From contig DATATW010000063.1 of NCBI GenBank assembly GCA_036268595.1, positions 37,486 to 101,485 of the forward strand: DNA of 64,000 nt, given 5' to 3'. Positions within the stretch are counted from its first letter, which is position 1, and the number at the start of each line of letters is the position of its first letter. This document shows, piece by piece, positions 1 to 64,000 of the stretch. The notes under the pieces were generated by a model. It searched no databases. It was not told where the DNA came from and saw only the letters and a program-made list of their open reading frames with translations. Made by a program: the position numbers and the translations under genes. The stretch is from Terriglobales bacterium (GTDB lineage Bacteria; Acidobacteriota; Terriglobia; Terriglobales; Acidobacteriaceae).

Positions 1-47
1 CAAATCCGACTACATCTCTGATCGGCGGCGTCAAAGCGATCACTGCG

Positions 48-608
48 GTGGCTAGTAAATGGATCAACAGCATCAGCACGAGCGGCACTCCGACGCTGAC
101 TCAACCTGCGTTCTCGGACATCAGTGGTGTGGCTACGGCAGCGCAAGTGCCGTCGAAGACCCTGAACTTTCAGGATCAACAGTCTCCTATCACACCAGCT
201 TCAAACGTGGAGACCACTTTATTCACTTACACGATGCCTGCGAACACGATTGGGCTAGGCACAGGTGTGCGAATCACCAGCATATTCCAGCACTCCACTG
301 GTGCCACAGCTTCAACATTTAAGGTCTACTTTGGGGCCACATCCTTCGTTGTTGCGAGTGCAGCGACAGGTGTCCCGCAAATGCAGTGGAACTTGCTTGT
401 CATGAACGACCCTGTGACCGCCAATTCTCAGGTCTTGAGCAGACTCATCAGTTGGTCGGCGGGCGGCTCGGCGACTGTTCCCATCTACAGCGCAGCGACT
501 CCTGCAGAAAATACGGCAGCCTCGATCACGATTAAGTTCACCGTCACAGTGACCAGCACAACGGATGTCTACACACCGTTTCTCTTTCTAGTTGAGGCGG
601 TGAACTAA
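48..608 (+). CDS. Phage structural protein of unknown function (GTG start at 48; the frame is open back to the window edge, so it may begin upstream)
   Basis: The ORF sits in the same orientation immediately before the tail-tip genes, and its stop overlaps the next start (TAATG at 606-610). I recognised no motif. Confidence 0.5.
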   Translation: MASKWINSISTSGTPTLTQPAFSDISGVATAAQVPSKTLNFQDQQSPITPASNVETTLFTYTMPANTIGLGTGVRITSIFQHSTGATASTFKVYFGATSFVVASAATGVPQMQWNLLVMNDPVTANSQVLSRLISWSAGGSATVPIYSAATPAENTAASITIKFTVTVTSTTDVYTPFLFLVEAVN

Positions 609-1525
609 TGAAACGCCTGATGCCGATTTCGCTCGTATCGTTTTTGCAAACAAACCCAAACTGTCTCAAGGCAGATTTATTTGCCATCTCGCTTCCGACG
701 GGCACGACTATCTATGTGACAGAGGGACAGTTCGACATCACTGTTCCGAGCGGCACGAATGGATGGACTGGAAGTACCACGACCTTTTCTTCAAGTCAGT
801 ACGGACGCTGGTCCCGTGGTGCAATCACGAGCGAGGCAGGATTTGGTCTTCAGTCGAACACCATGTCGCTGAGTTGCGTTCCCCAGCAGGGAACCAGCTA
901 CCCAGGCATGAATGTCGGAATTCTGAACGCTGCGTTCAACGGATTATTTGAGCCTGCGCAGGTGACCGTTTACACGGCATACATGCCAAGCAACGGATAC
1001 GGGAACGTCAGCAATGGGATCGAGACGAAGTTCTACGGCACTCTGGAAAAGATTACCGAGATAAATAGGCTGAAGGTCACGTTCGAGTGCGCCGATCCTC
1101 TTTATGCGTTGAACCTCAAGGTGCCGACACGAGTATTTCAGTCGAATTGTCCTTGGAGCTACGGCGACAGCAACTGCAATCCTGTGGGCGGCATTCAGAC
1201 CCAAAGCTTCACCGCTGCTTCTGGAAGCAGCGTGTGGACGTTGATTCCATCTTCAGCTTTCTCTCAGGCATTCGGATATTTCAGTCAGGGCGTGGTCAAG
1301 TGTACGGCTGGCACTAATTCAGGACTGAGCCAGACCGTAAAGCTGCATGATGCTTCGGGCAATCTTGAGATGTCATTTCCCTGGCTGCTCACACCGAACG
1401 TGGGAGACACGTTCGTGGTCACGGCTGGCTGCGATAAAACGCTTCCGACCTGCATCAGCAAATTTGCCAATCAAGTTCACTTCGGTGGCGATCCATTCAT
1501 ACCACCACCGACTCAGGCGGTATAG
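608..1525 (+). CDS. Phage tail protein, DUF2163 with BR0599-type C-terminal domain (RcGTA g13-like)
   Basis: The C-terminal Cys-rich signature 'AGCDKTLPTCISKFANQVHFGGDPFIPP' matches my recollection of the phage BR0599 domain. It sits just upstream of the NlpC/P60 and host-specificity genes, as in GTA-type tail modules. Confidence 0.7.
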   Translation: MKRLMPISLVSFLQTNPNCLKADLFAISLPTGTTIYVTEGQFDITVPSGTNGWTGSTTTFSSSQYGRWSRGAITSEAGFGLQSNTMSLSCVPQQGTSYPGMNVGILNAAFNGLFEPAQVTVYTAYMPSNGYGNVSNGIETKFYGTLEKITEINRLKVTFECADPLYALNLKVPTRVFQSNCPWSYGDSNCNPVGGIQTQSFTAASGSSVWTLIPSSAFSQAFGYFSQGVVKCTAGTNSGLSQTVKLHDASGNLEMSFPWLLTPNVGDTFVVTAGCDKTLPTCISKFANQVHFGGDPFIPPPTQAV

Positions 1526-1527
1526 CG

Positions 1528-2004
1528 ATGCCTTTATCAGACGTACAGAGAAACAACATTGTGGAAGTGGCGAAGAGTTGGCTTGGGACGCCGTATCGGG
1601 GTTGGTCCGCGATCAAAGGCTCGAAGGGCGGCGTGGATTGCGGTCAGTTACTCAAAGCGGTTTATTTAGAAGCAGGGCATCGTCCAGGAGATGGTGTGCC
1701 TCTGCCCACAGATTATTCGCTGCAAGTCTGTCAGCACAGAGAAGACCCTGAATACATCAACACCGTTATGCGTTACATGCGAGAGATTTCTGAGACAGAA
1801 GCCAAGCCAGGAGACACGGTTGTATACAAGCTGGATCACGCATTCGCACATGCGGGAATCATCGTCGGTTGGCCTGACTACATCATTCACGCCATCGGGC
1901 GTCATGGCGTTATCGGTGGACACGGAACTAAGGAACCACGATTTCAGAAATGTCAGCGAAAGTTTTTCACGCCGTTCGATGAGCACTGTGGGGAAGAGAA
2001 GTAA
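1528..2004 (+). CDS. NlpC/P60-family cell-wall peptidase (RcGTA g14-like)
   Basis: It has the catalytic-Cys context 'GGVDCGQLLKAVY' and a downstream His region 'HAFAHAGIIVG'. Size is 158 aa, and its stop overlaps the next start (TAATG at 2002-2006). Confidence 0.7.
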   Translation: MPLSDVQRNNIVEVAKSWLGTPYRGWSAIKGSKGGVDCGQLLKAVYLEAGHRPGDGVPLPTDYSLQVCQHREDPEYINTVMRYMREISETEAKPGDTVVYKLDHAFAHAGIIVGWPDYIIHAIGRHGVIGGHGTKEPRFQKCQRKFFTPFDEHCGEEK

Positions 2005-5000
2005 TGGGATTCGGACAACAGCAGCAACCGACGAAACTTAATCAAGCGCAGATCAACCAGTCTGCCTACGGATACCCACTGCCTTGGGTAATGGGAACAG
2101 CTCGTATTCAGCAATCTCTTCTCTGGGAAGATGGGTTCGGAGCACAGACCGTCAACATTCAAGGCGGCAAGGGCGGCGGCAAGGGTGGCACAGAATATCT
2201 TTATTTTGTCGACTGCGTTGCGGCCCTTTGCAATGGGCCAATCCTTGGCATCGGAGATGTCTGGTCGGGGCAAAGCTGGCTCGGTCTGCCAAACGCCACT
2301 GAAAGCTACACAATCGCAGCACCAGGCATCTATACGCCGACCAATGCACCAGCGGTTGTCACGAGCAGCAACAATCAGCTAATTGATGTTGGCGTGGGTC
2401 GCAGCATCGGCTACAGCGGCACATTCCACGATCTTGGTGCTCCTGCTGCAACAGTTCTGAGCGGCTCGTATTTGGCGTCGTTCATAAAGGTGCCGTTCGG
2501 GACAACTCTCACTAGCGGAACCTACAGCATCAATCCAAATTCAATCGGAACATTCACGCTGACTTCTGTTGCGAATGCCTCAGGCGGCAACACCGCCTAC
2601 ACAGGCACGATCACAGGAGGTGGTTCGAATGCTTTCGCTGGATACACATTCACGATTGCTGGGTTCACCAACGCTGCGAACAACGGCTCGTTCGTCTGCG
2701 CCTCATCTACAGCCACGACATTAACTTTGCAGAACGCTAGCGGCGTTGCTCAGACCCATGCAGCCACAGCGACGGAGCCAGGGAACACATATCACTTCGA
2801 TGCCACGCACGATGCAGGCAAGACCCTGACGCTGACGTACAGCTTCTATCTGCCAAACATCACGGAAACTGAGACCGACATCGTTCCAGCAGGCAAGCAG
2901 ATCGTCGTCGGGGGATCACTCCAGTTCCTGACGGACTTGGGCGTGGTGTATACGGCAGGACCGAATAACGGCACGAGGCTCACCAAGGTGAACACCGCGC
3001 CGACAGTGACAGGAACTTATCAGTGCATCCCGAGTGGTCACGGCGGAACGTACAAGTTCGCCACTGGCGACATCAGCGCACAGGTGCGTATCACGTGGAT
3101 CACACAAGACCTCAGCATCGTGCCTCAAGGCGCACCTAGGTCTCTCAACTTTCAGTTGTTCGAGGGCGCACAGGGACAAGGCACATGGAGTGTTCTCACT
3201 TCAAAATATCCAGGCGCAGCGTTGGGCTATTCGTCCAAGGCATATGTCGCATATCACCCGATGGCGCTCGGAACATCTGGCCAGATTTCTAACAACACAT
3301 TCGAGGTCGTAACGCCTGACATCTACGGTGGAGGAATAAAAGACTGCAATCCAATTCAGTGCATTGGGCAGGTGCTCACTAATCAGCAGTGCGGCTTGGG
3401 AGTTGGTCTCGTTGCATTCCCAACGAGCGTGATTGATAACGGGCCGAACGGCACGTGGGGAGGCGCACCTTCCATCCCAGGCAGCAGTCAGCTCGGGAGC
3501 ACAGCATGGAACTGGTTCGCAGCTAATAACTTCTTCATCTCGCCTGTGCTCGATTCGCAGGACACCGCAGCCAGCACATTAGGCAAATGGCTGGAAGCTG
3601 GCATGTGCGCTGCGTTCTACAGCGAAGGTCTGCTCAAGCTCGTGTCTTACGGCGACACCACCACGGCTGGTAATGGCTGCACTTGGACTGCGCCAACCGC
3701 TTATGCCGTCGCATTGGACGACACATGCTATGTCGGCAAAGAAGGCGAAGATCCAGTCAAGATCACCCGCAGTGCTCCTCAGGACGCGATGAATGCGGTC
3801 CAGGTGCAGTGGAACAATCGCAGCAATCAGTATTCACCTGAGATCACGCAGGAATCCGATCAGGCTTCAATCAACAAGTGGGGAGAGAGAAGGGAAGACC
3901 CGCAGAACTGGGATTTCATTCACACGCTGACGGCCGCAACGTTTGCTGCCAATATGCGTGTGAAGCACAACGTCTACATCCGCAACACTTACGAATTCAC
4001 GCTGCCATTCACCTACTCATATCTGGAGCCGATGGACATTATCTCCCTCAGCACCACGAGCACATGGGCCGTCGGTCTCAACAACGCAAATCTCGGACTG
4101 GTGAATCAGCCAGCTCGCATCACCAAGATCGTTGACGATCCGCTGACTGGCTTGGCGATCACTTGCGAGGATTATCCGTGGGGTGCCCACCTTCCGACGA
4201 TCTACAACAAGGCAATTAGCACAGCGAATGTGGTGTCGAACGCTTATGCCAATCCTGGCAACGTTGAAGTTGTAATGTTCGAGGCAACATCTCGTCTTAC
4301 GGGATATGCAGGCAACACTATCTGCATCGGTGTTTGCGGCACTAGCAGCAATTACGGAAGCACGAACATCTGGGTATCAAGAGACAACACCAATTTCGAG
4401 CAGGTAGGAACCATTCAAGCTCCAGCAAGATTAGGAGTATTGCACAGCACGTTTGCATCAGGCAGCGATCCTGACACAGTGAACTCGCTGGTGATCGACC
4501 TCGCAGAGAACTGCGGCGCATTAGAAGCAGGAAGCACCGCAGATGCCGATAATCACGTCACGCTGTGCTTCGTGGACGGAGAATATATCGCTACCAGCGC
4601 AATGGCGCTCAGCGGTCAACAGCAGTACACAGCGAATGGATACATACATCGTGGACTACTCGGCACAACGATCAGCAGCCATGCGGCGGGAAGTGTGTTC
4701 ATGCGCCTCGATCAAAGCATATTTAAGTATCAATATGACCCGACGTGGGCTGGGCAGACTTTATATTTCAAGTTTCAACCCGTAAACGCATTTGGAAATT
4801 CTGCAACGCCATTGGCGAATTTGGGTTCTCAGGCATTCACAGTGCCTGGTGCCAATCCTGGAACTGTTGAGGCGGCAAGCGGTCTAGTCATCGCCCATAA
4901 ACCTAGCGGTGCTGACACGCTGGGCTGGGCTCCAATTACCACTACCACAGATGCGGGCGTTAACTACGGAATCAGTGTAACTGGATCAGCAGCTCTCCCT

Positions 5001-7970
5001 GCTAGTGTGAACACTACGTACACGTATGCACGCTGGGTTGGGTACCTCATTCCGAGCGTAACAGGCGTCCACACGATTGGCGTGAACTCCGACGACGGAA
5101 CTAACCTCTTCATCGGAACACAACAACTCATAAATAACCTGCCTGCTGGACAAGGTGCGAACGGTTCTCTCGCATACACGCAGAATGGCACTATCAGTCT
5201 CACCAAGGGCGTCTACTACCCCATTCTGCTTGAATGGCAGAACGGTGTAGGCAACTACGAAATTCAGCTCGCTTGGACGCAACCGAGCGGCTCTATTCAG
5301 CTCATCCCCGCTGGTAATTTGTCCACAAGCAATACGAGTATTACCAGCAATCTTGCAGGTTCATGGTGGAACGGCACTTCAGGGTTATGGTTCCCGAGCG
5401 GACCGGGAACAATCGACTTTGCCAGCAATGTTCACCCCAACAAAATTCTCGACAACATCGGAGACGGCCCAAGCTTCGTGCGGCTGTTGGCTTCACGTGC
5501 AGTCGGCAACGTCGCCTATAACTTCCGTGGCATCTGGGTATCGGGTACCACCTATCTTCAGGGTGACGAAGTCATCTTCGGTCAAAGTTATTGGGTTGCT
5601 CTCGCCGGAAGTCTGAACTCATCTCCGAACACAGGCAATTCAAACTGGCAGGTAGTCGGCTCATATAGCGGCTTTCAAGGCGCATGGTCTAGCTCGACCG
5701 CATACATCGCTGGAGCGGAAGTCACCTTCGGCGGAAATTATTGGGTCTGTGTTACAGGCAACACGAACTCGACTCCTAGCACATCGAATGCAAACTGGCA
5801 GGTCGCAGGGCCGAGCAGCTTGGACAACATAGCGGATGGCGGCGTCTATTTGCGCACCAGCTACATCGCTGGAGATGCGCTGCTGGACAATGGCAACTTT
5901 GAATCCAGTAGTTCAATCCTTCCACCACCTGGCTACACGCCTTATGCCAATACCGCAACGCTGGCTTACGACACGACCACTCAATTCAGTGGCGCACAGA
6001 GTATCAAGATCACGAGTCCAAGCGCAGGTGGTGCTGGCATATTACCGATAAAGAAGGTCATGTGTCGTCCTGGCGACGTATTCTTTGCTAGCGCGCGCGC
6101 GAAATGGATCAGCGGGTCGGGTGCCGCTGATCTGTCTATAAGTTTCCGAAACGCCAGTGGAACGGGCATCGGTGGTTCTGACGTAACCACTTCATCTAGC
6201 TCTTGGACACTCCTTACCAACACTCAGACTGCACCAGCAGGAACGGTGTATGCCACGTTCGAGATTTATGCAAATGCTGCGAACACCACCGTTGAGTTCG
6301 ACGAACATTACATTCGTTGCGTCCGCAACCTCGATACCGAAATTTCTGATGGCACGACTTACGGCAAGGTGAATCAGACCGCATTGACGGGAAACAATGT
6401 TGATCCTTCAAAAAGTGGCGTCCTCGCGAAGGGCAGCATTCCGTCTAGTCAGAACGCCATCACGCTGAACGGAATGACGTGGACTACCAGCACAACAGGT
6501 GTGACATTCTCTTGGACTCAGACGCCGATATTCCGAGTGGACGGAAGTATCAGCGGATTCATTGCAGGCGGTTCGCAAGCAATCTCGGGATTGCTGGCAG
6601 CTAATTCTTATACCGCCTACCCATACTGGGATGAACCATCGCAAACAATGAGATGGCTGTCCACGGATGTTGTGTTCCCGACCATAACGAGTGTGGGATT
6701 GAATGGAAGCAGCCAGTACCTCACAACCACTACGTCTGCGAACTCGCTGCCCTCCGTGTTTTCTCTTGAAGCATGGATTAAGACAACGGCAGTCAGCGGC
6801 CAGCAAGTTATCATGTCCTTGGCTGCACCGCAGACGGGTACGGGTGCTCCAACCCACGAAGACATGATATGGACGATTGGCCCTGCTGGAAACATAAACT
6901 TCCAGTACGTCAACAGTGGCGGAACGGTTCAGAGTTCCACGACAACCAGCGCGACTGTCAATGACGGTGCGTGGCATCACATCGTGCTCTCGTTCGCGAG
7001 TGGCGGAAACATCACTATTTATGTGGACGGTGCCAGCGCAGGAACTGCCAGTTCGCAGGGTGCTCCGAGGAATGCAGGCTTCGCTCTATGGTATCGAATG
7101 GGATTTGGCCCAGCGAATGCAAGTTTCTTGACCACCAGCAATAGCTTCTTCAACGGCAGTCTCGGTCAGATTGCCCTGTACACCACTGCTCTGTCATTGG
7201 CACAGGTGCAGAATCACTTCATAACTGGTGTGAACGTCGGCTTTAACAACAGTGCGGCGAGTGCTTATCCTGCTGCTGTAGTGGCAGACGGAGCAACTTA
7301 TTACTGGAAGTTGAATGATACTTCGGGAACCACTGCGGTTGAAACCATCAGCGGCACTAATGGGGGAACCTACACAGGAACACCGATATTGAACCAACAG
7401 AATCCGATTGTAGTGCCCAGCGGCTCACCCTCATATATGTTTCCATTCAAGAATTTCCTCTGCACGCAAGCGCAGAATCTCCAGAGCCGCATCGCGCTAT
7501 CAAGCGGTGCGCTGAACCCCACTACCGCGACGAGTGGAACAGGGAATGGAAGTGGTGGTGGTACGGGAGGCGGTGGTCGAGGAGGATGCTGGAGCGGCAA
7601 CACGCTCATCCGCACTCAGTCGAATCCTGTCCGTATCGACCGATGGGTTGACGGAACCAAGGCGCTCACAGCAGCAGGAACATGGGAGCGGTTCGCGCTG
7701 AAAGTCCATGAAGCGAAACGCTGGCAGATGATTGACCCGCTCGACAACGGCGAGTTGGTGACGATTATGCATTTTGTACTTGCGGACGAGGGCTGGAAGC
7801 GAGCGCACATTGCCTATCCAGGCAAGGAAGTGACCGTGCTCGAAGATCGCGTCTATGACCTCGTGAGTATGGACCTGCATGAAACCGAAGCACAGGCATT
7901 GTCATTGACGACAGCACACAGCTACACACTGGAATCAGGCATCGTGGCGCACAACGTATTGCCGAAATAA
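2004..7970 (+). CDS. Giant phage host-specificity / tail fibre protein (1988 aa), multi-domain
   Basis: The N-terminal region resembles lambda-J / Phage-tail_3 proteins ('NPIQCIGQVLTNQQCGLGVG'). There is a PA14-like segment at about 4956-5320 ('YARWVGYLIPSVTGVHTIGVNSDDGTNLFIG...YYPILLEWQNG'). Two ~45-aa sugar-binding-type repeats ending in 'NWQV(V/A)G' lie at about 5528-5812. A LamG/concanavalin-like segment lies at about 6757-7220 ('DGAWHHIVLSF...IYVDG...FNGSLGQIALY'). A Gly-rich linker and a Hint domain follow. Confidence 0.88.
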   Translation: MGFGQQQQPTKLNQAQINQSAYGYPLPWVMGTARIQQSLLWEDGFGAQTVNIQGGKGGGKGGTEYLYFVDCVAALCNGPILGIGDVWSGQSWLGLPNATESYTIAAPGIYTPTNAPAVVTSSNNQLIDVGVGRSIGYSGTFHDLGAPAATVLSGSYLASFIKVPFGTTLTSGTYSINPNSIGTFTLTSVANASGGNTAYTGTITGGGSNAFAGYTFTIAGFTNAANNGSFVCASSTATTLTLQNASGVAQTHAATATEPGNTYHFDATHDAGKTLTLTYSFYLPNITETETDIVPAGKQIVVGGSLQFLTDLGVVYTAGPNNGTRLTKVNTAPTVTGTYQCIPSGHGGTYKFATGDISAQVRITWITQDLSIVPQGAPRSLNFQLFEGAQGQGTWSVLTSKYPGAALGYSSKAYVAYHPMALGTSGQISNNTFEVVTPDIYGGGIKDCNPIQCIGQVLTNQQCGLGVGLVAFPTSVIDNGPNGTWGGAPSIPGSSQLGSTAWNWFAANNFFISPVLDSQDTAASTLGKWLEAGMCAAFYSEGLLKLVSYGDTTTAGNGCTWTAPTAYAVALDDTCYVGKEGEDPVKITRSAPQDAMNAVQVQWNNRSNQYSPEITQESDQASINKWGERREDPQNWDFIHTLTAATFAANMRVKHNVYIRNTYEFTLPFTYSYLEPMDIISLSTTSTWAVGLNNANLGLVNQPARITKIVDDPLTGLAITCEDYPWGAHLPTIYNKAISTANVVSNAYANPGNVEVVMFEATSRLTGYAGNTICIGVCGTSSNYGSTNIWVSRDNTNFEQVGTIQAPARLGVLHSTFASGSDPDTVNSLVIDLAENCGALEAGSTADADNHVTLCFVDGEYIATSAMALSGQQQYTANGYIHRGLLGTTISSHAAGSVFMRLDQSIFKYQYDPTWAGQTLYFKFQPVNAFGNSATPLANLGSQAFTVPGANPGTVEAASGLVIAHKPSGADTLGWAPITTTTDAGVNYGISVTGSAALPASVNTTYTYARWVGYLIPSVTGVHTIGVNSDDGTNLFIGTQQLINNLPAGQGANGSLAYTQNGTISLTKGVYYPILLEWQNGVGNYEIQLAWTQPSGSIQLIPAGNLSTSNTSITSNLAGSWWNGTSGLWFPSGPGTIDFASNVHPNKILDNIGDGPSFVRLLASRAVGNVAYNFRGIWVSGTTYLQGDEVIFGQSYWVALAGSLNSSPNTGNSNWQVVGSYSGFQGAWSSSTAYIAGAEVTFGGNYWVCVTGNTNSTPSTSNANWQVAGPSSLDNIADGGVYLRTSYIAGDALLDNGNFESSSSILPPPGYTPYANTATLAYDTTTQFSGAQSIKITSPSAGGAGILPIKKVMCRPGDVFFASARAKWISGSGAADLSISFRNASGTGIGGSDVTTSSSSWTLLTNTQTAPAGTVYATFEIYANAANTTVEFDEHYIRCVRNLDTEISDGTTYGKVNQTALTGNNVDPSKSGVLAKGSIPSSQNAITLNGMTWTTSTTGVTFSWTQTPIFRVDGSISGFIAGGSQAISGLLAANSYTAYPYWDEPSQTMRWLSTDVVFPTITSVGLNGSSQYLTTTTSANSLPSVFSLEAWIKTTAVSGQQVIMSLAAPQTGTGAPTHEDMIWTIGPAGNINFQYVNSGGTVQSSTTTSATVNDGAWHHIVLSFASGGNITIYVDGASAGTASSQGAPRNAGFALWYRMGFGPANASFLTTSNSFFNGSLGQIALYTTALSLAQVQNHFITGVNVGFNNSAASAYPAAVVADGATYYWKLNDTSGTTAVETISGTNGGTYTGTPILNQQNPIVVPSGSPSYMFPFKNFLCTQAQNLQSRIALSSGALNPTTATSGTGNGSGGGTGGGGRGGCWSGNTLIRTQSNPVRIDRWVDGTKALTAAGTWERFALKVHEAKRWQMIDPLDNGELVTIMHFVLADEGWKRAHIAYPGKEVTVLEDRVYDLVSMDLHETEAQALSLTTAHSYTLESGIVAHNVLPK
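7587..7967 (+). other. Hint (intein / bacterial intein-like) domain forming the last 127 aa of the tail protein
   Basis: Four intein blocks are readable. Block A is 'CWSGNTLIRT', directly after 'GGGGRGG'. Block B (TxxH) is 'VTIMH'. Block F is 'VYDLVSM'. Block G is 'GIVAHN', followed by only 'VLPK' and the stop. Confidence 0.8.
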
Positions 7971-7978
7971 AGGAATTT

Positions 7979-8275
7979 ATGCCTTACTATCTTTGCCAAA
8001 CTAATACACAGACTGTCGGATGTCACACGATGTTCCGCAATTCAGGCTGGCTCGATGGCGCGAATGGATTGTCATTGCTGTCGGTAGTGTTTTACACCGA
8101 CGATGACCAAGCCAATTTTGAATCACTCGCTGGCGTTGACCCGCTCCCCACCACGGGTACGATTAGCGGGGATCAGGCTGCTGCGATTACAGCGATAGGT
8201 CTGCCCGTCACCAGCAGCAAAACGCTGGCTGACGTTCGTGCTCTGGCACGTACGCAATATCTCGGGATGCTGTAA
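7979..8275 (+). CDS. Small phage protein of unknown function
   Basis: This 98-aa ORF starts 9 nt after the tail protein stop and is followed by a strong terminator. I recognised no motif. Confidence 0.45.
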   Translation: MPYYLCQTNTQTVGCHTMFRNSGWLDGANGLSLLSVVFYTDDDQANFESLAGVDPLPTTGTISGDQAAAITAIGLPVTSSKTLADVRALARTQYLGML

Positions 8276-8320
8276 TGCCAATCAAGAAGCTTTGGTCACT
8301 GACTCGCTGTGTAAGGAAAA

Positions 8321-8365
8321 AGCCCATCAGAGACGTGAATCTCTGATGGGCTTTTAGTTATTTTT
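8321..8365 (+). terminator. Rho-independent terminator of the tail operon
   Basis: A perfect 12-bp stem, 'agcccatcagag' (8321-8332) and 'ctctgatgggct' (8341-8352), has an 8-nt loop and is followed by 'tttagttattttt'. Confidence 0.75.
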
Positions 8366-8438
8366 CGGGTGACGTAAACTTGCTTCAATCCATTTGAATC
8401 TCCTATTGAAGTGGGATTTCGGTTTGAATGGTGAGGCT

Positions 8439-8465
8439 GGAAGGGCTGCTCAATACAGCCCTTCC
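8439..8465 (-). terminator. Hairpin downstream of the minus-strand 271-aa gene (no U-tract)
   Basis: A 10-bp stem 'ggaagggctg'/'cagcccttcc' with a 7-nt loop lies 14 nt beyond the stop at 8479. The lack of a T-run makes terminator function uncertain. Confidence 0.35.
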
Positions 8466-8478
8466 TAGCCGTTCGTTA

Positions 8479-9294
8479 TTAGCCTTGGGGTTGTGCCGCA
8501 GGATGCGCCGCAGGGCGAATGCTGGCAGCGGGTTTCTTTCCGACCATCGGGCGAACCACGTCGAAAGGGTCACGTCCTGTGCTGATTGCTGACAGAACTT
8601 TGACCAGCAGATCGCCGCTTTGTTTCCAATCAAGGTTGAGTTCTTTTAGCTCCTCAACTATCGACTGCGTTTCTGAGGCGACAGTTTTTAGCAGCGGAGC
8701 CTGATCGTCACTGTGCTTGCTGAACCAGGCGATGCGGCTTACCTTCTCACGAACGTTCTTGAAAGCGGACTCAATTTGATCTTCAAGAGATTCGCGCTGC
8801 GTCTTGATCTGCTCGCTCTTGGTGGTGATCTTCGCTTGAGTTTCTTTCATTTCGGCAGTCAGGTCCTTTCTTTTGTCCTTGCTACGTTCTGCTTTCAACT
8901 TGGCTTCAGTGATGGTCAGCTTCGCTGCCAGCTTGTCCCGATCTTTGAGAAGCTGCTTTATCAAGGGCGTTGTTCTTCCCTTGGTGCTCGTGCCGTACCG
9001 TTTCAAGGTCCAATAAGCGGTCGCTCGTGGAATGCCCACAGACTTCAGCCACTTGCTGAATAGACTCGTGGGCGAATTGCCAGCCACCATCGCTTTCCGA
9101 ACCCGCTCAAGTTTGCTGGCGAATGCGCGGCCATCTTTCTTGAGACTGGCCCACGATTTCGCAGCATCCTCGGTCGCCGCCTTGATTTTGTAGTTGTCAA
9201 GGAAGCCTTGTTCTTTTTCTGTAAACTTCACCTTCGCCTGGCGAAGTGATTTGTGGTTCTCCAGCTTCTTTATTTTGTAATGAACTTTCGACAT
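8479..9294 (-). CDS. Lys-rich coiled-coil phage protein with a possible HTH ('VGIPRATAYWTLKRYG'), unknown function
   Basis: The 271-aa ORF has a coherent composition, with a long K/E-rich helical stretch. A perfect palindrome lies just upstream of its start. Confidence 0.6.
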   Translation of the reverse strand: MSKVHYKIKKLENHKSLRQAKVKFTEKEQGFLDNYKIKAATEDAAKSWASLKKDGRAFASKLERVRKAMVAGNSPTSLFSKWLKSVGIPRATAYWTLKRYGTSTKGRTTPLIKQLLKDRDKLAAKLTITEAKLKAERSKDKRKDLTAEMKETQAKITTKSEQIKTQRESLEDQIESAFKNVREKVSRIAWFSKHSDDQAPLLKTVASETQSIVEELKELNLDWKQSGDLLVKVLSAISTGRDPFDVVRPMVGKKPAASIRPAAHPAAQPQG

Positions 9295-9306
9295 ATGTGG
9301 TGCTCC

Positions 9307-9332
9307 CTACTTGTCCAAGATTGGACAAGTAG
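9307..9332. promoter_or_regulatory. Perfect 26-bp palindrome (12-bp arms, 2-bp centre), a candidate operator
   Basis: The sequence is 'ctacttgtccaa ga ttggacaagtag'. It starts 13 nt upstream of the ATG at 9294, in the divergent region between the genes at 8479-9294 (-) and 9465-9683 (+). Confidence 0.55.
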
Positions 9333-9464
9333 CTCTGCGCCGTGAGGTGGTCGCGTACCTTATGAATCTAACTACTGTTAAATCATATGCTTACCATAGG
9401 GGGTAAGCAATGGATGTAGATGGTTATCTTCTTCTAACCCCACCCCGTAAGCATTGGCGTTACA

Positions 9465-9683
9465 ATGAGTTCCATGAACTCCCACATCCACATGCTGATT
9501 TGCCCCGAACATGGGGAGGTTCCATGCCCTGTTTGCGCTGGAACGGTCGGCGGCGCAAAGGGCAAGAAGTACGGACATCTCGGCGGTCGCGCTGCGGCGA
9601 AGGGAATGACTGCGAAGCAGCGTAGGGCCAGGGCCATCAAAGCTGCTCGGTCCCGCTGGCAGAAAAAGAAAAAGCCGAAGTGA
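9465..9683 (+). CDS. Small zinc-ribbon / basic-tail protein
   Basis: It has the Cys pairs 'CPEHG...CPVC' and a basic tail, 'AAKGMTAKQRRARAIKAARSRWQKKKKPK', typical of small mobile-element proteins. The start is uncertain, with an alternative ATG at 9492. Confidence 0.45.
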   Translation: MSSMNSHIHMLICPEHGEVPCPVCAGTVGGAKGKKYGHLGGRAAAKGMTAKQRRARAIKAARSRWQKKKKPK

Positions 9684-9687
9684 TTGC

Positions 9688-9918
9688 TCACCTCGGCTCT
9701 CCATCTTGACTAGTTAATTGCTGGTGTACAGATCGAACGATACGGGCAGGAATACGAATGCTTTCGTATTTCCGCTTCTTGCGCTGCTCAGGGCGGACGA
9801 TCCTGAGGACGCCTGGGACATCGGCAAACACACTTCGGACGGTCGCTCTGGATAGATGCCAGAGTTCTGCGATTTCCGAGATTGTGAAGTGTTGTTCTGT
9901 TTCGACTGGCTGCGACAC
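9688..9918 (-). CDS. Excisionase-family / MerR-type helix-turn-helix DNA-binding protein
   Basis: 'FTISEIAELWHLSRATVRSVF...IRIPARIV' fits the Xis/AlpA-type HTH pattern. It is 76 aa and adjacent to the putative att side at ssrA. Confidence 0.65.
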   Translation of the reverse strand: MSQPVETEQHFTISEIAELWHLSRATVRSVFADVPGVLRIVRPEQRKKRKYESIRIPARIVRSVHQQLTSQDGEPR

Positions 9919-10224
9919 CGAGAAATCCCCTTATCGAGATTTCCCCTGGCGCAGTGTTCCGAACATTAGGGATGTGCCGACGTTACGCGGTTACGTCCTC
10001 GCTCGGCGGGTAGATTCCGCCTCTGGGTGTCAAGCTAGGCAGGTATGAAACTTTCACCGTAGTGCTGCCATGCGACCCAGGCCTTTTCTTTCGTCGGCCT
10101 AGCTCAATCCTCCCACGCGGAGACCTCGGAATGCAACAGGCAAGATTTGTCAGTCTCGTGTGTACACAGCGTGTACACCGCTACGGAGCTTATCTAACGT
10201 ATGCATAAACATTGAGGAAAGTGA

Positions 10225-10592
10225 TGGTGGAGGCGGCGGGAGTCGAACCCGCGTCCGAAAATGTTACTGGTCAAGAGACTACATGCTTATTCTCGTTCAT
10301 GCCCTTGGCATTACCCAAAGACGTTCGCGACCGCCGCTCAGAACGGACAAGAAACGGATGCCGCTAGCCTGAAGTCTTAACCTCTCTGCCCAGACGTAGC
10401 AGAGAAGAGCAGCCCGCTGTGTGACGTCCGCTCGCAGCCCACGGGCGAAGCTGCGGAAGACGGCAACTTAATTAATTAAGCTGCGTATGCCATCTGTTGA
10501 TTGGCAATTATCATTTTGCCCACGATTACAGGTGCGAGCACCCTGGCATGCCTCTTGGCCGCAAGCATCTCCGTCGAAGCCGTGACGCCCCC
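10225..10592 (-). ncRNA. ssrA: tmRNA (transfer-messenger RNA)
   Basis: The reverse complement begins 'GGGGGCGTCACGGCTTCGACGG' and ends 'GCGGGTTCGACTCCCGCCGCCTCCACCA'. The 7-bp acceptor stem has a G3:U wobble. The internal tag ORF is 'GCC AAT CAA CAG ATG GCA TAC GCA GCT TAA' (ANQQMAYAA). Confidence 0.93.
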
Positions 10593-10738
10593 AATTTGGG
10601 ATGGACCATTCAAAGAACTGCTTCCAATCTTAGTAGAACAAGAAGGGAAGTCAATGTACCTAAAGAATTAGATGCGGTGGGGTGGGGCCGAGAACCAGGT
10701 TGCCCACCCCCCGCTTGAAATGCGTTTGCACCCCACTT

Positions 10739-12598
10739 CTATTGAAATTGAAACCAGTTGATGTTCCCAATGGGTGGGGTTCCCTTAAAAACCAGATACA
10801 AATCATGCACGCCATTTGCTCCGGTAATAGCCGCGGAAACGGTCGTCCAGTTCTGCCATCCGCCGGTAACCGGCAAAGTCGCAGTGCCTAGCAAAGTTCC
10901 GCTGACACTGTCTTGGTGGAGTTCGATCGTTCCTCCATTCCCGGCGCTAGCGGTCCTCACGTTGACGCTGCTCACTCCTGAACCGAAGTTTATGTTCTTG
11001 AAATGTATCCAGGAGCCGTTGTTGATGTAACCAACATCGTAGCCGCCGCCGGTATCAGAAGTTGTTTCGGTTTCGATTCCCGACTCGTCGTTGTAGCTCG
11101 AAGCCTGAATCTGCGAAGTCGCGGGGACCAGGTATTCGTGCCTCTGAAAACCGTCCCAGGTAAATGTTGCGCCCGAGAATCCCGGCAGCGAATAATTGAA
11201 AGCATGCCCACCCCAGACCGCCTGGAACGGCTGAGCCTGGCTGGTGTCGTTGTAGACCACCAGCACCTTCGAACCGTCGGGATTTCGGAAGGCAGCGCTG
11301 ACAAATCCGGGAGCATTGCTTGAGTAAACTCGCCGTGCTCCCGGAAGCACGAACTTGCTGTATTGACCGAGAGTGAAGTAATCGATGTCATAAGTAATCG
11401 CACCCGTAGTCTGATTCACGGTAACGAGTGGAGTGCAGGTGCCGCAGCCCCCAGTGTGCGGACCACGATTTTCGTCAAGTGCAAGGCTCCATTTCACATA
11501 TGACTTTCCCCAATTCCTCATTACCTGTGTGATCTCTTCGAAGTCCGATCTCACCTGATCAGAAATCCATGTGCCTCCAGAATGCTCGGTTTCGTACTCG
11601 CCCAGGGCCGGAAAAGCCTGCTGTACCGCACTCATTGCTCCCGGCGTGCCGCCATATCCGTGCCATGCAATGCCCGCAATTTGTCTCGAACCGGCGATTT
11701 GCGAATTCGAGAGCACGGTCTCGGGATAATCCGGCCGGTCCCAATTGTGGTCGTATATCAGGATCTTCGTGTTCAGCTTGGCATTCGCGAGTGCGGCCAA
11801 TTCGTACTGGATCGCCGTGGTCTCATCTGTTGGGGACGTTCCGCAAGTTGTATCGCTCACATTTGCCGGCATGCACATTCCCGGGTAATCGCCTGGCATG
11901 TACAGCGGTTCGTTCTGCATGGAAATGTAATCGATGTGTATTCCTTGCGCCTCATAGGCCTGAATATATTTCACAAAATAGTTGGAGAACGGCCCGTAGT
12001 CAGAAGAAAGCAGGAAGCCACCGATCATGGAGTCCGAAGTCTTCATCCAGCCGGGAGGACTCCACGGATTGGCCATGATTTTGAGCTGCGGGTTAATTCT
12101 TTTTGCCAGTTTGACCAGCGGAACAATGTCGACCAGATCATGTGCGATGGAAAAGTGTGCCAGCGTCGCGTCGGTCTGTCCTGCTGGAAGATCGTCATAG
12201 GAATAGTCGTAGCGCGTGATGTCCGCAGCTCCCATCGGATTGCGGACGAAACTTACTCCAATCCCGCTCCAATGATCGAAGAGGCTTCTCATCACCCGGT
12301 CCCGCTGAGAAGGGCGGACTTTTTCATTCAGCAGATAAGCCGCAGAGTCGGTGAAAGACGCGCCGAATCCTTCAATGGTTTGATAGTTCTCTCTCTCATC
12401 CACAAACACGGTAGGCGTACCGTGCTGGGTTCTGAAAGAAAATGAAATCGGCCGTCGTGGTTGCAACTTCGTTTGCTGATCGTCGGTGGTCATCCATACT
12501 TTGACCTGCTGGGCAGAGCTAAGGCTCGGACAAGCGATCATTGCCATCACTATCAGAGCAGAAACGGTAAAGGGAAATCTCTTATTACTTCGTAGCAT
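10739..12598 (-). CDS. Secreted glycoside hydrolase family 30 with C-terminal CBM6-like module
   Basis: GH30 motifs 'IEGFGASFTDSAAYLL' and 'SMQNEP' are present. The C-terminal ~130 aa, 'GYINNGSWIHFKNINFG...GGWQNWTT...INWFQF', are CBM6-like. I place the start at the ATG at 12598 (signal peptide 'MLRSNKRFPFTVSALIVMAMIACPSLSSAQQ', AAGGAGG upstream) rather than at 12781. Confidence 0.85.
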   Translation of the reverse strand: MLRSNKRFPFTVSALIVMAMIACPSLSSAQQVKVWMTTDDQQTKLQPRRPISFSFRTQHGTPTVFVDERENYQTIEGFGASFTDSAAYLLNEKVRPSQRDRVMRSLFDHWSGIGVSFVRNPMGAADITRYDYSYDDLPAGQTDATLAHFSIAHDLVDIVPLVKLAKRINPQLKIMANPWSPPGWMKTSDSMIGGFLLSSDYGPFSNYFVKYIQAYEAQGIHIDYISMQNEPLYMPGDYPGMCMPANVSDTTCGTSPTDETTAIQYELAALANAKLNTKILIYDHNWDRPDYPETVLSNSQIAGSRQIAGIAWHGYGGTPGAMSAVQQAFPALGEYETEHSGGTWISDQVRSDFEEITQVMRNWGKSYVKWSLALDENRGPHTGGCGTCTPLVTVNQTTGAITYDIDYFTLGQYSKFVLPGARRVYSSNAPGFVSAAFRNPDGSKVLVVYNDTSQAQPFQAVWGGHAFNYSLPGFSGATFTWDGFQRHEYLVPATSQIQASSYNDESGIETETTSDTGGGYDVGYINNGSWIHFKNINFGSGVSSVNVRTASAGNGGTIELHQDSVSGTLLGTATLPVTGGWQNWTTVSAAITGANGVHDLYLVFKGTPPIGNINWFQFQ

Positions 12599-12922
12599 TG
12601 ACCTGACCTCCTTCGTATCCTTCAAAACGCGCTCATCAGCAAGTTTCAAGTGCTGGCACCCGGGCGAACGGGAATGTTCTTGCAAGTAGGGAAAAGCCTG
12701 GGGCTGCACGCCCAAGCTGTGGTATCGAGAACCAAACTCGATCAGGAGCACATTGCTTCTGGCCCAACAAATTAGCTTCAATACAGCTACCTGTCAAAGC
12801 GTAAAAACCTGTAGATTAACGATTTTTAAATGGTAGAAGCGACACCCGCAATGCGTGTAAGGACTATGGTAATCCTGCGGGCAACGGCCAACCCGCGATG
12901 AGCGCTGAATGCATCCTAGCGG

Positions 12923-13417
12923 CTATTCCCCCATCTCAATTCCCACTTCACGATGCCATTCTGAATCGTGTTTTGAGTGCAGCAGGCGGGCGCAGCGGTT
13001 CCAGCGGAGGATGGCGTCGTCGTTGCCGGTCGGGCGAATGCGTTCGGCTTCTTCGTAGTGGTGCATTGCGTCTTCGAGCAATACGGTTACGGTGTGTGCC
13101 GGACGGCCAGCGCGTAACTGGGCTTTAGCGCGCCGTTCGTGCACAAGTCCGATGTAGTAAAGCCGCTCGTAGGCATCGGTGAGTTGCTGGAAGGCTTTTT
13201 CTGCGTCAGCGTAGCGGTCGGAACCCTCGCCGGTAAATTGGTCTGTCAGCGACAGACCTAGGGTACGCAGCGCAAGTTGATGGCCCGATTGCACAGCGAG
13301 TACATCTTCGCAAATCGATTCCGCTTCCTCGGCTTGATTCAGAAAACGATAAACCTCGGCCTTAGAGAGAGCAGCGTCAATGCCTTCCGGAGAGATTGTT
13401 TTCAGTTTAAATTCCAT
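12923..13417 (-). CDS. Helical (TPR-like) hypothetical protein downstream of sdhB
   Basis: The 164-aa ORF has helical-repeat character and is co-oriented with the sdh genes. I recognised no specific family. Confidence 0.5.
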   Translation of the reverse strand: MEFKLKTISPEGIDAALSKAEVYRFLNQAEEAESICEDVLAVQSGHQLALRTLGLSLTDQFTGEGSDRYADAEKAFQQLTDAYERLYYIGLVHERRAKAQLRAGRPAHTVTVLLEDAMHHYEEAERIRPTGNDDAILRWNRCARLLHSKHDSEWHREVGIEMGE

Positions 13418-13463
13418 ATGCCCTCCTCTGTGAAACTCTGTGGGACCTCGCCGCTCTCTGTGG

Positions 13464-14207
13464 TCAGCTTTTGGTTTGAGTACCGGTTATCTTCCTAACC
13501 AGCCGCAGCACCGGATCATAATATTCATCCACCACGCGTTCTTTCAGCGGAATGATGGCATTGTCGGTAATGTGAATTTCTTCAGGGCAGACCTCGGTGC
13601 AGCACTTTGTAATGTTGCACAGGCCCAATCCAAGTTCGCTTTTCAGAAGCCCTACTCGCGAGAGTCCGTCCAAAGGATGCATCTCTAACCCGGCGACTCT
13701 CACGAAAAAACGCGGGCCGCCAAATTGATCATGTTTGTCATGCTCGCGTAAAACGTGGCAGACGTTCTGGCATAGAAAGCACTCGATGCACTTGCGGAAT
13801 TCCTGGACGCGGTCTACATCTTCCTGCATAATCCGCCAGTCGGTTCCCGGGCGCGGCTTAAACGCAGGGATCTTCCGGTTCACTTTGTAGTTCCACGAAA
13901 CGTCAGTGACCAGGTCTTTAATTACAGGAAAAGATTTCATCGGCAGGATGGTGATGGGCTTGTCATGGGGCAGGGAATCCATGCGGGTCTTACAAGTGAG
14001 CCGCGGCCGTCCATTCACCTCCGCCGAGCACGATCCGCACTTGCCCGCTTTGCAGTTCCATCGCACTGCCAAGTCTGGCGCCTGGTGCTTTTGCACGTAG
14101 TGCAACGCGTCCAGCACCACCATGCCGGGCGTCAGCGGTATTTCGTAATCGGCAGTTTTGCCGCTGTCGCGATCGCCACGAAAAATTCTCAGCACCACGT
14201 TCGGCAT
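13464..14207 (-). CDS. sdhB: Succinate dehydrogenase / fumarate reductase iron-sulfur subunit
   Basis: Cys clusters 'CKAGKCGSCSAEVNGRPRLTC', 'CIECFLCQNVC' and 'CNITKCCTEVCP' are present, and the gene abuts sdhA. Confidence 0.92.
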   Translation of the reverse strand: MPNVVLRIFRGDRDSGKTADYEIPLTPGMVVLDALHYVQKHQAPDLAVRWNCKAGKCGSCSAEVNGRPRLTCKTRMDSLPHDKPITILPMKSFPVIKDLVTDVSWNYKVNRKIPAFKPRPGTDWRIMQEDVDRVQEFRKCIECFLCQNVCHVLREHDKHDQFGGPRFFVRVAGLEMHPLDGLSRVGLLKSELGLGLCNITKCCTEVCPEEIHITDNAIIPLKERVVDEYYDPVLRLVRKITGTQTKS

Positions 14208-15950
14208 TTAGGCTTTCGCTCCTTTTTCAGCCTCAATCAGCTTCTGCAGTTCCTCCGGAGGTTGAGCAGTGGGCCGCTGCTGCAAAACCATCTCGTTGCC
14301 GCGACGCGAAATAATGTTGTTCTGCTTTCCCCAGGCGGGATCGTAGTTCGGAAAGTCTATCCGGCTGTGAGCGCCGCGGCTTTCTTTTCGCGCCAGCGCA
14401 GAACGAGTGACCGCCTCAGAGACCGTCAACATAGACTTCAGGTCAGCGCACAAATGCCATCCCGGGTTAAACATCCTTGAGCCAGTGATGCTGAGTCCCT
14501 GTGCGCGCTCGTTGAGCTGAGCTATCGTTCCCAAGGCAGAGTGAAGGTCTTCCTCAGTCCGAAAAATTCCCACGAGATTTTGCATGATTTGCTGAAGGTC
14601 TTCGTGCAGCATATACGGATTTTCGCTTGTCTTGCGCTCAAATGGTGCGAGTGCTTCGCGTTCGGCGGCGTTGATTTGATCTGGATCAATCGCTCTAGCA
14701 TCTTGTTTCTTGGCCTGTTCAGCCGCGGCCAGACCTGCGCGACGTCCGAAAACTAAAAGGTCCGAAAGCGAATTTCCGCCGAGACGATTTGCCCCGTGCA
14801 ATCCAGCGGCAACTTCGCCCGCCGCGAACAATCCGGGAACAGTCGTGGCCGCGGTCTCGGCCTCCACTCGAACTCCGCCCATCATGTAGTGACAGGTCGG
14901 GCCAACTTCCATCGGCCCCTTCGTTATGTCGACGTCCGCCAGTTCCAGAAACTGGTGATACATGCTCGGCAGCTTGCGCTTCACATACTCTGCAGGCTTT
15001 TGCGAGATGTCGAGATACGCGCCGCCGTGCTCGGTGCCGCGCCCTTCTTTTACTTCAGTGTAAATGGCGCGGGCAACTACGTCGCGCGTAGAAAGTTCCA
15101 TCCGCTTGGGATCATACTTCTCCATGAAGCGCTCGCCATTTTTATTGCGCAGTATGCCGCCTTCGCCGCGAACCGCTTCGGTTACGAGTAATCCTTGAAC
15201 TCCGGGCGGCCACACCATGCCGGTGGGATGAAACTGCACAAATTCCATATCCATTAATTCTGCACCGGCTTCGTATGCCAGCGCCATTCCGTCGCCGGTA
15301 TACTCCCAGGAGTTCGAAGTAATCGGCCAGGCCTTGCCGATTCCGCCGGTCGCCAGCACAATCGATTTCGCTTTGAATACCACGAAGCGCCCGTTCTCAC
15401 GCCAGTAGCCGAATGCGCCGGATACGCGGCCGTTATCCGTGAGCAGGCGGGTCACGGTGCATTCCATGTAAACATCGATTCCCATCTGCACGCCGCGATC
15501 CTGCAACGTGCGGATCATCTCGAGGCCAGTACGATCGCCCACATGGCATAGCCTCTTGAAACTGTGGCCGCCGAATGCGCGCTGCAGGATACGACCGTCA
15601 TCGGTGCGGTCGAAGAGCGCGCCCCATTGCTCGAGTTCGCGCACGCGATCGGGCGCTTCCTGGGCGTGGAGTTGCGCCATGCGCCAGTTGTTCAGGAATT
15701 TGCCGCCGCGCATGGTGTCGCCGAAGTGGGTGCGCCAGTCGTCGGCTGCATCCACGTTGGCCATCGCTGCAGCAATTCCGCCTTCGGCCATTACGGTGTG
15801 GGCCTTGCCGAGAAGCGACTTGCAGACTATTCCAACATTGGCCCCGTGAGATAGAGCCTCGATGGCCGCGCGCAGGCCGGCTCCGCCCGCGCCGGTGATC
15901 AGGACATCGTGCTCGTGGGTTTCAAATTTGCCGTTCACCGGATTCGTCAC
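14208..15950 (-). CDS. sdhA: Succinate dehydrogenase / fumarate reductase flavoprotein subunit
   Basis: FAD-binding 'DVLITGAGGAGLRAAIEA', 'HPTGM', 'RGEGGILRN' and 'HGANRLGGNSL' are present. Size is 580 aa. Confidence 0.95.
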   Translation of the reverse strand: MTNPVNGKFETHEHDVLITGAGGAGLRAAIEALSHGANVGIVCKSLLGKAHTVMAEGGIAAAMANVDAADDWRTHFGDTMRGGKFLNNWRMAQLHAQEAPDRVRELEQWGALFDRTDDGRILQRAFGGHSFKRLCHVGDRTGLEMIRTLQDRGVQMGIDVYMECTVTRLLTDNGRVSGAFGYWRENGRFVVFKAKSIVLATGGIGKAWPITSNSWEYTGDGMALAYEAGAELMDMEFVQFHPTGMVWPPGVQGLLVTEAVRGEGGILRNKNGERFMEKYDPKRMELSTRDVVARAIYTEVKEGRGTEHGGAYLDISQKPAEYVKRKLPSMYHQFLELADVDITKGPMEVGPTCHYMMGGVRVEAETAATTVPGLFAAGEVAAGLHGANRLGGNSLSDLLVFGRRAGLAAAEQAKKQDARAIDPDQINAAEREALAPFERKTSENPYMLHEDLQQIMQNLVGIFRTEEDLHSALGTIAQLNERAQGLSITGSRMFNPGWHLCADLKSMLTVSEAVTRSALARKESRGAHSRIDFPNYDPAWGKQNNIISRRGNEMVLQQRPTAQPPEELQKLIEAEKGAKA

Positions 15951-16687
15951 AGGATTCGCAGGTCCCTGATGGCGCCGCTGGCAACCAGGCGCACATAAAA
16001 ATCAGCAAGTCCAACTGAGAAGAGGCTCATCCAGGCAAACAGCATATGGTGATTGTTCAGGAAGCTCAAATCTTTCCAGGTGGAATGGCGTACGCCGCCG
16101 AACTTCACACACGAAAAACAGTCAACGTTGCCGCCAAACAAATGACGCACCGAATGACAGGAGCAGAAATACAGCGACAGCAGAATTACATTTACCAGCA
16201 ACACCAGCGTGCCTACGCCGATCCCGAATCCGCCGGGAAAGAAGAATGCGGCGATTGCGTCGTGCCAGAGGAACGCCAGAAAAATGACTGCGATATACAT
16301 AAAATATCGGTGGATGTTTTGCAGAATGAAAGGGAAGCGGGTCTCGCCGGTATAGTTGCGCTTTCGCTCGGGTACGGCGCACCCGGGCGGATCCAAGAAG
16401 AACGCGCGGTAATAAGCTTTTCGATAGTAGTAGCAAGTGGCGCGAAAACCCAGCGGGCCGCCAAGAATTAATAGCGCCGGAGAATACGGCCAGTAGTGAT
16501 GATGCACATCAATCAGCGGAGAATAAAAAGGAGAGAGATAAGGCGCGGCCCAGAAGAATGCCCCTTCAAAGGCCCGCCAGGTCGCATACACCGAGAACCC
16601 ACCCAATACCACGACGACAGGAACAATTTGTGTCCACCAGGAACCCGAACCGGCTGCCTGATACGCGGTTTGCGAAGCAGAGGCCAT
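15947..16687 (-). CDS. sdhC: Succinate dehydrogenase membrane (cytochrome b) subunit, single-polypeptide multi-TM type
   Basis: The 246-aa protein is hydrophobic with several TM helices and conserved His residues. It overlaps the sdhA start by 4 nt. Confidence 0.75.
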   Translation of the reverse strand: MASASQTAYQAAGSGSWWTQIVPVVVVLGGFSVYATWRAFEGAFFWAAPYLSPFYSPLIDVHHHYWPYSPALLILGGPLGFRATCYYYRKAYYRAFFLDPPGCAVPERKRNYTGETRFPFILQNIHRYFMYIAVIFLAFLWHDAIAAFFFPGGFGIGVGTLVLLVNVILLSLYFCSCHSVRHLFGGNVDCFSCVKFGGVRHSTWKDLSFLNNHHMLFAWMSLFSVGLADFYVRLVASGAIRDLRIL

Positions 16688-16816
16688 GATCCTTCCGATC
16701 CTGAAAAAATTTAATTTCGAGTACTCAGCCCAATCGCGAACCGAGCATTATAGTTCGATTCGAGAAAGCAAGGAGCGAGATTTTATTGCGCCTGCGAATG
16801 GTTTGGGCCGCGGCGG

Positions 16817-17839
16817 TTATTGCTTGCCGTTTTGATCTCCGGCCCCGTGCATGGCTCCGTCAATAGGACATAACGTCGGCGGCACGCTATTGTCCACGTG
16901 ATGAGTCACCGGCTTCACGGTTTTTAAGTATGCGAACATTGACGCCAGGTCTTGATCTGTCAGATTACGAAAAGCCACCCAAGGCATAGCATCGCTCAGT
17001 TCGCGTGCCCCCACGCTGCCGGTTCGCATAGCCTGAACAAATAACGCCTCATCATAGTAAGGAATGCCCGATGGATCAGGTGTGAGGTTTGAACTGGCCA
17101 CTTTTCCTGAAGGTAATGCAATGATTTGTCCACCGCTAAAATCCATCCCTGGAATTGGATTGTGATGATTGTCGACTGGAGTGTGGCAATCCGCGCAGCC
17201 AATCAAGTTCACCAGAAAAGCGCCTCGCTTTACAGGATCGGACAAATCAGGAAGCGGCACCGGAGCAGTAATTGGTTGAGGCGCATTGCGCATGAAATAT
17301 TTCACTGGGAAAATAATGTCGGTCTTTGCCAATCGATTTCGCACCGGAGGCAGGGAGCGCAAGTAGACCACGACCGAGGCTAAGTCTTCGTCTGGCATAG
17401 TTCGGTAATGCCCGTAGGGCATGATGGGGAACAGAGTGCGACCGTCGTGACCAATACCCTCACGAATTGCCCGGGCCAATGCATCGTCGCTCCAGCTTCC
17501 CGCACCGGTTTCTTTGTCCGGCGTGAGATTGGGCGCAATTATTCTACCGGGAAGATCGAGGTATGGCAGTTGTTGGCCGGCGCCCTGCATCCCGGCTGGT
17601 ATTGGCTCATCTCGCTTGCTTAAGTCGTGAGGCGAATGACAGTACAGGCAGCCCATCGAGTTCGCAATGTACTTGCCTCGTTCGATACGTCCGGGAGTGC
17701 TGGCGAATGTCTGCCCCGTAAGATCGCGTTTGCGTGGCCCTATGAAGGTGCGCAAACCAAAAATGTGCACCGCTACCGCAGCAACCACTATGATCAAACC
17801 ACCTAAAGCAATGAGTGCAATCTTGACCCCTTTTCGCAT
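16817..17839 (-). CDS. Membrane-anchored dihaem c-type cytochrome
   Basis: It has an N-terminal TM helix, two CxxCH motifs ('CLYCH', 'CADCH') and Met-ligand regions ('MPYGHY', 'MPWVAF'). Confidence 0.85.
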   Translation of the reverse strand: MRKGVKIALIALGGLIIVVAAVAVHIFGLRTFIGPRKRDLTGQTFASTPGRIERGKYIANSMGCLYCHSPHDLSKRDEPIPAGMQGAGQQLPYLDLPGRIIAPNLTPDKETGAGSWSDDALARAIREGIGHDGRTLFPIMPYGHYRTMPDEDLASVVVYLRSLPPVRNRLAKTDIIFPVKYFMRNAPQPITAPVPLPDLSDPVKRGAFLVNLIGCADCHTPVDNHHNPIPGMDFSGGQIIALPSGKVASSNLTPDPSGIPYYDEALFVQAMRTGSVGARELSDAMPWVAFRNLTDQDLASMFAYLKTVKPVTHHVDNSVPPTLCPIDGAMHGAGDQNGKQ

Positions 17840-17988
17840 CGTCGAGACCCCTCCCTTCGTAGGCGAAGGGAGAATTTATCAGCTTGGGAATCAAAGTCAA
17901 GTCCAACGAAAATTTAAGTAAGAGACGTTCTGATAGCGGCAGCCCACGCTACGGTTGTGAGTTCCTCAAGCGCGAGGCGATCTTGCGA

Positions 17989-19005
17989 TCAGTGTTTCAG
18001 ATTCCCGTTTCCCCCACCGTGCATCGCACCGTCCAGCGGACACTTCGTGGGTGGCACCGAATTATCCACGCGGTGGTTGACCGGCGGAAGGGTTTGAAGA
18101 TAAGCGAAGATAGACGTTAGGTCCTCGTCAGTCATGTTGCGAAAAATCCACCATGGCATGATCGGGTTGATCTCGCGCGATCCCACGTAGCCGGTGCGAA
18201 GAGTTCGAATGAACAGAGCCTGGTTGTAATAAGGAATGCCGCTGGAGTCGGGGGTCAAATTGGCGCTGGCCACCTTACCCCACGGTCCCTCAAAAACCAG
18301 TCCGCCGCCAAATCTCATGGATGCTATGGTTTGACCTTTTTCATCCTCGGGGGTATGGCATTCGGCGCATCCGATTATGTTTACAAGATAAGCGCCCCGC
18401 TTCACCGGCGTCGAAAGATCCGGGGCGAGCACTGGTTCTGTGATTGGTTGCGGCTTATTTTGTGTCCGGCTTTGCACGGATGACGTTAGCTGTGTCTTGG
18501 GCAAGGGATTTCTTGCCGGGGGCAGCGAGCGCAAATAAACCACGACCGAAGCAACGTCCTCATCTGACAACAGCCGAAAGAGGCGATACGGCATTAATGG
18601 ATACAGCGCGCGCCCGTCATGTCCGATGCCTTCGCGAATGGCCCGCGACAGCATATCGTCAGTCCATTTTCCAGCGCCGGTATCTGGATCAGGCGTCAGA
18701 TTGGGCATCACCAGGTGGCCAATATCAATAGTTCCCAAATCAATCCCCGCCAGTTCCATGCCGGCGGGAATGGGCGGATCGTGCTTTGTCCAGTCAACCG
18801 GGGTGTGGCAATGGTTGCACGCCAGAACCGCTTCGACCAGATATTTGCCTCTTTCCAAACGCGCGGGAGTGCGCTCGAAACTGCGGTTGGTCAGGGGACG
18901 GGCGTTGGGGACAGTTTGTGATTCGTCGAATTTGGCCGCGCCTACGCCGATCAAAGTGATGATCAGGACTGAAACGACAAGCAGAATCTTCGTTTGCGTT
19001 TTCAT
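17989..19005 (-). CDS. Membrane-anchored dihaem c-type cytochrome (tandem paralogue of 16817-17839)
   Basis: It has 'CNHCH' and 'CAECH' motifs and aligns with its neighbour over the full length by eye (for example 'DDALARAIREGIGHDGRTLFPIMPY' versus 'DDMLSRAIREGIGHDGRALYPLMPY'). Confidence 0.85.
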   Translation of the reverse strand: MKTQTKILLVVSVLIITLIGVGAAKFDESQTVPNARPLTNRSFERTPARLERGKYLVEAVLACNHCHTPVDWTKHDPPIPAGMELAGIDLGTIDIGHLVMPNLTPDPDTGAGKWTDDMLSRAIREGIGHDGRALYPLMPYRLFRLLSDEDVASVVVYLRSLPPARNPLPKTQLTSSVQSRTQNKPQPITEPVLAPDLSTPVKRGAYLVNIIGCAECHTPEDEKGQTIASMRFGGGLVFEGPWGKVASANLTPDSSGIPYYNQALFIRTLRTGYVGSREINPIMPWWIFRNMTDEDLTSIFAYLQTLPPVNHRVDNSVPPTKCPLDGAMHGGGNGNLKH

Positions 19006-19160
19006 AATTGATTAGGAGAAGAGGGAGCCAAAAGATAGTTCTGTACAGGAAGGTTGTCAATCCCCCACACGGGTGGTTAACCCGATCTCATCAGCAACAA
19101 ACCATTAAGAGCTGAACGGTCGTCATTGCTGGGCGTTAACCGCTCCGTTATGATCTAGGC

Positions 19161-19484
19161 ATGAGTTTTCCCGATACCATAGTCTTATTCATTCTTGCCT
19201 TGCTTCTGTTCGGACCCAAGAAGCTGCCGCAGATCGCTCGTCAGGTGGGGAAGGCTCTGGGCGAGTTCAAGCGGGCATCGAATGAATTCAAATCGCAGAT
19301 CGAGTCAGAAATATCGCAGCTCGAATTCGAAGAGAAAAGAAAAGAGCAGGAGCAAAGCCTACCCAAGATCGAGCCGATGTCGGGGTCCATTCCGTCTTCA
19401 CGATTTGCTTTGCCCGAAAACCGGCCTGATTCCGAAGCATCTTCCCCGGACGTAAACTCGCCCGCCCACAGCAGCCATGTCTAA
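19161..19484 (+). CDS. tatA: Twin-arginine translocase TatA/E-family protein
   Basis: The hallmark 'LFILALLLFGPKKLPQIARQVGKALGEFKRA' is present, and the gene lies upstream of tatC. Confidence 0.9.
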   Translation: MSFPDTIVLFILALLLFGPKKLPQIARQVGKALGEFKRASNEFKSQIESEISQLEFEEKRKEQEQSLPKIEPMSGSIPSSRFALPENRPDSEASSPDVNSPAHSSHV

Positions 19485-20280
19485 CGTCGCTACTGAAACG
19501 GAACCCCAGGAATCCGAACGCGAGCCTATGAGCTCAATGAGTTTCCTCGAACACCTTGAGGAGCTCCGGACGCGCATCTTCCATTCACTGGCCGCGCTGG
19601 CCGTGGGTATGGGTATTTGCTGGTGGTACCACCAGGCGTTGTTCGCATATATGCAGAAGCCCATCATTGATGTGCTTCGGCAGAATGGGCTCCCGCAAAA
19701 ACTGGTCTATCTTACGCCTGCCGAGCCCTTCAACCTTTACTTGAAGATCTCCGCGCTGGCCGGCTTGTTTCTTACCTCGCCCTATGTGCTTTACCAGGTA
19801 TGGCTATTTATCTCGCCGGGCTTGTATCGCAAAGAAAAAAAGTATGCCGTCCCCTTTATGGCGTCTACGATTCTTCTATTTGCGGCGGGCGGATATTTCG
19901 GCTACCGCATGGTGTATCCCGCGGCGCTGAAATTTCTGATCGGCATTGGCAACCAGTTCACACCCATGATCACCATCCATGAGTACACCGATCTTTTTCT
20001 CACGGTGATTCTGGGCCTCGGACTAGTGTTTGAAATGCCAATCCTCATCTTCTTCCTGGCGCTCATGGGGGTAGTCAGCGCAGGCTGGATGTGGCGCAAC
20101 ATCCGTTACGGCATTCTCGTGATCTTTATTATCGCCGGCGCTCTTGCCCCGACGCCGGATATCAGCAGCATGTGCGTATTCGCTGCGCCCATGGTGGCGC
20201 TGTATTTCGTGAGTATCGGCGTCGCCTATTTCGTGCATCCCGCGCAGCGCCAAAAACGTGAGGCCCGGAAGCGAGCATGA
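19477..20280 (+). CDS. tatC: Twin-arginine translocase subunit TatC
   Basis: It has 'SFLEHLEELRTRI' and six predicted TM helices, and it overlaps tatA. The true start may be a downstream Met. Confidence 0.9.
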   Translation: MSNVATETEPQESEREPMSSMSFLEHLEELRTRIFHSLAALAVGMGICWWYHQALFAYMQKPIIDVLRQNGLPQKLVYLTPAEPFNLYLKISALAGLFLTSPYVLYQVWLFISPGLYRKEKKYAVPFMASTILLFAAGGYFGYRMVYPAALKFLIGIGNQFTPMITIHEYTDLFLTVILGLGLVFEMPILIFFLALMGVVSAGWMWRNIRYGILVIFIIAGALAPTPDISSMCVFAAPMVALYFVSIGVAYFVHPAQRQKREARKRA

Positions 20281-21242
20281 GGATATACAAACTTGCCTTG
20301 CTGCTGGCTGCGATGGGACTGTCCGCCTGTTCGAAGGCGAATAATGTGGATGCTGTAAGCGTCGTTGTACCTGCCTCGATTCATGCCGACGCCTCGGCGT
20401 CCGCCCCTGATAGCGCTCTGCCTGCTTTCAACGAGAATCGGGCCATGCAATACGTAAAAGAAATCGTGGCCCTGGGACCGCGCCCGATCGGCAGCGACAA
20501 CCACAAGAAAGTTGAAAAATATATTCTGGCGCACCTGAAGGGTGATGACGTCGAGCAGGATGCGTTTGATGTTCATCCCACTGAGGGAGCATTTCCAGTT
20601 CGCAACATCATTGCCAAATTTCAGGGAACACGTGATGGCATTATCGTGATCGCCAGCCACTACGACACCAACTGGCCTTTGCGCAATACCTCCTACATCG
20701 GGGCCAACGACGGCGCATCCTCCAGTGCGCTTCTGCTGGAAATTGCCAATCAGCTTCGCGGCAAAAAACTGGAAGGCTACAGCATCTGGTTGCTTTGGGA
20801 TGATGCCGAGGAATCCATGAAGCTTCCCTGGGATGATCCTGAGTCGCTTTACGGAGTTCGACATCTGGCAGACAAATGGCAGGCGGATGGAACACTCAAA
20901 AAGATCAGAGCATTCCTGCTGGAAGATATGATTGGAGATGCCGACTTGAACATCGAGCACGATACGAATTCGACTCCGTGGCTCGAAGATTTGATCTTTA
21001 AGGCGGCGACTCAACTCGGCTATCAGTCACATTTTTTTGCTCGCACCATGCCGGTAACCGACGACCACATACCGTTTGTGGAGCATGGCGTGCCCTCGGC
21101 AGACTTGATTGATTTTGATTACGGCTACAACGATGTCTTCCATCACACCACCGACGATACCGTCGACAAGCTCAGCGCCAAGAGTTTGGAGATTGTCGGC
21201 ACCGTAACGCTGGAGGCGGTTCGCCTGATCAACCAGCGATAA
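20277..21242 (+). CDS. M28-family metallopeptidase lipoprotein
   Basis: A lipobox 'LLLAAMGLSAC' and metal-ligand contexts 'ASHYDT', 'GANDGASS', 'WDDAEE' and 'DDHIPF' are present. Confidence 0.8.
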   Translation: MRIYKLALLLAAMGLSACSKANNVDAVSVVVPASIHADASASAPDSALPAFNENRAMQYVKEIVALGPRPIGSDNHKKVEKYILAHLKGDDVEQDAFDVHPTEGAFPVRNIIAKFQGTRDGIIVIASHYDTNWPLRNTSYIGANDGASSSALLLEIANQLRGKKLEGYSIWLLWDDAEESMKLPWDDPESLYGVRHLADKWQADGTLKKIRAFLLEDMIGDADLNIEHDTNSTPWLEDLIFKAATQLGYQSHFFARTMPVTDDHIPFVEHGVPSADLIDFDYGYNDVFHHTTDDTVDKLSAKSLEIVGTVTLEAVRLINQR

Positions 21243-21275
21243 AGCCCGCATGAACGGGAAGGGCTTAAGGATCTT

Positions 21276-21357
21276 TTCCTTCGTGAACCTTCGTGTCCTT
21301 CGTGGTTAGCGATCTTGAAACCAATAACCACGAAGGACACGAAGGTTCACGAAGGAA
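21276..21357. repeat. Perfect 32-bp-arm hairpin built from (CACGAAGG)-type stutter words
   Basis: The left arm, 'ttccttcgtgaaccttcgtgtccttcgtggtt' (21276-21307), is the exact reverse complement of 21326-21357, with an 18-nt loop. It lies in the intergenic region after the M28 gene. Confidence 0.9.
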
Positions 21358-21477
21358 AAACCCGGTACGCCGTGAGGAATGCTCTTCGTCCGGTGGCGGC
21401 CGCGGAAAATCCGCGCGTCACTTGCCGTCTTTCACTTTTCTGCAATTTCATTTCTAATCCTCACAGCACATTACCTC

Positions 21478-22398
21478 ATGAGCGAACCCCTGGACTGGAT
21501 TCTTTTCAATGTATTCGTCGCCGCCATGCTCGCACTCGACCTCGGCGTCATCAATCGCCGCGCGAAGACGCCCAGCTTACGCCAGGCTCTTGTCTGGAGC
21601 GGAGTATGGATCGGGCTGGCAGCGACCTTTGCGGCGATTATTTACGGCACCCAAGGTCGTGCTTCGGCCCTGGAATTCTCCACCGGATATGTGATCGAAA
21701 TATCGCTCAGTGCTGACAATCTTTTTATTTTTCTTCTTATCTTCCGCTACTTCCGCCTGCCAGACGAGCAACAACATCGCGTGCTGTTCTGGGGAATCAT
21801 TGGCGCCATCATCATGCGCGCGGCTTTCATTTTTGCCGGCGTGGGTTTAATTCGAAGGTTTCACTGGATCATCTATGGATTCGGGCTTCTGCTGGTCTAC
21901 AGCGGGATCCGGCTGCTCTTTCAGCACGGCGGCGAAGTTCATCCCGAGAAGAACCCGCTGCTCCGCTTGGTAAGAAAATTCATGCCTGTCACTCCAGATT
22001 ACGTGGGTGGGAAATTTTTCGTACGCGGCGAACAACTCTGTGCGACGCCTTTGTTACTGGTACTCATCGTGATTGAGACCACCGACGTGATTTTCACCGT
22101 CGATTCCATCCCCGCTGTGCTTTCCATCACCTTGAACACCTTTATTGTTTACACGTCGAATATTTTTGCCATCCTCGGCCTGCGCTCCCTGTTCTTTACC
22201 TTAGCTGGGTTAATGGAAGTATTCGAGTACCTGCACTATGGAATCTCCTGCGTACTGGTCTTTGTGGGGGCGAAGATGCTGCTCTCGCACTACTACCCGA
22301 TTCGTACCGATATTTCTCTGGCCGTGATAGGAGGAATTTTACTGGTGACGATTATTGCCTCGGCGTTGCACCGGGATGAGCCGAAAGCTGAAGCGTGA
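21478..22398 (+). CDS. TerC-family integral membrane protein
   Basis: It is a multi-TM protein with 'EISLSADNLFIF' and 'ETTDVIFTVDSIPAV' motifs. I prefer the start at 21478 ('MSEPLDWILFNVF'), because the longer ORF from 21379 runs through the hairpin-flank region. Confidence 0.85.
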   Translation: MSEPLDWILFNVFVAAMLALDLGVINRRAKTPSLRQALVWSGVWIGLAATFAAIIYGTQGRASALEFSTGYVIEISLSADNLFIFLLIFRYFRLPDEQQHRVLFWGIIGAIIMRAAFIFAGVGLIRRFHWIIYGFGLLLVYSGIRLLFQHGGEVHPEKNPLLRLVRKFMPVTPDYVGGKFFVRGEQLCATPLLLVLIVIETTDVIFTVDSIPAVLSITLNTFIVYTSNIFAILGLRSLFFTLAGLMEVFEYLHYGISCVLVFVGAKMLLSHYYPIRTDISLAVIGGILLVTIIASALHRDEPKAEA

Positions 22399-22415
22399 GC
22401 CGGAACTGCGGAGAC

Positions 22416-23987
22416 CTACTCAAATCTGATTTTTTCCCCGCTGACCACTGAATGCTTTTTAAACTTAGCATCGTTGTGGTCGGGATAATCCGTGCGATAG
22501 TGCGCGCCTCGGCTTTCTTCCCGCGCGAAGGCCGAACGAGCTACCAGAGTTCCAACTATCTGCAGATTGCGTCCTTCGAACTCACGCCGGCTATGTGGCC
22601 GCGAAACTTTTTCGCCGATTTCACCTAATCGCTTGATCGCGTCTTTCAAACTCGCGCCGGTGCGAACGATGCCCACGTTCTTCCACATCAGCTCCTGCAA
22701 TTCGCTGATTGACGAATCCACGGGAACACTTACTGGCCCGTTGGAATAGGCGGCTGGCGGCAGGCCCGACTCGCGCTGAGGCGGCGCCTTGAGTTCATCG
22801 CGCATTCGTTTTCCGGCGCGGGCGCCGAACACCAATCCCTCGAGAAGGGAATTGCTGGCCAACCGATTTGCGCCGTGGACCCCGGTTCCAGCAGCTTCTC
22901 CAGCGGCATACAGCCCGGGCAAAGTGGCGCGGCCCTCGAGATCGGTGCGCACTCCGCCCATGGCGTAATGTGCGGCCGGACGAATGGGCACAAATTCACC
23001 CGTAATGTCGATGTTGTACTGCATGCAGGTGGCATAGATTCTCGGGAACCGTTTGCGAATGTGACTTTCCTGCAGGTGCGTCATGTCGAGATAAACCACG
23101 GGCTCTTTCGCACGCGATCGTTCCAGTTCGTGCATGATGGCGCGTGCCACTACATCCCGCGGAGCCAGTTCCCCCATCGGATGGTACTTGCCCATGAAGC
23201 GCATCATTTCCGTGTTGCGCAAATACGCGCCCTCTCCGCGCAGTGCCTCGGACAAAAGAAAACGCGGCGCCTTCTTCAAATAGAGAGCGGTGGGATGGAA
23301 CTGAATGAACTCGAGATCCGTGACTTCCGCCCCGGCGCGGTACGCCATGGCAACACCGTCGCCGGTCGCCACGCCCGGATTTGTCGTGTTCATGTAAAGC
23401 TGTCCCATGCCGCCGGTTGCCAGCAGCACGGCCGAAGCATGGATCGTGCTGTGAAGGCCGTGATCGTCGATGACGTTCACTCCGCAGACGCGACCGCCTT
23501 CCATCACCAGATCTGTCGAGAATTCGAATTCGCGGATCGTTATTTCCGGAAGGGTTTTGGCTTTGGCATAGAGGGCGCGTTGAATTTCGCGTCCGGTAGA
23601 ATCGCCGTGCGCGTGCAGAATCCGATTACGGCTGTGCGCACCTTCGCGTCCAAATGTCAGCTTGGTGCCGTCGCGGTCGAACTCAGTTCCCCAGGCGATC
23701 AACTCTTCAATTCGTTCAGGTGCGTCCTCGACCAGGATCTTGGCGGCTTCCGGATTGCAGAGCCCGTCACCGGCCACCAGCGTGTCCTGGAGGTGCAGGC
23801 TGATTTCATCCTCGTCGCTCAGAGCCGCCGCGATTCCGCCTTGCGCGTATTGCGTGCTGGAATCGGCTATCTCGCGCTTCACTAGCACCATGACCCGGCC
23901 AGCAGGGGCCAGTTCGATCGCCGCGCGCAATCCTGCGATTCCGGCGCCAATGACCAGAAAATCAGTTTCGGAGGAATCGGCTGGCAT
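22416..23987 (-). CDS. nadB: L-aspartate oxidase
   Basis: 'DFLVIGAGIAGLRAA', 'FHPTAL', 'RGEGAYLRN' and 'HGANRLASNSLLEG' are present. The start is placed at 23987 ('MPADSSETDF'); the 69-codon upstream extension is Arg-rich and implausible. Confidence 0.92.
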   Translation of the reverse strand: MPADSSETDFLVIGAGIAGLRAAIELAPAGRVMVLVKREIADSSTQYAQGGIAAALSDEDEISLHLQDTLVAGDGLCNPEAAKILVEDAPERIEELIAWGTEFDRDGTKLTFGREGAHSRNRILHAHGDSTGREIQRALYAKAKTLPEITIREFEFSTDLVMEGGRVCGVNVIDDHGLHSTIHASAVLLATGGMGQLYMNTTNPGVATGDGVAMAYRAGAEVTDLEFIQFHPTALYLKKAPRFLLSEALRGEGAYLRNTEMMRFMGKYHPMGELAPRDVVARAIMHELERSRAKEPVVYLDMTHLQESHIRKRFPRIYATCMQYNIDITGEFVPIRPAAHYAMGGVRTDLEGRATLPGLYAAGEAAGTGVHGANRLASNSLLEGLVFGARAGKRMRDELKAPPQRESGLPPAAYSNGPVSVPVDSSISELQELMWKNVGIVRTGASLKDAIKRLGEIGEKVSRPHSRREFEGRNLQIVGTLVARSAFAREESRGAHYRTDYPDHNDAKFKKHSVVSGEKIRFE

Positions 23988-24159
23988 GACGAAATGGTAT
24001 ACCCGAAACCCGCGCCATACTACAAGCCGGAACCTGCGCCGAACACGTAGGGACAAGCCGCCCTCAGCTCTCGAGGCGAGCATGGCTCGAGAGCAAGTTC
24101 TTCCATCCGATGGCTGACGGCTGAGAGCTGATAGCTGGCAGCTTGTTATCATATTCGCA

Positions 24160-25257
24160 ATGCTTCGTATCCCGATCACCACCGCATCCCACAACTACGA
24201 AGCTGTGATTGAGCACGGCTTGCTCACGCGTGCCGGAGAGACTCTGCGGGAGCTTTTCGAAGCTAAGCGGGGGGTATTTATCGTCACCGTGCCCCCGGTG
24301 CGACGGCGGTGGGGAAAGGTCCTCACGAAAGCTCTTACCGGTTCCGGCTTTGGGCACAGGTTCATCGAGATGCGGGAAGGCGAGCGCTTCAAGCGGCTTT
24401 CGAGCGTAGAGAAATTAGCAGACGATCTGGTGACGCTTGGCGCAGATCGTAAAGCGATCGTGATCGCCTTCGGTGGCGGCGTCGTCGGCGATGTCGCTGG
24501 GATGCTCGCCTCGGTCTACATGCGCGGAGTGCAGCTGGTTCAAATACCCACAACCGTGCAGGCCCAGCTCGATGCGGCCATAGGCGGCAAGACCGGAGTG
24601 AATCTGAAATCCGGCAAGAATCTGCTGGGCACGTTTTATCAGCCGGCAGCCGTACTCATCGATCCTGCAGTGCTTTCCACACTGCCCGATCGTGAATTCC
24701 GTGCGGGGATGTACGAAGCTCTGAAGTGTGGCGTGATTGGGAATCCGGAATTGTTCACGCGCCTCGAGCAAAGCTCGATCAAATTATTGCGCAAGGATCG
24801 CGAGTTGCTCACTTGGGCAATTGCGGAGTCCGTTAAGTTCAAGGCGCAAGTAGTCTCCAGCGACGAAAGGGAAGGCGGGCTGCGGCGTGTTCTCAATTTC
24901 GGACACACGCTCGGTCATGCGCTCGAAACCGCAACTTCTTACCGTCATTTGTTGCACGGTGAAGCGGTTGCCTGGGGAATGATCGCGGCCGCCAAAATCG
25001 CCGACCACATTCGCTTCTCGAACAACGGAACGCTCGAGCGGGTTCGGGATGCGAGTCTCAGATGGGGACCGCTTCCGCAAGTGAATCTGACAACTTCGAA
25101 AGCCATGTCGTTGATTCGCTCCGACAAAAAAACTGAGTCCGGTGTGGTGAACTTCGTTCTTGCAAAAGAAATCGGCAAGGTCGAGATCGTGGATAGCGTG
25201 CCGGAAAGCGCAGTAGCGGCGGCGTTGGCTGAGATTCGGCGGCTTTCGCGTGAATAG
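24160..25257 (+). CDS. aroB: 3-dehydroquinate synthase
   Basis: 'AFGGGVVGDVAGMLAS', 'DAAIGGKTGVN' and 'LNFGHTLGHALE' are present. Size is 365 aa. Confidence 0.92.
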   Translation: MLRIPITTASHNYEAVIEHGLLTRAGETLRELFEAKRGVFIVTVPPVRRRWGKVLTKALTGSGFGHRFIEMREGERFKRLSSVEKLADDLVTLGADRKAIVIAFGGGVVGDVAGMLASVYMRGVQLVQIPTTVQAQLDAAIGGKTGVNLKSGKNLLGTFYQPAAVLIDPAVLSTLPDREFRAGMYEALKCGVIGNPELFTRLEQSSIKLLRKDRELLTWAIAESVKFKAQVVSSDEREGGLRRVLNFGHTLGHALETATSYRHLLHGEAVAWGMIAAAKIADHIRFSNNGTLERVRDASLRWGPLPQVNLTTSKAMSLIRSDKKTESGVVNFVLAKEIGKVEIVDSVPESAVAAALAEIRRLSRE

Positions 25258-26029
25258 GGCAGCAAGCGACGGAACAGAAGTTGTCGGCAGCGACAACTCG
25301 GTTTGCGGCGCGTCTCCATCCGGGGCTTCCGACCGCGAATCAGCAGCCCGCGCGGTGCGTGAAATGTTTACTGCCATCGCGCCCCGCTATGACCTGCTCA
25401 ATCATCTTCTTTCCGCAAACGTAGATAAGCTGTGGTGGCGTCGAACCGCCAGAAGTTTCGCGGATATCCTTGCCAGGCCGGATGCACAGGTGCTTGATTT
25501 GTGTTGCGGTACAGGCGACATGGCGCTCGCTCTGCGGAAGCAGAGCAGGCAAGCGGAAATTACCGGCGCTGATTTCTCTCACACCATGCTGGTATTGGCT
25601 TCGAAGAAGAAATCAGCCGGCCATCCGATCCGGTGGATCGAAGCCGATGCATTGCAACTTCCATTTCCCGACCAGAGTTTCGATCTGGTGACATCGGCGT
25701 TCGGTTTTCGCAACCTCGCTGATTATGATGCCGGGCTGCGCGAAATCCTGCGAGTACTTCGTCCGGGAGGAGAATGCGGGATCCTGGAATTCAGTGAACC
25801 GCAAGGCATCATGGGCAAGATCTACGACGTGTATTTCAAGTGTATTCTGCCTCAGATAGGCAGGCTAATTTCCGGAAACAACGGAGCCTATTCCTACCTG
25901 CCGGCATCCGTGGAACGGTTCCCCACTCCGCGAGAAATCCTTGCCCGCATGACAGCCCTGGGGTTCGCAGATCCTTCGTGGGCGCAATATACCTTTGGGA
26001 TCGCGGGACTGTTCCGCGGCAAGCGTTAA
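25250..26029 (+). CDS. ubiE: Demethylmenaquinone / ubiquinone-type C-methyltransferase
   Basis: 'FTAIAPRYDLLNHLLS', the SAM motif 'VLDLCCGTGD', and 'FGFRN' and 'LRPGG' are present. The exact start is uncertain. Confidence 0.85.
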   Translation: MNRAASDGTEVVGSDNSVCGASPSGASDRESAARAVREMFTAIAPRYDLLNHLLSANVDKLWWRRTARSFADILARPDAQVLDLCCGTGDMALALRKQSRQAEITGADFSHTMLVLASKKKSAGHPIRWIEADALQLPFPDQSFDLVTSAFGFRNLADYDAGLREILRVLRPGGECGILEFSEPQGIMGKIYDVYFKCILPQIGRLISGNNGAYSYLPASVERFPTPREILARMTALGFADPSWAQYTFGIAGLFRGKR

Positions 26030-26063
26030 TCGGGGAGCAAAACGAAATCTAGCGTGTTACGTG

Positions 26064-26981
26064 TTAGAAGAAGCCGGTCATAGGCTGAGCTGGTCCGGCC
26101 GCACCAGGATAGGTTTTTACCCCCAGCGCCTGCATTAGCGTCTTAAGCGTGTTCTGGTGCTGATACAGAGTTGCAAGTTTGCTTCCGGGCTTCACTTTTG
26201 GGCCGATCACCACTGCGACCACATGGCCTCCGCCGTGGGCGGTATCTGAAGTGACACTTTCGTCGAACACGATGATCAGAATGCCATCCTTCCGAAATGT
26301 CGAACTGGAGAGCAGCGGGGCGATGTGGACCTTCAACCAGCTATCCGCTTGCGCCAAAGTGCCGTTGTGCGCATCGTCATCTAGATTCGGAACGATGAAG
26401 GAAAAATTCGGCAGCGCATGATTACTCAGATCCTTTGCAAACTGTGTGAAGGGCACAAGATTGTTTTTCTCGCTGCTGTTGGCGACGTCTGAAAAGTAGG
26501 CGAAGGGATTGTGCCGCTTTAGATACAATCCGGAACTGCACCCTGTGTATCCCACGGAAGGCAGGCTTTCTGCGTAAGACTTCCAGGTTTTTCCCGCGTT
26601 TAACAGGTGTCGCACCAGATTGTCATTTGTGATCGTGCCACAAAAACTATCATTGTTCGTAAGGATCGCACCCGTCGTCAGCATAAAGTAGTTGCCTATA
26701 GATGGATGAGTATTGGCGTAGTACTGGGTTGCCAAGCCATACTTCGAGGCCAGGCTTTTCAGGTATGGCATTGCAGAAGTTCCAATGACGCTCGAGTAAC
26801 TGTGATTCTCTTCAACCAGTAAAAACACGTGACTGCTGGCGGGAACAACTGACGCGTTGGGCGTGATGCGAGAGGGCTGCGAATTTGTCGCGGCCGTGCC
26901 CGACCCGACTGCCGTTGCGAACAAGGCAAAAAAGCAAAATAAAGTTTTCACTTTGAACTCCAGATTGTTTGGAACTTCCAT
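26064..26981 (-). CDS. Secreted phosphoesterase-family protein (AcpA / phospholipase C-like fold)
   Basis: It has a signal peptide, 'HPSIGNYFMLTTG', and 'IVPNLDDDAHNG'. It is shorter than typical family members, so the function is tentative. Confidence 0.6.
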   Translation of the reverse strand: MEVPNNLEFKVKTLFCFFALFATAVGSGTAATNSQPSRITPNASVVPASSHVFLLVEENHSYSSVIGTSAMPYLKSLASKYGLATQYYANTHPSIGNYFMLTTGAILTNNDSFCGTITNDNLVRHLLNAGKTWKSYAESLPSVGYTGCSSGLYLKRHNPFAYFSDVANSSEKNNLVPFTQFAKDLSNHALPNFSFIVPNLDDDAHNGTLAQADSWLKVHIAPLLSSSTFRKDGILIIVFDESVTSDTAHGGGHVVAVVIGPKVKPGSKLATLYQHQNTLKTLMQALGVKTYPGAAGPAQPMTGFF

Positions 26982-27117
26982 GAGCTAAGAGCTAAGAGCG
27001 GCGAAGAAATCAGCCAGCCTGGGTTGCTTAACCTGAGGACTTCTCAAATCTATAAAAACAACATGCGGCCTGCAAGGTGCGAAGCGAATACTTAGGACAG
27101 GAACATTCGGGGTAAGT

Positions 27118-30100
27118 TCACGCAGGAACGGCGTTGAGCGGTTTCTCATCGAGCAGAAGTTCAGTAGCCTGCACGCGCGGATGCGAATGAAACCACCCCT
27201 GCACCACGTCCTCCGCCAGGAAGTTCGCGAGCGCCAGCAGGCTCATACCCTGATGATGCGCCATCCAGCAGCGGATCAACTCGGATTCATGCTTCCAAAT
27301 TCGGTCACGTGAGGCGCTGTAATCCGCAGACTCGAAGAAGCCGTAATCCCCAAACCATCCGTCGTGACTCATGCGGCGAAGATTTTCTATCGCTGCCTTA
27401 GGGGTAGTGTTGAGCGCCAGGAAAGTTGAATAAGGCGAAATCACCAGCGCGTTTACATCGCTGTGAAAAATCGCGAGTTGCGGAATGCCGAATGCATGAT
27501 AGCCATAATTTCCCGCCGCATCACGGGTTGCAAACGACGATTCTGAAATTCCCCACGGAATGCGTTTCGACGCAGTGTATTCCTGTTGCGAAATAATCGC
27601 GCCATGTTGCGAAGCATCGAGCAGTGTGCCCGGGTAAGTTTTCATCCAGATGGCCGGCATCATGTACTCGAACATGGTGCCGGTCCAGGAGAGAAGAACC
27701 GCGCGGCCCTGATCGACGGTACGCGAGCGCGAAAGAAGGAACCATGTTTCCTGCGGAATCTCATCTTTGGCTATGGCGATAAACGATGCCGTGCGCGCCT
27801 CCGACGCCAGCAGGTCATAGCAGGCGTCATGCAGGATCTTTTCCCCACCATCGAATCCGATTGAAAGCAGCTTGCGGCGGCGGCTTAACAAAAAGCCAAA
27901 CTCGGTTTCTTCAGCTAATTTGCCCGCTTCGTCTGAGGCGGCTTCGAGTTCCTGCGTCAGGCGGGCGGCATCCATTCGCGCTCCTGAAACCATGGAAAGC
28001 AGCCGTTGCAACAAGGCACGACGAGGTGTTTTATTCGCGTCGCCTTGCTCATCTCCGCCGTTCGGAAGATTGTCGATGGCACGCTGCAATTGCGTGGCAA
28101 ACCGGGTCAGCGCCCCGGGAAGCGCCTTTAGGCTGAGATCGTCCGACGGCGGAGTAACCGCCGGATCCTCTTCCAGTTCGACGAAATCCAGTAGTTTCCA
28201 TGGGGTCAGGCGCACTGTGGTTTGGGCAAACTGGTGCAGGCGCTCCAAGGCCTGCTGGCTGAACCATCGCACGCTGCTCTCGTGCTCCGCGTCGCTCTCT
28301 CCCGCGGAGATTCGCTCCAGCGCCTTGCGGGGAAAACGCAGCAGCGAAGCTTCCCAATGCTGGCCCGCCGACCTCTCTTCGATTTTGTGAAATAGATCTG
28401 CTGGAAACGCTTTCAGCTCGGTGAGAACCTGCAGATGATCGAGAAAGCCGACAGCCAACTCTCTGCGAAGCACCGGCTGCTCCAAAATCCGCCGGCAGCC
28501 CTGTTGTAGCGTCCATAAAGACGCAACCAGATTGCCGCTATCCACAGTCGAAACAAATAATGGTGGCAACGGCTCCAGAGTCCGCGTGTCATACCAGTTG
28601 TAAATATGTCCTCGATACCGCTTCATGCTTCGCAAGGTCTTCAGTGTTTTCGCGGTGAGGTCGACGAATTCCTGGGGGGTGAGATATCCAAACTCGCACG
28701 CCACTTGGCGAGCGTTCAGCAGCAGGCCGACGTTCGTGGGTGACACCCTTGGGGCCACCACAAACGGCTCCTGCTGCACATTGTCGGGGATCAACCAGTT
28801 GTGTTCGTGAGTGCTGAACTCGGCAAAATAGCGCCAGGTGCGTACTGCGGCAGCGCGCAGAAACTGCTTATCTTTTGGGGAGGTCTCAGCGCGACTAAAT
28901 CGGGGCGGCCGATTCAACCACACCGAAACCAATTTGCTGCTGCCCCACAAGATGAGAATTGGCAAGGCAGAAAAGAACGCCGGACGCCGGATGACGTAAA
29001 CCAGGGCTGCAAGCAGCAGCACGATCAACGGAATCCAGTCGAGGTAAATATCTACCGGCGTGCGCTTTTGGCCCCCCGCCTCTGCTTCCGCCGCGGTTTC
29101 CCACTCCAGCAGCCGCTGACGTGTAAACAGCCGCCTGACCAGCGTCCGCACCACGGCGTCCATCGCGACCAGCATCTGGTGGGCCAGGAAAACAAAGCTC
29201 AGAAAAACATTGAAATTGGCGACGAACAAGGTGCGCAGGGCATCGCGAGCAATGGCCGCCTTTCGCTCAGCCACCGAACGCACCAGATTAAAGAAGAACT
29301 CAAACCACACCGGCACGAACAAAATGCAGATTGCGGAGAGCGTCCAGTTGCGCGCCGAAACCGGCAGCATGAGCCAGCTCAGAAGGAACAGCAGAAAGGT
29401 CGCCGGCTCGACCAGGCTGCGTCGCAGGTTGTCGAGAATCTTCCATTGCGAGACCAGTGAAATAGGATTTCGCACCCGCCGGCGGCTTTCATCCGGCACA
29501 TGCGGCAACAGCCAGCTGGTAATCTGCCAGTCGCCGCGCAGCCAGCGGTGCTTCCGGCGGTTATAGGCGCTGTAGTGCGAAGGGTAATCCTCGATCACTT
29601 CTATATCTGTGACCAGTCCTGCCCGCGCATATGCGCCTTCAATCAGGTCGTGACTCAGCAATGCGTTTTCGGGGAAGCGATGTTCCAGCACCCGCTGCAC
29701 CACGGCAACTTCATAAATGCCTTTGCCGGCGAATATTCCTTCCCCGTACAGGTCCTGATAAACATCGGAGACCGCATGGGTGTAGATGTCCATTCCGGTT
29801 TGGCCGGAGTAAATGTTCGCCAACCGCGAGCGGGAAGCGCTCTGCACGCTGACTCGTACCCGAGGCTGCAAAATCCCGTAACCTGCGATCACGATGTTTT
29901 TTTCAGGGTCAATGATCGCCTGATTTAGCGGGTGTGCGAGCGTGCCGATCAGGCGCTGTGCGGAGCCACGCGGCATTTCGGTGTCGGCATCGAGAGTAAT
30001 GACGAATCGTACTTCCGGCAGCAGCGAAAGATCGCCGGCCTTCACCGGAAAGCTGTCATATTCGCCGCTCAACAGCCGGTTCAGGTCCATCAGCTTGCCG

Positions 30101-31611
30101 CGCTTGCGTTCCCATCCCATCCACACTTTTTCGCGCGGGTTGTAAACCCGGTGGCGGTGCAGCAACAGGAACGATCCCATTTTTTTATTGGCGTATTTTT
30201 CGTTCAAGCCTTTGATCAGATTCGTACACAAATCCACTGCAGGGTCCTCCTCGTTGGAGGGCACCGCGGAATCGGGAAGATCGGTAAGCAATGCAAAGTG
30301 GACATTGGGATCGTGGTTTCCCAGATACCTTACCTCTAGATCATTCACCAGCCGTTTGACTTGATTTTCATTCAATAGCAAAGCTGGAACTGCGATCAGG
30401 GTGACGCAGTCGTGCGGGACCGACTTCGAAAAATCCAGCTTAGGCAGGATTTCGGGCCGCAGTACGGCTGTGGTCAGATAATTCATGACCTGTACTGCGC
30501 TTTGTGAAGACGGCAGCAGCAGCAACACCATCGCAAACAGAATCATGATGGGAGGCGTGTTGGTGCTGGTGAGTAAAAGAACCACCGTCGACATAATCAC
30601 CAGGGTGAGAATTTCAATGCCCGGCAAGTAGAATTCGTCGGGGTGGGTACGCAGAAAATGGCGTATTCGCCAGCCGAAAGGCGGACGGAAACCAACCTTT
30701 GCGCATAGCTCTTCGATTCCTGCCCCCACTAGGTAATAGCCAATGTGGGATTGACGTTGCAGCAGACGTGGATCACCTGAAGCCTGTTTGGCGGCTTCGC
30801 GCGCCAGCGACAGAGCGGCTTGGGCTACTTCCATCTCGGTGGAGTCCGAGTTTTCAGCGATCTTTACTAATCGTGAGCGATAGAGATCGCGGCTGTCGAA
30901 ATCCATCCGCGAATACGCGCCCGCCGGGTCTGCGCGCAATATTTTCTCAAATGCGACTTGTGGATCGAGCACGTCCTTCCAGTGCAGCTGGCTGATGTCG
31001 CGCAGGCTGCGCACACACACCCCGACCTTTTGCGGCATGTCAGGATTCTGCAGCGCCCTTTGCCCTCGGGCAGCAACCTGTTCCAGCAATACCAGTTCAA
31101 GCGATGGGATGAGCGCCCAGAGTTCGCTAAATTTAAGAACCGTCACTTGTTGATATGCGTCGATGTAGGCAACCAGGGCGTGTTCATCAAATTGAAATTG
31201 GACGGCATGCAGAAAGGCCTCTGCGACCGCGGCTGCCCTGGGAATAGTGATTCCACGAGGCGTGCTCACGTGCGGCAGCCGGTCCAAGGGTTTGAATGCG
31301 TTCTTAGTGCTTCCTAAATGTGCCCAGAGCAGGGTCGTATTCTCCCGCAACCAGCGGTGATCGTCAGTCTCTGATTCGCTGCGCCCATCTTGCTCAACTT
31401 TCTCCAGAAGAGGCCGCATTGCCGCCGCCATCGCGTTCCACCGAGCAGTGTAGAAGGGAGAACTCTGAACGCTCGGGTTCCAGGCCAGCAGGGGTGCGAG
31501 TTCCTCCGCCTGTCGGCGAATATCCGTGAAGTCAGGAATGGTCGGGCTCGCGCCTTCTGGCACTCGCTCTGATTCAGACTCGATCAAATCTATGTGCGTA
31601 TTTTGCGGCAT
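27118..31611 (-). CDS. Cyclic beta-1,2-glucan synthase-like protein: GT84-type glycosyltransferase, TM segments and Cgs central (cyclisation-type) domain, with no GH94 domain
   Basis: The GT motifs are 'ITLDADTEMPRG' and 'RRKHRWLRGDWQ'. The central-domain signatures are 'SPTNVGLLLNA', 'GHIYNWYDTRTLEPLPPLFVSTVDSGNLVASLW', 'GTMFEYMMPAIWM', 'PWGISESSF' and 'MAHHQGMSLLAL'. The protein ends at '...ATELLLDEKP'. Confidence 0.8.
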   Translation of the reverse strand: MPQNTHIDLIESESERVPEGASPTIPDFTDIRRQAEELAPLLAWNPSVQSSPFYTARWNAMAAAMRPLLEKVEQDGRSESETDDHRWLRENTTLLWAHLGSTKNAFKPLDRLPHVSTPRGITIPRAAAVAEAFLHAVQFQFDEHALVAYIDAYQQVTVLKFSELWALIPSLELVLLEQVAARGQRALQNPDMPQKVGVCVRSLRDISQLHWKDVLDPQVAFEKILRADPAGAYSRMDFDSRDLYRSRLVKIAENSDSTEMEVAQAALSLAREAAKQASGDPRLLQRQSHIGYYLVGAGIEELCAKVGFRPPFGWRIRHFLRTHPDEFYLPGIEILTLVIMSTVVLLLTSTNTPPIMILFAMVLLLLPSSQSAVQVMNYLTTAVLRPEILPKLDFSKSVPHDCVTLIAVPALLLNENQVKRLVNDLEVRYLGNHDPNVHFALLTDLPDSAVPSNEEDPAVDLCTNLIKGLNEKYANKKMGSFLLLHRHRVYNPREKVWMGWERKRGKLMDLNRLLSGEYDSFPVKAGDLSLLPEVRFVITLDADTEMPRGSAQRLIGTLAHPLNQAIIDPEKNIVIAGYGILQPRVRVSVQSASRSRLANIYSGQTGMDIYTHAVSDVYQDLYGEGIFAGKGIYEVAVVQRVLEHRFPENALLSHDLIEGAYARAGLVTDIEVIEDYPSHYSAYNRRKHRWLRGDWQITSWLLPHVPDESRRRVRNPISLVSQWKILDNLRRSLVEPATFLLFLLSWLMLPVSARNWTLSAICILFVPVWFEFFFNLVRSVAERKAAIARDALRTLFVANFNVFLSFVFLAHQMLVAMDAVVRTLVRRLFTRQRLLEWETAAEAEAGGQKRTPVDIYLDWIPLIVLLLAALVYVIRRPAFFSALPILILWGSSKLVSVWLNRPPRFSRAETSPKDKQFLRAAAVRTWRYFAEFSTHEHNWLIPDNVQQEPFVVAPRVSPTNVGLLLNARQVACEFGYLTPQEFVDLTAKTLKTLRSMKRYRGHIYNWYDTRTLEPLPPLFVSTVDSGNLVASLWTLQQGCRRILEQPVLRRELAVGFLDHLQVLTELKAFPADLFHKIEERSAGQHWEASLLRFPRKALERISAGESDAEHESSVRWFSQQALERLHQFAQTTVRLTPWKLLDFVELEEDPAVTPPSDDLSLKALPGALTRFATQLQRAIDNLPNGGDEQGDANKTPRRALLQRLLSMVSGARMDAARLTQELEAASDEAGKLAEETEFGFLLSRRRKLLSIGFDGGEKILHDACYDLLASEARTASFIAIAKDEIPQETWFLLSRSRTVDQGRAVLLSWTGTMFEYMMPAIWMKTYPGTLLDASQHGAIISQQEYTASKRIPWGISESSFATRDAAGNYGYHAFGIPQLAIFHSDVNALVISPYSTFLALNTTPKAAIENLRRMSHDGWFGDYGFFESADYSASRDRIWKHESELIRCWMAHHQGMSLLALANFLAEDVVQGWFHSHPRVQATELLLDEKPLNAVPA

Positions 31612-31616
31612 TCGGA

Positions 31617-33437
31617 TCAGCGATAGCTGGCAGCTTGCAATTCAAACATTTCCGCGTAGCGGCCACCGATACGGGTGAGGTGGTCGTGAGTTCCTTCTTC
31701 TACGATTCGGCCACCTTCGAGTACTACGATGCGATCGGCCATGCGCACGGTTGAAAAGCGGTGCGAGATGAAGAGTGCCATCCTTCCAGTCGTGAGTTCG
31801 GCGAAACGTTTAAAGACTTCGTATTCGCTGCGCGCGTCAAGCGCGGCGGTCGGTTCGTCAAGAATGAACAATTGTGAGTTGCGCAGGTAAGCTCGCGCCA
31901 ACGCGAGCTTCTGCCATTCGCCCCCGGAAAGATCGACTCCGCCCTCGAACCGCCGACCAAGCATTTGTTCGAATCCAGCGGGAAGCCTGGCGATCACTTC
32001 ATCCGCCATGCTCTTTTGAGCGGCAGCTTTCAGCAAGGGCAGGTCCATAACCTCGTCTATTTTTCCGACTGCGATATTCTCTCGCGCCGTCATCTCATAA
32101 CGCATGAAGTCCTGAAAGATTACGCCGATTTCGCGATAAAGGTCTTCCAGGTCGTATTCGCGCAGATCGACTCCATCCAGCAGAATTTGCCCCTCGGTCG
32201 GATCGTAAAGCCGCGTGATGAGTTTGACGATGGTGGTTTTGCCCTGCCCATTCTCTCCGATTAGTGCAATGCGTTCTCCTGGATGCAGATGAAAGTTCAA
32301 GTGATCGATGACCCTGCGTTCATTTCCAGGATATTGAAAGCTGACGTCGCGGAATTCGAATCCCTGCCGGATCGGCCTTGGCGCCGGCAAAGCGTTTGGC
32401 TTCGACTGGATGGTCGGCCTCATTTCAAAAAACGCCAGCAGATCAGTCAGGAACAACGCCTGATCGGCAATTCCGGAAAGCGTGGAGAATACCTGCTGGA
32501 TGGTGCTGCTGGCTTGCATGATCGCGGTGATCAGGAAATAAAAGGTGCCGATACTCAAGCTGCCCTTTATGGTGCGCCAGATCACATAGGCATAGGCCCC
32601 GTAGTATCCGCCGGTGCTGACGACGGATAAAACCGAACCGATCCCTAACCGTTTCCGCGCCAGGTCGACATCCTGCTCATAAATGATGTCGGAGAGTTTC
32701 GCGAAACGCTGGGTAAAAAAGCCGGCGAGGTTGAACAGCTTAAGTTCCTTCGCCGCTTCCTTGGTTGCCCCGGCCTGGCGCAGGTAATCGAGCTGACGCT
32801 TGATCGGAGTCTGGCGAAAGTTTTTGGCGTAGCCAAGGAACGCAAAGTGGGTTTCGCCCAGAAACGCCGGCAGCACAGCCGCGATCAGCAGCAGCATCAA
32901 CCAGGGCGAATAGAACATTACCGCCGCCGACCAACCGACGGCGGTGATTACTTGCAGCTCCAACCTGCCTATGGACTGGATCATCACCAGGCGGTCGGTG
33001 GCCTGCACCCTGGCGCGCTCCAGCCGGTCGTAAAAGATCGGGTCTTCGTACGCGATCACGTCCAGCTCGGACGCGTGCTTCATCACTTGGATGCTGACGT
33101 GACGGGTGTATTTGTTGGCGAGCAGCGCGTCGGAGTAATCCATCATGCGTCCGACAATGCCGGTCATGAGGGCCAAAGAAAATTCAGCTGCCACCAGCCA
33201 CCAGAGATGGGTTGAAACCGGCTGGTGTTTGGTGATGACATTATTGACAATGTCGATGATCAGCTTGGCGACATAAGTGAGACCGATCGGCAGCACCGCC
33301 GCCACAATACGCGCAACAATGCCGAACGTGACCACGCCCGGCCCCGACTGCCAGACAATCTTTAGAACAGGGGGAACGTTGCGCAGGGCCGAAAGCCGCT
33401 CCTGCCAACTGCTCCAAAAGGTCTCTTTTTCTGACAT
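31617..33437 (-). CDS. ABC exporter (fused permease and ATPase), a candidate glucan exporter (NdvA/ChvA-like by context)
   Basis: It has six N-terminal TM helices, Walker A 'GENGQGKTT', the signature 'LSGGEWQKLALARA' and Walker B 'LFILDEPTAALD'. It lies 5 nt upstream of the synthase gene on the same strand. Confidence 0.8.
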   Translation of the reverse strand: MSEKETFWSSWQERLSALRNVPPVLKIVWQSGPGVVTFGIVARIVAAVLPIGLTYVAKLIIDIVNNVITKHQPVSTHLWWLVAAEFSLALMTGIVGRMMDYSDALLANKYTRHVSIQVMKHASELDVIAYEDPIFYDRLERARVQATDRLVMIQSIGRLELQVITAVGWSAAVMFYSPWLMLLLIAAVLPAFLGETHFAFLGYAKNFRQTPIKRQLDYLRQAGATKEAAKELKLFNLAGFFTQRFAKLSDIIYEQDVDLARKRLGIGSVLSVVSTGGYYGAYAYVIWRTIKGSLSIGTFYFLITAIMQASSTIQQVFSTLSGIADQALFLTDLLAFFEMRPTIQSKPNALPAPRPIRQGFEFRDVSFQYPGNERRVIDHLNFHLHPGERIALIGENGQGKTTIVKLITRLYDPTEGQILLDGVDLREYDLEDLYREIGVIFQDFMRYEMTARENIAVGKIDEVMDLPLLKAAAQKSMADEVIARLPAGFEQMLGRRFEGGVDLSGGEWQKLALARAYLRNSQLFILDEPTAALDARSEYEVFKRFAELTTGRMALFISHRFSTVRMADRIVVLEGGRIVEEGTHDHLTRIGGRYAEMFELQAASYR

Positions 33438-33794
33438 TTGGCCGAGTCCCGGCTCGGTCTATATGCTGCGCACGCCAAGTCTGCACCAGAGATGCCGAAA
33501 AACGGTGCAGAGGTTTGATCCGGTTTCGCCTGTTATCTGCCAGCTTGGCCCCCGATCCTGCGGGGGGCGCCATCCTGCCACAGCATACTCATTATAGGTT
33601 GTGGCCTTGGAATTCGAGAGCCAGCGCCAGCTAAGTCGTTCGCCTTAAGTTACCTGAAACAATGGCCCGAAATCAGTTATTGCGAGCTTAAATTCCGGAA
33701 ATTTTTACTGGGTCATGCACCAGCGTCACCACTTCGGCATGCTTTCGCGGCCGCCGATCAGCAACTCTGCTTGATAATGTTCTGAACACCAGCA

Positions 33795-35111
33795 ATGTTT
33801 TCTACCCGTCGTCAATTCCTTCGCGTGGCAATGACCGGGGCTGCAACTCTTCCGCTAGCAGGGAAGATTGTTGCCTCCGACTTGCTTACCACACCCGCTG
33901 ACCTCTCCGCGAGTGATGCCGCATTGCTCAATGAAATTGAGCGCGCGGCTTTCGAATATTTTTGGAATGAAGCTACTCCTGAAACTGGAATGGTGCTCGA
34001 TCGCGCCAACGCGAACGGCGGCAGCTCCTGCAAAATCTCGAGTATTGCCGCCACCGGTTTTGGTCTGACCGCGTTATGCATCGGCTATGAGCGCGAATAT
34101 CGCTCCCGCAATCAGATCGAGCAACGAGTCGCGCAGACGCTGGATTTTATTTCCCGCTCTGTGCCGACGGAACACGGATTCCTCTACCACTTTGTCAATC
34201 CCGTAACCGGGAAACGGGCGGTGCATTCGGAGATTTCGCCCATTGATACGGCGATCCTGCTCTGCGGTGTGCTGACCTGCCGCGAATATTTCCGCGATCT
34301 CCACATCCACCGCGACGCCACCAATATTTACAACCGGGTTGATTGGGAATGGGCGCTGAATAGTGGCAAGACGATCGCCATGGATTGGATGCCGGAGTAT
34401 GGTTTCAGCCGCCGGCGCTGGGATTCCTATTGCGAATCGATGATGATGTATTTGCTGGCCATGGGCTCGCCGACTCACCCCATCCCAGCAGATTCGTGGA
34501 ACGCGATACATCGCCCGAAGATGGTTTACCGAGGCCATCAATATATTTCCGGCCCGGAACCGCTTTTTGTTCACCAGTATTCGCATGCCTGGTTTGATTT
34601 TCGATCGAAGCATGACGCCTACGCCAACTATTTCGAGAACTCTGTGATCGCGTCATCAGCCCATCGCGAGTTCTGCGAAGAATTGAGCGAACGGTTCCCC
34701 TGCTATTCGAAGGACGTTTGGGGAATAAGCGCCTCGGAGTCCAGCAGCGGATACGTCGCATGGGGCGGTCCACCGATCCTCGGTCCGATCGATGGCAGCA
34801 TTGTCCCCGCCGCATCTGCCGGGTCCTTACCGTTTTTGTATCGCGAGTCCATGACGGTTCTGCGGAACTTACGTCGCTACTATGGCAGCCAGATCTGGAA
34901 AGAGTACGGTTTCGTTGATGCCTTCAACCCGCTTACCGGCTGGGTCAGTCGCGATGTGATCGGCATCGACGTGGGAATCACCATGCTGATGGCGGAAAAT
35001 GCCCGCAGTGAATTTGTGTGGAACACTTTCATGCGTAATACCGAAGCCCGGAATGCGATGGAGCTTGCCGGATTCCTTCCCGATGGTTTCGAAGTTCCTG
35101 CCATGGCGTAG
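33795..35111 (+). CDS. Tat-exported glucoamylase-like / GH144-type endo-beta-1,2-glucanase candidate
   Basis: It has the Tat motif 'STRRQFLRVA', plus 'FEYFWNEATPETGMVLDR', 'SSIAATGFGLTAL' and 'GFLYHFVNPVTGKR...SEISPIDTAILL', which resemble the PF10091/GH144 family as I recall it. Confidence 0.7.
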   Translation: MFSTRRQFLRVAMTGAATLPLAGKIVASDLLTTPADLSASDAALLNEIERAAFEYFWNEATPETGMVLDRANANGGSSCKISSIAATGFGLTALCIGYEREYRSRNQIEQRVAQTLDFISRSVPTEHGFLYHFVNPVTGKRAVHSEISPIDTAILLCGVLTCREYFRDLHIHRDATNIYNRVDWEWALNSGKTIAMDWMPEYGFSRRRWDSYCESMMMYLLAMGSPTHPIPADSWNAIHRPKMVYRGHQYISGPEPLFVHQYSHAWFDFRSKHDAYANYFENSVIASSAHREFCEELSERFPCYSKDVWGISASESSSGYVAWGGPPILGPIDGSIVPAASAGSLPFLYRESMTVLRNLRRYYGSQIWKEYGFVDAFNPLTGWVSRDVIGIDVGITMLMAENARSEFVWNTFMRNTEARNAMELAGFLPDGFEVPAMA

Positions 35112-35284
35112 CCCGCAGCTCTCGAATTCTGCCCAACCAAACACCTTGAGTCCAGCAGCGAATTGGTCCAAGTTCGCCGAATTGCAGTCCAATCGGCCAG
35201 TGCATGTGCCCGGCTGCGGTGACTGGCCCGCCGTGTTAGCGTTTTAGCGCTTTTTGGTTTTACAATGCCCTAACGAGTCAATCC

Positions 35285-36649
35285 ATGAATGCTGCAGTCG
35301 CACAGGAACTCTGGAAAGGCCAGACCATCGATGGAAAGTTTCCCCTGCTTGAATGGCTAGGCGGTTCCACGCATAGCGCTGTATTCCGCACTCAGTTGCC
35401 AGGCTCATCGATGCAACCCGCGGCGATCAAACTGGTTCGCGCCGATCGTCCTGATGCCGCGCAACAGATTGCAGCCTGGCGCGGATTGGTAACGCTATCG
35501 CATTCTCACCTGCTTCGAATCTTCCACGCGGGCCATTGCCAGATGAGCGGTGCGCCCTGGCTCTACGTGGTGACGGAATATGCCGAAGAAAATGTGGACC
35601 AGGTGTTGCCGGTGCGTCCGCTTTCGATGACAGAAGTTGGCGAACTGCTGCCGCCGGTGATCGAATCGCTTTCGTTCCTGCATTCAAAACATCTGGTGCA
35701 TGGGCGGCTTAAGCCCTCAAACATCTGCGCAGTAAAAAATCAGTTGAAGCTTACGACCGACAGCGTTCATCCGGCTGCTCAGCCGTTTACTCCATATTCC
35801 CTGACGGCCTACGATGCTCCTGAATCTGAATCTGGACGGCTGCCTCCCGCCGCGGACATGTGGTCGCTGGGCATGACGCTGGTGGCGGCCTTTGACCAGC
35901 GGCCTTTGACCTGGAGCCGTTCCAACACTGTGGATCCAGTTGTGCCGAAATCAATTCCCGCGCCCTATGCGCAGATTGCGCGTGAATGCCTGCGCATGAA
36001 TCCTGAGGATCGATGCACACTTTCGAGGCTCAGGGATCTGGTTCACCAGGCGCCGCCGCTGCCGAAGCCGCCGGTTCCTAAAGCGACAGGGCGGAAAAAA
36101 GTAGTAGCGCCGCTGATCGCCGTGCTGGTTGTCGGAGCAGTGATTTTTGCGGTTAGATCGAAGCACTCAACTCCAAGTGAGCCCGCGGTAGTAGCTCCTG
36201 CGGAGCAACAAGTTCCGCCGGCTGAACAACCGACGACCAATTCCGCTGACCAGAAACCGACAGCGTATGCGCCTAAGACCGATGCAGCCGTCCCACCTGC
36301 GGTCACTCATGAAAGTTCTCCCAAGCCGCCGGTGAGAGTTGTCGAATCCGTGCCCACGACTCCAGGCGTAGTAAACCAGGTTCTGCCGCAAGTTCCTTTG
36401 AGCGCCCGCGAGACGATTCATGGAAAAGTCAGAGTAAAGGTGCAAGTCCAGGTGGGGCCGAATGGAGACGTTTCGGATGCGTCCTTCATCTCCCCGGGGC
36501 CTAGCAGGTATTTTGCGCGTCTGGCAATGGAAGCGTCGCGCCAGTGGAAATTCCAGCCCGGTCAGCCAACGCCCGCGCACTGGGTCCTCGAATACAGGTT
36601 CGGTAGAACCTCGACTGAAGTCACTCCCGTCGCCGTCCCCGGTAAGTAG
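35285..36649 (+). CDS. Ser/Thr protein kinase-fold protein (predicted pseudokinase) with TM segment and TonB C-terminal-like domain
   Basis: The kinase subdomains 'AAIKLV', 'YDAPE', 'DMWSLGMTLV' and 'CLRMNPEDRCT' are readable. The catalytic loop reads 'HGRLKPSN' instead of HRDLKPxN, and there is no DFG. The C-terminus, 'IHGKVRVKVQVQVGPNGDVSDASFI...ARLAMEASRQWKFQP', is TonB_C-like. Confidence 0.8.
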   Translation: MNAAVAQELWKGQTIDGKFPLLEWLGGSTHSAVFRTQLPGSSMQPAAIKLVRADRPDAAQQIAAWRGLVTLSHSHLLRIFHAGHCQMSGAPWLYVVTEYAEENVDQVLPVRPLSMTEVGELLPPVIESLSFLHSKHLVHGRLKPSNICAVKNQLKLTTDSVHPAAQPFTPYSLTAYDAPESESGRLPPAADMWSLGMTLVAAFDQRPLTWSRSNTVDPVVPKSIPAPYAQIARECLRMNPEDRCTLSRLRDLVHQAPPLPKPPVPKATGRKKVVAPLIAVLVVGAVIFAVRSKHSTPSEPAVVAPAEQQVPPAEQPTTNSADQKPTAYAPKTDAAVPPAVTHESSPKPPVRVVESVPTTPGVVNQVLPQVPLSARETIHGKVRVKVQVQVGPNGDVSDASFISPGPSRYFARLAMEASRQWKFQPGQPTPAHWVLEYRFGRTSTEVTPVAVPGK

Positions 36650-36936
36650 TCACAGTTGTGAAGAGCGGAATGTACGTCTTCTGCGAGGAATCCCACAAGT
36701 TGTGTTCCGAAGGATTGTCGAGTCCCTGTGTCGAATGGGCTCAGGCAACTAGTGCGTCGCGGATCCAGCTAACCGAGGTATTTGGTGTAGCACAGGATAG
36801 AACGCTGCATCTTGCTCTTCAGAACCTGGGGTAGGGAAACCGAAGCTCGGGTGCGGCGCTACGGATAAAGGAGCTGCCTATGCAGTTGGAGACATTAAGA
36901 TATTGGTAGGATGTACTTACCCTTGGTTACCCATCG

Positions 36937-37278
36937 ATGAATGCCACTGATTTCGTGGAAACTGACTTCGCCAGGGTTGCGTCGGGCATCGCGTTTGCCT
37001 ACCTATTTCCGATAGTCGGATATGTCTTAGGAGTGGCCTGGAACAAATTCATAGGCGCAATGGATCAAGGGACTAGCAAGAGATGGAAAACCGCGTGCCT
37101 CCTGTTACCCGTTCTGTTTCTAGGGATGATGGTAAAAGTTCGATTTGGCAACATTCGGGATGTGTGGCTTCAGTCGCCCGTTCTGATGTCTGTGGGGTAT
37201 TTGATATTTGGTTTAATTATGCCGTCCGGGTTATTCGTAATAATTTTTAAAATCTGGCGTCCCCTTGATCGTGAATAG
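36937..37278 (+). CDS. Small membrane protein, hypothetical
   Basis: The 113-aa ORF has about three hydrophobic helices and lies in the AT-richer region. I recognised no motif. Confidence 0.4.
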   Translation: MNATDFVETDFARVASGIAFAYLFPIVGYVLGVAWNKFIGAMDQGTSKRWKTACLLLPVLFLGMMVKVRFGNIRDVWLQSPVLMSVGYLIFGLIMPSGLFVIIFKIWRPLDRE

Positions 37279-37484
37279 ATTGCGCTTGCTTACTAACCCC
37301 TCCAGGCTACGCCTGCGCTCCAATTCCCCGCGGCGCGAGAGCGAGACTTCCCAGTTGCCGCCGGTCAATAGGTTCAGCTACGATTCCGCACGGAAACTTC
37401 ATCTTCTTGGTGCTACGTTCACGAGTTTGACCAACCTATATATATCGCGGGCACCACTCCCGTTACTTCTAATCCAATTTCATC

Positions 37485-38153
37485 ATGCTAGGCTCGACGC
37501 AAGGTTGTGAAGGGGGAAGATTGCGCAACTGTTTGCTGGCTGCATGGCTGTTGATGGCAGCAGTGGCTGTCGCATCCGCGCAAGAAGGCAAAAACGAAGT
37601 TTCCGGCTTATTCGGCGAAACCTTCATCAGTGATCAGGGCGTCCTCAATTCTGGGCTCTCTGATTCCATTATCAATCACGGCGCAGGATTTTCCTTCGAG
37701 CTTAACTATGCTCGAATCGTGCTCGATCATCAGTGGTTCGATTTCGCTATCGAGGTACCGGCCGTTTTCAATCCCGACGAAGACCTGCACTATTTCGCCG
37801 ACCAGATTCCTGACCAATACGGTTCATATTTCGTTACTCCGGCCGCGCGCCTGCGTTTGATACCCGACCTCGCGTTTTCGCCCTGGATCAGTTTTGGCGG
37901 AGGTTTTGGACATTTCGAAGCCAGCAGCAATCTTCTCTTTTATGGCAAGAATACCGGGGACCACGGCGCTACCTGTGGCGTGCTGCAAGGAGGAGTTGGG
38001 CTGGACGTGAATCTCCCCTGGCGTTGGAAACGTGTGAGACTTCGGGTCGCCGCCCGCGATGACTGGAGTGGAGTGCCTCCACTCAATGTGGATACTGGAA
38101 AAAGCCGCCAGCACAATTATTTCGTCGGCGGTGGATTGGTATACCGATTTTAG
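37485..38153 (+). CDS. Outer-membrane beta-barrel protein
   Basis: It has the signal peptide '...LLMAAVAVASAQE', an alternating beta-strand pattern, and the C-terminal 'GGGLVYRF' with a terminal Phe. Confidence 0.65.
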   Translation: MLGSTQGCEGGRLRNCLLAAWLLMAAVAVASAQEGKNEVSGLFGETFISDQGVLNSGLSDSIINHGAGFSFELNYARIVLDHQWFDFAIEVPAVFNPDEDLHYFADQIPDQYGSYFVTPAARLRLIPDLAFSPWISFGGGFGHFEASSNLLFYGKNTGDHGATCGVLQGGVGLDVNLPWRWKRVRLRVAARDDWSGVPPLNVDTGKSRQHNYFVGGGLVYRF

Positions 38154-38337
38154 ATTCGCCGTTGCTTCCCCGAAGAAGTTAAAGTTACAAATCTTAGATT
38201 TCATCAGTTGCATCCAAGCCTGCGTGATCAGTCCCGAACAGCGAACGAAACTCGATGAAGTGAAGCGCGAAAAGCTGTCGGTGCAGTGACCTGTCGCGTG
38301 GGCAGGGCACGCCTGTGTGGGATCAAACGACCGGTTT

Positions 38338-38362
38338 CGCGTCCCAGGGTGGGACGCGTTTT
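38338..38362 (+). terminator. Rho-independent terminator (plus strand)
   Basis: An 8-bp GC stem 'cgcgtccc'/'gggacgcg' with the loop 'agggt' is followed by 'tttt'. It overlaps the 3' end of the convergent minus-strand gene. Confidence 0.55.
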
Positions 38363-38895
38363 CAGACTGCGAAGCCAGAGTCGGAAGCAGCGGCGGGGCC
38401 CGCGTCGATCACAGCTTTAACGACGGGCTCGGCGATAGTGACTTCGGGAACTGGCGGACGCATGAGATTCCAGGCTTCGCGGTACAGTTCGAATGAGGAC
38501 GTCTTGAGTCCGGGCCTGAGATAGACAGCGCTGCGATTTTCTATCAACTCCACTGGAAAGACGTACCAAATGCTTTCGGGGAAAAGGTAGGCAACCAGGA
38601 AGTCAACGTCATCGCGAGAATATAGACTCCTGTGATTTCCAGTCGTCCGCACACGAAAGTGCGGCCTTCCGGACGCTTTGGACCAAACGGATTTTATCTG
38701 GACACGCCAAAAAACTTTACCGATGCGAACGATTACGTCGTAACGGTCACAATCTCCCCAAGGCTTGGCGACGGCGAAGCCAAGAGTGGCCGCTTTTCGC
38801 ATAAAGGCAAGTTCGGCCAACTCGCCGCGATGTTTGCGGTCGAGCCTGGCGGCATGCAGTAATTCATCCTTTAGAGTCTCTTCCAATATTCCCAA
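38362..38895 (-). CDS. PD-(D/E)XK-family endonuclease (PDDEXK_5 / group-I-intron-endonuclease-like)
   Basis: 'GELAELAFMRKAATLGFAVAKPWGDCDRYDVIVRIGKVFWRVQIKS' fits the G-D...YD...(hydrophobic)-Q-(I/V)-K-S/T core of this family. The start is the TTG at 38895 or a downstream codon. Confidence 0.65.
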   Translation of the reverse strand: MGILEETLKDELLHAARLDRKHRGELAELAFMRKAATLGFAVAKPWGDCDRYDVIVRIGKVFWRVQIKSVWSKASGRPHFRVRTTGNHRSLYSRDDVDFLVAYLFPESIWYVFPVELIENRSAVYLRPGLKTSSFELYREAWNLMRPPVPEVTIAEPVVKAVIDAGPAAASDSGFAV

Positions 38896-38906
38896 GGTTT
38901 CGTCCC

Positions 38907-38943
38907 CTAAAACACAAAAAGCGCAGCTATTGAGCTGCGCTTT
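38907..38943 (-). terminator. Strong minus-strand rho-independent terminator 12 nt upstream of the endonuclease start codon
   Basis: An 11-bp stem 'aaagcgcagct'/'agctgcgcttt' with the loop 'attg' is followed on the minus strand by 'tttttgtgtttt'. Confidence 0.7.
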
Positions 38944-39101
38944 GAAATTATCTGATTGCTATATCCAGAGTAGCAGGTTGAATAGGGCGATTGTGCCATG
39001 TTTTCGAAATTCATTTCTGGGTTGCAATCAGGAGCTTAGGGGGAATCGGGGTGAAAAGGGGGCTTGACAAGAATTTTGCACAGGTCGCCTCGAGAGTGCC
39101 T

Positions 39102-39130
39102 CCCACCCTTTGAAAACCGCAAAGGGTGGG
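39102..39130. repeat. REP-like hairpin of the CCCACCCTTT-loop-AAAGGGTGGG family
   Basis: It has a perfect 10-bp stem with the loop 'gaaaaccgc'. Related copies lie at 42630-42658, 52844-52875, 57369-57397 and 57455-57484. Confidence 0.85.
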
Positions 39131-39468
39131 CCAGCTCAGTATCGGTAATGCAGGCAAGGGAAAAGGTGGGCCAGCCCACCAAGGTGCGCCCGACGACAGC
39201 GCGGGGTCGGTGCTGTTCCCCAGGAGCCAGCGCCAGCCACCCGCAACATTCCACAGCCTCAGAATGCGCGTGGATACTGAAGAACTCAAAGACAGCAGCG
39301 TTACTTGATCGGTTGGGTCAGCCGCACCACAGGTTAGCCGGTTGCCACTAACTATGAGCTAGCGAACACTATACGATCTTAGATAAATCATAATTAGTGT
39401 CACTTGTTTGTTTCTTATCATTGACATATGACAATTACTAAAACGTAATCGTATGAAACAGAAGGAGA

Positions 39469-39497
39469 TATATAAAACGTTAGAACCACCATGACAA
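39469..39497 (-). promoter_or_regulatory. Sigma70-like promoter candidate on the minus strand inside repeat unit 1 (TTGTCA-17-TATATA)
   Basis: The -35 reverse complement is at 39492-39497 and the -10 reverse complement at 39469-39474. The same signal is conserved in unit 2. Confidence 0.35.
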
Positions 39498-39837
39498 GCT
39501 ATAGCAAAATAGTGGAAACTTTCCATTCTCCAGATCCGATATCGGGACGCAAGGTGCGCCCGACGACAGCGCGGGGTCGGCGCTGTTCCCCAGGAGCCAG
39601 CGCCAGCCACCCGCAACATTCCACAGCCTCAGAATGCGCGTGGATACTGAAGAACTCAAAGACAGCAGCGTTACTTGATCGGTTGGGTCAGCCGTACCAC
39701 AGGTTAGCCGGTTGCCACTAACTATGAGCTAGCGAACACTATACGATCTTAGATAAATCATAATTAGTGTCACTGGTTTGTTGCTTATCATTGACATATG
39801 ACAATACGCAAACGCAAGCGTCTCAAACAGAAGGAGA

Positions 39838-39865
39838 TATATAAAACTTGTAACCACAATGACAA
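39838..39865 (-). promoter_or_regulatory. Sigma70-like promoter candidate on the minus strand inside repeat unit 2 (TTGTCA-16-TATATA)
   Basis: The -35 reverse complement is at 39860-39865 and the -10 reverse complement at 39838-39843. Confidence 0.35.
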
Positions 39866-40143
39866 GCTATAGCGAAATATTGGAAACTTTCCATTCTCCA
39901 GATCCGATATCGGGACGCAAGGTGCGCCCGACGACAGCGCGGGGTCGGTGCTGTCCCCAGGAGCCAGCGCCAGCCACCCGCAACATTCAACGGCCTCAGA
40001 ATGCGCGTGGATACTGAAGAACTCAAAGACAGCAGCGTTACTTGATCGGTTGGGTCAGCCGCACCAACTTAAGCGAAGACGTGATCGGCTATGCGATGAC
40101 GCCACGGTGCGTATGATATGGACAAGTAATTTCGTATTCAGTA

Positions 40144-40173
40144 TTGACTTTGGCGGTGATGAAGGTGTAGGTT
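40144..40173 (+). promoter_or_regulatory. Promoter candidate for the four-gene operon (TTGACT-18-TAGGTT)
   Basis: The hexamers lie at 40144-40149 and 40168-40173, about 30 nt upstream of the ATG at 40204, which is preceded by 'gaggaacgagg'. Confidence 0.3.
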
Positions 40174-40203
40174 CAGCTTACCCGGGAAAGACGAGGAACG
40201 AGG

Positions 40204-40623
40204 ATGCGGTTTGAAGGAATTGTAGTTGTGCGAAAAGCAGCCGAAAGTGCCGTAGCGGACATGCATGCCGGACCGATGCAGATCGCGGCCTTTCAGACAA
40301 TCCTTTCTCACCTTCTTCAGGACGCACGGAACGGCGGGCGTGTTGGGTCAGTAAATTCTGTTAAGACAATTAGCAGAAAACGGAGCCTTGGGGGAATGCG
40401 GGCTAATGGGACTACGGCGCGCCTGCTGAGTCTAATTAATGAAGGAGTCTTCAGTCAGAGTCGATCCCTGGCCGAAATTCGTCAAGCGCTGTCGGAGCGC
40501 GGCTGGCAATATCAACCTGAGGACCTCGGAACTCCGTTAACTCGACTTGTCCAACGCGGGTATCTCAGGCGCACCCAAGAATCCAACGGCGGAAAGAAGC
40601 TGTGGAGATACTCCACTGCCTAG
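40204..40623 (+). CDS. Small winged-helix (wHTH) protein, operon gene 1
   Basis: The C-terminal 'LLSLINEGVFSQSRSLAEIRQALSERGWQYQPEDLGTPLTRLVQRGYLRRTQESNGGKKLWRY' has a wHTH-like pattern (helix-turn-helix, then a basic wing). The start is possibly the downstream Met at aa 20. Confidence 0.6.
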   Translation: MRFEGIVVVRKAAESAVADMHAGPMQIAAFQTILSHLLQDARNGGRVGSVNSVKTISRKRSLGGMRANGTTARLLSLINEGVFSQSRSLAEIRQALSERGWQYQPEDLGTPLTRLVQRGYLRRTQESNGGKKLWRYSTA

Positions 40624-40631
40624 GAGAAACG

Positions 40632-40985
40632 ATGGCACTCGCGAAAATCAGTATACCTGGCGGAATTTCCGTCGAGATTGATGGCACGCCGGACGAGGTG
40701 AGCTCGGTTCTTCAGAACCTGAAGTCCAAGCACGCCCCTGCGTTGCCCAGAGGGAGAGCCGAAAGGCGCAAAGCTGGTCGGGGTGACATCCCAGGGCTAA
40801 TCGTCGCGCTCAAGTCGGAGGAATTTTTCAAATCGCCTAAAGGCTTATCCGACATCCAGGCGAAACTAGCCGAATTGGGGCACCACTATCCGTTGACAAC
40901 GATGTCGGGAGCCATGCAGAGCCAATGTAAGAACAGGAATTTGCGAAGATTCAAGCAGCATGGAAAATACGTTTATGTGCAGTGA
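40632..40985 (+). CDS. Small winged-helix protein, operon gene 2 (C-terminal pattern parallels gene 1)
   Basis: AGGAG lies 5 nt upstream of the ATG at 40632. 'LIVALKSEEFFKSPKGLSDIQAKLAELGHHYPLTTMSGAMQSQCKNRNLRRFKQHGKYVYV' parallels gene 1. Confidence 0.65.
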   Translation: MALAKISIPGGISVEIDGTPDEVSSVLQNLKSKHAPALPRGRAERRKAGRGDIPGLIVALKSEEFFKSPKGLSDIQAKLAELGHHYPLTTMSGAMQSQCKNRNLRRFKQHGKYVYVQ

Positions 40986-41012
40986 AACGGTCTTATTTAA
41001 GGAGAACGCCAC

Positions 41013-41555
41013 ATGGCGAAATCAGTTAATTATTCCGAAGTTGATGCGATGAAGGATATCGACGGGGCACTCGCGAAAATCGATGTGGAGGCTCAACAGA
41101 GAGTCCTTGAATGGGCATCCTCTAAGCACGGAGTGAAACTGAGGGCGCAATTCGATGTGGACGTAAGCTCCCCGCATCAGAAGTCGCCCCAGCCACAACG
41201 CGCGACAGACATAAAGGCGTTCCTGGTCCAAAAGCGGCCCGAGAGCTTTTACGAACGGGTAGCTTGTTTGGTCTATTTCCTGGAGAAATTCGCCGACCAG
41301 GCAGAAGTCGGCACGAAGGATATAAGTAAAGCAAACTCGGATGCTCGCCTCTCAAAGCTTACAAACCCCGCCGTATTTGTAAAGCATGCCACCCACACAT
41401 ACGGGTACCTTACTGCACTTGGCAAACGAAAATTCGCGATCTCTGCTAGAGGGGAGGCCGTAGTCGAAGCTCTGCCCGATCGAACCAAGGTGGAAGAGGC
41501 GCTCGCAGCAAATCCTTTCGGCAAAAAAGCTCGAAGAAAACGGAGCAAGAAGTGA
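41013..41555 (+). CDS. wHTH-like protein with basic tail, operon gene 3
   Basis: AAGGAGA lies upstream. It contains 'IKAFLVQKRPESFYERVACLVYFLEKF...GTKDISKANSDARLSKLTNPAVFVKHATHTYGYLTALGKRKFAISARGEAVVEAL' and then 'KKARRKRSKK'. Confidence 0.65.
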   Translation: MAKSVNYSEVDAMKDIDGALAKIDVEAQQRVLEWASSKHGVKLRAQFDVDVSSPHQKSPQPQRATDIKAFLVQKRPESFYERVACLVYFLEKFADQAEVGTKDISKANSDARLSKLTNPAVFVKHATHTYGYLTALGKRKFAISARGEAVVEALPDRTKVEEALAANPFGKKARRKRSKK

Positions 41556-42322
41556 TCAGCCCGAGAATCAGAGCGGCGCTTCTGGGACACTTTCCTGAAA
41601 CCGTCGTTGATCAATTATTGGAGTGCTTCGAAGAACAAAGGAGAAATCTACTCCTAGGTAAACTGCGACCGAACGAGGTCGAGGGTGGCCGCTTTGCAGA
41701 AGCAGCCTTCAGGATGCTAGAGCACGCCGGCGGCTTCGCCATCACCGCCATTGGTACTCAGTTAAACACTGACAGCCTGATACGGCAACTCGCCGCCTTG
41801 CCAGCGGGCGCCGCGCACGAGTCCGTGCGACTGCACATTCCTAGAACTCTGCGAGTCATCTATGACATCCGTAACAAACGAGACGCTGCCCACCTCGCTG
41901 ATGGCATCGACCCCAACTTGCAGGACGCGACTTTGGTCTCAGCATCAGCGGATTGGGTGCTGGCGGAGTTTGTCCGCCTTGGAGGGGGAGTAAGCCCGGA
42001 TGAAGCTTTTAGGCTGGTAAAGGCAATCACCGTCCAGCGTATCCCGGCCGTGGAGGATATTCAGGGATTTCTGAAAACTCTTAGACCTTCGCTCGGCCCA
42101 GGCGACCGAATCTTACTCCTTCTGTACAGGCGCGCTGATTGCGGAGCAACAAAGGAAGAACTCGAGAAATGGCTTAGGCCCTCTCAGCGAAGGAACCTCC
42201 TGCGAACACTACACCAGCTGGAGCACGACAAAGACCTCATCGTGCTCGTGAACGGCAGATGCCAAATCACCCGGAGAGGTATACAGGAGGCGGAACGCAA
42301 GAAGCTTCTCGAGGTGGAGTAG
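41552..42322 (+). CDS. HEPN (Abi_C-type) domain protein with C-terminal wHTH, operon gene 4
   Basis: Its GTG start overlaps the gene 3 stop (GTGA). The motif 'IRNKRDAAH' (Rx6H) closely parallels the RNKxGDAH signature I recall for the Abi_C/AbiJ HEPN. It sits in a helical context. The C-terminal 'LLLLYRRADCGATKEELEKWL...LLRTLHQLEHDKDLIVLVNGRCQITRRG' is wHTH-like. Confidence 0.7.
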   Translation: MISPRIRAALLGHFPETVVDQLLECFEEQRRNLLLGKLRPNEVEGGRFAEAAFRMLEHAGGFAITAIGTQLNTDSLIRQLAALPAGAAHESVRLHIPRTLRVIYDIRNKRDAAHLADGIDPNLQDATLVSASADWVLAEFVRLGGGVSPDEAFRLVKAITVQRIPAVEDIQGFLKTLRPSLGPGDRILLLLYRRADCGATKEELEKWLRPSQRRNLLRTLHQLEHDKDLIVLVNGRCQITRRGIQEAERKKLLEVE

Positions 42323-42500
42323 CCTAGCGCCCGGCGGGCTGCCCCAGGCTTTTGATCTTGTGGCATTACCAACACAGTGGGTGGCCCCGTCCGTTGCCTT
42401 CTCGGCGAAGGGCGGGAGTCGGAAATGCCCGCGCCAAGTGAGTTTGATCACGTGTCCACAACAAAATCAAATAGCACTCGCAGCATCGCCGGCGGGCTGG

Positions 42501-42658
42501 CCCACCCTTTGAACCACACTAAAACAGCTGCCCCACCGTTCGTGCTTTTCGAAGGTTGGGTATCGCCATGCGTAGATTTGGTGCGGGTTACCAGAGACAG
42601 AACATCTCGTGGCGCAATCGTTCGAGGTGCCCACCCTTTGAAAACCGCAAAGAGTGGG
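42501..42658. repeat. Cluster of REP-like CCCACC.../...GGTGGG hairpins
   Basis: The cluster contains 'cccaccctttgaacc...', 'ccccaccgttcg...cgaaggttggg', and 'cccaccctttgaaaaccgcaaagagtggg' (42630-42658). Confidence 0.75.
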
Positions 42659-42761
42659 GCGCCCTCAGTTGTGGTGGTTACCAGCGCGGAAGGTTGGGCC
42701 AGCACTCGCTTATTCCCATCTCTCGCAGACGGGACATGGCATGCGGCTGGGAGGTCCTGTC

Positions 42762-43628
42762 TCAACTGACAGAATTTGATCTGGCACCGACACTCAGTTC
42801 TTCACGACGCCGCGCGGCGCTGAGCCGTGTATACAGGGTTTCCAGCGCGCCGAAATAGATGAGCAACTGGAAGTTCGCATCTCTGATGGCTTCTTCTTGT
42901 CGAGTCCGTTGTGGATCGTCTTTCGGAGTGGGATGAAGTCGTGGCAGCAGGAGAGTTGCGAAGGCTGTGTAGAAGACGATGGTATATCCGAAATACTTCA
43001 TCCACTCAGGGGTTGCACGCATAACTTTTTTGCCACCTCGCCATGCTTCCAGTCCAGCAAAAATACCCACGGCGATAATTTCGATATTGAAGCTTCCCAT
43101 TGTGTGGTGGTGTGGCCTACCCATGATTGCTGCGGCGAGCTGGGCTGTCGCAAAAACCGTACCTGCAATAGCGATGGCAAGCCCGAGATAGACGATCAAC
43201 TCTTCCCAACCTGGCAATGCAGGAGCTTCTCGTGGCCGCCAGCCGGCAGAGGCTTGCACTATGGGCTGCAGATCCGACTCCCAAATTCGCGAACGTGACG
43301 GCTTGTCAGGGTCATAGCGAATCACGACTTGCACGCCGCGAAGGGCGTCGGCCCAAGCGTTCGCCTCGTCGACCTCGGTGAAGATCTTCTTGAATTTGCC
43401 CGCACATGACTCACCACCGATCGAGTAAGCGTAATCCGCTTGCAGCTTGACTTGACTGTCGGTCTCCTCGGCGGAAGCACGGGTGATCCGCCCTTGGCTG
43501 GTTGGCCAGGTCTCGCTTCGCCTTCGCTGGTATTCACGCACAATCTTGGTCAACGCGGCAGCGCCCAGGGACAGGGCTAACCCACCGACTTCCCATTGCC
43601 AGGACCGGCTTTCGGAAACCCACATCAT
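42762..43628 (-). CDS. DUF3592-like membrane protein with C-terminal multi-TM region
   Basis: An N-terminal TM helix is followed by 'WPTSQGRITRASAEE...LQADYAYSIGGESCAGKF...VVIRYDPDKPSRS', the DUF3592 pattern as I recall it. About four TM helices follow. Confidence 0.55.
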   Translation of the reverse strand: MMWVSESRSWQWEVGGLALSLGAAALTKIVREYQRRRSETWPTSQGRITRASAEETDSQVKLQADYAYSIGGESCAGKFKKIFTEVDEANAWADALRGVQVVIRYDPDKPSRSRIWESDLQPIVQASAGWRPREAPALPGWEELIVYLGLAIAIAGTVFATAQLAAAIMGRPHHHTMGSFNIEIIAVGIFAGLEAWRGGKKVMRATPEWMKYFGYTIVFYTAFATLLLPRLHPTPKDDPQRTRQEEAIRDANFQLLIYFGALETLYTRLSAARRREELSVGARSNSVS

Positions 43629-43673
43629 TGGTGAAGAAGTTTACAACGGATGGTTGGGCGGGGTAAGACTGTT

Positions 43674-43718
43674 GCCGAGCTTGCGCTCGGCAGGACAGCC
43701 GAGGGCGGCTGTCCCCAC
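43674..43718. repeat. Double-hairpin REP element, copy 1
   Basis: 'gccgagc ttgc gctcggc a ggacagccg agg gcggctgtcc ccac' forms two adjacent perfect hairpins. It is identical to 43911-43955. Confidence 0.9.
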
Positions 43719-43770
43719 ATGGTTTGTTACAGGGTTTGTTTCATGGTTTGTTTCATGATTTGTTTATGAA
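43718..43770. repeat. Short tandem stutter of (ca)tggtttgttt-type words
   Basis: The sequence 'catggtttgttacagggtttgtttcatggtttgtttcatgatttgtttatga' is readable directly. Confidence 0.8.
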
Positions 43771-43910
43771 TCTTTCGATTGACGGCCGCAAGTCCTCAGG
43801 GGAAGGGCACGAGTTTCACTCGTGCCGTACGGTTCGAAAGGAGCAGGGCTTTGGCCCTTGAGGTGTGGCAGGTCAGCAGACAACCGTGCGCTCCAGCCGG
43901 TGAAAACAAG

Positions 43911-43955
43911 GCCGAGCTTGCGCTCGGCAGGACAGCCGAGGGCGGCTGTCCCCAC
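43911..43955. repeat. Double-hairpin REP element, copy 2
   Basis: It is a 45-nt perfect direct repeat of 43674-43718, lying 237 bp downstream. Confidence 0.9.
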
Positions 43956-44042
43956 GTGATCGCTACAGGTTCGCAAATAGGCAGTTCGCGGGGGTTCTGC
44001 TAACATCCTGCGCAGTCCGAGGAGGTCTTCCAGGAACCGCGA

Positions 44043-45158
44043 ATGAACTTCACCCGTCGTGAGGTACTGAAGGGGATTTCGATATCCGCAACCGCCGCCA
44101 CACTTGTTTCGTCTTCCAGCCTAAATTCCGCCGCCGCTACGCCTCAGGCACAGTCGAATTCTGTGCCGTGGCCTAAGCCGATTGGCAGTCCGGTAATAGA
44201 CAGCTTGCGGCCGGTCATAGAAAAGTCTCGCGACGTGCGGACGCATTACGACAAAATTATCGAAGTCGCCGGGTGGATGGCTTATGAAGACTTGCCGATG
44301 CCGAACCTGACGGTGCCTTACGGGCTGCATAAAACGCCTGACGTCGCCATGGATTTCATCATGGTGGGGAACACAATCGACACGGCGTTTACCGACTTCA
44401 AAACTCACGTCAAGTTTCAAATCGATTACAACGGAGAACATCTTTCGGATTCGGACGCGATGTTTGCCTGCGTAAAGCGGGCCATGGACGGCGGCATTCC
44501 GATACTGGACGGCAAATTTCTAGCCAGGCTGACGCGCGCGGACATGGAGAAGATATTCGCCGGGAACATCGAAATGCCGATGCTCGACGAAAAAATGGAG
44601 CTGCTTCGCCAGGCCGGGGGCATTCTGGCTGCGAAATATAACGGCCGCTATTACAACTTTATTCAGTCGTGTTCGCCTCGCCTGTATGACAAGGGCAATG
44701 GCTTGGTTGAGCGGCTGGCGGCAGAGTTTCCCCGCTATAACGACGTCAGTCAGTATGACGGGCACGAAATAAAATTTTATAAATTGACCCAGCTGGGTTT
44801 CTGGCAGATCTATTCAGGGCTGAAACCGGCCGACGTTTTTCACATCGAAGACATCCAGAAGATGACCGCGTTTGCGGACTACATTGTGCCGGTCGCGCTG
44901 CGGCTGATGGGTATGACCAGCTATTCGAGCCAGCTGGAACACGCCATCGATACCTATCAGATGATTCCGCGCGACAGCACGCAGGAGATCGAAATCCGCG
45001 CTCATTGCCTGTATGCGACCGCGTTGCTGACCGATGAAATTAATAAGCTGCGGCCGGCCGATCGGCAGATCATCATTCCGCAAATCGATGCGCGGTTGTG
45101 GACGCATTATCACACCACAACCTGGCCGCATCACCTGACCCGCACGATAATGTATTGA
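44043..45158 (+). CDS. Queuosine-salvage family protein (DUF2419 / QNG1-like) with a Tat-type signal
   Basis: 'MLDEKMELLRQAGGILAAKYNGRY', 'FYKLTQLGFWQIY', 'TAFADYIVPVALRLMG' and 'QEIEIRAHCLY' parallel the human QNG1 (C9orf64) motifs I recall. The N-terminus is 'MNFTRREVLKGISISATAATLV'. Confidence 0.8.
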   Translation: MNFTRREVLKGISISATAATLVSSSSLNSAAATPQAQSNSVPWPKPIGSPVIDSLRPVIEKSRDVRTHYDKIIEVAGWMAYEDLPMPNLTVPYGLHKTPDVAMDFIMVGNTIDTAFTDFKTHVKFQIDYNGEHLSDSDAMFACVKRAMDGGIPILDGKFLARLTRADMEKIFAGNIEMPMLDEKMELLRQAGGILAAKYNGRYYNFIQSCSPRLYDKGNGLVERLAAEFPRYNDVSQYDGHEIKFYKLTQLGFWQIYSGLKPADVFHIEDIQKMTAFADYIVPVALRLMGMTSYSSQLEHAIDTYQMIPRDSTQEIEIRAHCLYATALLTDEINKLRPADRQIIIPQIDARLWTHYHTTTWPHHLTRTIMY

Positions 45159-45206
45159 ACTGCTTTACCTTTTTCAGGAGGCCGTTCTGTTTTGCGAATG
45201 CTTCGG

Positions 45207-45599
45207 TTAGTTCACTGTCAGGGTGAGCACGCTGCTGGTGCCTCCGCTCGAGCAACCGACATCGCTGCTGTTGCCACTCGGAGTGACAACTTTGACGGGC
45301 ACTTTTCCCGGGCCGGAGATCACGCTGCTGGTGAGCATCAGCTGTAATTGCTGGGCGCTGGTTGCGGTCGCGGCCAGAGTCTTGCTGTTGATCACAATTT
45401 CAGAGGCGGGAACAAATTGGCTGCCAGTTACGGTGAGCTTCACGCCTTGTTGCACTTCGGCGTAAGTTACGGTGCTGGGGGAAAGCGATGCTACCACCGG
45501 AACAGGCCGGGCGCTGCCGCAAAGTGGGTTCAGGGTATTGTTGCAGCCGGTGAGCAAGGTTAGCGGGGCAAGGGCGACAAACCACAGACGTGAGAGCAT
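45207..45599 (-). CDS. Lipoprotein with IPT/TIG-like Ig-fold domain
   Basis: It has the lipobox 'LTLLTGC' and 'SLSPSTVTYAE...VKLTVTGSQFVPASEIVINSKTL...VPVKVVTPSGNSS'. Confidence 0.6.
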   Translation of the reverse strand: MLSRLWFVALAPLTLLTGCNNTLNPLCGSARPVPVVASLSPSTVTYAEVQQGVKLTVTGSQFVPASEIVINSKTLAATATSAQQLQLMLTSSVISGPGKVPVKVVTPSGNSSDVGCSSGGTSSVLTLTVN

Positions 45600-45894
45600 G
45601 GGAGTACTCCTTAGTGGGGATCAACTTGCATCGATCTGAGTTGCAGAACCCTCGTCTGGAAAATTAGTTTCGCGTTGGCGGAAAAGTTCTTTGGCAGGAA
45701 TGTTGGAACAAGACAATGTGGCTGGTCGAGAGTGGTTGGGCGCTAGCCCGCCACCAACACGTGGGGACACGCGCACTCGGCGTCCGGGCCGCGCGGAAGC
45801 TCTGCGCTCTTAACCGGCGTTGGTGAAGCCATCAACGATGTGGGTGGGACACTCTTGTCCGAGGACTGTGCTTTTCGCAGCGACTGAAGTCAAT

Positions 45895-46389
45895 CTACTT
45901 GGCTGCCGCGTGGTGGTCATAGCTGATCACCCGGGTGACCTTCCAGGCGCCGTCTTTGAATTGCCAGAGATGAATGAAGTTGGCTTCGCCGATTCCGATG
46001 GCGTCTTCCTGCCCGGGATGGTGGAATCGGTGCACGCCGGTTTCAAGCGCGCCGTATCCTTTCATGGGAAAGATTTGCAAGGTTCCAGGCACGAGTTCAC
46101 GCGTGACTTTGCCGCAAATGTTGTTCTTGATGGCTTCGGTCAGGGGCGCCCTGCCGAAGATGTTTCCAGCCTTGTCGTGGTAGAACTCGATGTTTTCGTC
46201 AATGAACGAGGCAAACTTCTGCAGGTCGCAGTGGTTGTAGGCGTCGAATAAAGCGGTGTCCAGCGCGGTTATGGTTTTCTCCAGTTCTGCTTGATTAGTG
46301 ATTTTGTCGAGCGGCAGGATTTCCTGGGCGCGGGCCAAAACTGAAAGTGTGAGAAGGGAAGTAAAGACTAGCAATTTTATCCGGGTCAT
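45895..46389 (-). CDS. Secreted SnoaL/NTF2-like (DUF4440-type) protein
   Basis: The start is at 46389 ('MTRIKLLVFTSLLTLSVLARAQE'). It contains 'ALDTALFDAYNHCDLQKFASFIDENIEFYHD' and 'WQFKDGAWKVTRVISYDH'. The track ORF's 69-codon extension is rejected. Confidence 0.65.
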   Translation of the reverse strand: MTRIKLLVFTSLLTLSVLARAQEILPLDKITNQAELEKTITALDTALFDAYNHCDLQKFASFIDENIEFYHDKAGNIFGRAPLTEAIKNNICGKVTRELVPGTLQIFPMKGYGALETGVHRFHHPGQEDAIGIGEANFIHLWQFKDGAWKVTRVISYDHHAAAK

Positions 46390-46648
46390 TGGTCTCGCCT
46401 TCGGTTTGAGTATCGGTGACGTGAGAACAGCCGCCCTCGGCCGTACACCTGAAAATAATACGAAGGCATTGCAGGAAATGTTCCCAGGCCGATAGAAGGC
46501 AAATGCGTCGCGGAAAAAAGTGTCCGCTGACTTCAGGGCAGCCGATCCAGACGACCGGAGACCGAGGGCCGAGCACGGCGTCTGACTAAACGGCAAAGCT
46601 GGCGGCTGATAGCTGAAGGCTCATGGCTACTGAGCTATACTGACGTTA

Positions 46649-48019
46649 ATGTCAGCGGCGCCCCAGAAGACTTTCTACCTCGAAACTTTCGGCTGCCAGA
46701 TGAATGCCCACGACTCCGAAAAGGTCGTTGGCACGCTGGTTTCGCAGGGGTACCGCCAGGTCCCCACCGTAGAGGAAGCCGGGTTGGTGCTTTACAACAC
46801 CTGCTCCATCCGCGACAAGGCAGAGCAAAAAGTTTTCCATCGCCTGGCCGACTACAAAAAGCTCGAAGCGCAAGGCAAAAAATTCGGCGTGTTGGGCTGT
46901 GTGGCGCAACAGGAAGGCGAAAAGATTTTCGAAAAGGCGCCGCACGTTTCGCTGGTGTGCGGATCGGCTTCGTATCGCAAATTGCCGGAGATGCTGCTGC
47001 AGATCGAAAATGCGCCGCGGCAAACAGGGAAGTTCGACGTCGCAAAACGCGTGCGTGTCACCGGCCTTGACGATCGCGAAACTGATGAGTGCTTTGAGAC
47101 TGAGTTCACCGCGCGCACCAATCCGTATCGCGGCTACATCACCATTATTGAAGGATGCGACAAATTCTGTTCGTATTGCGTGGTGCCGTTCACGCGCGGC
47201 AAAGAGCGCAGCCGGAGATCAGACTCAGTGCTCGCCGAAGCTCGCCAGATGGCCGATTTGGGCTATACCGAGATTCAGTTGCTCGGACAGAACGTGAATT
47301 CATATAAAGATTCGGCAGGGAAGCGAAGCTTCGCGGAATTGCTGGCGGCGGTGGGCGAAGTTTCAGGCATCCGGCGTGTGCGATTTACCACGTCGCACCC
47401 GCGCGATTTTGGCAAAGACATTATCGACGCGATCGATGCCGTGCCAACACTGTGCGATCACGTGCACCTGCCAGTGCAAAGTGGATCGACTCGCGTGCTC
47501 GATGCCATGCAGCGGCTTTACTCTCGCGAACAATATCTGGAACGGATTGCCTGGATGAAAGCGGCGCGGCGGGAAATCAGCATCACCAGTGATACCATCG
47601 TCGGCTTTCCCGGCGAGACCGAAGAAGACTTTCAGCAGACGCTTTCGTTGCTGGATGAAGTCGAGTACGACGCGGTGTTTGCCTTCAAGTATTCGCCGCG
47701 CCCGAATACGCCATCTATAAAGATGGAGGACGCGATTCCGGATGAGGAGAAGTCGCGGCGCCTGGCCGGATTGCTGGAGAGACAACGCGCAATCCAGAAG
47801 CGACGAAATCAAAAGCACCTTGGCGAGACAATTGAAGTAATGGTTGAAGGGAAGAACGAAGCCCGCGGCCAGTGGCTGGGCCGGACATCACAGAACAAGA
47901 CCCTGAACTTCGTCGCGACTGATGGCCGAAGCTTGGAGTTTGGCAGCTACGTACCAGTGCGTGTAACCACCGCCTTGCCGAACAGTCTGGTCGGTGAGAT
48001 GGTGGAGGAGAAGCATTAA
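46649..48019 (+). CDS. miaB: tRNA-i6A37 methylthiotransferase
   Basis: It has 'ETFGCQMNAHDSE', the radical-SAM motif 'GCDKFCSYCVVPFTRG', and a C-terminal TRAM-like region. Size is 456 aa. Confidence 0.93.
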   Translation: MSAAPQKTFYLETFGCQMNAHDSEKVVGTLVSQGYRQVPTVEEAGLVLYNTCSIRDKAEQKVFHRLADYKKLEAQGKKFGVLGCVAQQEGEKIFEKAPHVSLVCGSASYRKLPEMLLQIENAPRQTGKFDVAKRVRVTGLDDRETDECFETEFTARTNPYRGYITIIEGCDKFCSYCVVPFTRGKERSRRSDSVLAEARQMADLGYTEIQLLGQNVNSYKDSAGKRSFAELLAAVGEVSGIRRVRFTTSHPRDFGKDIIDAIDAVPTLCDHVHLPVQSGSTRVLDAMQRLYSREQYLERIAWMKAARREISITSDTIVGFPGETEEDFQQTLSLLDEVEYDAVFAFKYSPRPNTPSIKMEDAIPDEEKSRRLAGLLERQRAIQKRRNQKHLGETIEVMVEGKNEARGQWLGRTSQNKTLNFVATDGRSLEFGSYVPVRVTTALPNSLVGEMVEEKH

Positions 48020-48140
48020 CCACGAAGGACACGAAGTAACACGAAGGAAGACATTTGGCTCATGGGGTTACGGGCAAGTGCAAGAGATAGGCTTTTGTTT
48101 ACAGTTCTTGTTTACCTCGTGAACCTTCGTGCCCTTGGTT
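48018..48140. repeat. Imperfect inverted repeat of (CACGAAGG)-type stutter words
   Basis: The left arm is 'aaccacgaaggacacgaagtaacacgaaggaag' and the right arm is 'cctcgtgaaccttcgtgcccttggtt'. It belongs to the same word family as 21276-21357. Confidence 0.8.
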
Positions 48141-48161
48141 AAAGGGTTTTGAGGAGCTCCA

Positions 48162-48644
48162 ATGGAAGTAGAAATGAAAATTCGCGGCTTGCTGATGGAC
48201 CCGGTCACCAACACTCCCATTGTGATTCTTCGCGACTCCGGCAGTGAGACCGTCCTGCCCATTTGGGTGGGGGTTTACGAAGCCAACGCCATCGCCCTCG
48301 AGATTGAAAAAGTAAGCACCCCGCGTCCCATGACCCACGATCTTATCAAGAACGTCCTCGCCGGCCTCGACGCGCGGGTCCACAAGGTAGTTGTTACCGA
48401 ATTAAAAGAAGACACCTTCTACGCCGTAATCTGGATGGAGCGCGACGGCAAAATCATCAGCGTCGACTCGCGTCCTTCGGACGCGCTCGCCCTTGCGCTA
48501 CGCGTCGATTGCCCTATCTTCGTAGAAGAAGAAGTCCTCAAAACCTCCAAGAAAGCCTCTGCCACATCTGAAACCACCAGCGAAGAACTCCGGAAATGGC
48601 TGGAAGGCCTAAACGACGAAGACCTCGGCCATTACAAAATGTAA
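48162..48644 (+). CDS. Bifunctional nuclease-family protein (DUF151/BFN)
   Basis: 'PIVILRD...VLPIWVGVYEANAIALEIE...RPMTHDL...FYAVIWMERDG...VDSRPSDALALALR' is the typical BFN core. Confidence 0.8.
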   Translation: MEVEMKIRGLLMDPVTNTPIVILRDSGSETVLPIWVGVYEANAIALEIEKVSTPRPMTHDLIKNVLAGLDARVHKVVVTELKEDTFYAVIWMERDGKIISVDSRPSDALALALRVDCPIFVEEEVLKTSKKASATSETTSEELRKWLEGLNDEDLGHYKM

Positions 48645-48706
48645 GAAGATGCTGGGCGAAGTGGCGGTGTGAGGGCTCTATCTTCGGTGAAAAGATGGGA
48701 GACTGA

Positions 48707-48838
48707 AAGCCCCACTTCTCGCTGGACGCAAACGTTCTGACTGCCTTAGCTTGGCCAGCACACGGGAAACTCGCAACGTTCGATCAGGGGGTGGGGTCGA
48801 CGGGAAAGGCGAGAGGCGCAGTCGAATTGATCGGCTGA
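48707..48838 (+). pseudogene. PIN-domain (VapC-like) toxin remnant with internal deletion
   Basis: The short frame reads 'SLDANVLTALAWPAHGKLATFDQGVG...VELIG*'. An N-terminal PIN motif (LDxNVL) appears fused directly to the C-terminal 'A..HG.KLATFD.G' motif. Confidence 0.4.
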
Positions 48839-48902
48839 CCGCAATCTCACTTTACATAATACTTGTTATCGGACATTGACTATGCTCTGGTGTGCGGCCC
48901 AG

Positions 48903-49508
48903 TCACCCCTCTAGATTCCTTCGCAATTCCTCTACTGAAAACCTCTCGCCAGCATGTATCGCGGCGCTCAATGAGTGGCGGGGATCAGGATCGAAAGACA
49001 ACGAATAACCCGCATGGCGGAACAGTTTGGCAGCGAAGGTCTTGATATCCGGTTCGAGCGATTCACGCGTGGCTTTGTCGTTGGGAGCTAAAAGACGGTC
49101 GTTGATTATCAATTGGAGATCCTGACCATTAAAACTCAGGCTTTGATTCACTCGCGTATCTGCTTCTAGACGCTGGGCCGCGATCAGGGCTGCGCGCGTG
49201 GCTTGGACCAGGCGTTCGAGGTTCGTGCCCGGGACCGGAGATTTCCGGTTGTAGCGAAGGCCCAGGCGCCCGTCGGTCTGATCCAGGCTATAGTCAGCTT
49301 CGTGGCCGATGAGCATCAGGCCGGGTCCGTGGTGGACATGGCGGTAGTCGGCGACATCGATAAGCAGCTCATTGAAAACCTGGTTCTGTATCCAGCTGTG
49401 GAAGATGGGGATGACGGACGCTAGATCGGCACCTGAATCCTTCAAGTAAAGCTTTATGTTTATGTGCTGGAGGTCGATGGCGGTTTCTTCTTCTAATATG
49501 GATCGCAA
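48903..49508 (-). CDS. Conserved hypothetical protein downstream of the sulfite reductase gene
   Basis: The 201-aa ORF has normal composition and is co-oriented with the gene at 49598-51889. I recognised no motif. Confidence 0.5.
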   Translation of the reverse strand: MRSILEEETAIDLQHINIKLYLKDSGADLASVIPIFHSWIQNQVFNELLIDVADYRHVHHGPGLMLIGHEADYSLDQTDGRLGLRYNRKSPVPGTNLERLVQATRAALIAAQRLEADTRVNQSLSFNGQDLQLIINDRLLAPNDKATRESLEPDIKTFAAKLFRHAGYSLSFDPDPRHSLSAAIHAGERFSVEELRRNLEG

Positions 49509-49597
49509 ATTGTCGCTCCTTCGGCGATTATCTGACCGTCGTTGGTAGCAGCACGACTAAAAGTCGTGCCTTTCCCGTTCGTGCTGTGAAGCAAGCC

Positions 49598-51889
49598 TCA
49601 CACCGCCACCGGTTTTCCCAGACGGTTGTTGCAGCTGTGGGCGGCGTCGATGAAGAGTTGGGCTTCGTCGATCAGGTAACGGCTCGACTCTTCGGTGTAT
49701 GGCTGAGCGGATTGTTCGTGTGCGGCGAACAGATAGCCGGCAAATTTGCCGCCCGCAAATGGATCGAAAAATACCTTCGTATCGTAGTAGCGCTGGCGAA
49801 AGTCGGCGACGATTTGATCGGGGTCATCGGAGACGTCTGGATTCTCCAACTGCACGAGCGCCCTGGCGGCGGTCAGCATGGAGCGATACGCGGATGTGCC
49901 GGCCCCTGAGGCTTCGCCTTTCTCAAAAGCCAATTGCGCTTCGAACAATTCCCTTTCAGCGGCGGCCAAGCCGAACTCGATTAGCGAAACGACTTCGCCG
50001 GCGCACTCACCTTCACCCATGTCGCCCAGCGTGTATTCGCGGACATCGCCCCAATCGCTGAAAAAAGAGCGGTCTCCTGCGACAGGACGCGTCAGGTCGT
50101 CGAGCATGTTCTTCAGCTCCGCTTTGCCGGTGCGCTTCACAAAGTCTTTGAAGACCTCGCCGGTCTGCCGATCAGCCAGATAGCGCTCGGTGAGGCGGCT
50201 GACAACTTTCGGGATGTTTTTCGAAGGCACGGCCACGACGGGAAGCCCATAGGAGCCGGCGTTCTGCTCCCATTGGCCACCGAGCACGACTTGAAAGTGC
50301 GGCACCGCATGGCCTGCGATCTTACGGCTGACGCCATAGAAACCCAGATCGGCGACGTGGTGCTGGCCGCAGCTGTTGAAGCATCCGCTGATCTTAATGT
50401 GAAGTTTCTGCACGGCTTCATCTGACTGAAAGTTTTTCTCTTCGACCTGCCTTCGTAGTTCGGCGGCGAGTCCCCGGGAAGATGAAATTCCGAGTTTGCA
50501 GGTGTCCGTCCCTGGGCAGGAAGTGATGTCGACTAATGCACCGGCCCCCACATTGGCCAAGCCCACGGCGTTGAGTGCCTTGAAAAGATCCGGCAGATCG
50601 GCTTTGCTGACCCAGCGAATGGCGAAATTCTGCTCGACGGTTGTGCGAATGGTTTCCTTGGTGAAGCGACGAATGATGTCTGCCAAGGCGCGCAATTGGT
50701 TGGCGGTAATATCGCCCAGCGGCAGGGCGACGGTGACGGTAACGTGATCGGGCTGGCGCTGCGGTCGAATATTAAACTTCAACCAACGCTTGAAGTTTTC
50801 GGAATCGCCATTCAAGTTGCCGATGGTGACTAGCTCCGAGATATCGATGCTCTGGGATGAGGCTTTAAGCGGCGCCTCGTGAAATTCAGCACGGGCTTCT
50901 TCGATATAGCTTACCCACCGGGAATCGAATGGCAGCACTTTGCGTTCTTCGAACACCAGCTCACGAAATTTCTCGATGCCGAGATCCTGAATCAAAAACT
51001 TGATGCGGGCGCGATTGCGGTTCTTCTTTTCGCCGAGGCGCGCGAAAACCCGCGCGGTGGCCTGAGTAAGCGGCAGCAGCTCTTCTGGCGGAACGAATCC
51101 ATCCAGGAGTTTGGCGTGATAGGGCACAGCGCCCAGGCCTCCGCCAACGTACATTTCGAAACCGAGCTCTTCCCTTCCCGTAGATTGGTTGACCCGGGTT
51201 TTCGCGATCAGGCCGAGATCGTGCAAGCTGGTCAGGCCACAGGCGTGCTGGGCGCATCCACTGAATGCGGGTTTGAATTTACGGCCGAAATTCTGGCAGT
51301 CGGGATGCCCGAGCAGAAATCGCGAGAGTGCGCGGGCGTAAGGGGTAACGTCAAAACTTTCATCGGTGCAGACGCCAGCATATGGGCAAGCAGTGACATT
51401 GCGGACGGAGTTCCCGCAGGCCTCGCGGGTTGTGATGTTGGCGGCGGCGAGCCGGCGCATGAGGCTGGGCGTGTCGTCGATGTGAACATAGTGCAGTTGG
51501 AAGTCCTGGCGGGTGGTGACGTGCGCGATGCCGTCGGAATACTCCTCGGCAAGCTCGGCCATGGTTTCAAGTTGCGATGCATTCAAGCCGCCGGCGGGAA
51601 TTTTGATACGCTGCATGCCGGGCGCGTCCCACATGGTGTTGGGGCCTTTGGTAAGGTCTCCCGATGGGAAATTCAGCTTCTGGATTTTTTGTCCGTCGTT
51701 GCGTTGGCCATTGTCATAGCGCTGGCCGTAGGCACCACGCCGCAGACGGGTTTCGGCAAAGAGGCGTTCTTCCAGCTTACCCTGTTTGCGCAGCGTGATT
51801 TCGGTCTCGAAGATGTCGATCTCGCGAGCGAGATCTTCAGGCATTTTGCCTTCGAGTTTTTCTTTCCACAGTGAGTTTGAGGATTTCAT
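49598..51889 (-). CDS. Sirohaem/[4Fe-4S] sulfite (or nitrite) reductase, ferredoxin-type, with ~170-aa helical C-terminal extension
   Basis: It has the two-repeat NiR/SiR architecture, with 'TTRQDFQLHYV', 'ACGNSVRNVTACP', 'SCPGTDTCKLG' and 'SGCFNSCGQHHVADLGF'. Size is 763 aa. Confidence 0.88.
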   Translation of the reverse strand: MKSSNSLWKEKLEGKMPEDLAREIDIFETEITLRKQGKLEERLFAETRLRRGAYGQRYDNGQRNDGQKIQKLNFPSGDLTKGPNTMWDAPGMQRIKIPAGGLNASQLETMAELAEEYSDGIAHVTTRQDFQLHYVHIDDTPSLMRRLAAANITTREACGNSVRNVTACPYAGVCTDESFDVTPYARALSRFLLGHPDCQNFGRKFKPAFSGCAQHACGLTSLHDLGLIAKTRVNQSTGREELGFEMYVGGGLGAVPYHAKLLDGFVPPEELLPLTQATARVFARLGEKKNRNRARIKFLIQDLGIEKFRELVFEERKVLPFDSRWVSYIEEARAEFHEAPLKASSQSIDISELVTIGNLNGDSENFKRWLKFNIRPQRQPDHVTVTVALPLGDITANQLRALADIIRRFTKETIRTTVEQNFAIRWVSKADLPDLFKALNAVGLANVGAGALVDITSCPGTDTCKLGISSSRGLAAELRRQVEEKNFQSDEAVQKLHIKISGCFNSCGQHHVADLGFYGVSRKIAGHAVPHFQVVLGGQWEQNAGSYGLPVVAVPSKNIPKVVSRLTERYLADRQTGEVFKDFVKRTGKAELKNMLDDLTRPVAGDRSFFSDWGDVREYTLGDMGEGECAGEVVSLIEFGLAAAERELFEAQLAFEKGEASGAGTSAYRSMLTAARALVQLENPDVSDDPDQIVADFRQRYYDTKVFFDPFAGGKFAGYLFAAHEQSAQPYTEESSRYLIDEAQLFIDAAHSCNNRLGKPVAV

Positions 51890-51968
51890 TTTATTAGCCT
51901 TCAGCTATCAGCTCTCAGCCTTCAGTAAAACCCTATGTTGCCTTAGCTGAGGCTCATAGTTGCCCTTG

Positions 51969-52008
51969 AAAACACAAAACCCACCAACCAGTGCTTCTGG
52001 CGGTGGGT
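51969..52008 (-). terminator. Rho-independent terminator (minus strand) after the SRPBCC gene
   Basis: The stem 'acccacc..ccag'/'ctgg.ggtgggt' is followed on the minus strand by 'ttttgtgtttt'. Confidence 0.55.
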
Positions 52009-52212
52009 GTGAGCTTACGAAAATGATTGCTGATTAGCTCGATTTCACCCCGTCCCCAGAAGAGACACGACAGCTACAACAACAGCACATGGCCATCTTC
52101 TGGACGCAGGTATTCAACATTGCTTAAATAGTATCCCCTGTTTGGCGGGCTTAATGCAACTCAAATAAGTGATGGGAGGGTTTGGAAAAACAAATGCTGC
52201 CTAAAATCCCTC

Positions 52213-52740
52213 TTAGGTCAGATATTTCTGCAGCGGCTCCCAATAATGCTCTTTCCACCCATCGGCAAGGTGTTTGGCGAGGCCGACGGGGAAGCCGGTA
52301 TGGTCGAATACGAGCCTGGTTCCAGAGCCCTGGACGTTAAGTTCGAATTTGACGATTGAGTACACGCCGGACTCCCAGTCCACCACGCGCCAGGCCTGAA
52401 CGATTCTTTGGTTGGGAATGAATTCAACGTGGCGCCCGATGATGTGGCCACGAAACAGCGTGAAGGTGCCGCCGAGTTCCCGGCTGATTTCCGTGGGCGA
52501 GTTTCCGAAGTTCGCGGTTTGCATGCTGGGAATCAGGCGCGTCATATCGTCGAATTGTTTGGTGTCGAGGAGCGTGGCATAGATTCTTTTTGGCTCGGCC
52601 GAGAAATTCACTTCCTGATGGATGGCGTCGGCGGTGTGCGAAATTTCGTTGTCCGGTTTCTGCGGAGCGGCGAAGGCGATGCCCGAGAGACCGATGCCCG
52701 AAGCGATTTGCAGTGAGAATTGACGGCGGGTGAAGGTCAT
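52213..52740 (-). CDS. Tat-exported SRPBCC (AHSA1/START-like) protein
   Basis: The start is at 52740 ('MTFTRRQFSLQIASG', a Tat motif) with AAGGGG upstream. The SRPBCC-like core reads '...GGTFTLFRGHIIGRHVEFIPNQRIVQAWR...GTRLVFDHTGFP'. Confidence 0.7.
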   Translation of the reverse strand: MTFTRRQFSLQIASGIGLSGIAFAAPQKPDNEISHTADAIHQEVNFSAEPKRIYATLLDTKQFDDMTRLIPSMQTANFGNSPTEISRELGGTFTLFRGHIIGRHVEFIPNQRIVQAWRVVDWESGVYSIVKFELNVQGSGTRLVFDHTGFPVGLAKHLADGWKEHYWEPLQKYLT

Positions 52741-52897
52741 AAATTCCCCTTTTTTGTAAGGGGCAGGATAGCGCAAAAACTGTATGGCCGTGTCATGGGA
52801 TGAAATCCGAAGTCAAGAGCCCGCACCGCAGACGGCAAGAGTTCCCACCCTTTCGCAAAGAACGCGAAGATGGGGCACGCTCCGCTCTCTATGGGTG

Positions 52898-53866
52898 TTA
52901 GAGCAGCACAATTTTTGGATGGAAAAGGGTGCCGGCGACGCGGGTACAAATAGCAACTAAGTCGCGTTGGCCGGAGAAGACTTTGACTTCGCGGGCGCGG
53001 GAGAGTTCGGGAAGATTTACTGGACGGCCGTGGCGAACGCGGGAGAGCACGTCGTCGGTCGCGGTGACGGCAGGAAGCGAAGGCAAGAGTTTGCGGGGAT
53101 GGACGAAGAGGCCGGCTAAGGATTCGGAACACACGCCGCCTTCTTTTTTACTACCGGCCTTGGAATTGTTTTCCTCATCTTCTGTTTTGAGGCGATGGTT
53201 GGGTTGACGGTCGTTCACATTGGGAGCGGCTTGCTCGAGTTCTTCGAGGGTGTGAGCGTCTTGCAGTTCGAACTCGGCGACAGCGGTGCGGCGCAGGGAC
53301 TGCAAATGGGCGCCGCAACCGGCAAGCTGCCCCATGTCATGAGCGATCGAGCGCATGTAAGTGCCGGAAGCAACGCGGGCTTGAAAGCTTGCACAGCAGC
53401 CTTCCATCAAAATTATTTTAAAGTCCTTGATTTCAACCTGCACCGGCTTTAGTGCGATCTCTTGCTTCTTGCGCGCCAGCTTGTAGGCGGGCACACCGCC
53501 AATTTTTTTCGCGGAATATGGCGGCGGCATCTGATCGATGATGCCGGTAAAGTTTGTCGCCAGCTGGCGCACTTGTTCCAGCGAAAGGGACGGTGATTGT
53601 TGAGCGCCTGCAGGTTCACCTTCGGCATCATAGGTATCGGTCGCGAAACCGAAGCGGATCACGCCTTCGTAGGTCTTTTCTGATTTGAGATAAAACTGGG
53701 CCAGGCGCGTCATATTGCCGAGCACGAGCGGCAACACGCCGGTGGCCATGGGATCGAGCGTGCCGAGGTGGCCCACGGAACGCTGCTGCAGGATGCGGCG
53801 TACACGGGCGACAACGTCGTGCGAAGTGAAGCCCGAAGGCTTGTCGATGATGAGGACGGCGTTCAT
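52898..53866 (-). CDS. truB: tRNA pseudouridine-55 synthase
   Basis: 'VLIIDKPSGFTSHDVV', the catalytic 'GHLGTLDPMATGVL', and 'YSAKKIGGVPAYKLAR' are present. It carries a charged insertion before the C-terminal PUA-like part. Confidence 0.92.
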   Translation of the reverse strand: MNAVLIIDKPSGFTSHDVVARVRRILQQRSVGHLGTLDPMATGVLPLVLGNMTRLAQFYLKSEKTYEGVIRFGFATDTYDAEGEPAGAQQSPSLSLEQVRQLATNFTGIIDQMPPPYSAKKIGGVPAYKLARKKQEIALKPVQVEIKDFKIILMEGCCASFQARVASGTYMRSIAHDMGQLAGCGAHLQSLRRTAVAEFELQDAHTLEELEQAAPNVNDRQPNHRLKTEDEENNSKAGSKKEGGVCSESLAGLFVHPRKLLPSLPAVTATDDVLSRVRHGRPVNLPELSRAREVKVFSGQRDLVAICTRVAGTLFHPKIVLL

Positions 53867-53876
53867 GAAAAGGATT

Positions 53877-53971
53877 TAGTAATTGTGTAATCGGGTAATT
53901 TGGTAATTTGAATACGCCATGCGATGAGACGCGGACCGCCCTTAGGTCTGCAATTACAAAGTTACCAAATC
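53877..53971. repeat. Imperfect inverted repeat of (GGTAATTT)-type stutter words
   Basis: The arms are 'tagtaattgtgtaatcgggtaatttggtaatttg' and 'ctgcaattacaaagttaccaaatc', in the truB/rhomboid divergent intergenic region. Confidence 0.7.
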
Positions 53972-53975
53972 TTCT

Positions 53976-54677
53976 ATGTTTCCTATTCGCGACGACCAGC
54001 CCCGCTACAGCACGCCGTTCGTGAACTATTTCATCATCGGGCTGAATACGGTGGTGTTTCTATTTGAACTCTCAGTGCAGATGCAGGGACGGCGCGCGCT
54101 GGATGCGCTGGTATTTCAATTTGGCGTGGTGCCGCAGCACTTTGAACGCGCACTGGCGGGATCGGCGGCGTATTCGATACCGACAACGTTGTTGACGATT
54201 CTGACCTCGATGTTTCTGCACGGCGGCTGGCTGCACATCATTTTCAACATGTGGTTCCTGTGGATCTTCGGGGACAACATCGAGGATTATCTGGGTCACT
54301 TCACCTATTTGATTTTTTATCTTTTGTGCGGAACGACGGCGGCGCTGACCCAAGTTGCGCTGGCACCCAATTCTACGATTCCAACTATCGGCGCCAGTGG
54401 AGCAATTGCCGGAGTGATGGGCGCATACGTGCTGCTTTATCCGCGAGCTAAGGTGCTGACGCTGGTGATATTGATCGTGTTTTTTTCTTTCTGGTGGATA
54501 CCGGCGTGGGTTTTTCTGGGCTACTGGTTTCTGCTGCAATTTTTTTCGGCCAGCATCACGGTGCACCAGGCGTCCGGGGGAGTGGCGTTTGGCGCGCATG
54601 TCGGCGGGTTTTTGACAGGCTTAATTCTGATTAAAGTGTTTCCGCGGAGGACGCGGGCGTACAGGTATGGAAGTTGA
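53976..54677 (+). CDS. Rhomboid-family intramembrane serine protease
   Basis: It has 'HGGWLHIIFNMWFLWIFG', the catalytic 'GASGAIAGVMGAY', and 'HVGGFLTG'. Confidence 0.9.
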   Translation: MFPIRDDQPRYSTPFVNYFIIGLNTVVFLFELSVQMQGRRALDALVFQFGVVPQHFERALAGSAAYSIPTTLLTILTSMFLHGGWLHIIFNMWFLWIFGDNIEDYLGHFTYLIFYLLCGTTAALTQVALAPNSTIPTIGASGAIAGVMGAYVLLYPRAKVLTLVILIVFFSFWWIPAWVFLGYWFLLQFFSASITVHQASGGVAFGAHVGGFLTGLILIKVFPRRTRAYRYGS

Positions 54678-54682
54678 AGAGC

Positions 54683-54761
54683 AGTGGTTAGTCACTGGTG
54701 GTTAGTGGCTGGCTGCTGCTTCTCCTTTCCGCTAGCCACTGGCCACTGATCACTAGCCACT
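54683..54761. repeat. Imperfect hairpin of (AGTGGTTAGT / CACTGG)-type stutter words
   Basis: The arms 'agtggttagtcactggtggttagtggctgg' and 'gctagccactggccactgatcactagccact' are complementary at 22 of 30 positions by hand count. Confidence 0.75.
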
Positions 54762-54786
54762 TCGATGTCCCCTTTATAATGAGGGT

Positions 54787-55392
54787 GTGAGTACATTTGC
54801 AAAACAATTAGCATCGGCGGACTTCCCTACCCGCTGGGGGCAATTTCGCATTTATGGATTTCGGCTTGATCCCATCACCGAGGGCAAGCCGGAAGAGGCG
54901 GTGGCACTGGTGATGGGAGACGTACATGCATCGCCGCCGCTGGTGCGGATTCACTCGCAATGCCTGACCGGCGATGTGTTCGGATCGCTGCGCTGCGATT
55001 GCCGGCAGCAATTGGAGATGGGGCTGGGCATGATCGCGGAAGAACGCGCAGGAATTCTCATCTATGAACAGCAGGAGGGACGCGGCATTGGATTGATGCC
55101 GAAGCTGCAGGCGTATGAGCTGCAGGACTCAGGGCTGGATACGGTCGAGGCCAATGAGAAGCTTGGATTCAAGGCTGATCATCGTGAGTTTGCGCTGCCG
55201 GCAGAGATGCTGAAGGCGCTGGAGGTGAAGCGGGTCCGGCTGCTGTCGAATAATCCGGAGAAGGTGGCGGCGCTGGAGCGGGCGGGGATTGAAGTTGTGG
55301 AGCGCGTGCCCTGCGAAGTCGAGCCTAGCGAACATGCGCAAGAGTATCTGCGGACCAAAAAGGAAAAGATGGGGCATTTGTTTACGGAGTAG
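54787..55392 (+). CDS. ribA: GTP cyclohydrolase II
   Basis: 'RIHSQCLTGDVFGSLRCDCRQQL' and 'EGRGIGL' are present. The start is GTG. Size is 201 aa. Confidence 0.9.
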   Translation: MSTFAKQLASADFPTRWGQFRIYGFRLDPITEGKPEEAVALVMGDVHASPPLVRIHSQCLTGDVFGSLRCDCRQQLEMGLGMIAEERAGILIYEQQEGRGIGLMPKLQAYELQDSGLDTVEANEKLGFKADHREFALPAEMLKALEVKRVRLLSNNPEKVAALERAGIEVVERVPCEVEPSEHAQEYLRTKKEKMGHLFTE

Positions 55393-55587
55393 GGAGCTTA
55401 CTCTTTCAGTCGAAAAAGCTTTTAACCGCAGAGATCGCAGAGAACGTCCCCGAGTTCACAGAGTAAGCATTCCTTGCAGAGTTCGACGGCTGGCGGGCGT
55501 CGACGCCCGCGGCGGCTACACGAACTTTGGGCCGGGCGAGGATGCCTGGCGCCCCACAATCAAGGTGGGTGATTTAATCTTTTTCTC

Positions 55588-57366
55588 GTGGACAATAAAT
55601 CCATCGCTGGAATTTTGTATGAAACGGCCGACCTGCTGGAAGTCGACGGGCAGGATTCGTTCCGTATCCGGTCGTATCGCAATGCCGCCGAGGCGATTGA
55701 AGGGCTATCGCAGCAAATTGCCGACCTCATAGAGGATCCCAAGCAGGTGCTGGCGATTCCCGGCATCGGCAAAGGCATGCTCAACAATTTGAAAGAAATG
55801 CTGCATGAGGGAAAGCTTTCGTTGCATGCCGAAATGCTGAAGAAATACCGGCCATCGATGCTGGAGTTGCTTAGGGTACAGGGGCTGGGGCCGAAAACTG
55901 TGGCGCTTATCTGGAGCGCTTATCAGGTTTGCGATCTGGAGGGAGTGGAAAAGCTGGCGCGGGAGGGAAAAATACGCGAGCTGCCGCGGATGGGAGAGAA
56001 ACACGAGCAGAAAATATTGAAGGCGATCGAAGATTACCGGAGGATCGCGGGACGTTTTTTGCTGAACGTCGCAGAGGTGCAGGCAGAAAAAATCGCGGAA
56101 CATCTGAAGGACTATCCAGGGGTTGAGAACGCGGTTCCGGCGGGTTCGCTTAGGCGTGGGCGTGAGACTGTGGGCGATCTCGACATTCTGCTGACTGGGC
56201 CGGCATGTTGCGATGACGTGGAGCGGGAAAAATTGATTGAGCACATCATCAAACTGCCCGGGCTGATGGAGATCATTGCGCGCGGCGAGAACAAGGTAAG
56301 TTTCCGCTTGCGCGGTGGAATGCAGGTGGATGTGCGGTTTCTGCCGCCGGAATCATTCGGGGCGGCGATGCAGTACTTCACTGGATCGAAGGGACACAAT
56401 GTCGCGTTGCGACAGCGGGCGCTGAAGATGGGTTACACGTTGAACGAATACAGCCTGGCGAAGCTGGATGATCAGCAGGTGGTGGCGGGGAAATCGGAAG
56501 AAGAGATTTATGCGGCGCTGAATCTGGATTACATCCCTCCGGAGATGCGGGAGAATTGCGGCGAGATAGACGCGGCGGAGAAACACGCGTTGCCGAAGCT
56601 GATCGTGCAGGATGATCTGCAGGGCGATGTGCATATGCACACTATCGAAACCGACGGGCGAAACACGATCAGCGAGATGGCGGAAGCGGCGCGCGAACGC
56701 GGGTACAAATATATGGCCATCACCGATCATTCCAAAAACCTGGCTTTCGCCAACGGGCTTGACGATGCGCGGGCACTCGAGCACATCAAGCGGATTCGGG
56801 CGACCAACGATACCATCGAAGGCATCAAGATTTTTGCCGGAATCGAGGTCGATATTCTGGCCGACGGGTCTCTTGACCTTTCCGATTCGGTGCTCGAGCA
56901 GATGGATGTGGTGATTGCCAGCGTGCATTCGCACTTCAATCAATCGGCGGAGGAAATGACTGCCCGGTTGCTCCAGGCGATTGAGAACCCGAACGTCTCG
57001 ATCATTGGGCATCCGACGGGGCGCATTCTGTTGCGCCGGGATGCATATCCTTATGACATGGATGCGGTGCTCGAGGCTGCGGCACGGCATAAAGTTGCGA
57101 TGGAGTTGAACGCGTACCCAGACCGACTCGATCTTTCGGACCGGCACTTGCGAATGGCCAAGCAACGAGGCGTCAAGATCGTGATCAATACTGACTCGCA
57201 TCACACCACGCACCTGGAGAAAATGCGCTACGGAGTGCTGCAGGCGCGGCGAGCCTGGCTGACTTCGGGGGATGTGTTGAACACGTTGCCGGTAGATCAG
57301 TTTGCTTCGGCCATGAAGCATGAGTGGCCGGCGTCCACTGCTGCGCCTGACTTCATTCTTTCGTAG
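55588..57366 (+). CDS. polX: Family X DNA polymerase with C-terminal PHP domain
   Basis: It has N-terminal HhH motifs ('IRSYRNAA', 'IPGIGKGM', 'GLGPKT'), a palm region 'GSLRRGRETVGDLDILL', and a PHP region 'GDVHMHTIETDG'. The start is GTG. Confidence 0.9.
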   Translation: MDNKSIAGILYETADLLEVDGQDSFRIRSYRNAAEAIEGLSQQIADLIEDPKQVLAIPGIGKGMLNNLKEMLHEGKLSLHAEMLKKYRPSMLELLRVQGLGPKTVALIWSAYQVCDLEGVEKLAREGKIRELPRMGEKHEQKILKAIEDYRRIAGRFLLNVAEVQAEKIAEHLKDYPGVENAVPAGSLRRGRETVGDLDILLTGPACCDDVEREKLIEHIIKLPGLMEIIARGENKVSFRLRGGMQVDVRFLPPESFGAAMQYFTGSKGHNVALRQRALKMGYTLNEYSLAKLDDQQVVAGKSEEEIYAALNLDYIPPEMRENCGEIDAAEKHALPKLIVQDDLQGDVHMHTIETDGRNTISEMAEAARERGYKYMAITDHSKNLAFANGLDDARALEHIKRIRATNDTIEGIKIFAGIEVDILADGSLDLSDSVLEQMDVVIASVHSHFNQSAEEMTARLLQAIENPNVSIIGHPTGRILLRRDAYPYDMDAVLEAAARHKVAMELNAYPDRLDLSDRHLRMAKQRGVKIVINTDSHHTTHLEKMRYGVLQARRAWLTSGDVLNTLPVDQFASAMKHEWPASTAAPDFILS

Positions 57367-57368
57367 TT

Positions 57369-57484
57369 CCCACCGTACGAAAACCGCGTAGGGTGGGGCA
57401 CCCTCGCTGGCGTACGGCGTACCCTGCTTCACCTCACTTCATGGTTTCGTGGTTCCCACCGTACGAGAATCGCGTAGAGTGGGG
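57369..57484. repeat. Two tandem REP-like hairpins (CCCACCGTACG-loop-CGTAGrGTGGG)
   Basis: The copies lie at 57369-57397 and 57455-57484. Both are preceded by 'gttcc' and followed by 'gcaccctc'. Confidence 0.85.
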
Positions 57485-57653
57485 CACCCTCATTTGTGGT
57501 AGCTCAGGATAATCACGTCGCCACATTTTTGGGAGGAGTGGCTTTCCTACGAAAGTCAAAGGCGGCGGACAAGAGCGTCCGGCCCACACTCCCCAAAGTG
57601 GCCCACACGGGCATGGACTCGGCGAGTACAATTCCCAGAGCAGGAGGAGACCC

Positions 57654-58307
57654 ATGTCGAGTCCAACCAACCCCACGCCTCCGTCAGATCCTGAAGCATC
57701 ACCCGTATCCGGTCAGCAAACTCAAACCCAGTCGCAATCGCAAACGCAGCAAAACGAAGCTGAACCAGTTCAGCCGGGCTCATCTACAAAGTTCGACATC
57801 AGCGAGGAATACGGCACGGCGCGGAAGAATCTTCCTCCGGCGGGAGTGCTCGCGATTTGCCTGGTGGCGGTCATGGTAATCGTAACTGTCTTTGCGCTTA
57901 CGAATCGCGCCCACCCGCTGTCATCCGGATCAATCGACGATGTAGTGTCAGTGGCCGTGCCGCAGCAGGACATGGTGATGGTGGCGATCAACGTCACGCT
58001 GCACAACAATGCCAAAAAGCCATCATGGATTCATACCATCAAAGCCACGCTCGATACCGGGAAGGACAAATTCGACGACGACGCGTCCCCTGCGGTGGAC
58101 GCCGAACGCTACTTCAAGGCCTTCCCGGACCTGAAGGCGCACGCCCTGCCTTTTTTAATGCCCGAACAGCGATTGGATCCTAAGAGCAAAACGGTGGGGA
58201 CATTCGTGGTAAGTTTTCCAGTTTCAGCAGAAGCATTTGCGGCCCGCAAATCGCTGATCGTAACCGTAGCGCCCTATGATGAAGTTCCACTGGAGATCAA
58301 GAAATAA
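57654..58307 (+). CDS. Membrane-anchored hypothetical protein with Q/T/S-rich N-terminus
   Basis: The 217-aa ORF has a single TM helix, 'VLAICLVAVMVIVTVFAL'. I recognised no family. Confidence 0.5.
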   Translation: MSSPTNPTPPSDPEASPVSGQQTQTQSQSQTQQNEAEPVQPGSSTKFDISEEYGTARKNLPPAGVLAICLVAVMVIVTVFALTNRAHPLSSGSIDDVVSVAVPQQDMVMVAINVTLHNNAKKPSWIHTIKATLDTGKDKFDDDASPAVDAERYFKAFPDLKAHALPFLMPEQRLDPKSKTVGTFVVSFPVSAEAFAARKSLIVTVAPYDEVPLEIKK

Positions 58308-58835
58308 CTACTGACGCTTCTGAATATATTTGCGACGCGCAAGGTGAGTATGGGCGGTAGGATTTAAGTCGTCATATTTCAGCAAACTGATTGAGCCATC
58401 CACTTCGAGTACGCCCAGCGCCACATCGTGACAAGTGGAAACACCGTGTTCCCGCATTGCCCGTTCCAGTTCATCCATGCTTACGTGTTCTTTTGCCATA
58501 TGCGAGAGGATGATTTGGCCATCGTGGACAAGAAGGCTGGGCTGACCCTGAACGAACTTGCGGAAGCGGCGATTGGCGCCAGAGAATTCGGCAATGAAAT
58601 AATTCATCAGCAGTAGGGTGACGGCCGCAACAATGCCGCCAATGAGCGACGTGTCGGAGCCGGTCATGGCGTTCTGCACCGAGTTGCTGATGAGGAGCAG
58701 CAGGGTCAAGTCGAAAGGCGTCATCTGACCGACCTCGCGTTTGCCGCTGAGGCGGACTCCGATCAGCACGACCAGATAGATGGCCATGGTGCGAAGCACG
58801 ATTCCGCCGAGAAGGGTTGCGTGTTCGGGAAGCAT
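58308..58835 (-). CDS. DUF421 (YetF-like) membrane protein
   Basis: 'IYLVVLIGVRLSGKREVGQMTPFDLTLLLLISN' is typical. The start is placed at 58835. The 154-codon upstream extension overlaps the bshB1-like gene antisense and is rejected. Confidence 0.75.
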   Translation of the reverse strand: MLPEHATLLGGIVLRTMAIYLVVLIGVRLSGKREVGQMTPFDLTLLLLISNSVQNAMTGSDTSLIGGIVAAVTLLLMNYFIAEFSGANRRFRKFVQGQPSLLVHDGQIILSHMAKEHVSMDELERAMREHGVSTCHDVALGVLEVDGSISLLKYDDLNPTAHTHLARRKYIQKRQ

Positions 58836-58937
58836 TTGTGGGGGTCGCCTGCGGCGCCAGGGAAATAAAGTACCATTACCGGCGAGCATCGTCCATGATT
58901 GGCGGCAATAAGTTGCCGCAGCTCTTGACCTGCCGCT

Positions 58938-59702
58938 ATGCTCATAGGACCTATGAGTTCTTTGCCGATTGACATACTGGCGATCGCTGCGCATCGCGAT
59001 GACGTAGAACAAACCTGCGGCGGGACGCTGCTCAAGATGGCGGAGCGCGGACATCGGACCGGAATTCTTGATCTGACGCGTGGGGAGATGGGAACTCGAG
59101 GAAGCGCGGAAGAACGAGCTCAGGAGGCGACGGAGGCGGCACGAATATTGAAAGCGTCCTGGCGAGATGCGCTGGATATTCCTGACGGCCGGGTGGAGAA
59201 CACCTGGGAGAACCGGCTGAAGGTTGCGCGTGTGATCCGGCAGATCCGACCACGGGTGGTGATACTTCCCTACTGGGAGGGGCGACATCCGGACCACTAC
59301 ACGGCTTCGAAGTTGGGATACGAAGCGTGCTTTCTGGCGGGGCTGGCCAAATTAGCTATCAGCCATCAGCCATCAGCCGTCAGCTCAGAACAGCCCCCAC
59401 CGCACAGACCGTTCAAGATTATTTATGCGACGTTGTATCACGATGTTCGACCGACGTTTGTGGTCGACATCAGCGAACAATTTGAAGCGCGGTTTGAGTC
59501 CCTGATGGCTTATAAATCGCAGTTCAGCGATCAGGCGGCCGGTAAGGACATCTTCCCTGCACGAGCGGAAATCAGGGCCCGGGTTGAAGCCATGGCCAGG
59601 TTTTACGGGATGATGGCGGGGGTCACCTATGGAGAGCCGTTCCTGCAAAAAGAAGTGGGGCTGGTGGATGACGTCACGGCGATTGCAGTGAAGTCAATCT
59701 AG
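58938..59702 (+). CDS. bshB1: PIG-L/LmbE-family deacetylase, BshB1-like
   Basis: 'DILAIAAHRDDVEQTCGGTL', 'DLTRGEMGTRGS', 'HPDH' and 'FYGMMAGVTYGEPF' are present. It contains an in-frame stutter-word segment at about 59350-59390. Confidence 0.8.
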   Translation: MLIGPMSSLPIDILAIAAHRDDVEQTCGGTLLKMAERGHRTGILDLTRGEMGTRGSAEERAQEATEAARILKASWRDALDIPDGRVENTWENRLKVARVIRQIRPRVVILPYWEGRHPDHYTASKLGYEACFLAGLAKLAISHQPSAVSSEQPPPHRPFKIIYATLYHDVRPTFVVDISEQFEARFESLMAYKSQFSDQAAGKDIFPARAEIRARVEAMARFYGMMAGVTYGEPFLQKEVGLVDDVTAIAVKSI

Positions 59703-59759
59703 GCCAGCTTGTGGGCAGCGTGATGTTATGGTATTACCTCTTTTACAAAGGTAATACCT

Positions 59760-60020
59760 ATGGCTTACCAGAGCAGAATTACCAGCAAAGGGCAGATCAC
59801 AGTTCCGGTAGAGATCCGTCGGAAATTAGGATTGCGTCGAGGCGACCGCGTGGAGTTCCGGGAGCACGGAACCGAGGCGCTGATCACGCGTGCAATGGAA
59901 CCCGACAATCCATTCGACAAATATGTCGGCATACTTCGCGGCAAACAAAAGCCTGGGATGACTTCGAAGGAGTGGATGGCAAAGTTGCGCGATGACTCTG
60001 AAACGGAGCGCAAGCGCTGA
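59760..60020 (+). CDS. vapB: AbrB/SpoVT-fold antitoxin (VapB-type)
   Basis: 'RITSKGQITVPVEIRRKLGLRRGDRVEF' is the swapped-hairpin AbrB motif. Size is 86 aa. Confidence 0.85.
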   Translation: MAYQSRITSKGQITVPVEIRRKLGLRRGDRVEFREHGTEALITRAMEPDNPFDKYVGILRGKQKPGMTSKEWMAKLRDDSETERKR

Positions 60021-60435
60021 AGACTGCAATCGACACGAACGTCCTTTCTGCGCTACTTTCGGCGAGACTGCCTCAGCAGAATGCAAGAACCAGTTAGATC
60101 ATTCGAGATCGCGGGGTAAGCTCGTCATCTGTGCTCCGGTTTATGTCGAGTTGTGCGCATATCCGGGTGCGGCGAAGAGTTTTGTACTCGAGTTCTTGAG
60201 TGACACAGGCATCCTCATTGATTTCCAAATAACTGAAGCCGTGTGGCACGAAACCGAAGTGAGATTCGGCGACTACGCACGTCGGCGGCGCAAATCGGGA
60301 GGCGGAATGCCCAAACGACTACTGGCGGATTTCATCGTAGGCGCTCATGCGCTGGTTATGGCAGATCGATTTTTGACATTGGACCAAGACCGATACATAA
60401 GAGATTTTCCAGAATTGAATCTGGTTTGGCATTGA
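60017..60435 (+). pseudogene. vapC: PIN-domain toxin VapC, apparently frameshifted and lacking a canonical start
   Basis: The N-terminal PIN motif '(L)KTAIDTNVLSALLS' is in frame 2 from the CTG at 60017, overlapping the vapB stop as CTGA. The remainder, 'GETASAECKNQLDHSRSRGKLVICAPVYVEL...LLADFIVGAHAL...FLTLD', is in frame 1. The junction is near 60055-60062. Confidence 0.65.
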
Positions 60436-60438
60436 GTT

Positions 60439-61104
60439 CTAGAGCTTCGCAGCAACGGCCAACCCGTCGCGGATGGGCAGGATGGTTGTGAACAACTCTT
60501 TCGAGCCGTACAGCAGGCGATTGAACTCCAGGATAGATTTCGTGGATGGTTCTGTGGGGTTCTTCTCCGCGACTTTGCCACTCCATAGAACGTTGTCAGC
60601 GATCAGCAGGCCTCCCTGGCGAAGGCGTGGAACGGCCATGCGCAGCGCGCGAGGATAATCCTCTTTGTCGACGTCGCAAAAAATAATGTCGAACTGCTGG
60701 GTCTGTTCGGAGAGAAGTTCGAGAGCGTCGCCAACTTTTATAGTGATGCGATTGGCGACGCTGGCGCGTTCGAAATATCCGCGGGCTTCGTCGGCGTTTT
60801 TGCGATCACCATCCGTGTAGATGACGCGACCGCCATCGCCGACAGCGCGCGCCCACCAGATAGTCGAATATCCAATGGCCGATCCCATCTCGAAAATGTT
60901 TTTCGCGCCGGAGATCATCGCCAGCTGATGGAGGACGCGTCCGACAGCGGGACCGACGATAGGAATGTTGCGCTTGGCCGCCTGGCTTTCCATCTCCGCG
61001 AGTACTTCATCGCGCGACGGCAACATTGAATACAAATAGTTTTCCACTGGCCCGGCAGTGATGCCTTGCATCATCCAGCTTGGCTTGTCAGAAGTTGTGG
61101 GCAT
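60439..61104 (-). CDS. Class I SAM-dependent O-methyltransferase (caffeoyl-CoA OMT-like)
   Basis: 'NIFEMGSAIGYSTIWWA', 'FDIIFCDVDKEDYP' and 'LRQGGLLIADNVLWSG' are present. Confidence 0.8.
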   Translation of the reverse strand: MPTTSDKPSWMMQGITAGPVENYLYSMLPSRDEVLAEMESQAAKRNIPIVGPAVGRVLHQLAMISGAKNIFEMGSAIGYSTIWWARAVGDGGRVIYTDGDRKNADEARGYFERASVANRITIKVGDALELLSEQTQQFDIIFCDVDKEDYPRALRMAVPRLRQGGLLIADNVLWSGKVAEKNPTEPSTKSILEFNRLLYGSKELFTTILPIRDGLAVAAKL

Positions 61105-61117
61105 ATTGCCTCTCGTC

Positions 61118-61819
61118 CTAAGTAATGGTTTCGCCGGGTTTCATTTCTACTATTTTGACTCCGTGCACCAGCTTGCTGAGATCGCTCGGACGCCCGGTCA
61201 GCACAGGAAAGGTGGCGAAGTGCATGGGGATCACGGCATTCGGCTTCAGCAAATTGCAGGCGTATGCAGCCTCGCGCGGGCCCATGGTGTAGTGATCGCC
61301 GATGGGAAGCATGGCAATATCGGGCGAATAAAGTTCGCGGATGATGGCCATGTCTCCGAAGACGTTGGTGTCGCCGGCGTGATAAATCTTCGTGCCGTTC
61401 TCAAACTCTACGACGTAGCCGCAGGCCTCGCCACCATAGACGTAATCATCGCCATCCTGAATTCCGCAGGAATGGTCAGCGTGGACCATGGTGACTTTAA
61501 TGTCGTCGACCTGCTGGGTTCCGCCCTTATTCATTTCAGCAAGTTGCTTTACGCCTTTCTTTTTGAGCCAGCCGCAAAGCTCAGGAATGCCGATAACTTT
61601 AGGATTATGCTTCTTGGCGATTTCCACTGCGTCGCCAATGTGGTCTCCATGACCGTGAGTGCAGAGCAGGACGTCTACTGCTTTTACGTCTTTTTCTTTT
61701 TCAGGACATGCCGGATTACCCATGATCCAGGGATCGATGATGATGATTTTGCCTTTTGGAGTTTGAATGCGGAAAGTGGCGTGTCCGAGCCAAGTGAGGC
61801 TTATACCGTTTAATCGCAT
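61118..61819 (-). CDS. Metallo-beta-lactamase-fold hydrolase (UPF0173-like)
   Basis: 'LTWLGHATFRIQT', 'CTHGHGDHIGD' and 'HAGDT' are present. Size is 233 aa. Confidence 0.8.
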   Translation of the reverse strand: MRLNGISLTWLGHATFRIQTPKGKIIIIDPWIMGNPACPEKEKDVKAVDVLLCTHGHGDHIGDAVEIAKKHNPKVIGIPELCGWLKKKGVKQLAEMNKGGTQQVDDIKVTMVHADHSCGIQDGDDYVYGGEACGYVVEFENGTKIYHAGDTNVFGDMAIIRELYSPDIAMLPIGDHYTMGPREAAYACNLLKPNAVIPMHFATFPVLTGRPSDLSKLVHGVKIVEMKPGETIT

Positions 61820-62001
61820 GCGGCCGTTTTCTTTCTACAAAGAGATGTAAACATTCTAGACGGTGCGGCTGAGGGGGTTCAATCTGTGGGTTACTGAAAA
61901 CGGATAAAAGCTTTTAACCGCAGAGATCGCAGAGAAAGGCAGGAACCAACAGACAACCTCTTTGACTTTTGGCGGCGCTGGCGGAGTAATATGTTGATTC
62001 C

Positions 62002-62571
62002 ATGAACGAGCCTAAAGTCCTACTGTCACGGGAGAAAATAGCCGAGCGGGTGGCGCAGATGGCGGCGCAGATCACGCAGGACGCTATGGGTCAGCCGGTA
62101 ATTTTTGTCGGAGTGTTGAAGGGCGCGGCGATTTTCCTGAGTGACCTTGTGCGGCAGGTGGAAGTGGATGCGACCTTCGAATTTATTGCAGTCTCGACCT
62201 ATGGCAACCGGCCTACTCCGACACAGGAACTAAGGCACGCGTGGGATTCGACCGGCGAAGTGAAACTTACCAAGGATGTAGACCAGTCGCTGCGCGGGAA
62301 AAATGTGATTCTGGTCGAAGATATCCTGGACACCGGGCTCACGCTGACGTTTTTGAAACGGTTGCTGCAAGGGCATCAGCCAAAAAGTTTTCGGGTGGCG
62401 GTATTGCTGGACAAGCCGTCGCGGCGCAAGATGCCAGTACATGCGGATTACACCGGCTTCGAAATCCCTGACGAATTTGTAGTCGGGTACGGACTTGATT
62501 ATGCGGAGCGGTACCGCAATCTGCCAGATATTTGCGTGCTGCCCAACAGCGCGCCGGGCAATGAAAAGTGA
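62002..62571 (+). CDS. hpt: Hypoxanthine-guanine phosphoribosyltransferase
   Basis: The PRPP motif 'VILVEDILDTGLTL' and 'KPSRR...ADYTGFEIPDEFVVGYGLDY' are present. Confidence 0.9.
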   Translation: MNEPKVLLSREKIAERVAQMAAQITQDAMGQPVIFVGVLKGAAIFLSDLVRQVEVDATFEFIAVSTYGNRPTPTQELRHAWDSTGEVKLTKDVDQSLRGKNVILVEDILDTGLTLTFLKRLLQGHQPKSFRVAVLLDKPSRRKMPVHADYTGFEIPDEFVVGYGLDYAERYRNLPDICVLPNSAPGNEK

Positions 62572-62630
62572 AGCCACAATTCCACAGTGTGGTGTGATGA
62601 ACATAAACAGCCGAAGCAGCTCTGGCTGCT

Positions 62631-64000
62631 ATGATTGAAGCAGTGGAAATGGGCGCCATTCAAACTGAAACACCGTCACGAATCGATCCTCTGCTGCTGG
62701 AAGTCGCGGACGTGGTTAACACCACGCTTGATCTCGACACTACGTTGCGGAGGGTGGCGGAACTCGTCCGCAAGGTTATTGATTACGAGATTTTCGGCAT
62801 TCTGCTGCTGAATGAAAAGACCCAGGAACTCTATTTCCGATTCAGTGTTGGGCATTCAAAAGAGATTGCGGAGCGCATTCGGGTAAAGGTGGGCGAGGGC
62901 GTGACCGGCGTCGCGGCGCAGCGCGCTGAAGCGGTGTTGGTGGGCGATGTTGCGAGTGATCCGCGATATATTTCGGCGGTGCCGAATGTGCGTTCGGAGC
63001 TGGCAGTGCCGCTGATCGTGAAGAACCGCGTGATTGGCGTCATAGATATTGAATCGCCGCAACTTGACCACTTCACTGAGGAACACAAGCGCCTGTTGAC
63101 GCTGATTGCGTCGCGCATGGCGGTGGGTATCGAGAACGCGCGACTGTACACCCGAATGACGCGGCAGACAAAAACCTTGCTGCTGCTGAACGAGATTGCG
63201 CGCGAGCTGACGTCGATTCTGAATCTGGACGAACTGCTGAAGCGGGTCGGCGCACTGCTCAGCCAGCTGATCGACTTCCAGATGTTCAGCATTCTGCTGA
63301 TCGATGCCGCGGGAGAGAAGCTGCAGCACCGGTTTTCGCTGCGGTTCCAGGAAAACATTCAGCTCAAGAATGATATTCCGATCGGCAAAGGCATTGTGGG
63401 GGCAGCCGCCGAAGAGCAGCGGGCGATCCTAGTGGGGGACGTAAAGAAAGATGCGCGGTATATCGAGTCGAATCCGGAGACGCGGTCGGAGCTGGCGGCA
63501 CCTCTGATTTACAAAGACAAAGTGATCGGAGTGCTCGATCTGGAGCACACCCGAAAAAACTTTTTTACCGAAGATCATCAGCGGACGATCACCACGCTGG
63601 CGGCGCAGATCGCGATTGCCATCGAGAATGCGCGCCTGTACGAACAGATTGCTCGCCAAGAGAGCCGGCTGGAGCGCGATCTCTCGATGGCGCGAGAGTT
63701 GCAGATGCGGCTGCTGCCACAGACCCTGCCGCAACTGGCGCACCTGGAGATTGCGGCGAAGTTTTCTCCGGCGCGGACGATCGGCGGGGATCTGTACGAC
63801 TTTCTGAGTTACTCGCAATCGCGGCTCGGTTTAGTGATCGGAGACGTCAGTGGCAAAGGAGCTCCGGCGGCAATTTATGCCGGAGTAGTGGCTGGAATTC
63901 TGCGATCGCATGCGCCTATGGAACCGGCGCCGGCGGAGATGCTCGCGGCAGTCAATTATTCGCTAGTTGAACGCCGGATCGATGCCCAGTTTGTGTCGCT
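62631..64000 (+). CDS. GAF-GAF-PP2C (SpoIIE/RsbU-type) phosphatase, 3'-partial at the window end
   Basis: The open frame from the ATG at 62631 has no stop to the window end and is not listed in the track. It has two GAF repeats ('GEGVTGVAAQ...SELAVPLIVKNRVIGVIDIES' and 'GKGIVGAAAE...SELAAPLIYKDKVIGVLDLEH'), then 'ARELQMRLLP', 'GGDLYDF' and 'VIGDVSGKGAPAA'. Confidence 0.85.
   Translation, partial: MIEAVEMGAIQTETPSRIDPLLLEVADVVNTTLDLDTTLRRVAELVRKVIDYEIFGILLLNEKTQELYFRFSVGHSKEIAERIRVKVGEGVTGVAAQRAEAVLVGDVASDPRYISAVPNVRSELAVPLIVKNRVIGVIDIESPQLDHFTEEHKRLLTLIASRMAVGIENARLYTRMTRQTKTLLLLNEIARELTSILNLDELLKRVGALLSQLIDFQMFSILLIDAAGEKLQHRFSLRFQENIQLKNDIPIGKGIVGAAAEEQRAILVGDVKKDARYIESNPETRSELAAPLIYKDKVIGVLDLEHTRKNFFTEDHQRTITTLAAQIAIAIENARLYEQIARQESRLERDLSMARELQMRLLPQTLPQLAHLEIAAKFSPARTIGGDLYDFLSYSQSRLGLVIGDVSGKGAPAAIYAGVVAGILRSHAPMEPAPAEMLAAVNYSLVERRIDAQFVS

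Follow-up and report, generated by a model that had tools for sequence, protein, structure and literature searches.

The DNA analyzed here, a 64-kb stretch from an acidobacterial genome (the window), carries an operon of four genes, A to D, and just 5′ of it a tandem array of alternating GC-rich (M) and AT-rich (S) modules, that is bordered on its left side by REP-like hairpins (Table 1). None of the four proteins matched Pfam (including Abi_2), NCBIfam or PADLOC, and the sequence search against PDB returned nothing useful. The winged helix of A is PadR-like, as indicated by the Foldseek matches 4ejo and 5zi8 (E 3e-3 to 5e-3, probability 1.0). In D the R-x6-H pair is invariant among 26 sequences and the modeled N-terminal domain is helical, as is typical of the R-x4-6-H motif in the all-alpha domain of HEPN proteins; the same model carries a MarR-like winged helix. 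The top match of the D model in Foldseek, 1ufb, and the fourth one, 2hsb, are HEPN proteins found at weak E values of 0.2–0.5. The label "HEPN operon", introduced in the initial annotation of this DNA, is thus plausible in the light of the invariant R-x6-H and weak with respect to the structural matches. A single search yielded 1,929 homologues of D across bacterial phyla and archaea, which makes the D-type HEPN/winged-helix proteins a large unannotated family.

Table 1. Positions of the array, its internal elements and the adjacent operon in the window.
Feature	Position	Strand	Remarks
REP-like hairpins	39102–39180		Left border of array; the array of the orthologous locus L114 has the same neighbor
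M1, GC-rich module (62% GC), copy 1	39180–39340		Directly 3′ of REP-like hairpin
M/S junction block, 48 nt	39330–39377, again 39700–39747		~78% conservation in L114
S1, AT-rich module (35% GC)	39341–39549		
TTGACATATGACAA box of S1	39421–39434	+	TTGAC word; no TAnnnT hexamer 16–18 nt on
Divergent patch, unit 1	39436–39456		Where -10 hexamer and start site would come after the TTGACA box
Box 3, ATGACAAGC, copy 1	39491–39499		GACAAG kept in 9/12 group-1 arrays
M2, GC-rich module	39550–39710		98.75% identity to M1
S2, AT-rich module (38% GC)	39711–39917		
TTGACATATGACAA box of S2	39791–39804	+	370 bp past the first box, 353 bp ahead of operon -35
Divergent patch, unit 2	39806–39825		Contains the small palindrome ACGCAAGCGT
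Box 3, ATGACAAGC, copy 2	39859–39867		
M3, GC-rich module	39918–40066		1-nt deletion and 2 substitutions; final element ahead of operon promoter
Operon promoter	40120–40173	+	GGACAAGT 40120–40127, -35 TTGACT 40144–40149, 18-nt spacer, -10 TAGGTT 40168–40173; conserved in L114
Gene A, 139 aa	40204–40623	+	Two N-terminal helices and C-terminal PadR-like winged helix
Gene B, 117 aa	40632–40985	+	As called on contig L001 (ORF from 40602); distant paralogue of A
Gene C, 180 aa	41013–41555	+	Conserved partner of D; stop overlaps D start
Gene D, 256 aa	41552–42322	+	N-terminal helical HEPN-like domain, invariant R107-x6-H114; C-terminal MarR-like winged helix

The array and its counterparts at related loci

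The array extends from 39180 to 40066 and contains 2.4 copies of a bipartite unit, the starts of which (39180, 39550, and 39918) are spaced by 370 and 368 bp. The initial annotation had described such a 2.4-copy array of a ~369-bp unit with GC and AT modules, and it is real, with units 95–99% identical; the three recurring starts were recognized properly and their positions were off by a trivial 1 nt. Units 1 and 2 are 95.4% identical along 371 nt, and the incomplete unit 3 reaches 96.7% along 150 nt; between M1 and M2 there are differences at 2 of 160 positions, in line with the near-identity reported for the GC modules before. The modules also stand apart in their composition, with 62% G+C for the GC modules and 35–38% for the AT modules, the value for the 64-kb window being 54.8%. 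Tandem Repeats Finder fails to call the array. The motifs previously listed for both AT modules were located in two copies each, namely TTGACATATGACAA (Table 1), TGGAAACTTTCCA at 39513 and 39881, and CCGATATCGG at 39536 and 39904; within an AT module the box motifs face each other ~70 nt apart. The ~20-nt segment in which the divergence between the AT modules had been said to concentrate was found as well (the two patches in Table 1), and among the arrays compared, differences clustered in this way are limited to the window and two other loci (L019 and L004). As a guide-like variable segment this stretch was rejected, because neither of its 24-nt versions was matched elsewhere in the window at ≤3 mismatches.

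Arrays with a period of 336–392 bp accompany homologous operons of soil acidobacteria in 12/12 independent loci that begin with gene A (group 1) and in 9/9 that begin with gene E (group 2), where they are located 100–240 nt 5′ of the first gene and comprise at least 1.14 unit copies each. The linkage to the operon, which had been proposed as a check together with a search for copies elsewhere, thus holds in 21/21 loci, and further copies of the unit were found nowhere in the 64-kb window. Approximately 25 B-first, C-first, and other-phylum loci contain no such array, and when each related locus was compared with itself, no further copy of its array unit was listed within 2.5–3 kb of the array. 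These results speak against a REP/BIME cluster or an IS/MITE remnant, copies of which would be dispersed in the genome and tied to no single gene set. The type of the array tracks the family of the first gene, that is TTGACA/GACAAG words accompany A and the CAAGTG word accompanies E, and the sole locus with a degraded A gene (L025/L101) has lost the array. The only closer relative of the window array that was found is the orthologous M-S-M array L114. Inside each of these two loci the M copies are 95.6–99% identical, whereas between the loci the overall identity drops to about 64–65%, which shows that the array undergoes concerted evolution. The period stays at 336–392 bp although the sequences become unalignable between lineages.

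Short words are retained in these arrays far more often than in shuffled sequences. TTGACA is found in 11 of the 12 group-1 arrays (shuffle mean 2.1) and GACAAG in 9 of them (shuffle mean 1.5), while CAAGTG is found in 8 of the 9 group-2 arrays (shuffle mean 1.25), and group 2 also contains a 17-bp palindrome, TCA[AC]G[TC]-N5-[AG]C[TG]TGA, the half-sites of which co-vary. The boxes of group 1 are mostly direct repeats, 6–7 bp apart, and the TTGAC box is often doubled. In the nine group-1 loci that could be scored, TTGAC is confined to the AT core and to a single further copy that forms the operon -35 (L043 has in addition one extra box 10–16 nt 5′ of the AT core), and the final box of the array precedes the operon -35 by 0.90–0.97 of a period. 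This lattice does not hold in group 2. In the window the word GACAAGT of the AT modules is also present at 40121–40127, within GGACAAGT, which recurs 17 nt 5′ of the operon -35 and has in L114 the version GGACAATT, with one mismatch.

Coding capacity, RNA structure and promoter signals

The argument that the array does not encode a protein, raised in the initial annotation, was upheld. A 76-aa ORF at 39491–39721 (+) is shortened to 52 aa in its unit-3 copy (39859–40017), as this unit is frameshifted, and another short ORF lies at 39729–39857 (-). When the arrays were compared with tblastx all frames were hit equally, a small-ORF scan revealed no ORF with a Shine-Dalgarno sequence and a hydrophobic stretch that recurs at a fixed position across arrays, and the lengths of ORFs vary among loci from 7 to >100 aa; a conserved ORF, which was to be looked for, was not found. 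The HMM of the A family searched against six-frame translations gave a best E of 3.5. Paralogy of the units with the operon promoter or with the 5′ end of gene A was also considered and rejected, because local alignments were not significant in comparison with shuffles; a MAFFT alignment that apparently joined the units to these sequences is not trusted.

The RNA checks gave no support to the structured RNA that had been proposed. Rfam gave no match in the array even at E ≤ 10, ten related loci searched at its gathering threshold had none either, and single-sequence folding of the GC module was no better than that of shuffles (z = -1.0 for the plus and +0.3 for the minus strand). RNAalifold of the M modules from the window and L114 indicated for the plus strand that the main hairpin is broken in L114, with a covariation term of +5.76 (a penalty), and the stem gcgcccgac/gtcggYgc, to which attention had been drawn earlier, is broken in this array, too. 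For the minus strand most pairs were kept (-28.6 kcal/mol, four compensatory pairs), in a comparison of two lineages and with many G·U pairs. In group 2 there were 0 pairs for M and -11.75 kcal/mol over 396 columns for full units, that is no consensus structure. A rut-like, C-rich RNA with strand-asymmetric composition was rejected, since the mean GC skew is -0.03 and falls within the background.

As for transcription signals, a consensus scan of the window array detected two promoter-like sites vs. 1.3 ± 1.5 in shuffles, which is no enrichment, and the best sites of a sigma-70 PWM scan were mostly no better than those of block shuffles. A TAnnnT hexamer follows 16–18 nt after 9 of 10 operon boxes vs. 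8 of 32 array boxes. A canonical sigma-70-type promoter is lacking in most units, no terminators were found, and no terminator-like site is present between the array and the operon (40066–40204). The minus-strand signal TTGTCA-16/17-TATATA, that had been regarded as promoter-like, misses the invariant T6 of the -10 hexamer. Four of the 12 group-1 lineages (L008, L009, L021, and L024) retain a plausible -10 after the box, and therefore some of their modules may still fire.

Possible roles of the array

It seems quite possible, if somewhat short of an even chance, that the array is iterated cis-regulatory DNA, i.e., a bank of pseudo-promoters or operators for the PadR-like winged-helix proteins of the operon, and not a set of RNA genes. 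The initial annotation had mentioned operators for the neighboring winged-helix proteins as its second choice, and this choice is the better fit, because short DNA words are kept, the operon -35 is the end point of the TTGAC lattice and A is PadR-like. The hypervariable patch of the window, which falls exactly at the expected -10 position, also counts in its favor. In the proposed mechanism the unit would consist of a GC-rich spacer and an AT-rich pseudo-promoter module, that presumably retained a -35-like TTGAC box and a GACAAG box and lost a usable -10 in most lineages. The boxes lie on a lattice of ~350–380 bp, the last member of which is the true operon -35. Winged-helix proteins of the operon may bind both the boxes and the operon promoter; the likeliest predicted binder is the PadR-like A (E in group 2), the choice among the four winged-helix proteins being a guess. 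The upstream modules would then act as auxiliary operators that raise the local occupancy of the repressor, either by cooperative binding or by looping over the ~350-bp spacers, and the potentially toxic HEPN operon could in this way be tightly silenced. Recombination between units would homogenize them and change their copy number, thus possibly tuning the set-point of expression.

Auxiliary operators and repressor looping are known for lac O1/O2/O3, DeoR, and PadR-family operators. The locus resembles them in that a short word is present at the promoter and at sites hundreds of bp upstream, and the adjacent operon encodes winged-helix DNA binders, for which tighter repression would be expected. 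It differs from them in that the putative sites lie within 336–392-bp tandem units homogenized as a whole and the boxes resemble a -35 and are arranged for the most part as direct repeats. Inverted repeats are the usual targets of PadR-type dimers, and the mostly direct arrangement of group-1 boxes therefore speaks against operators of this kind, as does the fact that the AT modules show no significant overall similarity to the operon promoter region. We know of no auxiliary operators embedded in homogenized 370-bp tandem units, and the need for whole-unit repeats is left unexplained by an operator bank. If the modules are auxiliary operators, they would be an unusual case, in which regulatory sites became more numerous through tandem duplication of entire units and stayed alike through concerted evolution.

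The main reading of the initial annotation, a structured or processed RNA similar to ToxI, is unsupported, because there is no Rfam match, no fold signal (the hairpins being broken in L114) and no consensus structure, promoters are few, the terminator is absent and the unit is long. A rather unlikely variant is that each of the tandem units is a gene for an ncRNA with little or no structure, in which the AT module drives a transcript of ~200–300 nt that serves as antitoxin or regulator of the HEPN protein, like ToxI or the AbiF-associated RCd22. The anatomy of the unit, with its AT-rich head and GC-rich body, is gene-like. Read on the minus strand, box 3 is TTGTC[AG] and is followed 16–18 nt on by a TATA-like hexamer in 8–9 group-1 arrays, including L114, and in group 2 TTGnTT is followed after 17/18 nt by a TA-rich hexamer, the place of which in the alignment is constant, 13–18 nt before M. 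However, few of the best promoter-like sites pass the TAnnnT rule, that finds nearly all operon promoters, and the strand implied for the RNA is not the same in groups 1 and 2. The minus-strand pairs of M retained between the window and L114 are in agreement with an RNA, but many of them are G·U pairs in a GT-rich strand of two lineages only, and the folding, Rfam and terminator results given above stand against it.

Known systems with repeats next to toxin genes were considered in this context. The repeats of type III toxin-antitoxin systems are ~34–45 nt long and are processed by the toxin, with which they form an RNA-protein complex; the toxins (ToxN/AbiQ/CptN) are endoribonucleases, a single promoter is located upstream, and the repeats are set off from the toxin gene by a terminator. 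The present array is similar to these systems (ToxI/ToxN, CptIN, TenpIN; PMC3401426; PMC8860590) as a non-coding tandem repeat of small copy number (2–5) just 5′ of a putative RNase toxin. It differs in a unit of 368–370 nt (336–392 in relatives), which is about ten times longer, in a toxin that is HEPN-like and not ToxN/AbiQ, in the absence of a conserved RNA fold and of a terminator after the array, and in the conserved TTGACT-18-TAGGTT promoter that the operon has of its own. In a precedent for the RNA reading the abiF motif, or RCd22 RNA, is a repeated non-coding element 5′ of the HEPN toxin AbiF (Abi_2), which it neutralizes or regulates (PMC12373285). Common to both is a HEPN-superfamily toxin, putative in the present case, with a repeated non-coding element upstream, yet neither the abiF motif of Rfam nor Abi_2 of Pfam is matched here, and the units are much longer and show no signal of a fold. 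Tandem sRNA or type I toxin-antitoxin repeats with one promoter per unit are represented by the NsiR1 array of Nostoc and the LDR Ldr/Rdl repeats of E. coli. The window array has similar head-to-tail units beside a gene, each with an AT-rich, promoter-like head, but most units are devoid of a canonical promoter and terminator, and neither a peptide nor an RNA is conserved. Position alone is no ground for a ToxI-like label; if the array is transcribed, HEPN systems would gain an RNA partner with long units.

One may also ask if the array is a functionless relic, i.e., an upstream region that was duplicated once in tandem and has been homogenized purely by recombination. This is improbable. The GC modules evolve fast and without coding or structural constraint, the junction phases differ among group-1 arrays, and relatives show that the locus readily duplicates in tandem, with two A-like genes in L090 and 137-nt repeats flanking A in L091. 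On the other hand, direct repeats of 100–370 bp are expected to collapse by recombination, and the array is nonetheless kept at every independent A-first and E-first locus, its period is held despite unalignable sequences, the words TTGAC and GACAAG as well as the palindrome of group 2 persist across lineages, and the array is gone at the one locus with a degraded A.

It is very improbable that each unit is a cassette resembling type I toxin-antitoxin systems (cf. Ldr/Rdl), which would encode a small toxic peptide together with an antisense RNA that overlaps it: the unit size of hundreds of bp, the facing box motifs and the two short window ORFs would suit it, but the tblastx result, the lack of a fixed-position ORF with Shine-Dalgarno sequence and hydrophobic stretch, the frameshift of the 76-aa ORF and the variable ORF lengths argue against it. 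An array inflated or invented by the assembler is hardly conceivable, since, even though short-read contigs break at the array (L001, that ends within the repeat, L008, L022, and L104) and the exact copy number is uncertain in short-read assemblies, the independent JGI contig L002 contains this locus with an identical number of copies, the units are told apart by substitutions and a 21-nt divergent patch, and arrays are present in over 20 independent assemblies, including MFD bins (L010, L012, and L019), which by their name probably come from a deep Nanopore long-read study (PMC12313526).

Whether as operators or as RNA genes, the array might constitute a new class of recombination-homogenized repeats by which a HEPN toxin operon is regulated, which we consider unlikely; it would be either an operator "accordion" tunable by copy number or a series of promoter-bearing ncRNA genes with a unit-specific variable segment, the RNA of which partners the HEPN/winged-helix protein. 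The statement in the initial annotation that no described element has this shape was borne out, as no matching described element was found. Acidobacterial D-type loci thus offer a conserved non-coding array with clear landmarks, by means of which the regulation of what is probably a toxin or defense module can be tested.

The REP/BIME clusters of Acidobacteria are likewise intergenic, repetitive and sometimes tandem; they differ in being short GC-rich hairpins dispersed genome-wide, whereas the 370-bp unit is bipartite, locus-specific and tied to one operon family. Among the other loci compared, L111 has no such array, and L110 encodes a D that is 92% identical, yet accompanied by different partner genes. 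REP-like elements similar to those at the left border of the window array are found also 5′ of L109 and L111.

A homogenised tandem array upstream of the operon

Self-comparison of the window revealed a genuine tandem array at 39180–40066, with copies starting at 39180, 39550 and 39918 (spacing of 370 and 368 bp) and modules ordered M1-S1-M2-S2-M3, where M is GC-rich (~160 nt, 62% GC) and S is AT-rich (~208 nt, 35–38% GC; the whole window has 54.8% GC). Units 1 and 2 are 95.4% identical across 371 nt and the partial unit 3 shows 96.7% identity across 150 nt, while no further unit copy is present anywhere in the 64-kb window. The details of the initial annotation were recovered: M1 and M2 differ by two substitutions, unit 3 carries the 1-nt deletion (M3 has two substitutions in addition), the 76-aa ORF lies at 39491–39721 and is shortened to 52 aa in unit 3, the differences between AT modules cluster in a patch of ~21 nt (39436–39456 versus 39806–39825), and all three palindromic words are found in the AT modules. 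Each GC module contains two copies of a 10-nt direct repeat, GAC[GA][AG]CAGCG, ~100 nt apart.

The independent JGI contig L002 contains the same locus with equal copy number, and the short-read contig L001 ends within the repeat. Tandem Repeats Finder, run on window 38900–40300, reported nothing for the 370-bp array and reported the 346-bp array of L004, a related locus; since a genuine array is missed, the silence of this program carries no evidential weight, and the 370-bp array looks like its blind spot. Three arrays derive from MFD bins, whose names probably place them in a deep Nanopore study (PMC12313526), and such an origin would count against an assembly artefact.

The array proved considerably more general than was initially recognised. 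Among 113 related loci (~0.9 Mb of DNA) the C-D gene pair forms a widespread core (Acidobacteriota, Bacteroidota, CPR bacteria, Actinomycetota and archaea) with variable upstream genes. A long-period array was detected by self-comparison immediately before the first gene in all 12 independent A-first loci with enough upstream DNA (group 1) and likewise in nine of nine loci of E-F-D architecture (group 2), with periods of 336–392 bp and copy numbers of 1.14–2.4 across the 21 loci. Such arrays are absent from ~25 loci that are B-first, C-first or from other phyla, and also from L025/L101, the sole lineage with a degraded A gene. Outside the arrays, repeats offset by 300–420 bp are rare in the ~0.9 Mb, and two were seen (Table).

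Arrays of different lineages are mostly unalignable, thus it is the architecture and position that are conserved, not the sequence. L114, whose protein A is 86% identical to that of the window, has an orthologous M-S-M array (period 366) starting after the same REP-like neighbour. Copies of M within a locus are 95.6% (L114) or 97–99% (window) identical, whereas the two arrays share ~64% identity overall, which implies that the array is older than the split and was homogenised in each lineage. The group-2 lineages are only 62–68% identical, yet they share the boundaries of M (start CACTTG, end CAAG[TC]G).

Conserved words and a putative operator function

Array type follows first-gene family, TTGACA/GACAAG going with A and CAAGTG with E. 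TTGACA is present in 11/12 group-1 arrays (shuffle mean 2.1) and GACAAG in 9/12 (shuffle mean 1.5), while CAAGTG is found in 8/9 group-2 arrays (shuffle mean 1.25), where TCAAGC is likewise prominent. Group 2 also contains a 17-bp palindrome, TCA[AC]G[TC]-N5-[AG]C[TG]TGA, with co-varying half-sites, and its M is bounded by the palindrome's own half-site words. Within group-1 arrays TTGAC is restricted to the AT core, often doubled 6–7 bp apart (except L043, with one extra box 10–16 nt upstream of the core), and a single further TTGAC, downstream of the array and ahead of the start codon, constitutes the operon −35. In 9/9 scorable loci this −35 lies 0.90–0.97 of a period beyond the last array box (353 for a period of 370 in the window). 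TAnnnT follows 16–18 nt after 9/10 operon boxes versus 8/32 array boxes. The post-box stretch, that is the divergent patch of the initial annotation, shows the lowest conservation within S between the window and L114, and in both it coincides with the expected position of −10 and start site.

The simplest reading of these sequences is that the AT modules are putative pseudo-promoter/operator modules, in which protein binding would preserve the −35-like box and neighbouring words, the −10 would be free to drift, and the units would be kept alike by recombination, which could also alter their number. That the array type tracks the first gene, together with the winged helices of DNA-binding type in the models of A and D, favours such a bank of operators, which might help to repress a potentially toxic operon; we hold this, binding and repression included, to be a reasonable possibility at somewhat less than even chance. 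Against it, PadR-type dimers do not usually bind sites arranged as direct repeats, the TTGAC lattice is absent from group 2, and S shows no statistical similarity to the operon promoter.

The array is classed with repeated regulatory elements beside a toxin operon, its function being putative, and would be most like distal auxiliary operators; we know of no described auxiliary operators that use homogenised 370-bp tandem units. It differs from type III TA arrays in unit length, toxin family, promoter/terminator layout and RNA fold, from the abiF motif/AbiF system in lacking the required Rfam and Pfam matches, from type I/LDR-like repeats in lacking a conserved peptide, and from REP/BIME or MITE elements in being locus-specific and tied to one operon. 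Literature searches for an element of this kind close to HEPN genes yielded nothing beyond the general survey of HEPN proteins and papers on type III and AbiF systems.

RNA and coding content of the units

An unstructured non-coding RNA made from the units is a less probable alternative, most plausible for the four lineages in which a −10 is retained or for box 3 (the GACAAG-containing word) read on the minus strand. Consensus and PWM promoter scans of the array gave no enrichment over shuffles and no terminator lies between the array and the operon; the units are not clearly transcription units. Nor are they a known RNA or a detectably structured one. Rfam yielded nothing in the window array even at E ≤ 10, and nothing in ten other arrays. 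Folds of the GC module resemble shuffles (z = −1.0 on the plus and +0.3 on the minus strand), whole-unit folds reach z ~ −2 on both strands, group-2 M has no consensus pairs and the full group-2 unit consensus gives −11.75 kcal/mol over 396 columns. A minus-strand M fold compared in two lineages only keeps most pairs (−28.6 kcal/mol, four compensatory changes), although it relies on G·U pairs in a GT-rich strand. The stem suggested in the initial annotation and the window's long hairpin are both disrupted in L114 (covariation term +5.76). The proposed likeness to ToxI RNA is therefore unsupported, given the missing Rfam match, shuffle-like folds and broken hairpin; the operator alternative raised beside it fits better, though it stays putative and tentative.

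Coding units were rejected, as argued earlier from the frame-breaking deletion: tblastx between related arrays matches equally in all frames on both strands, the arrays scanned have no small ORF in common that carries a ribosome-binding site or a hydrophobic stretch, and the A-family HMM found nothing in six-frame translations of the arrays (best E 3.5). A neutral relic is unlikely, because the array persists in 21/21 lineages and retains conserved words.

Operon proteins and neighbouring features

The four-gene operon begins 137 nt right of the array and encodes A (139 aa), B (117–127 aa), C (180 aa) and D (256 aa), none with a Pfam, PADLOC or NCBIfam assignment. D has 1,929 homologues, and R107-x6-H114 is invariant in those compared. 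In its AlphaFold model (pLDDT 81) the N-terminal domain is helical and the C-terminal one is a MarR-like winged helix; the top (1ufb) and rank-4 (2hsb) Foldseek hits are HEPN proteins, with E of only 0.2–0.5. The model of protein A places a PadR-like winged helix (E 3e-3, probability 1.0) after two N-terminal helices. Given the R-x6-H motif and these predicted folds, the label of a HEPN operon with winged-helix proteins is fair but not proven. The closest D homologue (92% identical), in L110, has neither A nor B before it but two other genes, one partial and of 213 aa and one of 125 aa, which suggests that D/partner modules get shuffled.

Left of the array lie a PDDEXK_5 gene with its terminator hairpin and a set of REP-like hairpins stopping exactly at the array start; one of these abuts the array's left end and a counterpart abuts the L114 array. 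Such hairpins are typical of acidobacterial intergenic DNA. The PDDEXK_5 gene adjoins the operon in five loci (window, L003, L009, L109 and L111), both array-containing and array-less, and may share one island with it. The arrays of the B-first loci L109 and L111 are built differently from the bipartite AT/GC units and repeat ordinary REP hairpins such as GCGGCGCTTCAGCGCCGC. Repeats in a distant clade (L090, L091/L093/L094; D ~50% identical) show that the locus readily undergoes tandem duplication.

Table. Positions of features in the window and in related loci (L-numbers)
Feature	Position	Strand	Remarks
A-first loci with array	window, L004, L007, L008, L009, L021, L024, L043, L103, L104, L105, L114		n = 12
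E-F-D loci with array	L010, L011, L012, L013, L019, L035, L037, L038, L042		n = 9
Window–L114 conserved block			start of M (GGTGCG..GACGACAGCG)
Window–L114 conserved block	39330–39377		M/S junction
Window–L114 conserved block			TTGTCATTGACA core
Window–L114 conserved block			box 3 to next M
Window–L114 conserved block			operon promoter including GGACAAGT
GAC[GA][AG]CAGCG repeat	39192–39201, 39291–39300		equivalent positions in M2, M3
GAC[GA][AG]CAGCG repeat, orthologous array	L114 M1 (1322–1479), M2 (1688–1846)		kept
PD-(D/E)XK endonuclease gene (PDDEXK_5, PF11645)	38362–38895	minus	left of array
REP-like GC-rich hairpins	39102–39130, 39165–39180, ~42400–42760		cccaccctttg...caaagggtggg; ggtgggctggcccacc
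Repeat pair	L019		76 nt, offset 322
Repeat pair	L068		overlaps two short membrane-like ORFs; may be duplicated genes
Three-copy tandem arrays	L109 3915–4558, L111 1283–2157		period 255–288 bp
GC-rich repeats either side of A-like gene	L091/L093/L094 1858–2551		137 nt, period 565 bp
Two tandem A-like genes	L090 1877–2753		period 459 bp
tmRNA gene	10225–10592	minus	Rfam 172.6 bits; ARAGORN tag peptide ANQQMAYAA
86-bp tandem repeat	57329–57491		1.9 copies, 85% matches
CATGGTTTGTTT ×4 microsatellite	43718–43765		
tRNA-Sec-like Rfam hit	L004 5493–5580		47.6 bits
Acido-Lenti-1 RNA (RF01687)	L019 4675–4720	minus	44.2 bits; ~280 nt left of L019 array

The tRNA-Sec-like hit in L004, ~600 nt left of the L004 array, is bracketed by 62-nt direct repeats (5324–5385 and 5939–6000), and this region (5324–6000) may be an island integration site.

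Follow-up and report, generated by a model that had tools for sequence, protein, structure and literature searches.

A widespread, unnamed gene pair encoding a predicted HEPN RNase and a winged-helix partner, with an extended, array-bearing form in Acidobacteriota

The four genes g1 to g4, located in a 64-kb window (the whole stretch of DNA analyzed here, 64,000 nucleotides), belong to a widespread cassette that is unnamed and undescribed. Its conserved core is the g3-g4 pair, in which g3 (family B) encodes a winged-helix (wHTH) partner, and g4 (family H) is predicted from motif conservation and an AF2 model to be a HEPN endoribonuclease of the metal-independent kind, with a winged helix fused to its C-terminus. 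The two other genes, g1 and g2, are clade-specific accessories, absent in most phyla. The cassette is most likely a module of the toxin-antitoxin or abortive-infection type. Searches with g1 to g4 against Pfam, NCBIfam, PADLOC, and PHROGs gave nothing significant, in agreement with the initial annotation, which knew of no named system with this composition and had proposed PADLOC as a check. A literature search found no description of a B-H cassette, and PDB sequence searches, run with single proteins as well as profiles, yielded weak wHTH matches only.

Gene layout, distribution, and genomic context

The cassette consists of four co-oriented, translationally coupled genes at 40204-42322 (Table 1). 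The tight packing of the ORFs described in the initial annotation was confirmed, with gaps of 8 nt (g1/g2) and 27 nt (g2/g3) and a GTGA overlap of 4 nt at the g3/g4 junction; an alternative GTG for g2 lies at 40602. The SD-like sequences AGGAG, AAGGAG, and GGAG were found ahead of g2, g3, and g4, respectively, so that the good SD sequences pointed out for g2 and g3 have a counterpart ahead of g4.

Table 1. Coordinates of the cassette genes, motifs, and neighboring features within the window
Feature	Position	Strand	Description
PD-(D/E)XK gene	38362-38895	-	PF11645 match, E 1.7e-19
Tandem array (R-X)2-R	39180-40066	.	non-coding; units 39180-39549, 39550-39917, partial third 39918-40066
Palindrome TGGAAACTTTCCA	39513-39525; second copy 39881-39893	.	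perfect, one per unit; candidate operator
Putative promoter P1	40144-40173	+	TTGACT, 18 nt, TAGGTT; between array and g1; read from sequence
g1	40204-40623	+	139 aa; N-terminal helical segment, variable linker, C-terminal module residues 69-139 (wHTH-like, putative)
g2	40632-40985	+	117 aa; accessory; C-terminal module paralogous to that of g1
g3 (family B)	41013-41555	+	180 aa; core partner
g4 (family H)	41552-42322	+	256 aa
E50-x3-R54 motif	41699-41713	+	partner motif upstream of Rx6H
Rx6H motif R107-N108-K-R110-D-A-A-H114	41870-41893	+	predicted catalytic; homologue conservation

The g3-g4 pair was found in Acidobacteriota, Bacteroidota, Nitrospirota, Planctomycetota, and Actinomycetota, including Streptomyces isolates, and also in Saccharibacteria and a Nitrososphaera archaeon. 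Its occurrence in these phyla and in both prokaryotic domains is patchy, and the flanks are variable. Of 26 genome loci, 25 have a B-type gene among the two genes upstream of H, as do all 19 metagenome loci examined, and the B-H spacing, a 4-nt overlap here, ranges from -4 to +20 nt elsewhere. In Streptomyces anulatus (CP109490.1), where H lies at 8675-9433 of locus L028, the cassette is reduced to B-H only, and a minimal pair in Streptomyces isolates makes the system accessible in cultured organisms. The gene order g1 to g4 was found again in 7-8 loci; the four-gene system originally proposed therefore recurs outside this genome, but the conserved unit is g3-g4, with g1 and g2 replaced or absent elsewhere.

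Family H comprises 1929 homologues clustered at 90% identity (~990 at 50%), and its identity across phyla is 60-77%, a conservation that is unusually high for a defence effector. Comparison of the window with a Chitinophagaceae locus revealed identities of 63% for H and 38% for B. A toxin is usually more conserved than its antitoxin, and the better conservation of H thus fits a toxin (H) paired with an antitoxin (B). The gene organization as a whole fits a generic toxin-antitoxin (TA) system of type II, with overlapping B and H genes, a predicted DNA-binding partner, and the more conserved H.

At one locus (L019), the B-H pair is positioned inside an AbiEi-HsdM-BroN-HsdS operon, directly after hsdM and hsdS. 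Genes near B-H at other loci include Fic/Doc, PIN_3, an AbiJ-like gene, HigB/ParE/PIN clusters, and an AAA_15/21 ATPase. On enrichment in defence islands, named as a check in the initial annotation, the association is modest: some loci have restriction-modification (R-M) or TA contexts, but many B-H loci are surrounded by housekeeping genes. The phage search gave no cassette match, and the plasmid search gave one distant archaeal match only.

The operon had also been described as lying in an AT-richer island, next to a PD-(D/E)XK nuclease gene and a tandem repeat array. The island is weak (GC 0.51-0.53 at 39-41 kb versus ~0.55 across the window), and its clearly AT-rich part is the repeat array only, with a GC of 0.47. 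The PD-(D/E)XK gene is real, but its adjacency is not kept in other loci, and this neighbor is incidental. REP-like hairpins at 39102 and 42630 were considered as island borders and rejected, since their likeness stops at the hairpin ends; besides these generic hairpins, no direct repeats flank the cassette.

The predicted HEPN protein and its winged-helix partner

The AF2 model of g4 (pLDDT 81.2) displays a HEPN-like four-helix domain (residues ~1-158) that a beta-hairpin (165-177) separates from a MarR-like wHTH (183-250). The helices of the N-domain span residues 16-34, 45-59, 90-107, and 126-145, and residues 60-89 form an insert that separates helix 2 from helix 3. A HEPN domain is an up-down bundle of four helices with ~100-150 residues. 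Foldseek aligned the wHTH with MepR/HpaR (probability 1.0, TM 0.35-0.47). For the N-domain, the best non-wHTH matches were the HEPN proteins 1ufb, 2hsb, and Csm6 (6tug), weak matches with E values of only ~1 and target-normalized TM values of 0.55, 0.60, and 0.21, respectively. A Foldseek search against viral structures returned wHTH matches only.

The hallmarks of HEPN domains are an Rx4-6H motif, a polar residue (N/D/H) directly after the R, and an upstream acidic residue typically located in Ex3[KR]; domains that retain these residues are predicted RNases, and inactive versions lose them (PMC3710099). Both sequence hallmarks of the superfamily are present in family H, namely Rx6H with its N and the upstream Ex3R. 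Residues 106-114 of g4 read IRNKRDAAH, and across 91 distant g4 homologues (25-72% identity) R107 is preserved in all 91, N108 in 79 (S in the other 12), and R110 and H114 in 90 each. In the upstream motif, E50 is invariant (91/91), and position 54 is R in 80/91 and K in 2 others. The retention of R-x6-H in homologues, on which the initial annotation had made its reading depend, is in agreement with this alignment. In the AF2 model the motif sits in the least confident part, where residues 115-123 have a pLDDT <50. Motif conservation, the AF2 model, and the MepR/HpaR matches together support the early description of g4 as a HEPN-like N-domain with a wHTH tail. H is predicted to have RNase activity and may be toxic.

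At the level of family assignment, g4 matched no HEPN family or structure significantly (Foldseek E ~1; Abi_C at most 12.5 bits) and had no Pfam match of its own at E <=1. Abi_C (PF14355) is the Pfam family matched by the largest number of H members, 5 of 91, with a best E of 0.021. An H sub-family consensus reached 12.5 bits against Abi_C, for a cut-off of 24, with residues 97-133 aligned to positions 38-77 of the 83-position profile. Pfam scans of the family consensus and of longer members disclosed no fusions and weak Abi_C matches only. The likeness to Abi_C is sub-threshold only; the label Abi_C-type fails as a classification, and the domain order is reversed. Likewise, g4 did not match Pfam MarR or MarR_2, models that 2-3 of the 91 H members touch weakly, and it is not a Pfam MarR-family member despite the structural likeness of its wHTH to MepR/HpaR.

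The partner g3 (AF2 model, pLDDT 81.9; 122 homologues) has a helical hairpin at residues 9-39, which a disordered linker (44-62) joins to a winged helix (67-166); a K/R-rich tail makes up residues 167-180. Its best Foldseek matches were the wHTH domains of Rok, BpsR/MarR, and forkhead proteins (E 0.04-0.5), which supports the wHTH proposed for it. A recognizable toxin-binding motif was not found in B.

The four proteins have as many as five wHTH domains, predicted or suspected, of which those of g3 and the g4 C-terminus are structurally supported. They could instead make up a non-toxic regulatory or nucleoid-associated module, with the g4 N-domain as a ligand- or nucleic-acid-binding helical bundle in place of an RNase, and with all four proteins binding DNA to regulate some local or mobile-element function. 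The Rok-like best match of g3 and the AT-rich array would then point to binding of the xenogeneic-silencer kind, and the high conservation of H, the many housekeeping contexts, and the non-significant HEPN match agree with such a role. We nevertheless regard it as unlikely, because the HEPN catalytic residues are 87-100% conserved in H, residues that inactive HEPNs lose (PMC3710099), and because the threshold of every regulator family was missed.

Accessory genes and the upstream repeat array

The initial annotation had noticed a parallel C-terminal pattern in g1 and g2. This shared module is real (hhalign probability 91%, E 1e-6, 53 columns), although the last motif of g1 is GK-x4-Y and not GK-x2-Y as stated. 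The N-terminal segment of g2, AKISIPGGISVEIDG, is unlike that of g1 and has, by inspection, the look of a beta-hairpin plus helix. None of the 33 homologues of g1 carries a Pfam domain, and hints of a wHTH in g1 are weak only; of the claim that all three upstream proteins end in wHTH modules, the part concerning g3 holds, but a wHTH in g1 or g2 was not demonstrated. No significant relation of the g1 family to the g3 and g4 families was detected by hhalign. Orthologues of g2 are present in loci L006, L008, L031, L032, L034, L035, and L051, with BLAST clustering also placing g2, and in sister loci a second accessory set, B'-C, substitutes for g1 and g2.

The repeat array, initially listed as an unusual neighbor, is a genuine tandem repeat (period 368-370 nt, ~2.4 copies), but it is more than a neighbor: in its acidobacterial form the cassette includes it as a conserved element. 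Arrays of the form (R-X)n-R occupy an equivalent position in 17 acidobacterial-clade loci (the window and 16 others), with a period of 350-392 nt and 2-3 units. All of them finish in a partial copy, and they are confined to loci with accessory genes. The array is the sole one of its kind in the 64-kb window, and a blastn search with its unit found no match elsewhere. R copies inside one locus are 91-100% identical, and orthologous R elements 71-72%; the copies evolve in concert.

The array sits upstream of the operon promoter. This putative promoter corresponds to a TTGAC-N17/18-TAGnnT block ~40 nt upstream of the first gene that is kept in 10 related loci; a consensus promoter scan did not flag P1. 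A conserved promoter-like block is also present in each array unit, reading into R. In the sister sub-clade, each unit contains a conserved 17-bp palindrome, TCAAG-N7-CTTGA (40 matches versus 2-7 in shuffles). A palindrome of the size of that in the window is expected ~2 times per kb by chance, so it is a lead only, and the palindromes of the window clade could be due to chance. K-mer counts for an operator common to all arrays were barely above shuffles, and no such motif is shared by all of them. Cassette proteins may bind DNA at the array.

Other roles of the array were considered. Coding DNA was rejected, as tblastx likeness is equal in all frames and the copies differ by frameshifts; HMM and tblastn searches for cassette families in the arrays found none, the single match (L006) having fallen on the g1 gene within the searched stretch. 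An antisense relation to the operon was rejected as well, with no complementarity beyond chance. A structured RNA was not supported by fold-energy z-scores, which run from +1.2 to -2.9 with neither strand favored, and an Rfam scan of the array gave no match.

The same observations bear on the idea that H is controlled by a nucleic-acid scaffold and not by a simple protein antitoxin. Here, unit-length RNA transcribed from the promoter-like block of each unit, or the array DNA, would with the wHTH adaptors cage the HEPN site until disturbed, as a reverse transcriptase (RT)-independent analogue of retron IX or a giant type III (ToxIN-like) system. The layout of n units plus a partial copy recalls the arrays of type III antitoxins, the promoter-like block reads into R, identity of R is far higher within loci than between orthologues, the array occurs only with accessory proteins, and the type IX retron provides a precedent. 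We consider this idea quite improbable, given the inconsistent fold scores and the Rfam result, a locus that lacks an RT and is negative for retrons in PADLOC, and the absence of a terminator-like site from the window's + strand between array and g1. The position of the operon promoter downstream of the array, the missing complementarity to the operon, and the occurrence of B-H without an array in most phyla also speak against it.

Repeated DNA upstream of wHTH genes could also belong to a small integrated element's module for maintenance or a partition-like function, with TubR/ParB-like centromere binders and phased, centromere-like repeats. TubR is the best PDB sequence match of the H wHTH profile (E 0.01), and some neighborhoods hold integrases, a terminase remnant, and a ParA-like gene. 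Yet no locus has a cassette NTPase, the arrays with their 2-3 units and very long period are unlike known centromeres, direct repeats beyond the REP-like hairpins are missing from the flanks, and the cassette is almost missing from plasmids, all of which makes this origin very unlikely.

Proposed mechanism and comparison with known systems

The initial annotation proposed that the wHTH proteins restrain or target an RNase, which is plausible. In our model, to which we give about an even chance, H would be a HEPN RNase effector of a TA- or Abi-like system, restrained or targeted by its wHTH partners, with the array as a DNA platform. HEPN dimerization would form the active site; B would hold H latent, target it, or both, through direct binding and nucleic-acid binding, and so could neutralize it. 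The operon may be autoregulated by the wHTH domains. The extended acidobacterial form would add the two paralogous adaptors g1 and g2, and the array (~365 bp period) could serve as a DNA platform where wHTH proteins would assemble on repeated operator/promoter modules. Such a module may function in phage defence.

A more far-reaching proposal, which we consider unlikely, is that the acidobacterial form represents a new class of nucleoprotein-gated HEPN system. The array, with a palindrome-plus-promoter module in every unit, would as DNA or unit-length RNA be the scaffold on which g1/g2/g3 or the B'/C adaptors hold the RNase latent, and disturbance by an invader would release it; if true, this would be a functional parallel to the type IX retron without a reverse transcriptase. 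Independent of this proposal, the phased, concertedly evolving arrays tied to accessory adaptors are an unusual cis-element and offer a handle for footprinting and transcript mapping. Family H itself is strongly conserved in many bacterial phyla and an archaeon and is missing from Pfam, NCBIfam, PADLOC, and PHROGs, so that a sizeable class of predicted RNase effectors escapes annotation and defence-finding pipelines.

Comparison with the type IX retron (Retron-Kva2: RT, msDNA, HEPN nuclease, and WH protein) disclosed a HEPN gene beside and overlapping a WH gene in both. In this retron, the HEPN nuclease is enclosed by the WH protein and nucleic acid until a phage trigger (bioRxiv 10.64898/2026.07.14.738597; PMC7736814), and we count it as a precedent for a HEPN protein restrained by a WH protein. 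In contrast to g4 with its canonical Rx6H, the HEPN nuclease of the retron is without the canonical H, and the WH protein there carries two additional domains that bind this nuclease. Identity as a retron was rejected, as no RT was found in the cassette or the immediate window flanks, PADLOC and Rfam (msr/msd) were negative, and no sequence similarity was detectable.

Like the cassette, type III TA systems (ToxIN, CptIN, TenpIN) have tandem direct repeats that end in a partial copy and directly precede an endoribonuclease operon, in the cassette a predicted one. The cassette is not a type III TA system: its units of 350-392 nt are ~10 times longer than the 36-45 nt of that type, the array is located upstream of the promoter, a structure signal is absent, and the toxin is HEPN-like in contrast to the ToxN/AbiQ fold.

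The gene prrC encodes a HEPN anticodon nuclease and is embedded in a type I R-M (prr) locus. PrrC/EcoprrI resembles the one locus in which B-H follows hsdM and hsdS in one operon, but that R-M context is limited to this locus, H lacks an NTPase, and PrrC has neither a wHTH nor a wHTH partner. Csx1/Csm6 (CARF-HTH-HEPN) also combine a HEPN RNase and an HTH in one polypeptide, Csm6 being a weak structural match; H differs in having no CARF, another domain order, and no CRISPR association.

AbiJ/Abi_C (PF14355) and H have in common the Rx6H-type motif with the local pattern R-[NS]-x-R-[GD]-x-A-H ... D-A. In AbiJ the HEPN domain is C-terminal, after AbiJ-NTD1-5 domains, and solo AbiJ genes are also found in R-M operons (PMC3710099). 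In g4 the HEPN-like domain occupies the N-terminus, ahead of the wHTH, Pfam detected no AbiJ_NTD, and the upstream wHTH partner gene is obligatory.

HEPN-MNT (HepT-MntA) is likewise a tightly coupled two-gene module with a presumed HEPN RNase toxin and a sporadic, horizontally spread chromosomal distribution. As noted at the outset of this work, the MNT partner is absent here, and no nucleotidyltransferase (NTase) is among the cassette genes in any of ~45 loci. With a wHTH protein as the partner in place of an NTase, neutralization by AMPylation is excluded, and the predicted toxin has a wHTH of its own. An obligatory winged-helix partner, in place of an MNT, CARF, or ATPase, points to a different mode of HEPN nuclease control.

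The g4 protein and its partners

The initial annotation had placed four tightly packed ORFs at 40204-42322, and coordinates and junctions were recovered as it described them. An AGGAG Shine-Dalgarno (SD) sequence and an 8-nt gap separate g1 from g2 (TAGGAGAAACGATG), AAGGAG and a gap of 27 nt precede g3, and GGAG followed by a GTGA overlap joins g3 to g4; the SD sequences reported for g2 and g3 were among those seen. Since all four have homologues (1929 for g4, 122 for g3, and 33 for g1), they were considered real genes. A protein identical to g3 has been deposited from a Terriglobales MAG, which makes the window acidobacterial. The proposed AT-richer island turned out to be a slight drop in GC, 0.51-0.53 around the cassette vs ~0.55.

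Table. Features of the window and palindrome sites of the related B'-C-H loci (positions are those of each locus)
Feature	Position	Strand	Basis or remark
tmRNA gene	10225-10592	-	Rfam 172.6 bits; ARAGORN tag peptide ANQQMAYAA
Protein kinase domain, proline-rich linker, C-terminal TonB_C domain	35285-36649	+	
PD-(D/E)XK_5 endonuclease gene	38362-38895	-	PF11645 E 1.7e-19; PADLOC 'HEase' E 1.4e-15
Tandem array, two ~370-nt full units and a 150-nt partial copy	39180-40066		direct repeats
g1	40204-40623	+	ORF
g2	40632-40985	+	ORF
g3	41013-41555	+	ORF
g4	41552-42322	+	ORF
Palindrome sites	L003 6211/6603; L005 6243/6610; L009 4209/4564; L010 4243/4587; L011 4242/4608; L012 4610; L013 4281/4631; L025 4277; L043 609; L046 2121		

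A search of Pfam, NCBIfam, PADLOC, and PHROGs returned no match for g4, and PDB sequences gave chance-level matches only (E >= 0.8). Its family (family H) is large, with 986 representatives at 50% identity in a profile search, and a length of ~255 aa is kept across members. Catalytically active HEPN domains carry Rx4-6H with a polar residue after the Arg, together with an acidic residue on its N-terminal side, within Ex3[KR] (PMC3710099); both hallmarks are present in g4, as R107-N-x5-H114 and E50-x3-R54. An alignment of 91 members (25-72% identity) revealed that the Rx6H motif first noticed in g4 is kept across homologues, with R107 in 91/91 and H114 in 90/91. E50 is likewise found in all 91, R110 in 90, R54 in 80, and N108 in 79 (Ser in 12), while D125, W135, E139, and R142 are also invariant or nearly so.

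The AF2 model of g4 (pLDDT 81) starts with a bundle of four helices, the second and third of which are separated by an insert, and continues into a beta-hairpin and a wHTH, in agreement with the HEPN-then-wHTH order proposed at the outset; the motif-bearing loop is poorly modelled. In Foldseek comparisons with the PDB, the wHTH matched MarR-type regulators with a probability of 1.0, and the top matches of the N-terminal domain were the HEPN proteins TT1696 (1ufb), AF0298 (2hsb), and Csm6 (6tug), at E values of only ~1. Taken together, g4 very probably contains a HEPN domain that has an AbiJ-like motif and represents a family not described before. The Abi_C assignment made initially did not stand, and g4 is not a member of that family. 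Abi_C is touched by more members than any other Pfam family (5/91, best E 0.021). A sub-family consensus aligned over residues 97-133 to positions 38-77 of the Abi_C profile and scored 12.5 bits, where the cut-off is 24.

In the model of g3 (family B; pLDDT 82), a disordered linker connects a helical hairpin to a winged helix, which is followed by a K/R tail; structurally, g3 comes closest to the Rok DNA-binding domain, BpsR/MarR, forkhead, and Sso10a. The wHTH modules suspected in all three upstream proteins are borne out for g3, while in g1 and g2 a wHTH nature is only hinted at. These two do share the C-terminal module that their parallel sequence pattern had indicated (hhalign 91%, E 1e-6). 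By inspection, the small cassette proteins are modular, with an N-terminal segment, a variable linker, and a C-terminal DNA-binding-like domain. The N-terminal segment is helical in g1, g3, and family C, and of an 'xIxIxxGxxxVxxxG + helix' type in g2, B', and proteins of L001 and L017 (B' and C are accessory genes of a sister sub-clade).

Conservation and genomic contexts

Loci carrying g4 homologues (22 genome loci, 4 context look-ups, and 80 metagenome loci, designated L) come from Acidobacteriota, a Verrucomicrobiia bin, Bacteroidota, Nitrospiraceae, Planctomycetales, Saccharibacteria, Dormibacterota, Actinomycetota, and a Nitrososphaera archaeon. In 25/26 genome loci and in 19/19 metagenome loci examined, the gene immediately 5' of the g4 homologue, or else the next one out, is of the g3 type. 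Streptomyces anulatus has the B-H pair alone, with a 4-nt overlap; its H shares 43% identity with g4, and the motif is retained as DIRNSRDAAH. Between the window and a Chitinophagaceae locus, H is the more conserved protein (63% identity vs 38% for B). The g1-g2-B-H order recurs in L006, L008, L031, L032, L034, and L051 and, with a truncated g1, in L035, while the sister sub-clade has B'-C-H instead (L003, L005, L009-L013, L025, L039, L040, L043, and L046). In the window clade, a two-gene core has thus been elaborated into an operon of four genes, and the co-occurring unit initially suggested holds as a recurrent order, its conserved part being B-H.

Cassette flanks vary between loci and are housekeeping genes in many. 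Those of the window include the kinase-TonB_C protein, the PD-(D/E)XK_5 gene, a DUF3592 protein, a queuosine-salvage protein and, downstream, a MiaB-like gene read from translation. The nuclease neighbour pointed out earlier is a real gene, but it is not conserved beside the cassette in other loci. Several loci provide conflict-system contexts. In L019 (Planctomycetales MAG, 1073-6726), AbiEi_4, HsdM, Bro-N, HsdS, B, and H are encoded on the same strand, no more than 13 nt apart; B-H forms the tail of this operon, and the contig stops ~340 nt past H, leaving a possible hsdR out of view. Directly 5' of B-H in L027 (Actinomycetota MAG) is a 296-aa protein (1125-2015) that matches AbiJ_NTD4 weakly and carries RSTRGDAH in its C-terminal part, a candidate AbiJ-like second HEPN. 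Fic/Doc is found upstream of the cassette in L024, a PIN_3 gene in L016, PIN, BrnA, HigB, and ParE modules in L005, and an AAA_15/21 ATPase and phage remnants in L003. In the Chitinophagaceae locus L001, genes for a ParA/CbiA-like ATPase and for a RelA_SpoT-domain protein (4720-6515) immediately precede the cassette and may be another conflict module. The g4 family was absent from phages and almost absent from plasmids; that the cassette is a partition-like module appears very unlikely. Its defence association is suggestive, not proven.

The repeat array 5' of the operon

The tandem repeat noticed beside the operon is indeed an array of two units and a partial copy, stopping 138 nt 5' of g1. 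Direct repeats with a spacing of 350-392 nt occupy the same place in all 11 other acidobacterial-clade genome loci, and the metagenome loci hold five further arrays, for a total of 17 (the window, L003, L005-L013, L025, L031, L034, L043, L046, and L051). Such a period was found in 0/14 loci of other phyla (L022 has an unrelated repeat of 179 nt), and a comparable repeat (spacing 150-700 nt) in 3 of ~24 downstream control regions. Arrays are confined to loci with accessory genes; L036 (B-H only) and L035 (g1 5'-truncated) have none. The array is thus a part of the cassette. In L094 (2135-2753), L095, L097, and L098 (~1830-2690), which form one 50%-identity clade, 137-160-nt repeats at 459-565-nt spacing overlap a g1-like gene and look like partial gene duplication, not a non-coding array.

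All arrays follow the pattern (R-X)n-R, where n is 1 or 2 and the last copy is always partial. Units are non-coding and AT-rich, and diverge fast between loci (~70% identity or undetectable). R copies are 91-100% identical within a locus vs 71-72% between orthologous elements, which indicates concerted evolution. RNA folding of the units gave no consistent signal, Rfam no match, and the operon no complementarity; a nucleic-acid-scaffold or type III-like system seems quite improbable.

In B'-C-H loci, an operon promoter, TTGAC-N17/18-TAGnnT, is kept ~40 nt 5' of the first start codon; because it sits between array and genes, the array is not an mRNA leader. Alignment of the units of 10 such loci disclosed a single conserved core of ~80 nt, in which a 17-bp palindrome, TCA[AC]G-N7-C[GT]TGA, precedes a promoter-like block TAAGTnnTTTGTTATCA facing R. 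The palindrome pattern has 40 matches in all sequence analysed vs 2-7 in shuffles, nearly all inside arrays, with one site per unit in this sub-clade. L009 and L010 have two sites ~355 nt apart, though their units are otherwise diverged. In the window sub-clade, the palindrome repeated in each unit differs from array to array (TGGAAACTTTCCA at 39513 and 39881 in the window); no consensus is shared, and these palindromes could be due to chance. We infer that the array provides phased operator/promoter modules for the wHTH proteins of the cassette; that the cassette as a whole is purely regulatory is unlikely.

The window contains exactly two copies of a near-perfect hairpin, CCCACCCTTTGAAAACCGCAAAGGGTGGG (39102-39130 and 42630-42658), which bracket array and operon. 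Similarity between the copies ends at the hairpin, and it is therefore probably a REP-like intergenic element; several related elements lie within 42360-42760. Other short intergenic repeats are a 48-nt GC-rich hairpin-like repeat in two copies (43674-43721 and 43911-43958), a 12-nt x 4 tandem repeat (43718-43765), and a 77-nt repeat in two copies (57329-57491).

Proposed mode of action and relation to known systems

The best-supported reading, to which we give about an even chance, is a TA/Abi-like module in which H would be a HEPN RNase effector coupled to its wHTH partner B, and to which the window clade would have added adaptors and a DNA platform. The initial view that no named system has this composition agrees with the literature searched, including a HEPN census and recent defence papers, where no description of the cassette was found. 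A precedent is the type IX retron Retron-Kva2 (RT, msDNA, HEPN nuclease, and WH protein), in which the WH protein and nucleic acid cage the HEPN site (bioRxiv 10.64898/2026.07.14.738597; PMC7736814); in contrast, the cassette has no RT, and homology between the two is not detectable. As a HEPN-based conflict module, the cassette is of a known kind, while its HEPN family and partner type are new and its linked cis-array is unusual.
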